Positions 1 through 64,000 of a stretch of DNA of 64,000 nucleotides are shown here, one piece after another (the stretch's first letter is position 1; each line of letters opens with the position of its first letter). The notes below the pieces were generated by a model. It was given only the letters and a program-made list of their open reading frames with translations, had not been told where the DNA came from and did not search any database. The position numbers and the translations under genes were made by a program. The DNA comes from Blastocystis sp. Blastoise (Eukaryota; Protista; Bigyra: Opalinata): the NCBI GenBank assembly GCA_039096225.1, contig JBBPEB010000013.1, forward strand, positions 930,001 to 994,000. Direction: 5' to 3'.

Positions 1-229
1 ATATATATATATATATTTATATATATTTATAAATAAATAAAAAAATATTAAAATATATATAAAAAAAAACATAAATAAGTAGTATATAAATTAATGAAAT
101 AATTAGTATAAATAAGAAATAAAAATGGGAAAATCTTTTTATTAATAAAAATAAATATTATATTAATAAGTATAACAGATAGAAATAATTAAAATATGAA
201 GAGAAGTATGTATATATATATATATATAT

Positions 230-1117
230 ATATAGATATAAAAGATAATGAAAAATAAGAATTGAATATAGAAAAAAATTGAAGACAAGAATAAGGAGAA
301 TAAGGGAAAATAAATAAAGAAGAAGAAAAATATTAATTAAATGAGAAGAAGAAGGAATTGATTAGAAGGATAAAGAGCGAAAAGAATTTATATGTATAAA
401 GAAGAATTAGAGGAAGAGGAAGTACATATAGATAATAAGATAAGAAGATAAAAAAAAAAGAAAGATGGAGACTAGAAAGTCAAGTATAAGAGATAAAGAA
501 GAAAGAATGTAGAGAAGAGTTAGAAGAACTATAAAGGAAAATCTATTAGAAAAGAAATAAAAATATGAGGAGAATACACATAAGAAGAACAAGTGAAGAT
601 GTAGGAAAAGCAAATAAGACTATAATGTATATGGAAAAGATAATGAAAGTGAAAAACATTAAATATAAATGATATTCTGTATAATAAATATTGAAAATAA
701 TGAGATATAGAAAAATAGATGAAATGGAATGAAATGAGAATAATATAAAGAGGAAAGAATTATAAGATATAAAAAGAAGATGCTGAAGAAGAAGGAGAGG
801 AATGATATACAGAAGATATAGAAAGATAAGAAGCGAAAAATATAGAAAAAGTGGAAAAAGGATAAAAAGAAAGAGATATAGAGAAGGAGATTGAGAAGGA
901 AAAACAGGAGATAAAGGATATATAGGAGAATAGAAAGAGAAGAAGGATAAATAGAAGAAGAAGACAGAGGAGGAGAAGAAGCATTAAATGAAGAAGAAGA
1001 AGGATTAAATGAAGAACAAGAAGAAAGATGAATAGAAGAAGAAGAAGATGATGATGAATAGAAGAAGAAGAAGAAATATGAATAGGAGAAGAAGAAGAAG
1101 AAGAAGAAGAAGAAGAA

Positions 1118-1150
<33 letters not shown>

Positions 1151-1323
1151 TAGAAGAAGAAGGAGAAGGAGACAGAGGAGGAGAAGAAGATGAATAGAAG
1201 AAGAAGAAGAAGAAGGAGAAGGAGAAGTAGAAGAAGAAGAAGAAGAAGAAGAAGAAGAAGAAGAAGAAGAAGAAGAAGAAGAAGAAGGAGAAGAAGAAGA
1301 AGAAGAAGAAGAAGAAGAAGAAG

Positions 1324-1355
<32 letters not shown>

Positions 1356-2600
1356 GAAGAAGAAGAAGAAGAAGAAGAAGAAGAAGAAGAAGAAGAAGAA
1401 GAAGAAGAAGAAGAAGAAGAAGAAGAAGAAGGAGAAGGAGAAAAAGATGAATAGAAGAAGAAGAAGGATATCAATGAAGAGAAGGAGATTGAGAAGGAGA
1501 ACAAGGAAAAGAACGAAAAGAAAAAAAAAGAATATATCGAAAAAGAAGAATATATATATAAAGAAGAAGAAGAAGGAGAATAATTATATATAGACGAAGA
1601 ATAAGATAAACAGAAGATATAGAAAAGAAGGAGAAGGAAGAGAAAAGAAGAAGTACCATAGAAAAATATGTTGGAAAATAATGATAAATAGAAGATATAG
1701 AAGAAGAAGTAGAAGCAGAAAATATAGAAGAAAGATATATAGACAAGGATAGAGAAGAATAAGTAGAATATATATATATAGAAGAAGAAAAAAGGTGAAG
1801 AAGAATAAATAGAAGACATAGACGAAGAATAAGAAGATAAAGGAGGTACATAAGATATAGGAGGAGAATAATATGGAGAAAATGTAGAATAAGAATAATG
1901 ATAAATAGAAGAGGAAATGTAGATGAAGGAGATAGAAAGAAAAAGAATATACAGAGAAGAATGTATAGAAAGAGAAGAAGAAGAGAAGAAGAAAAATAAG
2001 ATCAAATAGAAGAAGAAGAAACAGAAGGAGAGAGAAAGAAGGTGATTCAGAATTAAAATAAATAGAAGAAGGATAAATAGATGAAAAAGAACGAAAAAGG
2101 AATGAACAAGGAGACAAAAAATAAGGATATATAGAAGAAGAAGGAAAATAGAAACAATGTGTAGATGAGAATCAAAAGGAATAAAGAATAAGGAAAGTAT
2201 AATTGGAAGAAGATGAGAAAAAGAAGTAATAATATAGAAGGAAATAAAGAAGAAGAGTAGGAAAAGGAAGAGTTGAAGGAAATGAAAAAGAAGACGATCA
2301 TGATAAAGAGATTGAAATGAAGAGAGTATGTAATGATAGGAGAAGAAGAACCAGTAATAATTAATGGAGGAAAGAAGAAAGTGAAGGAAAAACTAGAATA
2401 TAGAATAGAAGAACATGAAATAAAACATACTATAAAGTAATATTAAGAAAAACAATAACTGTTCTATATAACATAAGAGTATAAGAATAAAAATGAGTAA
2501 AAACTAGAGAGTAGATGAATGGAAGAGAGAAGAGGAGAACAAGGCCAATTCAGGACAAGAGGAGAAAATAAGAATGAAGAAAAACAAATATATAAAAGTT
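230..2600 (+). repeat. Purine-rich low-complexity tract with a (GAA)n core
   Basis: Near-pure GAA run at ~1195-1440 inside degenerate GAA/GAT/TAG sequence. The long ORFs here (mostly minus strand) are artefacts of this composition. Confidence 0.9.
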
Positions 2601-2603
2601 TTG

Positions 2604-2641
<38 letters not shown>

Positions 2642-4313
2642 AAAAAGAATAAAAAATATAAATAAGTCTATAAATATATTGAATTAAACTAATAATAAAG
2701 AAAAATAAAAGTAATTCTTAATAATAAAGAAAATAATAATATATAAGCAAAATAAAAAAAAAAGTCAATTATATATATATATATACATAAATAAGAAAAG
2801 CCAAGAAGTTAGTGACAAGAAGAACAAGAACTAGGCTTAATAACTATATAATAACCTATATAAATATCTATATAATATTATAATTATAATTATAAAGAAA
2901 ACAAATGCAGAAAATATATACATCTAGAATCTGAATATGACTAATACAAATTAACTCTAATTATAAGCATTTGAGTTGCATAGGTAGTGATTAAGTGAAG
3001 AGATCCATGCTTCTCTGCAATTTAAGACCAATCTGTTTATCCAATTAAGTAATTTTTTTTTTTAAAGTATTGAACCACGCTCAGTTAATATAACCCACCA
3101 ATTGCTACTCAGTGAGAAAGCCTAAAGAAATAACTTTGTATGGTGACGTCACATCATCCAATTTAAACAACAATACAATAGCAGACCATCTAGCTCAACC
3201 ACTTTACACCACTCAGACAAGCTCACCATAGAGAAAGAGAACATAGCACAACAGATCAATCTGCCAATGGAGACTGGAAGGTACTCTACTATACTCCTAG
3301 GGCCTATATATAGATAAATATATACTTAAAACATACAAAAACGAAATTAATCATATTTTTTATATGATTATTGAAACTTCACTATAAATTAACTTATTAA
3401 ATTTTATTGAAATCTTAATATTTCTACTTTTTATTTTTTATTATTTTATTTAAATACTTTAAACCGTTATTCTTACTCCTGATGTCTTCTTGTTGTTGAT
3501 GGAGTATGTATTTATGTAAATAAAATTAGTAAATTGATTAATTATTTATAGAGTGTTGAATAAAATAAAATTAATGGTTACGGTCATGAGGAAATAGTTA
3601 GACTTGATGAAGACAACAAAAATTAGTCGATTATGTGATAGTCACTAGATTGCCTAAATGTGTAGAACTGTCAGAAAAGGTGAGTTTGTGTGTGTTTGAA
3701 TTTAAATTCAACATTAATTTAAATACATATTTCACTAATCAATTCAATTTTAGAGAAGTTACAAACACAATTGATTTTTCTTGGTGATATGTTGAGTTAG
3801 AATGTCGTTATTTTAATTTTCTATTAGTAATTTGAATTTAATTATGACCTATATAAACTAAAGTTAATTATAATAGTTTTCTAGGTAATGTAGATTTGTC
3901 AAGGTTCTTTAAAAGTTTCAAGAGTGGTTTATAAATGTTAGAATAGATTATTTGTGTCAATCATGTTAATATAAACAGTAGAAATGCTTTTTAAGAGTAT
4001 AGACAAAGAATGCATTGCGTGTTTATAGACTTCAAGGTGTTATTGATGAATATTTATTTTTTATTTGTGTGTAGAATTGATCAATAGGATATATAGCAAA
4101 ACAAAATAATGAATGTGGTATTCTAAGTGAATGTAATTGTGAATGTGTTGTGTGTTGAATATAGTAAACTAAAAACATTATAGAAAAGCGACTAGCAATG
4201 TATAGAGTTTATTCAATTACATGAAACTCAATATACCCTTTCATACTGGTTCTAATGAATGAGAATATCTATAGAGAAAAATATTTAAATTTTTTTATAA
4301 AAAATATAATATA

Positions 4314-4385
4314 TGACCCTAGATCAGGAATTGAACCTGATAACAATCTATTAATGATTGCTACTAACCATATTCAGTCTAAGGA
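4314..4385 (-). ncRNA. Non-canonical tRNA-like cloverleaf, copy 1
   Basis: Minus strand reads TCCTTAG-A-CTGA atatgg TTAG-TA-GCAATC attaata GATTGT-T-ATCAGG ttcaatt CCTGAT-CTAGGGT. It has four stems and a GGTTCAATTCC T-arm/B-box. Confidence 0.6.
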
Positions 4386-4587
4386 ATATTAATTATTTGA
4401 ATATAACCATGTATATATGTTTAACAGACAAAAACCCAAAATATAATTATATATATATATAAATATATACTCTATTACGCCTATTTATACTAACTTATAT
4501 AATGAAAACCTTATAATAAGATTTATATCAATAAGTGATAAACATAATGTAATAGAGATATAAAAAGAGAATATAAAGTAATAAAGA

Positions 4588-4625
<38 letters not shown>

Positions 4626-7600
4626 ATGAGAGACCAGCTAAAGATACATTCTATAAATAGTTAGAGAATAAAGAAAATGAATAATAATATATAAATAAAT
4701 TTGGTTAAAATATTAATAAAATATTACATAATAAGTTATAAAAAACTAATAATAGTATAAATATGTATATACCAAAAAGGTTGTATCATCATTAATTATA
4801 GTAGTTTCTATTAGGAGCTTGGATTCTAAAATAGATATAATAGCATATAGATGAATGACATATTTATAGAAAGAAATATAGATATATATTATAAAAGAAG
4901 TAATAAGCAGAGTAGAAAGTTATGTATTTATATTTACAGTATAATTAAAAAAAAATAACAAAAAGAAAAAAACATATCTAAATATAATATAAGAACATAA
5001 TACTTATAAGAATAAAAACAATTAATATATATATATATATATATATATATTCTTACCTGGACAATATCTTAATTTTATTAGCAATATATATATAATAATA
5101 ATAGAAAATAGTAAATACATATATATATATATATAAAGTTGGAAAACATATAGTAAATTATTAGATATATTTATATATAAGAGAAGTAGACTTAATATAT
5201 ATTACGAAAAATAAATTGCTCACATCAATAATGTTATATATATATATATATATATATACATAATAACTATATGTATATAATCTTTATTTCAAAATAAATA
5301 CAAAACGATATATAAATAAACGACAATTAATATACATATATACCACAATACATATACTAACATAATTGAATAAAACATACATAAAGAAGCGCTATGACTA
5401 TTACTATATGTATGTATAATAAACTATATGGTAAATGGTATTTAAAAAAGATAATAAATAATAAAGTTGTAGAAAGATAAATGATATAAAAGAGTTAAAT
5501 AGAAGAATAATTGATATAAAATATTAAATACACAAAATATTATCTTTTATATTAATAAAAAAATACATAATATATATAGAATAAGATGATATATATAATA
5601 ATATATACATAATCAGAATTAAAGGAATATATTTATATAAATTCATAAGAAACATGAAAGGATGACTTACATATAACTATTAAACTATACATAATATATT
5701 ATAATATGAATACATATAAAATACTATATATAAGTCTATATATGTTTATATATATATACTTTGAATATTAATATCAATGATATCTATATATATATATGTA
5801 TATATATAGATATAAAATAATTACATATATATATATATATTAAGTATAACAAACATGTAAAAATTAATGCATAATATATATATATAATGAATACAAAATA
5901 ATTCTATAATATCATATATAAATATATATATTTGTTCACTAAAGCAACGTTTGAATATGAAATAAAACAACTATATATACATATGTAAGCAAATAGACAT
6001 ATTATGGTAATAATATAATAAAAATAAATAATACATAATAATAATTTATATATATATATCTCTAAGTATATATATATATATAACTTATAAAACTAAATAA
6101 AACTAAATAAATAAACACATATAATGTGATAGTTATTAAATATATTTATACATATAGAATGAATATATAATAAATATTAATAATAATAATAATAATAATA
6201 ACATGAATAAGAAATAAAAAGTATAAATAATCTAAATAATGATAATTAGTAAAACGTATCTATTTGTATAAACTACATACTTTATAGATTAAAAATGAAA
6301 GAAGAATGAAGTATATAACTCAAAATGGAATATAATATATAATATAATATATAATATAATATATATATATACTAAAAAATAATCTTGAATATAACAATAA
6401 CTATTCACTATATAAAAAATGACATATAGCTAATAATAGAAATATAATATATATATAATCATTGTTTAAAAATAAAATAAAAGATAATAAACAACATAAT
6501 ACTAATAAGAGATAAAGAATAATAGAAAAGTAATATAACATATATATATATTTACATAAAAAGAATATGTATTATGTAGTAATATCGATTATAGAAAGCA
6601 AACCATTCAATGGCAGTAATAATTCTATATATATATATAAGTTTAAGAATAAAAAACAATAGATTATAAAAAGAAAAAGAAAATGTATAACATAATATTA
6701 TATTATATACAAAATATTCTAGACAAATTATTAAAATATAAATTAATAAATAGGAATATATATTTATATATACATTGTGTGATTGCTAATAAGATAATAC
6801 TTAAATATTATAATAAATAATGTAATCTATATACATATGTTATTAATATAAATATATATATATATACATATATAAACAAGAATATATGTAGATATATATA
6901 CTATATGTATATAATGAGTTGATTTTCCAAGTGATCATTAATACGTCTATATATGATAATATATAATAAATAATATTATATATATATAATGAATAAAAGG
7001 AATAAAAATGATAAATAAATAATATATATATATATATATATATATCAGAATCAACTATTGATGATGATGTTTAAGTTCTAATAAATATATATACTTTTAA
7101 CTGAATATATATTAAAATAATCTTGACATAATCATTGTTTTGTTTCTGTTATACCTATAAAAGATATGATAATTATTATATATATATATACCTTCAATAA
7201 TTCAATGATACTATGAATTTGAAAGATAATAAAACTTCAAACAACTGATCATTCACCATTTCTATATAATAATATGAGGTATATTGATAATAATAAAAAT
7301 ATATACTTGTAAGATCATGAGAGAAGTCATTAAAATAATAAAAAGACCTAGGTAACATTCTTCTCAGTAAATGCAATTCATTTAATTTTTTCTTTCAAAT
7401 TCTTCACTATATAATAATTAAATATAGAAACAAAATATAAAACAATATACTACTAGAGCATACTAAAACCAAAATTGCCAATCAAGAAATTATGACAAAT
7501 ATAGTTTCTTCCAATATTGAATAGCGAACGTCATCAGGCTCCCTAGATTATGTTTCTAAGCCTATATACATAATATTATTCAAATAAACATATACCTGAA

Positions 7601-8639
7601 AGAATGAATCACCAATTGGCTTATTATTTGGATTTATTTCATTCCTAATCTATAATAATATGCATATAAAATATAATATAATTATAAAATATAAAATAAC
7701 CTTCTAAATAATTAAATAATCCATATAATAATATTTAAAAAATATACTCTTCCACAACAGTTCATTTAAGCCGATGCTGAATAAGACTTTCATGGATTGA
7801 AGTGATTCTAAAAAACTTTAAGAATAGGGAACATATCAAAAAAGACTTTTTATCCCAAACTTTGAATCTCTAGAAATTATTTTTAAAACTTGTTCACTGA
7901 ATCACAAAACAGTTTTTATCAAAGAGGTTGCTTCCGCTATTTAGACTGATTTATCCCTGTTTCCATCCTCAGAATGATTATTTCTTGAGATTCAAATATT
8001 GATTTATTTCATATATTGTCATTATAAACATATAAAATGAATCTACGTATGTTTTCTAGTCATAAATATATATATTATATAGTTTACTCTCTTCAAATAT
8101 TTTGTTTTATATAGTAATCAGTTGATCAATTGGTTGCGTATTGTTTAGATATTCAGAAAAAGCTATATCTAGTTTCAAATCAACTCTAAAGGTCTTGGTG
8201 AACAATAAAGATGAATCTAAGGTATATAATTATTTTACATTTTTCTCATTTTGTTTATTCTTTGTTATATCTGTTTTATTTCTATATTATCAATACATTC
8301 ATATTATTTCTATAACATATTTATTTCATTTTCATTTATATATTTTTTTTTACAATTGAATTGCTTTCTATTTTTCTATCTTGTTTATCTTTTAATATAT
8401 ATACTCTATTTAATTTTATTAATTTATTCTACTTATTTATTTATAGAATCTTAGCGTATTCAAGTACAACCTGGGAATCAGATTGCAATGATTCAAGTCT
8501 TCATTAAGGTATATATGTATTTAATAATATATTTAGTTTGTTTTAACTGACTATTAATAATATATTTGTTATTTTTTTCTTTATAATAATAATAATTATT
8601 CCATTTTTATAATATTATATATTCTTTAGTTTTATTGGT

Positions 8640-11600
8640 ATTAATTCTTCATTCTTCATTCTTAATTCTTCATTCTTCATTCTTCATTCTTCATTCTTCA
8701 TTCTTAATCTTAATTCTTCATTCTTTATTGTTAATTCTTCATTCTTAATTCTACTGTACATCTTACTCTAGTTTTTCTTCTTTTATGTATAGATATAAAC
8801 TTTTCTTTTCTTTACTATTACCTCTTCACAAATTCTACTATTACTTCTTCGTCCTTCTCATTATACTTCTTATCCCTATCCTTTTCATTATTCTTCATTT
8901 TTCTTATCCTTTCATGATTCTTCTTTTTCTTCTTACTTTACTTCTTCTTATGCTTCTTTCACCTTTACATTTTATTTTACATTTCATTATACTTCTTCTC
9001 TACTATACTTCCTTTCCACTTCTCCTTTTCATTATAGATTTACTTCTTGTTCTCATTATTATTGTTGTTTCTTCTTTTATTATCCTTCTACATCTTCTTA
9101 TTCTTATTGTTTTTTCTTCTTCTTTTCTTTTTTCCCTCGTTATCATTTCCATTCCATTTTGTTCCTTTTTTTCCTTATTCTCCTTGCAATTCTTCTCCTT
9201 TAGCTTCTTCCTTCTTTCCTTCTTTCCTTCATTCTTCTATTCCTACTTGTACTTCTACTCATATTTTTTCTACTACTACTTACTCTTTTATTTTTTCTTC
9301 TATTTCTACAGCTACACTACTAATAATAATACTTCTTATTATTCTACTTATATTTCTGCTTATATTTCTACTTGTAGTTCTGCTTTTACTCCTACTCCTA
9401 CTCGTGCTTTTGCTTCTACTACTTCTTATTCTTCTCATTCTTCTTGTACTTATTCTTCTCCTTGCTATTATCTTTCTCTTTCTCTTTCATCTTCTTCTTT
9501 TTTTCTATATTCAATTTCTCATTCTTCTTCTTCTTTTTCACTTTTTCTTATTCTTATTCTTATTTTTATTCTTCTTCTCATTCTTCTTCTTCTAATGATT
9601 CTCATTTTCTTATTCCTAATACTTCTATTTATACTTCTGTTTCTACTACTATACTTTTATTTATTTATTTTTCTCCTTCTACGTCTACTTTTTTGTCTTC
9701 ATCTCTATCTCCTTTTCTATATTCTCCTTCTATTTATACTTTTACTTTTCTTTATCCTTCTTCTTCTTCTTGCTCTTGCTCTTCTTGGCATTCCTTCCTC
9801 TCCTTCTTATCCTTCTTCTTGTTCTTGCTCTTGTTCTTCTTGACATTCCTTTCTCTTTTTCTTATTCTTCTTCTTGTTCTTCTTCTTGTTCTTCTTCTTC
9901 TTGGCATTCCTTCCTCTCCTTCTTATCCTTCTTGTTCTTCTTCTTGGCATTCCTTCCTCTCCTTCTTCTTGTCCTTCTTCTTGTCCTTCTTCTTATCCTT
10001 CTTCTTGTCCTTCTCCTTCGTCTGTTTCTTTTCTTTCTCTTTATTCTCTTTCTTCTCTTTATTCTCTTTCTTCTCCTCATCCTCTTTGTCCTTCTTATCC
10101 TTCTTCTTATAATTTTTCTTCTTCTCCTCTTTTTTTCCTTCTTGTCCTTCTCTTTCTCTTTCCTCTTTTAAAACCTACTTTTCTTTTTCCTTCTTATCCT
10201 TCTTCCTATAATTTTTCTTCTTCTTCTCCTCTTTCTTATCTTTCTTATCTTTCTTATCTTTCCTATTATCCTTCTTATTTATACTTTGCTCCTCTCCTTC
10301 TCCCTCTTTTTATTCTCTTCCTGCTCCATATATTCTTCTCTGTCTTCTTCTTCTTCTTCTTCTTCTTCTTCTTCTTCTTCTTCTTCTTCTCATTCTTCTT
10401 ATCATTTTCTTTCTATTTCTGTTTCTTCTTCGCTTTATAATTTCACTTTTCCTTCTTCTTCTTCTCTTTTTTTTTCCTTCATTTTTTCTCGTTCTTCTCT
10501 TTCCTCTCCTCATTCTCTTAGTCATTCTTATCTTCTTATCCTTCTCCTTCTTCTTCTCTTTCTTCTCTTTCTCTTTCCTATTCTCCTTCTTATTCATATG
10601 TTGCTCCTCTCCTTCTATTCTCTTTTGAGTCTCTTCTTTTTCCACTTTTATTCTCATATTTCTTCTTCTATACCCACATATTATCCCTTCTCCGTCTTCT
10701 TTTTCTTATATTATCCTTATACTTCTACTTCTACTTCTAATCATTCTCATTCTACTTATTCTTATCTTCTACTGATGTTTTTCTTATTATGTTTATTCTT
10801 GGTTTATTTTTATTTTCTTCTTCTTCTTCTTTTTCTTGTCCATTATCTTGTCCTGCTCCTTCTCCTTCTACTTCTTCTTCTTCTTATTATTATTATTATT
10901 CTTCTTATTCTTCTTATTTTACTTCTTCTTCTTGTCCTTGTCCTTGCCATTGTCATTGTCATTGTCATTGTCCTTCTACTTCTCTTTCTTCTTCTTCCTC
11001 TTGCTCTTCTTCTTGCCCTTCATCTTGTCCTTCGTCTTCTTCTTATCCTTGTCTTTCTTTTTGTCCTTGTCCTTGTCATTCTTCTTCTTGTCCTTGTCCT
11101 TATCCTTCTTATTCTTGTCCTAATCCTTCTCTTCTTATCCTTCTTATTTTTATTCTTATTCTTGTCCTTCTCCTTGTCATTCTTCTTCTTCTTGTCTTTG
11201 TCCTTGTCCTTGTCATTCTTATTCTTGTCCTTATACTTCTACTTCTACTTCTACTTCTACTTCTTCCTTTTGTTCTCCTTCTCCTTCTCCTTCTTCTTAT
11301 TATTATTATCCTTCTCCTTCTTCTTCTTCTCCTTTTCATTCTCCTTGTCTTTGTCATTCTCCTTCTCCTTCTCCTTCTTCTTCTTATTATTATCCTTCTC
11401 CTTCTTCTCCTTCTCCTTTTCATTCTCCTTGTCTTTGTCATTCTCCTTCTACTTATCCTCCTTTTCCTTTTCTTTTTCTTTTTCCTTCTCCTTCTCCTTC
11501 TCCTTCTCCTTCTCTTTCTCTTTCTCTTTCTTTTTTTCTTTCTCATTCTCCGTTTCCTTATTATTCTTGTCATTCTCCTTCTCCTTCTCCTTCTCCTTCT

Positions 11601-12720
11601 CCTTTTCATTCTCCTTCTCCTTCTTATTCTTGTCATTCTCCTTCTCATTCTCCTTCTTATTCTCCTTCTCCTTTTCCTTTTCTTTTTCTTTTTCCTTCTC
11701 CTTCTCCTTCTCCTTCTCCTCCCTCTTCTACTTCTCCTTCTTCTCCCTCTTCTACTTCTACTTCTACTTCTCTTTCTCTTTGCTATTCTTCTCTTCTCTT
11801 TCCTTTTTCCATTCGTCTTTTTCTTGTTCTTTCTTCCTTCTCCTCCTTCTCTTTGTCATTCTTTTCCTCTTCCCCTTCTTATCCTTCTCCTTCCTATTCT
11901 CCTTCTTATTCATATTTTGTTCCTCTCCTTCTATTCTCTTTTTCCTTCTTGTCTTCTTCTTATAATTTTTCTTCTTCTCTTTCTTTTTTCCCTCCTTCAC
12001 TTTGCCATTCTTATTCTCTTATTATCCTTCTCCTTCCTATTATCTTTTTATTCTCTTCTTCTTCCACTTTTATTCTCATTTTCTTCTTCTACATCCACAT
12101 ATTTTCCCTTCTCCGTCTGCTTTTTCTTATATTATCCTTATACTTCTACTTCTAATCATTCTCATTCTACTTATTCCTACCTTCTACTGATGTTTTTCTT
12201 ATTATGCTTATTCTTGGTTTATTCTTTTTTTCTTCTCTTTCTTCTTTTTCTTCTTCTTCTCGTGCTTATCTTTCTCTTTCATGTTCTTATCCTTATATTT
12301 CTCCTTCTCCTTGTTCTTCTTCTTCTCCTTCTTCTTCTCCTGTCTTTCTTCTTTTTGTCCTTGTCCTTGTCCTTATCCTTTTTATTCTTATTCTTGCCAT
12401 TTTCATTGTCCTTGTCCTTGTCCTTGTCCTTGTCCTTCTTCTTGTCCTTCTTCTTGTCCTTATCCTTCTCCCTCATCTTATTCTTATTCTTCTTCTTCTT
12501 GTCCTTCTCACTCGTCTTATTCTTATTCTTCTTCTTCGCCTTATCATTGTCCTTCTCCCTCATCTTATTCTTGTCCTTGTCCTTGTCCTTGTCCTTGTTC
12601 TTCTATATCTCCTTGTCCTTCTACTTCTACTTTTTCTCTTTCTCATTTTACTTCTGCTGCCACTTTTTTATCAACTTCTATTATCATTCTTCATCTTCGT
12701 ATATTACTACCACTTCTTAT
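8640..12720 (+). repeat. Pyrimidine-rich low-complexity tract (CTT/TTCTCC/CTTGTC) with internal segmental duplications
   Basis: Degenerate CTT-based microsatellites. The block at ~10650-10800 recurs at ~12070-12220. Confidence 0.9.
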
Positions 12721-15609
12721 TATAAATTTCCTATTCCTATTATTCTAAGAATCGTTTTCTTCATTCAATTGAAGTTGAATTCTCATTTTTTAAAACGCTA
12801 TACACAATATTTGATATATAGAATTATATATATATTGATATATAAAACAATAAATAGAATTGTGTATATATGTTACTTTTATTAGTATGAAGAATAACAT
12901 ATATAGAAAAATATATATTATATATATATTGAACATATATATATACTTAATCGGATATATTAGAATTCTATATATAGATATAAATAAGCATATGTATAGA
13001 ATGCTATATATATATATATATATATAGAATTGTATATGTATGTAGAATAGATATACATATGTATTGAATAGTATACATGTATACATATATATATAAATTT
13101 ATATATATTAAATATTGTGTATAAAATAGAAAATCTAATATATTAATATATTTATGTAGAATCATGTAATACATATATATATATTCTTGATTAAAAATAT
13201 TAATAGTTCATATGATATGTCTAATTTGTTTTCTTTTATTCTTTCTTTTAGCACTATATATTGTTTAGTATTATCTTTTAAATCATTTAATTTATTTTTA
13301 ACACTTTTTTTAACAACTTATAATCTATTTTTTGCTTTTTGTTTCATTTGATATATAATATATACAAACGATTGCATTTCTATAAATATGTTAATATAAG
13401 AATATAATTTATTTATTTAAGTTTGCTCAGAAGAGTCGTGACAACAATATCTTTTGACTACCCATCCAGAAACATCATCACCTTGGAAATGGAACATAAA
13501 CGGGTAATTTGAAATGAAACATCTGTAAACAAGTCTTCTTTTTGGGTTTTTTGTTTTTTTATTCGATACCCTAGCTTTTACATTTATAGTAAAACTACAT
13601 TCTCTAGTTGAAACTTTTTACATACATAATTTTGACTCCATATATTTTTACAGTCTCAAATTTTGTGATTTATTCACTATGTTTAAACTTATGATAGTTC
13701 ACCTTAATCAAACAAAAACATATTTCCACTTCTTGTTGTGGCTGAACTGAATCAGTTACCAAATTATAACATAAAAATAATTAACATGAATTTAATATTG
13801 ATTTACAGATATCTTTGTTGTTAAATATGCAGTAATTAAAGCTTTAATTGTCTAAATATGTCAAAATTAAAATAAAGTATATTTTTGTGATTCTGGACAA
13901 CAAATTTCATTTTTATAGTGATTAATAAATGAAAAATCATGAAAAATTACATTGTAGTTTTTAAAAGCTTTATTCGAGAGCAATACAATATATTATTACA
14001 CTATAAATGACACTAATCAATCGATATAAGTGCCTGAAGTATTTATACTATCCTTAATTTAAAAATTTGACATAATTATATTTAATTTCACTGGTAGGCA
14101 TTTTCACGGATATCAAAAAAGCGACAAATGAGAAAAAGTAAACAAAAAATTTTAAGACACTTTTCAGTCATAGCGAATAGAGTGGCCAAAAAATAGACTA
14201 ATTTTGTCGGGTATGTTGTTTGTTTTCATTCGTTCAGAATTCTTTTAGAAACGTCATTTTTTATTTATTTATCGTTGTGTGAATGATAATAAAAATATAT
14301 ATAACAAAAGACAATAGATAATAATAAAAAAATAATAACAATAATAAAGATAATAAAATAATAATTATTTATAATATTTTTGAGTAATTTGATATCATTT
14401 TGGATCACTATATATACATAAATGATAGAAATGATAATAATATAGATAACATATAAATATATACCTTTATGTATCACTTGTAGAATACCCCTTGAAGAAA
14501 AACCACAACTATAAAAATATAATTTATAAAAATAAATATATTATAATAATATACCTTCAACCACCAAACAGACTAGACCAAGAGAAACCTCATGAAGGAC
14601 CTAGAACCTATATAAAAATAAAAGTAGTTAATTTTAAAAAAATAAAATATAATAAAATACCTTCAAAACCAGGGAGTTGTTAACCAAGGAGACCGACAAC
14701 AACACCTGAACCTATAGAAGATGATAATAATAATAACAAAGAGAATGCTAAAAATATATACCTTTAATAGCACAAGATTTCTAGTTACATAGACCCCACA
14801 ACTCATTGTTTAACTTTAAAGAAGAAGACCAATTAGGACCTATTTGAATCTATTTGGATAGACCATGAAGACTATAAAGTTTAAGGCAAATAAAAAATAT
14901 TATATACATCTTATAATATATAAAAAATATCTGAAAAATAAATAAAAATAAAAATAAATATGTGAAAATATTAAATCTTAAAAATAAAGAGAAATTCCCC
15001 CTTATAAAATCTTTTTTTCTATAATAAAAGTTTGTGTAAATTCGTTGTTTCCAGGGGTTAAAACATTTTAAAAATTTCCCTTTTTCTCTTTTATAAAGTC
15101 TATTTGAATTTTTAATTGATATATAAATGTTATATGTGTACATTAAGCTTAATTATTTAATTATAACAGATTTCCGGACTTAATTAAACAAGAAAATTGT
15201 TATTTTAATAAACTATAATTACAATTAAATATATTTGTTAGCTATTTTTATATAATACTATTCTATTTATAATAAGAATGCAATAGAGAATCAAAAAATA
15301 TATTTAGTATAGCTATTTATGAAGATACAATTTACAATTGGCAACTTTTGTTTTATAATATGTTTTAGTTCAACGAATCATATATTATTATTAGTGAATA
15401 AATAAACTGAGAATGTCTGAGAGGTTTGTAAGTGGTTTTAGACATTATAAAGAATATCATAAAATATAAATAGAAACTGTATTTATGTTAAACTCCTTTT
15501 TATGTTATTCCAAAAGAATTCTTTTAAAATATTTTTATTCTCAAATACTACAAAACAAAATGTATATAAAAAATAAATATAACACAATAAAAAATAGATA
15601 AAATAGATA

Positions 15610-15716
15610 TTAGATAATATATATAAATATAAGTAACATATCATTATAATACATATAATATGTATATGTAAGGAACTTCTTTCTATCCTATATATATATA
15701 TGACTATAAAACTATG

Positions 15717-15757
<41 letters not shown>

Positions 15758-17049
15758 ATAAAGAGTAGATTAGTTGCGGCTGTGGGTATACCTGTTCTTT
15801 AAGGAGTATGAGAGAGTAATATATAGGGAGAAAGGAAAGGAGGATACTAGAATATAACGAGAAGAGTTAAGGAATAGAAAGGAAGGGAGAGACACTATGA
15901 AGGGATAGAATAAGATAGATAATATAATGCCAATTAATAAGTATAATAATAATAATAGCTATAATAACTATAATATATATACAAGATAAATAACCATGCT
16001 TCTGATAATCATGGTTATCAAGGAGAGACATAAAACGCTGGTATTATAGGAGGTATATAGTAAGTATATATATATTGATGTATTTGTGGTTTATAAATAT
16101 ATAATGTCATATCTATCATATGTATAGCATTTTAATATCTATATATACATTAATTATAAATATAAAATAGTTAATACTATGTTAATATTTTATATCAAAA
16201 GTTTTATAGTGTATAATTAAATATACAATTGAGAAATACTGGAGAAGTAATATTCCCCGCGATTAAGGATTCATAAAGACAGCACCCACAATAATACTGG
16301 AAGATGAAGAAGGAGAAATATGGAGAACTGTACATAACCACGGGGATAATAAGTATATATATTCTATAAATTATTTAATAAGAAGATCTTGTTTAGTAAG
16401 TAGCTGACAGAGGGATTCAAACATCCATAAAATACATAGATTCTATATAATAATAATAGTAATATATAATAATATATAGATTCTATATAAAATAATAATA
16501 ATAAATATAATAATAATAATAATAAATATCTATATATATATAGCATACATAAGGGAAATACATGACTATAGAGCTATATATTCCTTTATATTTATAAATT
16601 ATTCCTAATGCTTGTTATGTATATTTATGTTTATGTATATATATTAAGGAATGAATAAGAAGAAAGAATAAGAGGAACACGAGGTAATAAATAAGGATGA
16701 GAAGGAGTTAAGAAGGTATCTATATATAATAATAATAATAATAATATATACATATATATACAATTTAAATCTTTATTTTTTAACTGGACAAATACATATC
16801 AATTTATATATATATATATAATTCTGCACAATAACTACATTCAGATGCTAATATATCAATTTATATATATATATATAATTCTGCACAATAACTACATTCA
16901 GATGCTAATATAATTATTTATATTTGTGATATAGGGTTTCATAAACTATATATTTATAAATATAAATAATAATTATAATTATAATAAATATAATAATAAT
17001 AGATATAATAATAATAATAAATATAATAATAGATATAATAATAAATATA

Positions 17050-17088
<39 letters not shown>

Positions 17089-20000
17089 TAATAATACTAA
17101 TAAATATAATAATAATAAATATAATAAATATAAATATAATAATAATAAATATAATAAACATAACAATATATACCTTTTTTATTAGGTTCAAAATTAAATC
17201 CAAAATCTCTACTGGCAACTCTCATTCTCCCTCCAGATCGAGGAGGGGGAAGTGGGGGTAATGCTGATGATGATATATTCAATTTATTATTATTATTATT
17301 ATTAATATTATTATTATTATTCTTTCCTAAAGTAATAATATTATTATGATGAGAAATAGCTATTCTATCTTTATTTGTAGGAGTTAATAATATATTACTA
17401 GCACAATTATTATGTATATCATATGTATAATCAATACAAGTATTAAGATCTGAAGATTGTAACGTTGATTTGATTTGATTGGCTATTGTTGAAGATAAAT
17501 GTGCGGATAACGGACTGTTAACATTCTGAGGAATAGTATTTTTATCATTATTATCATTAGTATTATTATTAGTATAATTATTATCATTTTCAAATAATTC
17601 ACCATTACTAATACTATTGATTCTCTTTAGAGGAATAGGAGAAGTACTTTTCGATAAGGTGATATTTCTATATCATTATCTGCTTCTTTATATATAGTAT
17701 CCATATTAATTGGACGTATTTCAGAGAATGAAGATGAATTTCCTTGTGTAGTAGTAGTATATATTTCATTGCGATCACCATCAAATACTATTTCATTAGT
17801 ATTATTCACTTCATAAGGAGAAACAGATGTAGATGAAGGCATAGGAGTAATAGAAGCTTTTGGAAATGGTATTTCTGAATCATATTCTAAAGGATCTAAA
17901 GAATTTCTATTCGAACCAGAAAGATGATGAGAGAAAGAATGTATATTATTATTAGTAGTAGTATCAACTTATAATTCATTACTATTGATTAATATATTAT
18001 TTGATATAGGAGGAGGAGTAGCCGATTTGATATAGAACTATCTACAATAGGAGACGAGACACAATCATTATTTTCATGATAACTACTATTTGAGTCTTGT
18101 TTCATGAGATGGTGTTGACTATTATATTGTAAATTCGAGAGAGAAAGAGGAATAGAAGAAGGTGGAGTTGCTGATAAAGATGGAGGTATATATATAGATG
18201 TACCTATATGAGTAGAAGGAGTAGATATACGTATTGATGAAGGATATGAATGACCTAATAATTTATTAGCTATTATATTATTATTTAGAGTAGTATTATT
18301 ATTAGTATTATTTATAGAAGATACAATAGGCATATTATTATTAGTAGTAGCATTAGTATTAATACTATTCATATTAATACCATTAATATTAATTTTCTTT
18401 TCTAAGAATAATTTATGCATTACTTCTGGTTTATAGAAAGGAGTTAATATATAGAAAGCATCAAGTAATGTAGAGGTAAATAATTGCTGTATTATATAAG
18501 GATTTGAAAAAGATGGAGTTAATAAAGAAAAATAAATTTCTATTATCATTTGTATAGATGCAGAATCTATATAATATTAATAATTATTAGATATTATAAA
18601 TATTTAAAAAAATGAAATTATATATATATATACCTTTATGACATATATTGGCTAATATATATATATCTCTTTGCCACCTCTGTAACATTCTAATATATAC
18701 CTCATCCGATATATGGTCATCCACCAAATTATCTAAAGCCTTCTCTATATATATATTATATAAACATATGTATATATATTATATACTATAAATATATATA
18801 CTTCTTTTAATATCTAAAGATAATGTTGTTCAATAACCAGTCAATTTATCTTGATCATCTCTATATATAATATTATATACAAATATACATAATCATATAT
18901 ATATACAATTTAGTTAAAGCAGCAAGATAAAGTAATAGAATATCTTTAAATAAAAAATATTATCATCTTTTTCATATCTTAAACATTTATGTATATAATC
19001 ACATATTTCTGTATCCATATAATTAGTAATATGTATAATATCATATATAAAGTTGATAATAGAACGATATTGCTTTGTTATTGTAGTATCTGCAGAATTA
19101 TCACGATATATATATATATATATCATATAAATGTGTTCCTTGTACTAACATATATATTATGGAAACATCCTATATATTATTATTATTATTTATAATATAA
19201 TAATCTTTATTAAATAATAATAAGAATTAATAAAATAATAATAATAATATGTATATACATTAATGAGTATATCTGGATAGTTCTTATATAATAATATATA
19301 GATCATAAATGGGTTTTGAGAGGTAGATAATATCTTATAGAGATTCGGAGTAGATGTAACTACTGTATGATAATATTCAAAATATAACCTATATATATAT
19401 AGTACAATATATATTCTATTTAGTATAGTATATAAATATTATAATATAATATTCTGTTATATAATAATAATAGGATAAATATTAATAATATATATATATA
19501 TATATATACTTAATAGCTTGAAAGTTGATTTTATGAAACATCCAAAAGCATAGGATAATGATTAATAAATATAATTATATAAGAACCATTTTCTTTATCT
19601 TTCATAAATGTAAAGAAAAAACAATACATTATTTTCTATATAAATAATAATCATATAGTATATATTAGTATATATAAATATAATAATAATATATATATAT
19701 ATATATACAAATAATGGTATAGTTGTAGAATCTCTTTATTCTCACAGCATAAGTTAATATATAAGGATAATACTGTATCATAATCTTCAATAGATATATA
19801 TTGAGTAATAAAATGAGAAAATAATATATTATTTATATATATATATCTAATGATAAATATAATACAGTAGAAGCACAAAATAATGTACGTGTCTATATAT
19901 ATATATAATTAATATTAATCTAATTATTATTTAAAAAATAAAGAAAAATAATATAAGAATAATAAGAATAATAATATATAAATATACAAGTAATTGAACA

Positions 20001-20510
20001 GATTTAACAATGAAGAAACTAGATAGTTTCCCTATATTCGGATTTTTATAAATATCAATAATATAATGCTTTCCAGGGATGGGAGGATTTGGTTTCTCAT
20101 AAGGTAATAATGGATTAAATAAACATAAGCAATAAACATTAGGTATATAGGCAAAGAGGAAAGGAAATAAAGTAAATAATCGAGAAGATAAAGAGAATAG
20201 AGAGGCAAAGAGACTGGGTCTATAGAAGAAGTATTATTAGAATAATATGTATATTAATATATATAACAATAATAAGTATAAAAATGATAAAAATAAATAT
20301 AATAAAAGAAGAATAGTAATAAATATATATATGTTGATCTTCAGTAGCTGTAAAACAATCAAAATATATATATATACAAATATAGTAATATTGATAGAAT
20401 GATTCAATCTATATATAATAATAATAATAATAATAATAAATAGACATACCATTTTTATTTGAAAGAATAGTACCATCAATCGGATTTGTAAATGGTAAAG
20501 AAAAATTCAT
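15610..20510 (-). CDS. Large multi-exon hypothetical protein with an N/S/P-rich low-complexity middle (boundaries approximate)
   Basis: Successive minus-strand exons bounded by GTATAT...TATAG introns. Candidate start MNFSLPFTNPIDG at 20510; long exon ~17170-18565. No family recognised. Confidence 0.5.
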
Positions 20511-22185
20511 ATTCTATATATAATATATTAAAATTAGCATAAAATAATATAGAATTAAAATAAATTAAAATTAAATAAATATTTAATATAGGAAAATAAA
20601 AAAAAAGAAAAATGTTAATGCAAACGAAAAAAAATATATATGATATTTATATACTGTTGATAACATGTTGAGTTGTTGTTTGACAGTGATTTGAGTAAGA
20701 ACCACCAAAAAGAACCTAAAAAAATTAAAAAAAAAGAAATGGAAAAAAATACCTTACCAAATAGATAGATAACAACAATTCTTTTTGACAAACACTTCTA
20801 ATAGTGACTGAGGAGACTGTTTGAACGCAGACGGGAAGCCAGAATGAAGAACCTAAAAGAATCAGATAAAAAAATAGGAAATATTCAATAAATAAATTAT
20901 GATATAATATATACCTGTATAGAAAACACCTAAGATATGCATAGCAGTAACTAGATCTGCTTGTATGCAACAAATTAAAAATAAAGATAAATTCATATTT
21001 AAAGTCAATTTTTTAGTCAAATAATAAAAATTTTCATAAAAATTCATTTTTAATTTTTTTTTTAATTTTTTATGACTCAATACTAAAGTAACAAGTTTTA
21101 ACAATTATATATTACACTATTGACACAACATTATTGTATCCCACTACTTTCAGGTTTTAAAAAAATACTCATTTTTGTTGACTCTCTGATCTATTTATAT
21201 TCTGTTCTAAAAGCTATTGATTATAACTTGAAACGTTTTTATAATACATAATTAACTCTCAAAACAACTCTTTAAAAGACTTTTCTTTGATTCTGAGGAA
21301 AAGTAGTTTTTTTATAAGTTTTGACATACTCTTTGTATGCGGAACTTTAAGTCATGATAGAATAAAATGAAAAAAGTCTTTTAAAACTCTTATGTCGTCT
21401 GATATATAATAAAATATAAATAGACTCACTTTTAAACAATAAAAATATTCCCGTAAATATTTTAAAAATTCAAAACTCTGGTCTGATTGCCCATGGAACA
21501 AATAGGCTCGGTTCAATTTTTCAATGTAAAAAAAATATAAATTTTTGACTTTTTGACTGAATTTTGGTTTTGTCCCATAGAGGTCAGCTTATTCACTTTT
21601 AATCATATATGTGACTATGAGAGGGTCTTCACTTTAAACACAACTATAAAATACTTTAAAATATTGACCCCATTATTTGTCGGAATTGCGACTTTAAAAT
21701 AAATAAAAACGTTTTGGATATTGGGTGACCCTCTGCAAATAAAAATTAATGTCAATTCTTTATTAAAATATGTCTAATAGGGTATTTGAGTCTAAATCAA
21801 AAGTCGACTTAAAAATTTTGTGAAAATTTTCATTTTTTTGCCTAAGTCTTTTTTTTCTTGAGTTTTCATTGGCTGAATCAATTTTGAACGAAAATCAACC
21901 AATCAAAAACCTTCAAAAACTCAAAAGTGCCTACCAGTGTTTGTAAATAAAAATGCTTCTCTTAAATTAAATAACTACTTTTCTAAATTATTATAATAAT
22001 CTATTAAAATATTTCTTATGTTTTAATTACTACAAAAATTTTATGTAAGCTTTATAAAGAAAATAAAAATATATTCTTGAGTATATTTTTTTCTAATAAT
22101 GACAAAAGAAATAAAAAGAATTTTAATTGGCTATGAAGAATTTGTGTTTTCAAACCACCAATCGTTTAGAGTCTAAAATAAACAG

Positions 22186-22322
22186 TTGGGTATTTCTACC
22201 AATTTTGTAAAAATTTTGGGTATTTTAACAAAAATTTTGAAAGATTTTGGGTATTTCTAACAATTCGATTTTTTTTTGGGCAGGTTAAAATAATTATGGT
22301 TTTTTTGGGTATTTCTAACAAT
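22186..22322 (+). repeat. Array of TTGGGTATTTCTAAC-like motifs at ~30-bp period, abutting the left edge of the viral element
   Basis: Copies start at 22186, 22216, 22247, 22276 (degenerate) and 22305. Confidence 0.8.
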
Positions 22323-22692
22323 GCCTCTTAATGATATCTTCATCATCTGTACAAATAGATATATTCTTCATTATATAAGTAATCATTTGCATATAATTAG
22401 CTACAGTAGTATTGGATAATCCACCTTGTTGTCCAGGAGCTTCTGTTTGTGTATGTTGCATAACATTTTGAAATTGAAATGGATCTGTTAACACTTCTAC
22501 ACAAAAGAACGGTTCTTCCATATCATCTATTTGAATTCGTTCTTCATTACGAAATTTCTTACATATTGTCTTGATCCATTTCTTCCAATTTATACTTGTT
22601 GATAATTGTATTTTCTTCCAATGTAATAATTGATCTATACAATTTGTAAAGAATTCTTCACAATCTTTATCTGAATAACCTGTTGATTGCAT
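22315..22692 (-). pseudogene. Viral ORF, possibly the N-terminal core-binding part of a truncated tyrosine recombinase
   Basis: GLSNTTVANYMQMITYIMK resembles the LSxxTxxNY helix of integrase N-terminal domains. The stop codon falls inside the flanking 30-bp repeat and the TGTTTTGTT motif is absent. Confidence 0.4.
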
Positions 22693-22759
22693 TATTAAAA
22701 ATTAAATTATTTATAAACAAAACAAATTTATTATTAATATTTTATAACATTTCATAGAA

Positions 22760-23182
22760 TTATAAATGAAGAGATTGAACAATAGAATCAACACTTATAT
22801 TTAATTTCATTAATTGAACAGCTAATTCTTGTATTGATTCATTTTGATTAGAATCAATTTCTTCTAATTCATTCAAGACTTCAGATATATGTTTGACTTC
22901 TTCTTCAATAATAGTTTGTTGTATTTTCATTGTCTTATAATAGACTTTCTTTGTTTGTGGATTACAACAATTACAATGAATATCTATATTTTTAACAATT
23001 AATTGAAAGAATTCAGTTGATTTCTCAAATAAACATTTTATAGCTTTTATAATAAATTCTAATAAAGTATTTTTCTTTTCTATTTCTTCTTCGGATAATG
23101 TGGTTGTTGTTGAACTATCTGAACTTGTTGAACTTGTACTTGATAAAGAATGTAAGGATTCAGATACAGATTTAGGCTCCAT
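22760..23182 (-). CDS. Viral hypothetical protein (Ser/Thr-rich N-terminus, HCNCC motif, coiled-coil C-terminus)
   Basis: Intact 140-aa ORF followed by the element's 3' motif at 22716-22724. Confidence 0.7.
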   Translation of the reverse strand: MEPKSVSESLHSLSSTSSTSSDSSTTTTLSEEEIEKKNTLLEFIIKAIKCLFEKSTEFFQLIVKNIDIHCNCCNPQTKKVYYKTMKIQQTIIEEEVKHISEVLNELEEIDSNQNESIQELAVQLMKLNISVDSIVQSLHL

Positions 23183-23249
23183 TTTTTAATAATTTTTAAA
23201 TGAATAATATAACAAAACATTTTTTAATTTAAATATATCATTAAAATAT

Positions 23250-25688
23250 TTATATATAAGAGATAGTTAATAAAACAACACAAGGATAATCACAAGTAAT
23301 AAAGAACATATTATCATGAGGTAATAACTTTAATAATTTACGATTACAATAATAAACATTCTTATTAATCTTATTCGATATACCTTCATATTTAATACCA
23401 TTCGAATAGTAATAAGGTAGATTTGTAGTATCAATAACATGAATATTATTCTCATATTCATTAGTAAAACATCTTAATGAAATAGGATATAAGTAATCAG
23501 TGGATTGACCATACACTGATATAATTTGTATATTTGTTAAGTATTGATAACCATAGACATTGGTTTTCTTCAATTCATAAATTAAATTCTTACTTGTACT
23601 AAAATCACAATATACTTCATCATAAGCTTTGAAACGTATATCACTACCATTCGGTTCACATATATTACAAATGATATTTCCTTTGAATAATTCATCAAAT
23701 CTTAAATCTATATGATGATCAATTGTAATTGGAGAATTTATATTACTATAAGTAACATATTTATCCGATAAAGGAAAACTAAATGTAGGATAATATGATC
23801 CATTTATATATCCAGTACATAATTTAGATGCATTTGTTTGGATCGTATCAGTATCATTCTGAATAATAATATCTTTTAAGATCTTATTCTGGATATTCAA
23901 TGTAGGATATTCAGCATAGAATTGTGTGTCTGCTGTTTGACAATTCAAACATAATTTCTTAATAGTTTCACTTGGTTGAATCGTATCTACTGTATCTGAG
24001 AATTCTAAGAATCCTCTTAAAATACAATTATTATTGAAATTCACATATTGTTTATTTTTATCAGTATATCGTATTGTAATATCTTGTATTGTATTCAAAT
24101 AAGGAGACACATTAATATTCATAATATCATGAAATTCATTATTGCCTTTATAATTATTCACATTGAATGAATATAAAGAATTCTGACTATTATCTACTAT
24201 ATTCGATTGAGCTATTAACATTCCCTTTGGACGACTACTATCAATATTATGAATACCATAATTAATAATTTCATCATGACCTAATTTATTATAACCTAAG
24301 ATTTCACCTAATTCTTGAGCTTGAGAAAAATCTATATGATAACTATCAGTATAACACTTATAATTACCATCTAAATCTAATGTATTTAAATCAACAGGTG
24401 TATCTGGTAATAATTGTTTACCATAAGATACATGCCAAGCAAAACATCCTTGTTCATCATAAACCAGATCAGGTCGTATATTATGTAGAGCACCACGATA
24501 CTTAAATAATGAATGTTCTATATCTATAGCTGTAAATGTCCATGATGTTGAATCAATATCTTGAAATGATAAATATAAAATATATCCATCCTTATCGTCC
24601 ATAGTTTGAGCATCTTTTGATATACTTAAATAATTTGTTTTAATAGTATTATTAATTGAACTTTCTAATAAATCATAGAATTCATCTTCAGTATAGTCAC
24701 CAGGAGGAACAGTGAATGTAGTGTCATAATTACCATCATATTTATTTATATGTCTAATAATCATATTATTATATTTATCTTCAACTGTAACTGTTCTTTT
24801 CATTCTATTTAATGTAATTTCTTTTTGAGGTGTAGTATACACCAATGTATTGCTATTTATTTTCAAACCAGTGAATAATTGACTTTCTAAACTGAGTATA
24901 TTACTACTTGACCAATTAAAATAAAATGTATGAGCACCATTTACTTCACAAGTTATTTTATTTTCACTATCTTGTGTTGAAACAGTATATGTTTTATAAT
25001 CATTACTTCCATTAGTAAAGAATCCATTAAATGTATAAGTTCCTGTTGTTGTAACAGGAATATTATAAGTGGTGACTTCAGGTCTATATATTGTTATAGT
25101 ATCATCATCATATTTCATCATTATTCGATTACCTACCGGGTTTTTCCATACAGCTGATACACAACATACAGCAACCCACCAAAATTCTATATCTGTATAG
25201 GTTCCTCTTGGGAAATAAAAGCCACGTCTAGTATTAGCAATTGTGAATTCACAATACCAATCATCTCTATCAATGGTTATTGTAGGGGATTCATTAATTT
25301 TGACAGTAGGATCAATATCAGGAGAATCTTTTATTACTGGTCTATCACATACATCAAAATGACATAGTTCTAATAATTGTGGAATTGAATAATTTTTCTG
25401 ATCTAAAGTGATTGTGTATACTTTATTATTTCCATTAACACGAGTATTTATATATTTGAATATTTGTGTTTTTGTGAAAGTATCAAATAGAGGCACACTT
25501 TCACTACCAATTAAATTAAGATCAATATAAGAAATGACATTTTTAGTGATATCAATAGAATTCGATAAATGTATATTGAATTGATTATCAATACAACGAA
25601 CATCAATAGGGACTACATGTGTTTTAATACGAGTATCCTTCTCTTCTAATGAAGTCTGTTCTTCATAATTATCATCATCAAGTTCCAT
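23250..25688 (-). CDS. Large minor capsid (penton)-like protein with repeated insertion domains
   Basis: Beta-rich. Three copies of a penton-like motif (LDQKNYSIPQL, FPRGTYTDIEF, VPPGDYTEDEF), then LGEILGY, IAQSNIV and IQDITIRYTDKNKQYVNFNN, which parallel the 221-aa penton. Confidence 0.6.
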   Translation of the reverse strand: MELDDDNYEEQTSLEEKDTRIKTHVVPIDVRCIDNQFNIHLSNSIDITKNVISYIDLNLIGSESVPLFDTFTKTQIFKYINTRVNGNNKVYTITLDQKNYSIPQLLELCHFDVCDRPVIKDSPDIDPTVKINESPTITIDRDDWYCEFTIANTRRGFYFPRGTYTDIEFWWVAVCCVSAVWKNPVGNRIMMKYDDDTITIYRPEVTTYNIPVTTTGTYTFNGFFTNGSNDYKTYTVSTQDSENKITCEVNGAHTFYFNWSSSNILSLESQLFTGLKINSNTLVYTTPQKEITLNRMKRTVTVEDKYNNMIIRHINKYDGNYDTTFTVPPGDYTEDEFYDLLESSINNTIKTNYLSISKDAQTMDDKDGYILYLSFQDIDSTSWTFTAIDIEHSLFKYRGALHNIRPDLVYDEQGCFAWHVSYGKQLLPDTPVDLNTLDLDGNYKCYTDSYHIDFSQAQELGEILGYNKLGHDEIINYGIHNIDSSRPKGMLIAQSNIVDNSQNSLYSFNVNNYKGNNEFHDIMNINVSPYLNTIQDITIRYTDKNKQYVNFNNNCILRGFLEFSDTVDTIQPSETIKKLCLNCQTADTQFYAEYPTLNIQNKILKDIIIQNDTDTIQTNASKLCTGYINGSYYPTFSFPLSDKYVTYSNINSPITIDHHIDLRFDELFKGNIICNICEPNGSDIRFKAYDEVYCDFSTSKNLIYELKKTNVYGYQYLTNIQIISVYGQSTDYLYPISLRCFTNEYENNIHVIDTTNLPYYYSNGIKYEGISNKINKNVYYCNRKLLKLLPHDNMFFITCDYPCVVLLTISYI

Positions 25689-25778
25689 ATTTTCTAATTT
25701 ATTAAATTATAATTTATATTAATTTATAAAAATTATTTAATTTTATTTATTTATTAATATTTTTTTATTTAAAAAAAA

Positions 25779-27272
25779 ATGAGAATCTTAAGAATTAAAG
25801 ATAATATTCCTATTCAAAGCAATACTGATATTCTATCTAGTCCTTATATCTTTCAATATCATTGGACTAATGTGGATAATACTTATATCAATTTCAATCA
25901 ATCCTATTTGGATCTTACTGTCAAGGCAACTGTAACAGATAAAGCTGGACCAGTTTCTGTTTATTTAGATGAAACAGGTACTTCTGCTAGTTTCACCTAT
26001 GATCAATTATGTCAATATTTCTTGGATCAATTAGTTCAAAAAGCTAATATTTATTCTATTATTGATACTACTGATGTTGAAATGGTTTATACATTACCTG
26101 ATGGATCTGATCGTGCTTTAAAATATGAAGAAAATTGTACACATGCTTCACGTGGTCGTAAAATGATATTATTAAAAGATATTAGTAAAAATGATTTAGA
26201 AAAATCTATGTATGGTGAAGATTTATCTGCAGATACTTATGAATTGAATTCTATTCGTTATATACGTGCACATCCAAATGAATCTATTCATATTGCTATT
26301 CCTTTATATCTTATTAGTGGTTTAGGTGTTGATGGAGATTCTTTAATATTAACTAAACATTTCAATATGTTATTTAGAACTAGTACTATTGAATCATTAA
26401 TTGATAATAAAATGAGTATTTATTTCAAGAATGGTACTGCTACCAAAACTACCGAATGGTTACATTTAGATGATGAAAAATGGTTTAGTACATTCAAGAT
26501 TGAATCAGCTACTATGAATTTAATGACTTATAAAGATATTCAGTTCCAATCGAATGAATTATATAAAACTATACCTACATGTATTCAAGTTGATTATCAA
26601 AATACAAGATTAACTACTAATCATTTCAATATCAATAGAGCTTTACCATTTATACCTGAATATATATTATTTTGGTTTACAAATGGGTATAGTTCAACAA
26701 CTATTAGTAATATAGCTAGTCCAAATGTATGGCCAACATATCAAAGTTGTTTGATTGGTGATGTTCAAATGTTCCCTCAAACTGAATTCCCTACTCAAAT
26801 GTATTATCATAATCTTACTACAAAAGGTCATGTCTTCAATAATGCAGAAACTACTAGTTTATCTTGTCCTAATAAGAATTTATATTGTTTATGGGCTGAT
26901 AATTCAAATCCTGAAACTATTCTTAAATATGATGAATGGATTAAACATCCTATTTATATTATTCCAACAAAATCATTAATGAATATCCAATCAGATAGTG
27001 GTATTGAATTGAATTTCGATTGTAATGTTGATGTTCATGATGTTAAATATGAACATATTGATTCATCCACTGTTCCTGATGGACAAACGTGTCAATGGAA
27101 AAGTTACGTTGATCCAACAGATAAAAAGACAAAATATCATTGGGAAGCTGATACTGCCTCTTATAAGGTAGCTTCTCATGCTGGTATTTATAAACATACT
27201 ACTACTGATCTAAGTGATAGTTCTCCTTATACCTTACATATGATTGCTGTACGTAGTGTGCGTGATATTTAA
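25779..27272 (+). CDS. Double-jelly-roll major capsid-like protein, paralogue 1
   Basis: YINFNQSYLDL, IAIPL, PEYILFWF and HPIYIIP resemble Polinton/PLV MCP patterns. Colinear with the next ORF and adjacent to the penton and ATPase. Confidence 0.7.
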   Translation: MRILRIKDNIPIQSNTDILSSPYIFQYHWTNVDNTYINFNQSYLDLTVKATVTDKAGPVSVYLDETGTSASFTYDQLCQYFLDQLVQKANIYSIIDTTDVEMVYTLPDGSDRALKYEENCTHASRGRKMILLKDISKNDLEKSMYGEDLSADTYELNSIRYIRAHPNESIHIAIPLYLISGLGVDGDSLILTKHFNMLFRTSTIESLIDNKMSIYFKNGTATKTTEWLHLDDEKWFSTFKIESATMNLMTYKDIQFQSNELYKTIPTCIQVDYQNTRLTTNHFNINRALPFIPEYILFWFTNGYSSTTISNIASPNVWPTYQSCLIGDVQMFPQTEFPTQMYYHNLTTKGHVFNNAETTSLSCPNKNLYCLWADNSNPETILKYDEWIKHPIYIIPTKSLMNIQSDSGIELNFDCNVDVHDVKYEHIDSSTVPDGQTCQWKSYVDPTDKKTKYHWEADTASYKVASHAGIYKHTTTDLSDSSPYTLHMIAVRSVRDI

Positions 27273-27447
27273 ATTTAATATTTCTTACTTACTATTCTTA
27301 ACGTTAACTTGTTTAATTAATTCTATTCTATTCTATAATACAATCATTTGTTTTGTTATAAAAAATAAAATTAATTAATAATTATAAAATATTATTATTT
27401 TTTTATTTTTATTTTGTTAAAAAAATATATAAACCATAATTATTAAT

Positions 27448-28671
27448 ATGGAAGGATTCCCAAGACAATTCTTACCTTCAAAGGCAAATCAAACTATTAA
27501 ACCTGTACAAATTCCTATTCTAGTTTCTACAAGTCAAGATTTATTAAATCAACCTTATCCATTTGAATTCTTATATAATTCAGTGGATAGCCCTTATATT
27601 GATTTCAGTAATTCATTCTTAGAACTGAATTTCAATATTACTGGTACTAGAGACAAAAATTCAACATCTTCAGTTGTACAACATTCTAATATCTATAGTA
27701 TTATTGATAAGATTACTACAGATCTTACGTTTGTATCTCCTACGGGTCAAGATATTCTTATTAATTATTCTGAATCTTCTATTGAATCCAGTAAAGCAAG
27801 AAAATTTGTTACTATTAAAGAATTAAGTAAAGATGAAATTGATAAATCTATGTATAGTATGACAGAATGCTTATATAATAACACGTTGAGTAGTATTGCT
27901 GGAATGGAAATGAAAGAAAAAGCTCAAGTTATTATTCCTTTATCTCTTATTACTGGTCTTGGTACATTTGATTGTGCTATTAAAGTAAAATCTTTGAAGA
28001 TGCAATTCGTTACAAATTATTTAAAGAATCTATTTACCGGTACCACTGTAATCACTGCATTGAAATTTGATCGTGTTTATATTCATCTTCAACAAATTTA
28101 TGATATTAATTTTGGTAATGATCCACGTGCTTTGATTAAATGTATTCCTAATAATTGTCAGATATCTGCATTCACTACACCTGTTTATTCACAAGCATCA
28201 GTATCAGGTACACCAACTCCACAACAATTCTTATCCAATAGAAGTGTTGTTTTCGTACCTGATTATTGTATGTTATACTTCACAAATCAAGAGAAGAGCA
28301 TGATTCCTATTAAAACTGAATTATTAAAATCATGTCAATTCCAAATTGGTGGTCAAAATATCTTACCTAAGACGGATTTCCCTACTACGTATAAAACAAC
28401 GAATCCATCACAAATTATTCCTAATGCTATGCTTTATAATACTTGGAGATGTAATAGTCATCCTCAATCTCCTTTAAATGGTGAAAAGTGGTATGAACAA
28501 CCTATTTATATATTCCCTATTTCAAGTGTTGTTGATGTCAATACGCGTAGTGGTTGTGAAGTTAATATCTCATTATTAACTGAATATACTGGTGGAACTG
28601 TTACTGGTCCTTATACTTTATATGCTCATTTTATATTTGTTAAATTTGTTAGAGATGGTGCTACCAATTAA
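27448..28671 (+). CDS. Double-jelly-roll major capsid-like protein, paralogue 2
   Basis: YIDFSNSFLEL, NIYSIID, VIIPLSLITGLG, PDYCMLYFTN, QPIYIFP. At 407 aa it has a typical MCP length. Confidence 0.75.
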   Translation: MEGFPRQFLPSKANQTIKPVQIPILVSTSQDLLNQPYPFEFLYNSVDSPYIDFSNSFLELNFNITGTRDKNSTSSVVQHSNIYSIIDKITTDLTFVSPTGQDILINYSESSIESSKARKFVTIKELSKDEIDKSMYSMTECLYNNTLSSIAGMEMKEKAQVIIPLSLITGLGTFDCAIKVKSLKMQFVTNYLKNLFTGTTVITALKFDRVYIHLQQIYDINFGNDPRALIKCIPNNCQISAFTTPVYSQASVSGTPTPQQFLSNRSVVFVPDYCMLYFTNQEKSMIPIKTELLKSCQFQIGGQNILPKTDFPTTYKTTNPSQIIPNAMLYNTWRCNSHPQSPLNGEKWYEQPIYIFPISSVVDVNTRSGCEVNISLLTEYTGGTVTGPYTLYAHFIFVKFVRDGATN

Positions 28672-28769
28672 TTTATTTATTTGATATTTTTATTATTTGT
28701 ATCAACTTTATATTATTCTAAAAAAATATTGTTTTGTTTATAATTTCATAATTAATTCATTTAATAAAA

Positions 28770-29435
28770 ATGACATCAATATCTCATCTAAGTAAAATTA
28801 CAAGTCAAATCTGTCATGAACAATTCAATTATACTTTGGATTTAGTAGGTAAAAATATTACTCATATCAATACATTAGTGAATACAAGTGATATCATTAA
28901 TATCCCATCTTTCAGAATAACTGAAAATAATGCAACAGCACATACATTTCCAGCTGGTAACTATTCATTGGAAGAATTCTTTGAGAAATTAATTGAACTT
29001 GGTAAGAAGATGACAATATCTGTATCTGGACAAACGAGTGCATTCTATTATGATAAAGAAACAAAAACATTTGGTACGTATAGTGGATTCAGAAGAAGTC
29101 TTAGTAATAAAGAATTCTTTTATTATTTAGGATTAGATGATGAATACTTTAATACACCAATTACTTACAGTGATGAATATATATCTAATAATATTTCATG
29201 GTATAAGATCTATATGTTACGTGTGTATTGTGATATTATTAATAAAGATAATGATTTGATTTCTATTCCTTTATATGCTAAACAAGGATTTGATAATACA
29301 TTTGCTTTAAGTGATTTATCTATTCCATGTATTGATGGTAAATATACAGATATCCAATGGGAAATATATGATCAATTAAATAATCCAATTGATTTATCAA
29401 ATACAAATCTTTATATATACTTTACTGCATCTTAA
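28770..29435 (+). CDS. Minor capsid (penton) protein, single jelly roll
   Basis: FPAGNYSLEEF, LRVYCDII and IYDQLNNPIDL resemble Polinton/PLV minor-capsid signatures. It lies between the MCP and the ATPase. Confidence 0.7.
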   Translation: MTSISHLSKITSQICHEQFNYTLDLVGKNITHINTLVNTSDIINIPSFRITENNATAHTFPAGNYSLEEFFEKLIELGKKMTISVSGQTSAFYYDKETKTFGTYSGFRRSLSNKEFFYYLGLDDEYFNTPITYSDEYISNNISWYKIYMLRVYCDIINKDNDLISIPLYAKQGFDNTFALSDLSIPCIDGKYTDIQWEIYDQLNNPIDLSNTNLYIYFTAS

Positions 29436-29504
29436 TAAAATCATTTATTTATCTTTAACTTATCATTAATTATTTTTTGTTTTGTTGATTAAAATCATAT
29501 AAAA

Positions 29505-30542
29505 ATGGTGAATAAAATAAATCCATTAAAAGAAACACGTAAAGGATGTGGAGTCTTAGAATTTAAATATGGAAAATCCCATCATAAAACATATGAATCA
29601 AAATTTATATTGATTATTGCAAGAACATTCTCAGGTAAATCTTTCTTAACTGTGAATCTCTTATGTTCTATGGATCTTAAGAATAAATATAAACAAGTCA
29701 CAGTAATTTGTCCTGATGCATCCAATAAAAATGAATGTTATACATCCTTTCAAGATATTTGTGAACATGCTGGAATTGATTATAAATGGTATGATTCTGT
29801 AGATGATAAATTTAAAAAGATTAAGACTGTTGATGAATTAGTCAATACATATAAATTACCAGAACATAATTTCATTGTATTGGATGATATCTATCCATTA
29901 TCTAGACAAACCAAACAATTGATTGTATCTATATTATCTAAAGGTCGTCATTATAAACAGAATGCTATTATATGTCTTCAAAGTCATACAGATGTTACCA
30001 ATCAATCTATATTAAGTCAAGTATCTCATTTCTTTATTAATAGTCAAATCTTAAAACGTGATCCTGGATTCTTACCAGATAAATTGAAGATTATGCCATC
30101 AAATCTAAATGAAATTCTTACAGATGAAGAATTAATGAATGATCCACATCAATTCTTTATGTTAAAACAAGGTAGTGATGATTTAACGATATGGACTAAT
30201 CCTGATTGTGGTAGTAAACAGAATGTATATAAGATGGTAAAGAAACGTAAATGGACAGAAGAAGATAGTGAAAAAGAGAAACGAGAAGAACAAGGTGAAG
30301 TATCAGGTAGTGGTATTAAACGTCCTAATGAACATATATCTACATATGAAAAGAAAATGAAGAAGTTTTTACCTGTTGAAGAAGAAGTCTCATTGAAAGG
30401 TATTGAACGAGATGAAAAAGATAAACCTAAAGAATCTATCTTACAAATCATACAAGATCAAATCATACAAGATAGTCAACGACGCATTTTCAATCCTTAT
30501 TTAAATAAAAAACATTATTCTGGTTATCCATCTTTTCATTAA
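29505..30542 (+). CDS. A32-like (FtsK/HerA superfamily) DNA-packaging ATPase
   Basis: Walker A ILIIARTFSGKS, Walker B FIVLDD and the A32 motif KGRHYKQNAIICLQ. Confidence 0.92.
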   Translation: MVNKINPLKETRKGCGVLEFKYGKSHHKTYESKFILIIARTFSGKSFLTVNLLCSMDLKNKYKQVTVICPDASNKNECYTSFQDICEHAGIDYKWYDSVDDKFKKIKTVDELVNTYKLPEHNFIVLDDIYPLSRQTKQLIVSILSKGRHYKQNAIICLQSHTDVTNQSILSQVSHFFINSQILKRDPGFLPDKLKIMPSNLNEILTDEELMNDPHQFFMLKQGSDDLTIWTNPDCGSKQNVYKMVKKRKWTEEDSEKEKREEQGEVSGSGIKRPNEHISTYEKKMKKFLPVEEEVSLKGIERDEKDKPKESILQIIQDQIIQDSQRRIFNPYLNKKHYSGYPSFH

Positions 30543-30594
30543 TTTTTTATATTTTAATTTATTATATAAACCATAATTATTTTATTGTTTTGTT

Positions 30595-31632
30595 ATGAGT
30601 TCAATTACAAAAAGATATTTAAAACAAAATTGTGATCCACGATTATTTGGAGGATCACCACCAAAATCAAATAGACGTGATCTTTATCATAAACGTTATG
30701 TAAGATATGGAGGAACTGGTTTTGAAGAAATTGTTAGACAACAAACTAGAGATGCTGATTGGGCTGATTTTAAAAATGGTGTCTATACTGCATTACCTAT
30801 TTTAGGTACATTAGGAGCATTTGCTGGATATAATTATTATCAGAAAAGAAAAGAAAATAAACGTAAAGAAAAAGAAAAAGAAGAAAAGAAAAGACAATTT
30901 GAAGAACATATTGAAGATGCTAATAGAGATGATGAATTATATAATGATGATGCTACTTATCAACCAAAGAGAATAACAAGAAAAATGATGGCTGATGATG
31001 ATAAAGATTATAATAATGCAAATCTTGAAGATGAAAATTATGATGATATATTTGGTCAAGGTACCCATAGAAGGCATCAGAAACATCGTAAAGAACATGG
31101 GAGTCACCGAGAAAAAGAAAAGAAAACAAGTAAATTCGTAACTCCTCAAATAAAAATTATTGCTAAGAAGTCTATTCGTTCTAGTAATGTAAAGTCTAAT
31201 AGAAAGAAATTACAAGATATAAAAGAACGATTACCTAAAAATGATGAGCATGTGTCTGTACGTGATATTGTTAATGTCGTTATCGATAAAGAATATCCTA
31301 TGGATCCAAAACAAAAGCACTCTATTATTGCTAATACTGCTATTAAAACTATTAAAACGATTGTTCCTATTGTAGTGAATGCATTAAAATACTATTATCC
31401 TTCTCTTGGTATCCCTATTGATTTCGCTTATAATATGATTACTACCGATGATGATAAGAAACGTAAAGAAACTGCTGATAACTACTTTAAAAATCCTAGT
31501 GGAAGTGGTGTTACAAAAGAGAATGCTGAACGTTGTGGTGGTGCTCTTGTCAACTCTACATCCTTTGATACTACTACTAATCTAATTATTAATCTTGTTC
31601 AATTCTTCTTAAAAAAATTCCATTTAAATTAA
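30595..31632 (+). CDS. Viral protein with a hydrophobic/TM-like segment and charged tracts (possible core or membrane protein)
   Basis: VYTALPILGTLGAFAGYNYY followed by a K/E/R coil, with several GG/GxG sites. Intact and followed by the 3' motif. Confidence 0.7.
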   Translation: MSSITKRYLKQNCDPRLFGGSPPKSNRRDLYHKRYVRYGGTGFEEIVRQQTRDADWADFKNGVYTALPILGTLGAFAGYNYYQKRKENKRKEKEKEEKKRQFEEHIEDANRDDELYNDDATYQPKRITRKMMADDDKDYNNANLEDENYDDIFGQGTHRRHQKHRKEHGSHREKEKKTSKFVTPQIKIIAKKSIRSSNVKSNRKKLQDIKERLPKNDEHVSVRDIVNVVIDKEYPMDPKQKHSIIANTAIKTIKTIVPIVVNALKYYYPSLGIPIDFAYNMITTDDDKKRKETADNYFKNPSGSGVTKENAERCGGALVNSTSFDTTTNLIINLVQFFLKKFHLN

Positions 31633-31708
31633 TTATTTTAACTTTTATTATTTCATAATTAATTATTTGTTTTGTTATATAATTATTTTTAAATTAATAC
31701 AATAAATA

Positions 31709-32887
31709 ATGCAAAGTAATTTAGGAGATAGTGTAACTCTCTATGATATTTTATCAAGAAATCAGAAAAAACAATCTTGGGATCCATGGTTACCCAATTC
31801 ATATATTTGTCAAGATGAACAACCTGTACAACCATTAGCACATGATCCTAATGCACAAGGATCTATGTATAGTTCAATGGCAGTTCAAGCATTAAGAAAT
31901 CATGGTCAATCACCTGAAGATATGTTTATAGCTACTATGAATTCAGCTAAAGCTAATGGAGATACTGCAAGATACTCATCTATGTTATCTCAATGGCAAA
32001 CGAATTATGGTGTACCTACTACCAGTAAGATATGGTATGATGCTAGTAATCCTAATAATTATCAATATGAAACATTATTATCTTCAATAAAAGGCTTAAA
32101 TGGATTGAATTCAGAAGCATATAAACAGAATAAAGAGAATTATGAATTCTATTCAAATGCTCAAAAAGATATGTATGATCAATTAAATAATATTTCATAT
32201 CAAATTAAAACCAATAATGATGACATACATGCTGAAGCAGCTTCAATGAAACAAAATATGACTAGTAATTATGAAAATCTACATAAAGATAACGAATATT
32301 TGAACTCAAAGATGGATACATATGAAAATAATCGTCAATCAGATAATAATATTACAAACTCTAAAATGGATACATATGAAAATAATCGTAAAAAAGATGT
32401 TAACAATACAAATTCAAAGATGGATAAATATGAAAATAATCGTCATCAAGACTATAACAATACACAATCTAGAATGGATAAATATGAAAAGAATCGTCAA
32501 AATGATACTAATAAAACAAACGCTAAGATGGATAATTATGAAAGTAACCGTAAAAAAGATGCCAAAGCATTTGAAGATAAGATGGATGAACAAGGTATGC
32601 ATTATGATATTGTTGAAAGTGGTATACCATTCACAATTTATGTTAATGGTAAGAACTCAAAAGTAATATGTAATAATCCAGAGTTTAAAGATCAGGTATT
32701 CATTCTTAAAGATGAAAAAATTTATGTTAGATCAGCTGAAAAGTCAGGCTATATATATAAAACGTACGGAACAATGCCACTTGATGAATTCATTATCAAA
32801 TATAATGAAGGTTTATTTAATGAAAATAAGGCACTTCCTGATAAAGAACATAGTGGATTAAGAAATCAGCAAAACGATGAAACTTAA
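31709..32887 (+). CDS. Viral coiled-coil protein with 18-aa tandem repeats (possible fibre/stalk)
   Basis: NSKMDxYENNRxxDxNxT occurs 5-6 times (54-bp period, ~32300-32590), followed by a beta-rich C-terminal domain. Confidence 0.7.
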   Translation: MQSNLGDSVTLYDILSRNQKKQSWDPWLPNSYICQDEQPVQPLAHDPNAQGSMYSSMAVQALRNHGQSPEDMFIATMNSAKANGDTARYSSMLSQWQTNYGVPTTSKIWYDASNPNNYQYETLLSSIKGLNGLNSEAYKQNKENYEFYSNAQKDMYDQLNNISYQIKTNNDDIHAEAASMKQNMTSNYENLHKDNEYLNSKMDTYENNRQSDNNITNSKMDTYENNRKKDVNNTNSKMDKYENNRHQDYNNTQSRMDKYEKNRQNDTNKTNAKMDNYESNRKKDAKAFEDKMDEQGMHYDIVESGIPFTIYVNGKNSKVICNNPEFKDQVFILKDEKIYVRSAEKSGYIYKTYGTMPLDEFIIKYNEGLFNENKALPDKEHSGLRNQQNDET

Positions 32888-33012
32888 TAGACTATATTAT
32901 ATTTGATTATTTATGCAATATTATGTTTGCCATTTAAATTATAATTTTGTTAATATATATATATATATTTTTTGTTTTGTTTTAAAAATCATAATTATTT
33001 TATTAAACTAAA

Positions 33013-34503
33013 ATGATACAAAGTGCTCGTTTAAATGTTTCAAATAAAGGATTAGTAGGCGTAAATCATCGTGCTACTGGTCATGAATATCGAAATTATA
33101 TTGTTCCAGGATCTATTCCTGATGGAGAAAAACGTTATCCAATTAATTATTCTATTGCTCCAAATTCATTATTTGCTGTTAAAAAAATTGAAAGTAATAT
33201 GGTTAATAGAGCAACGTCAAATCCATTCTATTCATATTTGTCAGAAACTAGACAAGATGTTATACAAAATTCATTAGAAGAATCAGAAGAAAGTGAACCA
33301 ATAGATGAAGGATCTGGGCTATTACCTGATGGTAGAATTCCAAAGAACTTTACAAGAAAACTTATTTATGCTCATGATTATGTCTTACCTTATATGAAAC
33401 AAAATCATATGTCTGATTATTCTAAATATTCTAGATTATTAAATCCTCGTACAATTGATAGTGCTATTGATTTTACTAAAAGAGATCGTGATGGTTACTT
33501 ATATTCTAGAGGTGGTAATTTATTTTCTAATATTTATCACACTGTAAGTGATGTATACAATGTGTCTGATAAATTAACTGGAGGTATTAATAACATCACT
33601 CATGGAATAAGTAATGCTGTTGATTATGGTGCAAATAAATTCAAAGATCTCAAGAATTGGTGGAGAGATATTAATGTTGATCCAAAAGAAGGATTCAATG
33701 ATATTAAAGGAAAACTTGTAAGTGATAGAAATAATTTATATGATAATTGGAAATTAACTAATGATAATGAAGCTAAGAAAAAGAATAAAATATTAGCTGA
33801 TAACTATTTTAGATTTGCTCATATGTCAGGTAATGATACTAAAGAACAAAGACTTAACAAAAGTAAATCTTTAGAAGATCAAGCAAAAACATTTCATAAT
33901 AATTATATTCCCTATGCAGAAAACCCAACATTCGTTAATAAAGTTGTTAATACTGCAACAAATGTATCAAAACCTGTGTATAATGGTGTTAAGAAAGTTG
34001 CAAACTCTGTTGTTAGTGGTGTAAAGAATTTATTTAATACCTTTTCTGGATATTACTATGGTAAAAACCCAGAGGACGAAATACCACAAACAGAAAATTC
34101 AATAGAAACAAATAATAATGTTATACCAACTTCTTCATCTACTCCTGATAATCTAACACAAGAAAATATTCATAATATTACTATTGAAGATTCAAATCCT
34201 CCAAATTTAATTCCTCTTATGAATGATCCTACTGTTCCTTTACCTGACACTGTTCCAATGTCTCAAGCAATAACGAATAAATTCACTCCAAATATTACAC
34301 CTGTAGCCCCTATTCCTAATCCAGTAGAAAATGTCACTCTTGAAAATAATAATAAAAGAAATAAAAAAGAAGATGATGAATTTCAATCATTTGATGAAGA
34401 TGATGGTGAGGTATTTTATGATCTCGAAGAAGGTAATGGATTACGTAGAAAAAGACGTATTTCAAAAAATAAAAAATTAAGAAATAAACGTAGAAAACAT
34501 TAG
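33013..34503 (+). CDS. Viral core-like protein, copy 1 (amphipathic helices, acidic then very basic C-terminus)
   Basis: 496 aa; RGGNLFSNIYHTVSDV...KNWW; ends EEGNGLRRKRRISKNKKLRNKRRKH. Confidence 0.75.
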   Translation: MIQSARLNVSNKGLVGVNHRATGHEYRNYIVPGSIPDGEKRYPINYSIAPNSLFAVKKIESNMVNRATSNPFYSYLSETRQDVIQNSLEESEESEPIDEGSGLLPDGRIPKNFTRKLIYAHDYVLPYMKQNHMSDYSKYSRLLNPRTIDSAIDFTKRDRDGYLYSRGGNLFSNIYHTVSDVYNVSDKLTGGINNITHGISNAVDYGANKFKDLKNWWRDINVDPKEGFNDIKGKLVSDRNNLYDNWKLTNDNEAKKKNKILADNYFRFAHMSGNDTKEQRLNKSKSLEDQAKTFHNNYIPYAENPTFVNKVVNTATNVSKPVYNGVKKVANSVVSGVKNLFNTFSGYYYGKNPEDEIPQTENSIETNNNVIPTSSSTPDNLTQENIHNITIEDSNPPNLIPLMNDPTVPLPDTVPMSQAITNKFTPNITPVAPIPNPVENVTLENNNKRNKKEDDEFQSFDEDDGEVFYDLEEGNGLRRKRRISKNKKLRNKRRKH

Positions 34504-34577
34504 TTAATTTTAATTTGTTTTATTTATTATTATTTTTAAAAACTAAACAATTTGTTTTGTTATTAATAAAAATTAAT

Positions 34578-34745
34578 TTAAAAATCAATAAATTTTTTTA
34601 TATAATCTTCATAATCATCTTCACTTTCAGTTTTAATAGTATCCACTTCAGAATCACTATCACTTAATTCATCAACTTCAAAATTTCCATAAGGTTTCCA
34701 AGTACCTTCTTTATGATATGGAGCAAATTGCTTTGGAGAATTCAT
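34578..34745 (-). CDS. Small acidic protein (55 aa), copy 1
   Basis: MNSPKQFAPYHKEGTWKPYGNFEVDELSDSDSE...FIDF; frame is conserved in copy 2. Convergent with the 496-aa ORF across a bidirectional AACTAAACAA/TGTTTTGTT site. Confidence 0.55.
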   Translation of the reverse strand: MNSPKQFAPYHKEGTWKPYGNFEVDELSDSDSEVDTIKTESEDDYEDYIKKFIDF

Positions 34746-34790
34746 AATAAATAGTATAAAAATAGAAAAAAACGAATAATACAATTTATT

Positions 34791-34840
34791 ATTCTAGAAT
34801 GTTCTAGAAGTTTCGAGAATGTTCTAGAATGTTCTAGAAA
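34791..34840. promoter_or_regulatory. Perfect heat-shock-element array (5 x nTTCnnGAAn)
   Basis: attctagaat gttctagaag tttcgagaat gttctagaat gttctagaaa = 10 alternating pentamers with no mismatch. Confidence 0.75.
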
Positions 34841-35442
34841 ATTTATATTTTCCATAACGGTTACCCTTGTTTCCAAAAGTCTCTCGTTATAATCGTGGTG
34901 GTGGGTACATCTTTTTACAAGACCACACCACCACCAGCTTTTCTTTCACCCACTATAAATACATACCTTGATCACTTTACTCTTTTTATATAAATTTTTT
35001 TTATGATTATCATGACTTTTTATATTATTTATTGATCACTATACATACATTTTTATTTTTATATATTCCCGTGATTATTTTTATTATTTCTTTTTAGATA
35101 GAACCATCCATTTCATCTTTTCTCTATATAAAGGGAGGGTCGGGGTGTGTGTTTATTTAGCACATTCTGTGCTTCTTTTCGTATTTCTTTCTGTATTCCC
35201 GTGATTATTTTACTCACTTTACCAACGATGGAGCCATTTTCCATGAATATTTCCTGTAAAGGGGAGGGTTGGACTGTGTATTTTATTTCTTTTATGATTA
35301 CTATGAGTTTCTCCTTGATCACTTTACGTTTCACGTTGGAATCGGAACACAAATAAATTAAAAATAAATAAACATGGGAAAAAATAAATACACACACACA
35401 CTACCCTACACTCCCATGGTTATTTTACTTCAGAAATGTTAT

Positions 35443-35561
35443 TAATTCTTCCGTCGAGAACAAAAAGGGGGTTGTCTTCCCCGCTTATGGCTGCGCGCGT
35501 CGCGCAGACTCTATGCGGGGTTTGCATACCCCCTTCTGCAGTTCGAAGAACGGAAGAATTA
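35443..35561. other. Nested GC-rich imperfect palindrome (long hairpin), copy 1
   Basis: Stems TAATTCTTCCGT/ACGGAAGAATTA, AAGGGGGT/ACCCCCTT, CCCCGC/GCGGGG and CTGCGCG-cgt-CGCGCAG. Confidence 0.9.
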
Positions 35562-35577
35562 TTATTATTAATTTAAA

Positions 35578-37068
35578 ATGATACAAAGTGCTCGTTTAAA
35601 TGTTTCAAATAAAGGATTAGTAGGCGTAAATCATCGTGCTACTGGTCATGAATATCGAAATTATATTGTTCCAGGATCTATTCCTGATGGAGAAGAACGT
35701 TATCCAATTAATTATTCTATTGCTCCAAATTCATTATATGCTGTTAAGAAAATTGAAAGTAATATGGTCAATAGAGCAACATCCAATCCATTTTTCTCCT
35801 ATTTATCAGAAACCAGACAAGATATTATACAAAGTTCCTTAGAAGAATCAGAAGAAAGTGAACCAATAGATGAAGGATCTGGGTTATTACCTGATGGTAG
35901 AATTCCGAAGAACTTTACAAGAAAACTCATTTATGCTCATGATTATGTCTTACCTTATATGAAACAAAATCATATGTCTGATTATGCTAAATATTCAAGA
36001 TTATTAAATCCTCGTACAATTGATAGTGCAATTGATTTTACTAAAAGAGATCGTGATGGTTATTTATATTCTAGAGGTGGTAATTTATTTTCTAATATTT
36101 ATCACACTGTAAGTGATGTATACAATGTGTCTGATAAATTAACTGGAGGTATTAATAATATCACTCATGGAATAAGTAATGCTGTTGATTATGGTGCAAA
36201 TAAATTTAAAGATCTCAAGAATTGGTGGAGAGATATTAATGTTGATCCAAAAGAAGGATTCAATGATATTAAAGGAAAACTTGTAAGTGATAGAAATAAT
36301 TTATATGATAATTGGAAATTAACTAATGATAATGAAGCTAAGAAAAAGAATAAAATATTAGCTGATAACTATTTTAGATTTGCTCATATGTCAGGTAATG
36401 ATACTAAAGAACAAAGACTTAACAAAACTAAATCTTTAGAAGATCAAGCAAAAACATTTCATAAAAATTATATTCCCTATGCAGAAAACCCTACATTTGT
36501 TAATAAAGTTGTTAATACTGCAACAAATGTAGGAACACCAATTGTTAATGGTGTTAAGAAAGTTGCAAACTCTGTTGTTAGTGGTGTAAAGAATTTATTT
36601 AATACCTTTTCTGGATATTACTATGGTAAAAACCCAGAGGACGAAATACCACAAACAGAAAATTCAATAGAAACAAATAATAATGTTATACCAACTTCTT
36701 CATCTACTCCTGATAATCTAACACAAGAAAATATTCATAATATTACTATTGAAGATTCAAATCCTCCAAATTTAATTCCTCTTATGAATGATCCTACTGT
36801 TCCTTTACCTGACACTGTTCCAATGTCTCAAGCAATAACGAATAAATTCACTCCAAATATTACACCTGTAGCCCCTATTCCTAATCCAGTAGAAAATGTC
36901 ACTCTTGAAAATAATAATAAAAGAAATAAAAAAGAAGATGATGAATTTCAATCATTTGATGAAGATGATGGTGAGGTATTTTATGATCTCGAAGAAGGTA
37001 ATGGATTACGTAGAAAAAGACGTATTTCAAAAAATAAAAAATTAAGAAATAAACGTAGAAAACATTAG
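35578..37068 (+). CDS. Viral core-like protein, copy 2
   Basis: 496 aa, with about a dozen amino-acid differences from copy 1. Confidence 0.75.
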   Translation: MIQSARLNVSNKGLVGVNHRATGHEYRNYIVPGSIPDGEERYPINYSIAPNSLYAVKKIESNMVNRATSNPFFSYLSETRQDIIQSSLEESEESEPIDEGSGLLPDGRIPKNFTRKLIYAHDYVLPYMKQNHMSDYAKYSRLLNPRTIDSAIDFTKRDRDGYLYSRGGNLFSNIYHTVSDVYNVSDKLTGGINNITHGISNAVDYGANKFKDLKNWWRDINVDPKEGFNDIKGKLVSDRNNLYDNWKLTNDNEAKKKNKILADNYFRFAHMSGNDTKEQRLNKTKSLEDQAKTFHKNYIPYAENPTFVNKVVNTATNVGTPIVNGVKKVANSVVSGVKNLFNTFSGYYYGKNPEDEIPQTENSIETNNNVIPTSSSTPDNLTQENIHNITIEDSNPPNLIPLMNDPTVPLPDTVPMSQAITNKFTPNITPVAPIPNPVENVTLENNNKRNKKEDDEFQSFDEDDGEVFYDLEEGNGLRRKRRISKNKKLRNKRRKH

Positions 37069-37142
37069 TTAATTTTAATTTGTTTTATTTATTATTATTT
37101 TTAAAAACTAAACAATTTGTTTTGTTATTAATAAAAATTAAT

Positions 37143-37310
37143 TTAAAAATCAATAAAATTTTTTATATAATCTTCATAATCATCTTCACTTTCAGTTTGA
37201 ATAGTATCCACTTCAGAATCACTATCACTTAATTCATCAACTTCAAAATTTCCATAAGGTTTCCAAGTACCTTCTTTATAATATGGAGCAAATTGCTTTG
37301 GAGAATCCAT
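37143..37310 (-). CDS. Small acidic protein (55 aa), copy 2
   Basis: MDSPKQFAPYYKEG...; paralogue of 34578-34745. Confidence 0.55.
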   Translation of the reverse strand: MDSPKQFAPYYKEGTWKPYGNFEVDELSDSDSEVDTIQTESEDDYEDYIKNFIDF

Positions 37311-37355
37311 AATAAATAGTATAAAAATAGAAAAAAAAGCATAATACAATTTATT

Positions 37356-37395
37356 ATTCTAGAAGTTTCGAGAATGTTCTAGAATATTCTAGAAA
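37356..37395. promoter_or_regulatory. Perfect heat-shock-element array (4 x nTTCnnGAAn), copy 2
   Basis: attctagaag tttcgagaat gttctagaat attctagaaa. Differences from copy 1 fall only at n positions or in unit number. Confidence 0.75.
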
Positions 37396-38135
37396 ATTGA
37401 TATACATGCCGCCACATAAAACCACTGGAACACAATTAGTTTCTCCAGTTTCCCCATAATAATTGTGCTTTTGTGTTCCAAAATCCCTCATTTTTACAAT
37501 TTTAAGCAATTTGATTGGACAATTCACGATGACGCATCCTATTTCCATAACGGTCACCCTTGTTTCCAAAAGTCTCTCGTTATAGTCGTGGTGGTGGGTA
37601 CATCTTTTTACAAGACCACACCACCACCAGCTTTTCTTTCACCCACTATAAATACATACCTTGATCACTTTACTCTTTTTATATAATTTTTTTTATGATT
37701 ATCATGACTTTTTATATTATTTATTGATCACTATACATACATTTTTATTTTTATATATTCCCGTGATTATTTTTATTATTTCTTTTTAGATAGAACCATC
37801 CATTTCATCTTTTCTCTATATAAAGGGAGGGTCGGGGTGTGTGTTTATTTAGCACATTCTGTGCTTCTTTTCGTATTTCTTTCTGTATTCCCGTGATTAT
37901 TTTACTCACTTTACCAACGATGGAGCCATTTCCTATGAATATTCCCTGTAAAGGGGAGGGTTGGACTGTGTATTTTATTTCTTTTATTATTACTATGAGT
38001 TTCTCCTTGATCACTTTACGTTTCACGTTGGAATCGGAACACAAATAAATTAAAAATAAATAAACATGGGAAAAAATAAATACACACACACACTACCCTA
38101 CACTCCCATGGTTATTTTACTTCAGAAATGTTATT

Positions 38136-38252
38136 AATTCTTCCGTCGAGAACAAAAAGGGGGGATGTCTTCCCCGCTTATGGCTGCGCGCGTCGCGCAG
38201 ACTCTATGCGGGGTTTGCATACCCCCTTCTGCAGTTCGAAGAACGGAAGAAT
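38136..38252. other. Nested GC-rich hairpin, copy 2; probable right end of the viral element
   Basis: Same nested stems. Similarity between the copies stops at the outer stem. Confidence 0.85.
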
Positions 38253-38517
38253 ATAATAATATATGTGGATATTTCTATATTTTAACATATTTATGTTTAA
38301 ATTGAATTTTTCTGTATTTTTTTGAAAATAATCCTAAAAACACATATATTGTTTATTATTAGTATTGTTTTATGTATAGTTATTACTCTAGATGTCAATA
38401 TTATATATTATATATATTATTTTCTAATCATTAAACAAAGAATGACGCAGCAATCGTCAGGATCGCCATTTAAAAAGATTTCATTTTCATTTTTTATTAT
38501 TTTTTGTATATTTAATA

Positions 38518-39978
38518 ATGTCTAATAACAAAGATTTGGTGTATAATTCACCTACCAGAATGAATAGTAAACCCCAAAAAAGTCAAAAAAAATATGAAAA
38601 AGTATATCAACAATTTCGAAAGTTTTTAGATGCCAATAATTTTGACTCTGAAGAAGTTGGAATTGAGAAATATATGATGTATTTGCATAGAAGAAAAAAC
38701 TTAAACCCAAGAACAATCAAAACAATATATTCCATATTGAAGGTCTCAATTACTGATGAATCACAAAGAATGATTGATAGTTCACTTAATGAAAAGATTA
38801 ATAGATGGATAAATAATCAGAATAGAGTTTCACCTCCTCCTAAGCAAGCAGCTGTCTTTCCATTCCAGAAGATGATAGATTACCTAACGATTAAATCAAG
38901 TGATCTAAGTACGATTCAATTACAAGCAGCCATGTGTCTTGCAATTGCTGGTGGTTGCCGATGTGAGGAGCTACACTGTATGCACTATAATGATTTAAAG
39001 GTAGTTTATTATTATTATTATTATTATATAGAGATAAATATATAGATATATAAGTATATATAGTGGTCATCAGATAAATTAGAAGTAACAATTCGTTCAT
39101 CAAAGGTTGATCAATGTGGAAAAGGCTTTTCCTTCTATGTTCTGAACTCATCAAGTTCACATGTTAGCTTTTATAACATAATAAAGACTTATTTCGATCA
39201 CTTACTACCAATTGCTGATCAAAACCCATCCCTTTTTATTTGTGTAAGAAACGGAAAATTCATCAGACAGCCAGTAGGTATAAATACATTATATATGTTT
39301 CCTTCTAAAATAGCTACACTTCTTAATCTTGAGAATAGTAAGGATTTTACTGGTCATTCATTCAGAAGAACGTTTGCAACAATAATGGCTTCTAAGGGTT
39401 TTAGTACTTTTGAGATTATGAAAGCTGGTCGCTGGGCATCTGCTGATACAGCAAAAAGGTATATTGACTATACCCAAATAGCGAAGTTTAAATCTGCAGC
39501 TGCATTTGCCTTTAATGATATTTTAAAGCCTAATAATATTATTTGTGATAGTAACATGGATCAATTAAGTAATGATGAATCAGTTGAAAGCTATTCAAAT
39601 CATTATGCAGGAAAATCTACAGTAATTGAAGGATCATATTCAAAAGAAGTAGGTAGTTTAGATCGAGAAACCAAGAATACTGTTAATACAACTTGTTCTT
39701 TACATGCTGCTGATGTTTCAATGGAACAGATGATGGAATGGCAACATCGGACATATGAATTACTATTCAAGAATCAATTAGATCAATTTAGCTCTCTTAA
39801 TCAGTCTTATGTTAGTCTTGCTGAAAGATTCTTGAACCGTTTAGATCATGTACATAATGATTCAAGGTTGTCTCACTCAACCAATATTGTAGAACCTAAA
39901 GAAAAACCCTCTGGAGCAACACAGGTAACCATACGAAAGCTTGATTTTTCTGATTCTGACGATTCATTCCGTATCTAA
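38518..39978 (+). CDS. Tyrosine recombinase, Crypton/DIRS-like, two exons (38518-39000, 39064-39978; 465 aa)
   Basis: GT-AG intron 39001-39063 joins the two ORFs in frame. Catalytic set is complete: GCRCEE (R), SKVDQ (K), GHSFRR (HxxR), GRW (W), RYI (Y). Confidence 0.93.
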
Positions 39979-40045
39979 TCTATATATATGTTTTATTAGT
40001 AACAAATATTATGCGGGTTTATATTGGTAATATGTTAATATTATA

Positions 40046-40092
40046 CTAGGGTCACGCCGCAGGTCCGGGGCCTAACGGCACCGGACCGCGGC
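40046..40092 (-). mobile_element. Helitron-like 3' terminus (GC hairpin followed by CTAG|T)
   Basis: Minus strand: GCCGCGGTCCGG-tGCCgttaGGCc-CCGGACC(t)GCGGC-gtgacc-CTAG-T. No 5' end or RepHel gene identified. Confidence 0.6.
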
Positions 40093-40129
40093 TGCATAAA
40101 ATAATAACAGTTTGGCTTTTATTTTCTTT

Positions 40130-40465
40130 TTTTCATTATTATATATTATCTATTATATATTAGTATTTATTATATATTATATATTATATATTATTATCTA
40201 TTATATATTATATATTATATATTATATATTATATATTATATATTATATATTATATATTATCTATTATATATTATTATTTATTATCTATTATATATTATTA
40301 TTTATTATCTATTATTTATTATTTATTATCTATTATATATTATATATTATATATTATATATTATATATTATATATTATTATTTATTATTTATTATTTATT
40401 ATCTATTATCTATTATTTATTATCTATTATCTATTATCTATTATCTATTATATATTATATATTAC
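40130..40465. repeat. Degenerate (TATTATA/TATTATC)n microsatellite
   Basis: Direct reading. Confidence 0.9.
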
Positions 40466-40476
40466 TTTAATAACGC

Positions 40477-40547
40477 TTCTTATACTCTATATGGAGAGTC
40501 ACAATCATTTATTGATTGTAATCAGGTTCAATTCCTAATATAAGAAT
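40477..40547 (+). ncRNA. Non-canonical tRNA-like cloverleaf, copy 2
   Basis: TTCTTAT-A-CTCT atatgg AGAG-TC-ACAATC atttatt GATTGT-A-ATCAGG ttcaatt CCTAAT-ATAAGAA; same architecture as 4314-4385. Confidence 0.6.
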
Positions 40548-40899
40548 TAAATAAACTATTTAAATATTATCAAAAAAACTAAAAACAATACTTGAAAGAG
40601 AATAAAAAATCTATTTTGAATCATTATATATATTATTTATTATTTTAAAAATATATTTTGTATTTATAAATAATTAAACAACTGTTTTAAGCATTTTTTG
40701 AGTTTTTAAAGTCAACAACTTTAGAAATGAGTCACAATGTGAAGTACTCTTGAGTATTTTTAATTCATAAAATTCATTTAAATAAGCATAATAAAATAAT
40801 TTTAACTCATTTTAATAATTTTTAAAAGAATTAGAAAGCTTTAATCATAACAAAGTCAGCATTCATTCTAACTTTGACTAATAAAACATGGTTTAAAAA

Positions 40900-42390
40900 G
40901 TTAATATTTCTTCAGTTGTCTCAAATACTTATTTTAATCATAAATGACTCGAAAAAGTGACTTTTAAAGAGACTTTACCCATTCAAGATCCACTGCATCA
41001 AAACAGTTTCCGTCAGTCTTTTGATATAGTATAGAGTTTATCATACTATTCATTAAATAAAAATTAATGTTTTGAATCTCTTTCTTAATGACCATTTTTG
41101 ACACATTATGAAAAGTTAAGACACCTTAACTCATTTTTAGAAGCTTATATTTACACACTATACTCAGTATAACGTTAGCTACACATTGGTCATCACTTTA
41201 AAACATTTTATAAACCTTTTGCATTTGCTCATTTACTTTGACCAAAATATTTTCGTCCCTCCTTTTGATATAATATAGAGTGTGTGGTCTAGTTATATGA
41301 AAGTGAGAGGGAATTTTGAATCTCGTCCTCTAAGTCAATCATTTTCACATTTTTAAAAATTAAGACCCTTAGAGTTGATTATTTAAGTTAATTTTTCTAC
41401 AGTGTTCCAAAAACACGATTTTGCACAAACTGAGTGAAAAATATTTTTTCAATAACTCTCACAACCCTTCACACATGCAGTCTCTAAAAATAGTTTTTGC
41501 TATATTTTTGATATGTTGTAGAGTGTCTTTTAGTGTATACTGAACAATATCTCGTTTCTTAAAACTCTCATTTTATGAGTCTCTTTGAACATATTTTTAT
41601 TAATTGAAAGGCTTAAACATATTTTTAAAAGCTAATATTTTCATAGTAGACTCTATATGACTCTATAAACACATTAGTCATCACTTTAGACTTTTTAAAG
41701 ACACTTTACCATTTGCTCATACACTTTGACCAAAATATTTTCTTCCCTTATTTTAACATAATATAGATCATACACTCTAGTTTAATGAATAAACACTCAA
41801 ATATTGAATCTCGTCCTCTAAGTCACTCATTTTTACATTTTTTTAAATTTAAGACCCTTAGAGTTAATTTTTTGGCTCAATTTTTCTATAGTGCACGAAA
41901 TTCACGATTTAACATAAACTGAAGTAAAAATAAATTTTAAATAATAGTCACAACACCTCACACATCCACTCTCTAAAAATTATTTTAACTGTACTTTTGA
42001 TATGTTGTAGAGCTACTACAGCTGTACACTAATTAATATCTCTAAATTTTTTATTCATAGTTTAAGACTATGTTTTACACATTCTTTTGAATTTGACAAC
42101 CTTAAACTATTTATTTAAAGCTCTTATTCATAGAATAGACTTAATACATGCTTCTAAACACATATAGACATCCTTTTACTTTTTAAGACACATTTTGTCA
42201 TTTGGTCATACACTTTGACCTTCATAATTTTGACTGTCCTTTTAACATAGTATAGAGTAATATCTCAAGTTTATTAAATAAAAGTCATTATATTGAATTT
42301 GTCACTCTAAGACCACTTAATTCACATTTTTCAAAATTGTCACTTTTATACTTGTTATTTTAAGACTTTGTTTTAACTATAGTAGTTTGA
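40900..42390. repeat. Diverged tandem repeat: ~244-bp monomer x6, organised as ~488-bp dimers
   Basis: An anchor like TTTTGATATAGTATAGAG recurs at 41019, 41263, 41506, 41751, 41995 and 42240. Alternate copies are most similar. Confidence 0.85.
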
Positions 42391-43218
42391 TGACCTATTG
42401 ATTACAATACTACAATATTAGTCAATTGTAAGAAGATCGAAGAAAATATCGATCACTCAAAAATCGTCCTCAGGAGCTGAAAATTGGTACACCTAGGTTT
42501 TTGGACCTCCTGAATCAGAATATCATGTCAAATTGACAATCTAAATTTGACCGTTAAGGCCTCACGTGTTCAATATGAAAAAGTATTAAAAAGTAGATAA
42601 ATATAAAGAATAAACACGGATAACGTATATTGTGGGATTGAGAAAAAATCTAGTTTACCCCATGTTTATTTTTCAATTGTCTGGTCAACAATTTTTATCG
42701 GGGTCATCCCAAAGAGCCAATCAAAAACGACTCAAAAATCATGTTTTCTGTTCTTTTATTAATATCTTTTTAATTATAAACAATATAGCTTAACAAAGTA
42801 GACGGTGCAAATCTACATGTTATATCGTATTGAACTGTGTTTCAACCAAAAGTTAACTCCCCGTAAGTTTAGAGGAGAGGTGTACACAAACTTGAGTATA
42901 TAGTAGCCAATCAAATGGTTTTTCCAAAAACTGACCAATGGGAATTTTTTTGCCTATTCTCATATATATAGTAATGATGGTTTTTTATATAATTATTTTT
43001 TCATTTCATTTTTTAATATATATTCAATATTATAAATTTTTTTAAATAATTTCCTTCATTATCATGAGTTTTTTGTTTCTTTCATACTGTGAAAGAAATT
43101 TTTTTTGTTTCTTTCACAGTTTCCCCCATCATTACTACCATTTTAATCACGGTTATTTTTTTTTTCTTTCATAGTAACAGAAAAAAAGTCTTTCTTTCAT
43201 TTTTATTTTGCCAACAAC

Positions 43219-44865
43219 ATGTTAATTTTTCTTTTTTTCATAGTTTTTCTTCTTGTATTATTGTTGGTTTTCTATTTAAAGTATAGAAACCTAAGAGAGG
43301 AATCAGAAAAGAAAAATATTTTGTTGCTAAATGAATTACAAGAAGAGAAAAAATTAAGGGAACAAGCTGAACATTTACGATGGGAAGAACGTGCTGGAAG
43401 AACAACAGCTGAAAAGGTTTTTATACTTATTATCATTATTTTTAATTAGTTGAATAATTATCCTGAATAATATATATTAAATATTTTATAGTATGAAAAT
43501 ATAACTTTTTATTCATGATGTATATCTATAGGAATTACGAGTTTTGTTGGAAAATAAACGTGAAGAGGAAGGTGGAGGCTATACATTTGATCCTATTGGT
43601 TATGTAGAATCATGTTATATTCATTGTCAAGGTATTTTTTATTTATTATATTATTTATTATTTTTTTATTAATTTTTATTTATTATTTTAATTTGTTTAT
43701 TTATTGTTATTAACCAAATTATTATTATAAATAGGTGCTCCAAGACAGCCAGGAATAACTCCTTTAGCGAAAGGTCGTATACAAATAAGTAATTCTGTCT
43801 CTCCCACGGCTTTTGATGATTTAACGACATTCAGTCATATTTGGGTCATTTTTGTCTTCCATCTAAATACGAATCTTAATGTTCTTACCAAATCAAAAAA
43901 TGAAAAAGGATTCACTTTTCCTGTATATATATGTTTTTATTTGTTATATAAAGAATATTATGCATATATATATAGTAATATTGTTTATTAAGTAGTATAG
44001 TATATTGTTAAATATGTATGTTTTTATAGGCAAAGATTCGTCCTCCTCGAATGAAAGGAGGAAAAACTGGATTATTTGCAACTAGAACGTATATATATAT
44101 ATATTTAATAAAATAAGTAATACTAGAATATAATACTATATGCAATAAGAATACAACTCTATATATATTTCATAGTCCACATCGTCCGAATCCTATTGGA
44201 TTAAGTGTTGTCAAAGTAGAACGTATATATACAGAGAATAAAAAGCATTATATAGAGATATCAAACATGGATCTTGTCGATGGTACACCTGTATTAGACA
44301 TAAAACCCTATTTACCTTCATTTGATTATGTTCATAATGCGACTGTTCCATCGTATAGTGATATATATATTATATTATTTATTATTTTATCTATTATTTT
44401 ATCTATTATTATATTATTATATTGTATATATTATTATACTATTTTATATTATTATATTTATATATTATTATATATAATATAATAATATAATAATATATAT
44501 AATAATATATATATTATTATTATATATATACTTGGGTAGAAGCAGAACAGGATTATCGTACTGTTGAATTTACTCAGGAAGCTCTGGATTGTCTTTCTAC
44601 ACTACAAAATAAATTCAAGTTTTATACATCTATTGATAGTATTCGAAGTGCAATAGAAGAAATATTATCTGTTGATGTATCTCGTAGACCTGAATATTTA
44701 TTAAATCATTTTTGTTTTGATCAATTAAGTATTTATTTCAACGTCAAAGAGAATCATGTTATTGTTCAAAAAATATTATTACAAAAAGAAGATCCTAATG
44801 GTACTTCAGGCCATCAATTACTTTCTGATTCTTCTTCTACACCTCTCTCTCCATCTAAAGATTAA
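43219..44865 (+). CDS. TRMO: tRNA m6t6A37 methyltransferase (TrmO/TsaA family), multi-exon, with N-terminal hydrophobic segment and coiled coil
   Basis: PIGYVES, GAPRQP, FSHIWVIFVFH, IRPPR, GLFATR, PHRPNPIGLS, DLVDGTPVLDIKPY. Confidence 0.93.
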
Positions 44866-45146
44866 AAATAATATTGTTACTATTACATATATGTATTTGT
44901 TATTTTTCAAAAAATGTTTTCTATATATTTATATATAAATAACTATAAAATTTTAACTAAACAAACAAGAATTATGTTATTCTAACTATAATTATCCCCG
45001 AAAAAAAAATACTAAACGACGCAACAAACAAACAGACACAAGAAAAAAAATGGAAAAACAGAAAAATAGAAAATATTGAGCATATAAAACCGCAGTAATA
45101 TACAAGATTTGAACTTAAATGACTTTGAACCAGCAAATTACTAGAT

Positions 45147-45729
45147 TTACTGTTGACATTGCTTTACAAAACTTAAGAAAAGTTCAGCTATACATACATA
45201 ATATAATTAAAATGATAACAGAAACAATATATAATATAAATATTATATGTATATATTTAAAAAAAAAAATTAAAAAATAAAACATACCATCGTTTTGAAG
45301 GGGAACATTATATTCATATTGATTAGGGTAATAGTAATAGGGTTGAAGAACATTATCGTATACAGGTCTAGGTTCATAATACATTTGCTTTGGATATACA
45401 GTTTGTTGAATAATAGGTACAGGAACACATTTTGCACGTTCTTCATAAGCAATGTATTTCTGATGAACCTTCATATGTCTTTTTAAATGATCAGATCGAG
45501 AAGCACAATAATCACAATACTGACATTTAAATGGTTTTTCTTTAGTATGAATACGTTCATGACGTCTTATATGTCCAGGACGAATAGTCTTATAGTTGCA
45601 TCCAGCATATTTGCAACAATATACTTTGATAGGTTGAATGTTCGATGGAAGACCAGATTTGCTGCTATTATTAATAAGGATGACTTCACCTCTATCTTGA
45701 GATGGCTTGACTTCAACAACTGAAGACAT
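45147..45729 (-). CDS. C2H2 zinc-finger transcription factor (2 fingers), 2 exons
   Basis: CKYAGC...HERIH-TKEKPF-KCQYC...HMKVH; short last exon AELFLSFVKQCQQ*. Confidence 0.9.
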
Positions 45730-47627
45730 TTAACTAGCGAAAATAAAAATAAAAATGAAATTTAGGGGAAAATAATAAATCATTGAAAACTCAATCCTTT
45801 TTGTGGTATTGAGGTGTCCTTCAAAAGAATACATTTCGTATTGAATGACGCACTATGCCCTAACGGTTAATCTTAACTTATTTGTTAACGTAAGAGATAA
45901 ACCAATAGAAAAAAAAAAGAAGGGACGGTCCTTCATATCCCTGGACGTTTCCTCATCTGGATGAGGTTTTTGGTTTACATCCTAAACAGTTCTGTTTCTT
46001 CATTCTCAAATTAGGAAAATGATCACCGCGATTTTCTCTTCAAAATCTAGTATTTTTATTGATATTCCCTAGGAATATCTTGACACCCCAAATTTTTATC
46101 CCTTTGCTGGGGATTCGAATTATCCCTTAAAGCAATTGACTGTGTCCTAATTCATTTGCTTTTTCCTGTAGTCATATGAGAATTTATCAACTTTTATTGG
46201 CTACTCAGAAAGTATACAATTGAGTTCAAAAATTTCTTTTGACCTTCGAGTTCAGTAAAAGAAGAAGTCAAATCGAGATTCTTAGTAAATCATTTTTATA
46301 TAGAATCTCAAGAAAGAAACAAATGAACTCAGATTTGTTTATCTATAACAGAATCTTCATTTCATATTCTATCATGTGGTTTTTTTTGAATACATAGATT
46401 GACAATTCTATCTGATTTAAAATTTCTTACGATAAGAAAAACTGGTTCTTTATATTTAAGAACTATTACTACATATTATCTTTAATATTTTTATTTACTT
46501 GAAAACACATATCTTATTAGGTTCACAAGGGATCTTCTTTCAAATTTATGTATTTTTTTAAATTTCATAAGATAATCACCAATGATAAGCTTTCCTTATA
46601 TATTAAGTAATACCTAATTTAGTAATAACACGAAATAATGGAGATAAGATTAATTGCATTAAGAAATAATATTGTGGCAATCTATAATTTATGATAATTC
46701 TTTTCTTTCAAATAATTGTTTTTTTTATTATATATATCCTAAAATTTGTAAAAACGAGATCTTCCTTTTTATCTTAGAACAAACCTGATCGAACATTCCA
46801 AAGAAGCCATATGAGTCATTTGCTTTAGGGGATCAGGTCAACTTTTGAGTATCTTCCATTCTCTTTATTTGTTTTTGTGTGTTTTTCTATTTGAAAGTGT
46901 ATTTACAAATCTTAAAATGTAATATAACATGAATGATTACTGAGTAGCAATGTAAAATTACAATGTAAACGAAGACATTGTTGTTCATTGTCAACTATCA
47001 AAAACTGTTTTTCAAACAGCATAATAATTTATAAATATAGCTTACATAATTTAAAAATAAAATTAGTTATCACTATTCTAGATTTCTTAGATTATATAGT
47101 GTTGATAATTGAATTATCATGTTTTTCTCTGTATTCATTAGCAATCATTTTTTTTAGTCAGTAGAGGCATATGTAGTGTTGTATTTATGCGTTAAAATGT
47201 ATTTTCTTCGATTATGAAGTTGAATTATGAAATTGTGATCTATCCTTAGATAAATCCATCTTCATAATATTTTGCTTATTTGAACCACATGTAAGCAGTG
47301 AGTTAAAAAAAAATTAAAAAAAAAATTATCCTTTTTAAACGACTTTTAGTAGATTGTTAAACATGTCTTTCTCTAAACATAGAACAAAAAAATGAAAATT
47401 TACTATTATTTCAATTTAGTTTGTATTTCTACATTCAATGCAATGTGTTTAAAGAATAGAAATAATATTTAAAATAAGAAACAAATAATAAATCTTAAAA
47501 ATGTCTTTAGAATTCTTAAAAATGTATACTAATAAATGAGGAAAGAGGGAAAATGGTAACAAATAACATTGATTTAACATAGAATTAGAATGTTAATTAA
47601 AAAATATATAATGATTTATAGTCCATT

Positions 47628-52460
<4,833 letters not shown>

Positions 52461-52992
52461 TTTTAATAACTAGATTTTATAGTTGAATAGATTTGATGAA
52501 TACTCTTAAGTTTAATGAAGTTTTAAAAAGGTTTCAATGAGAATTGACTCAATTTAAAATGTGTGGGTAAAATCTATTGAAACAAATGGTCTCCTCATTT
52601 CCCCGTGAGATTTAGTCATTTCGTTGGTTAAAAATCTAAATTTTCAACCAAATATGACTCTTCTGGCAAGCAAACTAGATACTTTTCTTTTAAAAAAGTG
52701 ATTTTTTAAAGATTAAATCAATTTTATTTCATCAGTTATCGATTTATATATCAACTAGATGATCGTTCTCATTGTTTTTTGTTGAGAATAAGTTAAAAAA
52801 GGATCGTTAACATTAATTGGGTGTTCCGACTTATTTATTTGGTAAAATAGAAATTGTTTACTTGTGATATCGTATCTGGTTGTTCTAATATCAATCAATA
52901 TAGATTATAAATAATATGTATAACAAAAGAAAAACGTAGGGGACAAAAAGAAAACATCATAGGATACAAACCAAATAATAATAAACGAATTA

Positions 52993-54059
52993 CTATAATA
53001 CTTCAGAAAAATGGCATTGAGGACAGTTAACGATTGAATTATCAGAAGAAACAGATACATTTAAAGCGCAACAACAAGCAGGTGAAACGGATCTATATAT
53101 ATATAATAATAATTTTAGAATTACTTTAAACACATGAATAATGTTCAAAAATAATTTATAATAAAGAATATATATATATATATATATTAGAATTACTATA
53201 AATTCATGAATAATGTTATAAAATAATTTATAATAAAGAATATATATATATAATAATATAAAAATAACTCTAAATACATAAATAATGTTTCAAAATAATT
53301 TATAATAAAGAATATATATATATACTTATGATGCATTAGAATATTATTTAGACGTGTGTTAAGTACAGAAATAGGATAATGAAATGATGTATAACAATCT
53401 AGACAAAGAGTTTTGTTATTCACTTGTGTATATTGAGTCCCATTACAACAGGGGCATGAAAAATGAATTTCATTCATAGAATTTCCTTGTGGAGAGGAAA
53501 TAGAATTATAATAATCATTAATCTCTTCATATTGTTCATCTAAATATTCCTCTGCAATTGATTCCTCTTGAGTATCTATAGATACAACAACATATATAAA
53601 ATTGACATAAAATAAATAGTTGACTAAAGAAGGAAATATATATATAGTAGACCATAAATAAAGTATAATAATAACATAATGAATATCTTAATATAAATAA
53701 TAAAATATACTTAATTGATTTTGTAATTCTTTTTCAATCAACAATAGCATCTCGAGTTTATCCTCTTCCAAATAATTCATGCATGGATCAGAACCATCTT
53801 CGTATGAATTAGTTAACTGTTGATCTTCTTTTAATAAATCTGATAATATATTTCTAGCAACTTGATGAACATCTGGTATGACTGTAGATAGAATTTTATT
53901 TCGCTTGTTATCTAAAAAATTTTTCCGTTTTTGAGATGAAAATTGAATGCTTTTTTGTTCTAATCGTTTTCTAAAGGCTTCTTTGTCTTTGTCTCCCCTT
54001 TTCAATGGACTTCTATAACAAATAGCAGATGAAGTACTTTGAAAATACATTCCAATCAT
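52993..54059 (-). CDS. RPAIN: RPA-interacting protein-like, multi-exon
   Basis: N-terminal YRSPLK...KEAFRKRL, acidic middle region, C-terminal CPCC/CLDC/H...C/CPQC zinc-binding pattern. Confidence 0.65.
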
Positions 54060-54564
54060 ATTATTCTATTAGTATAAGATTTAAAGAGTACAAATATATA
54101 TTTTGAAAGAATAAATAAAAGTCCCTTATAGAAAAAACAATAAATCTATTTATTAATTTTTACCCGCTAAAAAATGTGATTCATTTTCTTTAAAAAATAA
54201 TCATAAATTTAGATGTTTTTATTGTTATTCAACTATTTGATTTTATTCTGTATGTATCTTAAGATATTCAGAGAGTATACGAATTCATATATGACTTTCA
54301 AAAATATAAAAAAGTATTACATGTGATACTTCTTGTGCCTGAAAAATGTTCAGAGATAGCACTGCACTAAATACTATCTCTTACTACTAGAAGCAAATGT
54401 TTTATGAAATCTTGAATTCTATAAATGAGCAACATTGTGTTTATGTGTTCAAAAATAAATGAATAACAAAATAATGATATAGAAATAGGTTGTTGTAACA
54501 ATAGATTTGAGATCAATAATGTTCCAGCCAGTGTATATCAAGATAGATATGATATTTCGTTAGT

Positions 54565-56238
54565 TTAAATGGTTGAATACTTCATAATAGTATGATGATA
54601 GAAAGGTTCACCAGCTTCTAGAGTAGAAGAAGGGAATGAAGGAGTATTAATAGCATTTGGAACATAACCTGGCTCCATACATACAGAGTAATGCTATATA
54701 TATATATATATATATAATAGAGATAGTGAATAAATAGAGATAGATTGATAATAATATATAGGATTAATATAAAGTATATTCTATATATATACAGGAGCAA
54801 AAGGAGGTTGTTCCTCAAGCCAGTTGGAAGAGTAAATAATAAGAGCAGGTTCCGTAGTGAAGAGCTTCCAACAACGACCACTCTCACCTTCATATAATCT
54901 ATATATATATATATACAATAGTTAGAGAATACAAGAAATATAGAGTTATAATAATAATAATATATATATACGTTGCAGCGTATCGAAGAATTTTCTTATC
55001 TTTACATTTATCGATTTCGTCAATAGTCTTAATTCTATAAATATTAATATAATTAATAAAATAGAGATTCATTAAACACATATAAAGAAAGATTATACAT
55101 TATTTAATGAGGAAAGCATATATATACCTATAAATATCTTTATTTTCTCTGAATCCTTCGATAGCAAATGCATGATCAATACCTGGACGTCCAGCTCCAT
55201 CAACGACACTAATAGAAGGATAGAGAGGAGTAGGAGTAGTGAAATCCATGGGTGTGTTAACAACAGGAATAGGAGTACTGTCTGGAATCTATATATATAT
55301 ATATATATATATATAGAGAATTAGAAGAATGAAGATTACATACTTGATCATCACCATCATAGTAATAATGAGAATTCATATGAAGAACCTAAAGATAATA
55401 ATAAATATAATAAGTATAAATCACAAATAATCTATACTTAGTATATTATTAAGAAATGTAAGATACTATTTTCTTAAATAAACAAAATACTACTAATAAT
55501 AAAAACTATGAATACATATATATATACATGTTTATCAACATTTCTTTTAAAATCACCGGAGAGATTCCAATAGCCATGATTTGTCATATTAACAATAGTT
55601 TTCTTATCACATAAGCCATAGAATTCATACTCAAACTCATTATTTATAGTTAATCCATAATCAGCAAACACAGTGAAATTACCAGGATACCCTTCTTCAC
55701 CATCTTTACTTACACGACTGAATAATAAACCTACTTTATTATCATGAATATAAGGCTCAACCTTCCACATTCTCTATAGAGGAATAGTGATTCATAGTAA
55801 CATACTATCCTGTACAATAATAAAAGAAGAAAGATCAATAGTGAATCTATATCATACTGTATGGAAACCGCCCTTACCGCCGTGTAAATGATTATTACCA
55901 TTATTACAAAATAATTTATAATGTTTACCTTCTAAATCAAACTCACCATGCTTAATACGGAAAGCATTTCTTCCAATAGTACAACCGAAAAAATCACTCT
56001 TATGAACAACATCATCTAATTCCTTTCGCTCAAGGATAAGCTCTTCGATTTTTCCTTGACGATCAGGACCTTGGAAAGAAACAAGAGTAGCACCATAATT
56101 GATAAACGTAGCTTGAAGTGTACCATTTGAAATAGTATATTTGAATACTTCTTCACCTGATTCTAAATTACCAAATTTCTCAGACTATACTATATTAGTA
56201 TTGTATTGAGAACAAAATAATACGCTAATAGAAAACAT
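54565..56238 (-). CDS. GALM: Aldose 1-epimerase (galactose mutarotase), multi-exon
   Basis: NYGATL, GCTIGR, HLHGG, DGEEGYPG, NMTNHGYWNLSG, GIDHAF. Confidence 0.93.
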
Positions 56239-56893
56239 TAATATATAAAATCACAAAAAAATACAAAACGTTTTTTATTCCAAAAAAAGAAATGAAATGC
56301 TTCTTTTTCCTTAATAGATATGAATCTTTTTTCAGAAGTTTTCTTTTTAGCTTGTTCTTTAATGTTATATAAGTGATATAGTTTTTAAGCTGAGGTACTA
56401 TTTGATATTCAATATTGTACTGTCCTTTTTCAGCATTGATTTCTATTAATATTTCTATGATAATGTAATTGGTTTCACGAATAACACATATAAATTAATA
56501 ATAATTATCTTGCTAAATACGAGAATATTTCTTTTATTGTCAGAAAACTCAATGAATCATATTAAACTGTCAATTCAAAAATACATTAAACAAGTTGTTT
56601 ATAAATCCTTGTTTATGATTATTAAAGTGTTTTTTTATTCAATATAATTCATATATGACCATATGAAATGTATACACTTTCGCTTAATGAAGATATTATT
56701 TAAAAGCAAGAATTAATGAATAGAAAAAAAAGAATTATTATTAAAACAAAGCACATGAAGATATGTATAGCTAATTCACATATGTATTCATATGAAATAC
56801 AGATGAAATAAAAGCAAGCAAATAAAAAATAATCTAAATACATTAAAAAATACATTCATAATGTATTGAAAACAGTAGGTTTATATATATTTA

Positions 56894-57514
56894 TTAGTTT
56901 TTAGTGCCAAACGTCCATCCTTGAATAGGAGCAGCAGCTTTAAATCCCCAATAATTAGCAGGAACAGGGTTAGGAATAACAACAGGTTCAAGTTCCTTTG
57001 GTTCTTCAACGGTTTCAGCTGATTCCTCGATCGTTTCTTTCGGTTGTTCTTCGATTTCCACGGGAGGAACAACTACTTCAGAAATAGAGTCTTTCACTTC
57101 GTCTACAGGTATTTCCTCTTTAACTTCTACTTCTACAGGTATTTCTTCTTTGACTTCTTCTTCAATCACATCTTCTTTATGTTCTAAAGCATATTCAACA
57201 GCACTATCGACAGCAACCATCAAAGTTTCTTGTTTGTTAAGATGTCTACAAGCAATGGCCATATAATTATAATACTCTGTCTTAGTAATATACTCACCCT
57301 ATATCAAATAACATAAATCAACATGAATATATATATATATATACCTTTCTATTCTTAAGAGCTGTTAATAAGGATCCTTCAGGAATAGGACTGACTATTT
57401 ATATATATAACCAAAAGAATAATAGAGAGTCATACATACTTGATCTAAAGATAGTATTACAGAAATTCTTCTTGAAAGGAGACATATCAAATTCACTATG
57501 AGATAAACTTTCTA

Positions 57515-57567
<53 letters not shown>

Positions 57568-58918
57568 TTATATTTATAAATACATCAGCTAAGAGAACAG
57601 CTAAATCATCAATACAAATACATTCTTGATTGTCTAAAAAATAGATATACTATAGAGAGAAGAAACATATGAATATATACTCATCATCTTGGATTTGATA
57701 TGGAAATAGTATTCCGTCTCTTGTTGAACGAATTCTGTCATAGGAGAAACATTATAGAGACGTTCACCAAGAATATATATATAGATATTAGGAGTAAATC
57801 TAGAGATAGAATTAAGATAATCAACCATTAATTCCTTTGTTAATACACTCTATATATATATATATATAATAAATTATAAAAGTAGAGTCTATACATTATC
57901 ATTGAAGTCATCTTCAGGAATAGTGGTGAACTATATAAAATAATAAATAAATACTAAATGTACACAATGAGTACATGGAGTATATATACCTTCTTAAGGA
58001 AATCCTTAAGATTCCCTAAGGTTCCGAAGGGACGAGGAGCTTTATAATTGGGACCATCTTCATATAAAGTGGAGGCAAGTCGGTCGATATAGGAATCAAA
58101 CTCATATTGATTGTCCTATATATAGAGAGTTATATAGATAAATATATAAATAATAGTAATTATAAAGATAATTATAAACAAATAAATATAATAAATAAAT
58201 AAATAAATAAATAAAATAAATAAATAAATCAATCAATAAATAATAATAAATAATAAATAAATAAATAAATATAATAAATATATAAATATATAAATAAACT
58301 TACATCCATCTTAAAAGAAAGAGGAGCAATCCGTAAAGAACGTAAAACAGCCATTACTTGAGGATTAGTAGCTTCTAAAGTCATTTGAGCATAAGCATCA
58401 TTACGTAAATGATAAGAATAACCAACGGCACCAACTAAAGAAGGAATTATACAAATAAATAAAGAAATAGAAAACTTACCACCAGCTAAACCAAGAGTCC
58501 AATAAGTATATTTTTTCTAGATTATCAATAAGCATATCAATAAAAAAGATCAATAAAATCATACAACTTTACTAGAAGTGGAAGCTTTTTTGCTTGATTT
58601 CTTTGAAGATGGCTTAGCAGCAACATTAGGCTGTTGATTTGCAGTTACCTTTTCATTTGGATTCTTTGAAACCTTCTTAGGAATATCCTTTTTAGCAACT
58701 TGTTCAACTTTTTCACCAATTACTTTCTCAACTTTCTTAGCAGCTTGAGAAGCTTCACCTGCAACCTCAGAGAAGAGTTTTTTCTATAATATGCAAATAA
58801 ATATAGAAATCATAATAGACATACACCAAAAACTTTTCTAGATACACTTATTGCTCTTCCTACAAACTAAATTTGAAATATAGAATACTAAATAAATTCT
58901 GCTATAAATATATACCAT
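56894..58918 (-). CDS. Multi-exon hypothetical membrane protein with a possible mitochondrial/MRO presequence and acidic C-terminus
   Basis: Basic N-terminal exons, K/A-rich linker, hydrophobic segment, E/V/P-rich tail. No family recognised. Confidence 0.55.
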
Positions 58919-59845
58919 AATATTTCAGAATCTTTAACAAGAAAAATCAAATAAACAAAATATACATCTCAAAAGAAAACAAATTCTATATTTGTTCTTC
59001 GAATTCCCTGTAATATATTACTTGTTTTGCGTATGATTTGTATTAAAATAACGGGAATAATCAAGTAATGAATAAAAAATTTTTCTTTTGTTATTTATTT
59101 TTTGTTATTCTTATATTTATCAAGAAATCGAACATGTATTTGATCATATACATATTATGCCGAAGCATTAAATGACAAAAAAACAGGTCATTCAGTTTTC
59201 ATTTGATTAATATGCTTTCAAAGAGTCTATAAAATTAGAATTTGTTTGATTATATGAATTCAAAACCTAATGATATCGATTCAAGCAACCATTCAACAAA
59301 ACAAAAAAATTGAAAAAAAGGAAAATAGAAAGCCAAGTGATCATTCAAATCCATAGAATATATAAGATAAGAAACAATATATAAATATAGAAAAAGTATT
59401 AAAAAGTGGATTTAAGTATTTCTTTTAAAAAGTTATAAATTATATATATTTATATTATTTATTTGATTACATAATTATTTTGTATAATACATAAGAATGA
59501 TAGATGAACATAAATATAAAAATATAAATAAAAAAAATATATAAATAATGAAAAATTTGTATACAAGAAGAAGAATAGATCATATGTGTTTTAATAAGCA
59601 GCGAAGATCCAAAAAACATATATATGTATATAAATCTATAAATCATAAAGATATCAAAATATAATAAAATGATAATAAGAAAAGCAAAATAAATATATAT
59701 ATATATATTATATATAAATAAATATAAAATAGTACATAGTTATTAAAATCGCAAAGAAAACCATATAAATATATCAGTATATAAATAAAAAGTAGATAAT
59801 AACGCATTCTTTTATCATTTTACACCAGTTCATATTTCCTTTTCT

Positions 59846-61129
59846 TTAAGCATCAATAGGCTTAGCTTCTTCCTTAGGAGCTTCTTCAGGAGCAGCGACG
59901 GCAGCAGTAGGTTTAGCAGCGAAGACATAAGCTTGAGCATTTCTGAAGGTAGAGCCATCGATAAGAGATTGTTGATGCATTTTATATTCAATGACCGTTG
60001 AAGGATCTAAACCTAAGATCTCCTTGAGTCTTTCACTATTTATAATATATATAGTCATATATTCAAATAGAAATAATATAATATATAGAACTATTCATAT
60101 ATAATATTTGTTAGAATAATATAGTTATGTTGTAATAATAAAATATTGAATGAGTAAAGTATACTATATATATATATACCCAATAGAAGAGAATGACATA
60201 TTACCACTATTCCAGACGCTGACCATATCCTCCTTTCCTCTTCTAGCGAGCATGACTCCTACAACATTAGGTTCTTCAAACTCCTCACCAATAGTAGCAA
60301 AACATAAATCTTGCCATAACTTTCCTAGTACTCCAGAGGTCTTCTTAACCTTCAAGATCCAACAACCACCATCGGGATAACTCTATATACAATAACATAA
60401 TATACACAATAATTAATAACAACGAATCATCATATCAATTAACATCAAAACAAATAATATATAAATATATATAATAAATACTTCCCAAGCAGGTAAAGTA
60501 GTACCTCTAAATAAATAGTAATTCATATCCTTATCCATAGCAGAAGGTCTTCTGAGATGAACGTAATATCTATATATATATATTATTATTATATATATAT
60601 TTTATTATATATATAATAAAAAAAAAATTCTGTTTTAAAACCACTTTAAAAAATATATATATTTATGTAAATAAAATACCTCCAGAAATCTTCAATAGTA
60701 TCAAATGTACCAAGAAGCTTTAAATTGTTTTTGTATTCCCTAAATGAAAAAAAATAATAAGAAAAAGAAAAACATCTAGAAATATACTTTTGTTCACCAC
60801 GCATAATTTTTCTATCATACCTAAAACAGAATTAATATATATATCACATTATATACCAAAAAGACCAAGAAGTCTCTAACTTATGTTCACCTTCCTTTTC
60901 AACTTTTTCTTCCTTAACATCAGCAGAAGTATTGTTTTCCTTTTTCTCAACATCTTCTTTATGTTCCTTTACTTCTTCTACAAAAAGAAATAATCAATAT
61001 TAATCAATCTTTTAAATGATCAAAAAAAAATGGATGTAACCAAAAAATACCTTGAGGAACTTGTTCAGATTTAACTTCTTCCTTAACCTCAGGTTGTTTA
61101 GCTTCGACAGTTGTAGCAGTAGATTCCAT
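59846..61129 (-). CDS. EIF4E: Translation initiation factor eIF4E family protein, multi-exon
   Basis: HKLETSWSFW, FDTIEDFW, PAWE, GGCW, LWQDLCFATIGE, VSVWN. Confidence 0.93.
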
Positions 61130-61349
61130 TGCACTTATAAATTGTTAGCAAAATGATATAAAAAGCAATACTTTAAAAAAGAACATTGAAAACATATTGT
61201 GTTTCTTTAGGGCCCAATTCTAAAATATTACCTCAAATTCATCTTTTTTCTGTCAGAAGATATTCATAGAATTCTAAATAGTCAAGATATATGCCTGCTT
61301 ATTCATACATTTTTTTTATAATTGAATATTCCTTCTTTTTTCTCTTATC

Positions 61350-62841
61350 ATGGTTACATTATATAAAAAAATCAAGATATGGTGGTATAATCTCGCTGCT
61401 TCAATCATTTCTTGGATTGCCATCAATGTTTGGACATTACCCATCTTCGTCTCATTTCTTGAATGGACTTCTCAATTTCAATATCTTCATGGAGTATTTT
61501 ATATTTAAATAATAACAAGTTATGATATCATAGTTAATTGAAAAAATTATCAACACTTTCAATCGTTTCGTTGAAGATTATGTTCAACAAACAGAAAATG
61601 AAGAACGTAGAGTTGCTGTAATTATTGGTGCTGACTCCGCTATTGGTTATTCACTTGCAACACAACTTGTAAAAAAGAATTTTCATGTTGTTATAGGTGT
61701 TAAAAATGCCAAAACTGGTATTTTGTATGTTTCTAATTCTATATAATTGAATTATCTTCTTTATTCATACGTATTTCTTTTGTGTAATTTTATTTATTTT
61801 TAAATAAATATATATATATAGTATGAGTCAAAAACTTCATAAGATTCGACCTTATTCTAAGATTACTCCTATTGTATTAGAAATAGGGAATCCTTATAGT
61901 GCTTTTGATGCCTCTGCTAGAATCAAACGATTATTTAAACGAATTGATGTTATTTATTTTAATAATTACTCCTTAGTTATCAATAGAGTTAATTGGCCTG
62001 TCTTATATGACGCCATCAAACGCTTCTCCTTCAATTATTTCTGTATGACTGGAAGGTATGCTATATTATTATATTATATTATTATTATATTATTATTATT
62101 ATATTTAGATCTCACCCAGGAGGTCCTATGTTCATTAGTACGGTTAACAAGGGTACAAACAGCTGTGGATTCGGTAGAGAATTCGCAGAAAGTGTTCTTG
62201 GACCTTTTATTATGATTAAAGAGCTTCTCCCTCTTATTCAGGCAGCTGATCTCCCTGGACGAATTGTCTGGAGTGTCTCCTCCTTCCTCAATCCTAACTC
62301 CTTTGATTGGCATGATCCTCAACATCTCAATGGTAATGAAGCGTTCTTCAGTAATAACTACATTATTCACCTTCTTCAGCCCATGCTGAATCGAGAACTC
62401 AGCAAGAGTCAAGTTCAATCTTACGAAGGATCACCTGGTCTTGTTCTCAGTAGTTTCTCTCCTGAAAATGTAGTTAAATTCTCTTCTTTATTCTATATTC
62501 TATCTTATTTTGTTCCTATTATTCGTGTGTCTCCCTATTACGCTTCGCGTTGTCTTCTTCATCTCGGCACACATCGTCGTGAATATGAAAAACTGCAACT
62601 CAATAAACTTTACTATATGACCAATTACTTTGGACTCAAAGAATGCACATATGTCGAAGAACCGAACTTTGCGGACTCAGCTGTCATGTACAATTGGTTG
62701 GAAGATATATATAATCGTTTACGTCAGAGTAATAGTCTATTAGAAGGACGTGTGGATGCAGCTATCAACATTTCACATGAAAACAGTATGAATACTCTCC
62801 ATCGAAGACATAGCTTAGGAACCTATCGACGCGCCAACTAA
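61350..62841 (+). CDS. SDR-fold protein, HSD17B7/3-ketosteroid-reductase-like, multi-exon
   Basis: VAVIIGADSAIG, GRIVWSVSS, FDWHDPQH; N-terminal hydrophobic exon. Confidence 0.7.
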
Positions 62842-63591
62842 ATACGCGGGAAAGAAATTCCAAAGTATAATGAAATGTTCTTTTAATGTGATTGAATTAT
62901 ATTATGTAACATTTCCTTTTTTACTCTTGGTAGAATTATCTTCTTATGCTATGTTTTCAGTAATATCTGTTTATATTTATGATATGTTTCATAATCTCTC
63001 TATTACTATTGTTGTATATGTATATATATATATATATATGTCAAATGTATGTATGTTGTTAATATGTTTAGCCTTCCTCTTTTTATATTGCTTGTCTATT
63101 TATACTTATAATTCATTATGATATCATCAAGTAAAGTATTTACATTCTTCCACTCTTTCGCATTACTGTTCTATACTTATATCTTCTACTACTCTAGGCA
63201 CTGAGATTTTTCATTTTTCTCAGGAAGAATCAAGTTTTATTATTGTTTATACATATCTTTATCTATGCATTTCGTAATTTGATGTTTTATTTTTTATTTT
63301 TTTATTTTTCTTAATGGTTATAAAAAAGTTTTATTTATAAATAAGTTTTTATAAATTATTTATAAATAATACTCTATATTATTAGTTTTTTGTTCTTTTC
63401 TTATTTATTTAACAATAAACATGTTTTAAAATATTTTCTTTTTTAAATTTGTTTTTTAATAGCAAATATATACATATGAAAGTAATATGAATCATAATAA
63501 TAATTAAAATTAATTATTTAAAGAAAAAAATGATTAAAAAACATGAAATAATAAAAAAAAAGAAAAAAATAATAATTTTTTAAAAGAAGAA

Positions 63592-64000
63592 TTATTTAGA
63601 GTTAATATTGATTCCATCGATATATTCTTTATGATTGAATATATATGTAGATAGTTGATCGAAAGTATTATTTGATGGATAGAAACAATATTCTGTATTT
63701 TCAATTGTATCAGGACTTCTATATATATAAATATGATATAGAATAATAAATATAAGTATACTTATTAATAAAATCAGAAAGAATAGTATCTTTAATTAGA
63801 ATAGAAGGAGAAGAAAATAGAGATGCTTTTGAAGATTTCTATAAATAATAAATATAATAATAAATATAATATACATAGAATTGTTTGATTCCAATCAGTT
63901 CTTGATCTCTTAGATGTAAACATATATCAAATAATTCAATAGGAAGATAAGTTGGAAAAATTGAATGTAATTTTGTCTATTGAAAATATATATATATATT
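63592..64000 (-). CDS. 3' exons of a hypothetical gene running off the window
   Basis: Last exon SPDTIENTEYCFYP...NINSK* preceded by GT-AG introns. Confidence 0.45.

Follow-up and report, generated by a model that had tools for sequence, protein, structure and literature searches.

Gene content of the island

The window analysed here, a 64,000-nucleotide stretch of a Blastocystis sp. Blastoise contig, carries a genuine viral island at positions 22330–38262, comprising 10 intact intronless ORFs (140–812 aa) and two 55-aa ORFs (Table 1). ATG-initiated ORFs of at least 200 aa numbered 9 in the 15.9 kb of the island versus one in 33 kb of flanking sequence (none at 13–22.3 kb, one at 40–64 kb), and were absent from each of 30 shuffles; the coding fraction over 22330–34503 was 93%. 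GC content (27.3%) differed little from that of the right flank (26.3%), and both flanks, read by eye, consist of host genes broken up by introns (a purine biosynthesis gene and a zinc-finger gene among them). A first-pass annotation had described a 16-kb island of intact intronless ORFs in a Blastocystis-like host. The host assignment held, with near-identical proteins named Blastocystis at NCBI, and so did the integrity of ten ORFs; the leftmost ORF, by contrast, is broken and represents codons 1–121 of a 598-aa protein. An Rfam search of 34400–42500 returned a single match, judged to be due to chance. Over 27440–32930, run X1 yielded 11 short low-depth contigs and runs X2 and X3 none; as the run type was guessed, the X1 contigs were not counted as evidence of expression.

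Table 1. Annotated features of the island, with positions in the window.
Feature	Position	Strand	Basis or remark
5' 121 codons of viral tyrosine recombinase (598 aa elsewhere)	22330..22692	-	Broken here; marks left truncation
Protein with Ser/Thr-rich start and coiled-coil end, 140 aa	22760..23182	-	ORF
Beta-rich protein, 812 aa, candidate penton/fibre-type minor capsid	23250..25688	-	Inferred
Second double jelly-roll capsid protein, 497 aa	25779..27272	+	Paralogue of the 407-aa protein; fold inferred from homology
Double jelly-roll major capsid protein, 407 aa	27448..28671	+	Predicted structure, structural matches
Candidate penton (single jelly roll), 221 aa	28770..29435	+	Position, size and gene pattern only
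Packaging-type P-loop ATPase, 345 aa	29505..30542	+	A32/FtsK-HerA-like motifs
Basic protein with one hydrophobic stretch, 345 aa, candidate core/membrane protein	30595..31632	+	Inferred
Protein with 18-residue coiled-coil repeats, 392 aa	31709..32887	+	ORF, repeats
Protein with basic C-terminal tail, 496 aa, candidate core protein, first copy	33013..34503	+	Inferred
Acidic ORF, 55 aa, directly downstream of pentamer array	34578..34745	-	Second copy at 37143-37310
10 alternating TTC/GAA pentamers, heat-shock-element-like	34792..34839		Second copy, 8 pentamers, at 37357-37394
Non-coding terminal region, 720 bp, first copy, hairpin at end	34849..35568		98.3% identical to 37542-38262
Tandem second copy of last gene and terminal region	35557..38262	+	97-98% identical; ~138 extra bases
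Imperfect terminal hairpin, 129 nt, right end of element	38131..38259		Folding energy, copy boundary

Whether the capsid-like ORFs lack a jelly roll, one of the points on which the first-pass annotation staked its proposal of a divergent Polinton-like endogenous virus, was checked with AlphaFold2 and Foldseek. The 407-aa protein was modelled with pLDDT 83.6 and pTM 0.83 (folding from the single sequence gave pLDDT 33), and the predicted structure is that of a double jelly-roll capsid protein, in agreement with that proposal. Foldseek ranked Sputnik first among PDB entries (3j26, E 1.8e-12), while a full structural search placed PBCV-1, faustovirus, mavirus and Sputnik within Z 19.5–17.6 (PBCV-1 8h2i (VIA): Z 19.5, rmsd 5.6, 326 residues aligned). 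Virophage clusters were nearest in the Atlas (TM 0.70), and the best BFVD match was a protein of "MELD virus sp." (A0A8S5L5M3; TM 0.70, E 5.6e-19, 13% identity), a label that may not denote the Blastocystis MELD virus. The 497-aa protein, 31% identical to the 407-aa capsid over their alignment, forms a clade apart with its relatives (support 99/99), and a search with the capsid profile recovers these relatives with E values of 1e-101 to 1e-95. It is an ancient capsid paralogue, to which homology would assign the same fold; both paralogues were retained in every lineage sampled. By sequence, Pfam gave no virophage capsid match for the island capsids, and a capsid profile search of 1.84 billion sequences (12 matches) reached one relative outside the family itself (a 403-aa protein, E 2e-9) and no known capsid of Polinton-like viruses (PLVs; in the strict sense Aquintoviricetes) by name.

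The first-pass annotation had also read a packaging ATPase, a capsid and a penton as the core of the element. For the first of these, the stretches ARTFSGKS, FIVLDD, GRH and CLQS were conserved in all 8 aligned sequences, with Ala replacing the first Gly of Walker A; we take them to be the P-loop, Walker B, GRH and Gln motifs of an A32-type enzyme. The protein matched a PHROG head-and-packaging family (E 1.2e-10) and Pfam FtsK_SpoIIIE only at E 0.051, with no significant A32 profile or structure match, and its motifs firmly predict a P-loop ATPase. The capsid and packaging-type motifs thus bore out two parts of this core, and the penton stays a candidate: the 221-aa ORF had no match in Pfam, PHROGs or the PDB and is a candidate penton by its position, size and the gene pattern. 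It has a short "T.P.G.Y...EF" stretch in common with the 812-aa protein (pairwise E 0.002–0.018), itself devoid of PDB or Pfam matches. Among the remaining ORFs, the 345-aa basic protein (K+R 19%) belongs to a cluster of 18 members, and the 140-aa ORF had exclusively sub-threshold Pfam matches, its exact sequence being absent from the protein collection.

Tyrosine recombinase, left truncation and right end

Identity between the leftmost ORF and the full-length recombinase stops at codon 121; since this ORF comprises codons 1–121 of the 598-aa protein, the present copy is left-truncated. The recombinase cluster has 21 members, and 12 of the 14 other members listed are 598 aa long. R, K, RH, H and Y motifs were present in 119–120 of 120 homologues, and the Atlas structure, a mediocre model (pTM 0.50), aligned with viral tyrosine recombinase clusters at TM 0.71–0.79 (by target) versus 0.61 for bacterial integrases. 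Pfam matched at E 0.048 in 2 of 10 sequences, NCBIfam profiles gave no match, and PF00589 was found in 0 of 3 giant-virus records. Together, the structural model and motifs clearly predict a tyrosine recombinase, so the family possesses an integrase. Its Atlas neighbours lend no support to a protelomerase role, and we found no work joining polinton-like elements with protelomerases.

Two further candidates were rejected. An intron-split recombinase at 38518–39978, considered as the viral integrase, lies outside the hairpin and has a host-style intron, and the virus has its own recombinase; hhalign found no match between the viral recombinase and the neighbouring Crypton-like recombinase. The left flank, considered as a decayed recombinase remnant, gave no trace by tblastn or HMM.

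The first-pass annotation had left the choice between left truncation and helper dependence; the break at codon 121 settles the former, and helper dependence gained no positive support. It had also recognised no replication, protease or RVE integrase genes. Neither Pfam nor PHROGs detected pPolB, primase-helicase, protease or RVE integrase in this copy, a weak test because the same libraries missed the capsids, and the family does have a tyrosine recombinase. The first-pass annotation had overlooked this recombinase, and it mentioned neither a second capsid gene nor further copies in the genome, nor the hairpin at the terminus and the regulatory motifs.

The right 5 kb consists of the last gene and terminal region duplicated in tandem. 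The two last-gene copies differ patchily, at 20 synonymous and 12 non-synonymous codons, and the second-copy protein differs at 3 residues from its counterpart elsewhere in the genome versus 12 from its neighbour. Both terminal regions carry a hairpin, of −36.0 kcal/mol in the first copy (at 35431) and −38.9 kcal/mol in the second (z −8.5, 0 of 200 shuffles as strong), and their similarity stops there. Terminal inverted repeats were looked for as well: the right-end sequence has no match on the left side of the island, only the right end surviving in this copy. The 55-aa ORF is open in both copies and is followed by a variant of TGTTTAGTT after its stop.

Genomic copies and metagenomic relatives

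Locus tags resolved into 19 annotated clusters that all share a single gene order and together with this copy lie on 13 contigs of 0.53–2.16 Mb, giving at least 20 syntenic copies that differ slightly from each other. Their ATPases show 0–4 differences in 345 residues, in keeping with the recent activity suggested at first pass. The copies are mosaic and interrupted by other transposons, and by a CACTG-ended repeat that also flanks the copy described here. Contamination or misassembly, in which a free virus or phage was wrongly joined to a host contig, is hardly credible: so many syntenic copies on 13 megabase-scale contigs make it very unlikely, other copies are broken by the same repeat that flanks this one, and the phage collection contained no match.

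Many independent metagenomic contigs carry relatives with intact capsid, ATPase and recombinase genes, 55–80% identical, and two ATPase sequences recur, the first on 134 contigs and the second on 94. These observations, together with the retention of both capsid paralogues in all sampled lineages, weigh against a virion-less transposon, that is, a tyrosine-recombinase element spreading within the genome with capsid genes that no longer make particles. Such an element would agree with the mosaic, transposon-struck copies, with a protease going undetected in this copy and the penton being a candidate, and with the element being known here from sequence alone; we consider it improbable. Scans for related loci in IMG/VR (capsid, recombinase, ATPase and P0145 queries), JGI metagenomes, GTDB genomes and phage records found none. 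The family is likewise not described in the accessible parts of the literature on Blastocystis Polintons, endogenous viral elements and the MELD virus; bioRxiv supplements could list it.

The longest relative contigs group at 23.5–24.1 kb (8 values) and 25.9–27.5 kb (8 values; maximum 27.5 kb), sizes that may include host flanks and come from relatives ~60% identical. In this copy, 14,665 bp separate the recombinase stop position from the hairpin, so that the relatives leave room for a replicase beyond the 14.7 kb accounted for here. The locus-tag maps of the genome copies show nothing past the recombinase.

Transcription signals, proposed life cycle and known systems

Within the window, 10 of the 12 matches to TGTTTTGTT lie on the coding strand 30–85 nt past a stop, one behind each of the 10 intact ORFs (expected, 1.0). 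A promoter reading was rejected because the motif is found after the last gene and is missing upstream of both first genes. In Blastocystis, TGTTTGTT follows the poly(A) site at a distance of four bases (PMC4159000), and the island motif carries one T more than this published motif; PMC10690189 reports that host genes of tortoise Blastocystis isolates are not enriched for it. We infer that TGTTTTGTT behind the intact island genes is a Blastocystis-type 3' signal, with a putative function in this host.

The pentamer arrays fit the heat shock element consensus. All 7 matches to the heat-shock-element-like pattern in the window fall within them (0 in 100 shuffles), and their triplets are invariant and their spacers variable. 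They could alternatively be a plain 10-bp tandem repeat, which is what the one IMG/VR long-contig match examined proved to be. A switch operated by a putative host heat-shock factor, inducing the provirus under stress, is a tentative reading to which we give somewhat less than even weight; our literature search found no work joining heat shock elements with virophages.

On the most probable reading, the island is a copy, truncated on the left, of an integrated Blastocystis DNA virus that is present many times in the genome and has two double jelly-roll capsid genes; this virus likely integrates and excises by its own tyrosine recombinase and is likely transcribed in the host nucleus. Host Pol II would transcribe every gene on its own, each transcript stopping at the Blastocystis downstream element, and the terminal hairpin may act as recombination site, replication primer or both. 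Complete genomes would measure ~24–27 kb and encode, left of the recombinase, a replicase other than pPolB, of the primase-helicase or PolA type. Consistent with such an arrangement, tyrosine recombinases co-occur with PolA/AEP replicases (10.64898/2026.10.13.758929), a primase-helicase sits between recombinase and terminus (PMC11296320), and terminal palindromes accompany non-pPolB elements (10.64898/2026.07.28.741278). The present copy would be incapable of self-excision and could only be mobilised in trans or supply capsid proteins in trans. Points against this reading include that Foldseek's closest solved capsid belongs to a virophage, and that replicase, protease and left end lie outside what this truncated copy shows; the faint profile matches of recombinase and ATPase, the candidate status of the penton, the additional T of the 3' motif and the tandem-repeat reading of the pentamers count against it too. 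The wider proposition of a widespread, autonomous, nucleus-replicating, hairpin-ended Blastocystis virus family, common but unannotated in gut metagenomes, with a two-paralogue shell, induction by heat-shock factor and a poly(A) signal of other lineages marking host movement, is rather doubtful.

Alternatively, the element could be a replicase-less satellite, complete at ~15 kb from recombinase to hairpin and replicated either by host polymerases starting at the hairpin or by a helper, whether a giant virus or the Blastocystis MELD virus with its pPolB. No search detected a replicase, the locus-tag maps are empty past the recombinase, the hairpin is strong, Sputnik (PDB) and virophage clusters (Atlas) are the capsid's nearest neighbours, and Blastocystis data do contain a MELD virus with pPolB (PMC8502044). 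Nevertheless, relatives with similar-sized genes reach 23.5–27.5 kb, the host-type 3' motif and heat-shock-element-like array point to nuclear host transcription (the 3' signals arguing against a virophage of cytoplasmic factories), and 10.1101/2024.03.23.586382 reports that no exchange of genes was found between Blastocystis and egoviruses, a finding confined to that virus group. On balance, a satellite is unlikely.

The family works like tyrosine-recombinase PLVs and is distinct from the MELD virus already described from Blastocystis. With the former (Polisuviricotina; entomopoxvirus-associated PLVs and Gezel-14T, PMC11296320; endogenous PLVs, PMC10120064) it shares the double jelly-roll capsid, a predicted packaging ATPase, the recombinase near one end, 15–30 kb size class and many copies in a protist genome. 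Unlike them, it has two conserved capsid paralogues, a host-type 3' motif on each gene and a capsid nearly without sequence relatives. The Blastocystis MELD virus (Starrett et al. 2021, PMC8502044) comes from the same host genus and its virion proteins are likewise unrecognisable by sequence, but it has pPolB and a retroviral-type integrase in place of a tyrosine recombinase and terminal hairpin. Virophages (Sputnik, mavirus; Virophaviricetes) and Gosseviruses are close in capsid structure, and endogenous virophages with terminal palindromes have been described (10.64898/2026.07.28.741278); unlike virophages, the family has no virophage capsid Pfam match, no protease in this truncated copy and host-nuclear-looking signals. 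Of the features defining Polisuviricotina, the family has the double jelly-roll capsid and an integrase (the tyrosine recombinase, broken in this copy). The pPolB and RVE integrase of Polintoviricetes were both missing from this truncated copy in Pfam and PHROG searches, and the family is not placed there because its integrase is a tyrosine recombinase.

One Blastocystis genome bears the marks of recent activity of the family, and public contigs with relatives number in the hundreds; should these contigs come from gut Blastocystis, as seems plausible, they would form a second clade of its kind. In a large screen of protist genomes, at least 10 Blastocystis assemblies have an empty count column, presumably of capsid hits, versus 285 for Proteromonas (PMC10120064, Table S1). 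The heat-shock-element-like array makes the awakening of an endogenous PLV without a known giant virus testable by heat shock in a culturable host; if the heat-shock-factor reading is true, such induction would represent a eukaryotic counterpart to prophage stress induction. The recombinase and its defined terminal site may also offer a genetic tool for Blastocystis.

Copies of the element and the broken recombinase

Ten intact intronless ORFs, plus a 55-aa ORF in two copies, were found within the element (22330–38262). Nine ORFs of ≥200 aa lie in this island, against none in 13–22.3 kb, one in 40–64 kb and none in 30 shuffles, and its flanks, read by eye, consist of short exons among TA-rich introns with recognisable purine-synthesis genes, in agreement with the first-pass annotation of an intact, intronless ORF island in an intron-rich genome. 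Near-identical proteins in NCBI carry the name Blastocystis sp. Blastoise, which identifies the host. Counted from listed members, the family comprises at least 19 annotated locus-tag clusters of a single gene order (20 by script, two being one copy) plus the present copy, on 13 contigs of 0.53–2.16 Mb; we consider contamination scarcely credible. ATPase copies differ by 0–4 residues. The virus family is young and multi-copy, with older subfamilies present at 45–69% identity.

The leftmost ORF, of 125 aa, falls into one cluster with 20 further sequences. Of the 14 listed besides it, 12 have a length of 598 aa, and its identity to these 598-aa proteins ends at codon 121, window position 22330. 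The full protein has 163 homologues; of those listed (120), all retain CARNDY and DTKN, and 119 retain D(I/M)IRH and MLHS...Y. Its Atlas model reached TM 0.71–0.79 (by target) to viral tyrosine-recombinase clusters and 0.61 to bacterial integrases, with Pfam giving E 0.048 at best across the matching stretch. The family therefore has a tyrosine recombinase, cut internally in the present copy: the initial reading, which reported no recognisable RVE integrase, had overlooked its start, while rightly allowing for left truncation. Relatives in ENA/Logan (identity 55–63% for capsid, 76–80% for ATPase, 58–59% for recombinase) have their longest contigs grouped at 23.5–24.1 and 25.9–27.5 kb, most others being shorter fragments. 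The distance from recombinase stop position to first hairpin here is 14.7 kb, so that 9–13 kb is unaccounted for if these relatives are representative.

Left of the break lie an unknown 390-bp repeat and then a 7.85-kb element, presumably CACTA/EnSpm-like, which encloses intron-rich, host-like sequence. Since that element's CACTG end sequence is also joined to the recombinase of another family copy (P0153), transposon traffic likely caused the damage. The 390 bp contain four GGGTATTT(C/T)TA repeats, meet the recombinase at TTAA and may represent one end of a transposon that targets TTAA; a search for its second end found none. An CATAATTATT motif within them also occurs upstream of three viral genes, at a frequency not significant against shuffles.

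Capsids, packaging-type ATPase and 3' motif

The 407-aa protein, folded from a 38-sequence alignment (pLDDT 83.6), matched Sputnik best in the PDB (Foldseek, E 1.8e−12) and, by a wide margin, a 'MELD virus sp.' protein in BFVD (TM 0.70, E 5.6e−19). In a full structural search the best 16 matches were double jelly-roll (DJR) capsids (Z 19.5 to 8.4; unrelated folds ≤7.2), and an Atlas structure comparison agreed independently, upholding the proposed DJR major capsid protein. By sequence, the adjoining 497-aa protein is its paralogue (31% identity). The two types separated into distinct groups (99/99) in a tree built from 21 selected sequences, and each group contained host-genome and metagenomic members; the pair is therefore old. 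A capsid profile search of 1.84 billion proteins gave 12 hits. Apart from a distant 403-aa protein and a low-complexity chance match, these were members of the family or fragments of them, and the lineage is therefore isolated.

In the ATPase, P-loop, Walker B, GRH and Gln motifs are conserved across 8/8 sequences, a set we take to be A32-type; the protein matches a PHROG packaging family, but no A32 profile match was found. Searches with the 221-aa and 812-aa penton candidates gave no confirmation of that identity. One L-x-G-G site, presumably the adenain-type cleavage consensus, occurs in each of 30595–31632 and 33013–34503, a weak hint that complete elements may encode a protease.

The window has 12 occurrences of the motif TGTTTTGTT, where 1.0 would be expected; ten of them are on the coding strand, 30–85 nt downstream of the ten intact ORFs. 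It resembles TGTTTGTT, the Blastocystis downstream element (PMC4159000, in part), which is reportedly not enriched in tortoise isolates (passage in PMC10690189). As the AT-rich, low-complexity host appears to belong to that group, the viral motif may be the signal of a different host lineage; alternatively, it may be an optimal GU-rich element.

Terminal region and proposed mechanism

An imperfect 129-nt hairpin (z −8.5) at the right end closes a 720-bp non-coding region, tandemly duplicated together with the last gene; the second copy seems to be of recombinant origin, from a different member of the family. Between the 55-aa ORF and this duplication lies an array of ten alternating TTC/GAA pentamers (eight in the second copy) with invariant triplets and variable spacers, presumably matching the heat shock element consensus. 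That reading stays a lead, because a plain tandem repeat can yield the same pattern and a search of the literature on Blastocystis heat shock factors did not establish a host HSF. The pattern was also matched in three IMG/VR contigs of 339–733 kb (L001, L003, L004), the match at L001:5990–6080 consisting of a 10-bp unit repeated eight times in tandem.

Capsid, ATPase, recombinase, copies, truncation, motifs and hairpin are the directly observed parts of a mechanism in which host Pol II would transcribe the viral genes monocistronically in the nucleus, the recombinase would act at the terminal region to excise and insert the element, a non-pPolB replicase encoded in the lost left arm would replicate it, and the ATPase would package DNA into a shell made of one capsid type or of both. 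Such a replicase is predicted from published work that couples tyrosine recombinases with PolA/AEP replicases (sections of 10.64898/2026.10.13.758929 and PMC11296320) and links terminal palindromes to non-pPolB elements (section of 10.64898/2026.07.28.741278). We regard the whole, a host-transcribed, recombinase-integrating virus with its own non-pPolB replicase, as fairly probable, a replicase-less satellite as unlikely, and a virion-less transposon as decidedly improbable.

The family works like tyrosine-recombinase Polinton-like viruses integrated across protists (PMC10120064, in part). It is not placed in Polintoviricetes, Aquintoviricetes or Virophaviricetes. The Blastocystis MELD virus is described with pPolB and a retroviral-type integrase (PMC8502044, section 3.4; named again in part of 10.1101/2022.05.25.493380), whereas the present family has a tyrosine recombinase and twin capsids. 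Viruses of this broad kind are therefore already known in Blastocystis; the literature searched held no description of a recombinase-bearing, twin-capsid family, and a search of the PMC8502044 supplement gave no hit.

Neighbouring elements

The GC-rich hairpin followed by CTAG and T, which we take to be like a Helitron 3' end, adjoins an AT tandem array. The Crypton-like gene, separate from the viral recombinase, has a single 63-nt GT-AG intron and an open second exon; other stramenopiles are also known to carry Cryptons (PMC3212892, in part). The diverged 488-bp repeat and the nested elements look like a repeat-accumulating region, possibly centromeric.

Features neighbouring the viral element (window coordinates)
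Feature	Position	Strand	Remarks
Purine-rich GAA/GAT low-complexity tract	500–2400	+	Kilobase-long; no long clean frame
Purine-rich GAA/GAT low-complexity tract	8700–12700	-	Kilobase-long; no long clean frame
7.85-kb element	14089–21939		CACTG terminal inverted repeats, 12-bp-plus; TTT target duplication
390-bp repeat	21940–22329		
Crypton-like tyrosine recombinase gene	38518–39978	+	256 bp right of viral hairpin
GC-rich hairpin, then CTAG, then T	40047–40100	-	z −5.8
AT tandem array	40100–40470		7/14-bp
Diverged 488-bp tandem repeat	41133–42338		74%; gene-free stretch without host TA microsatellites
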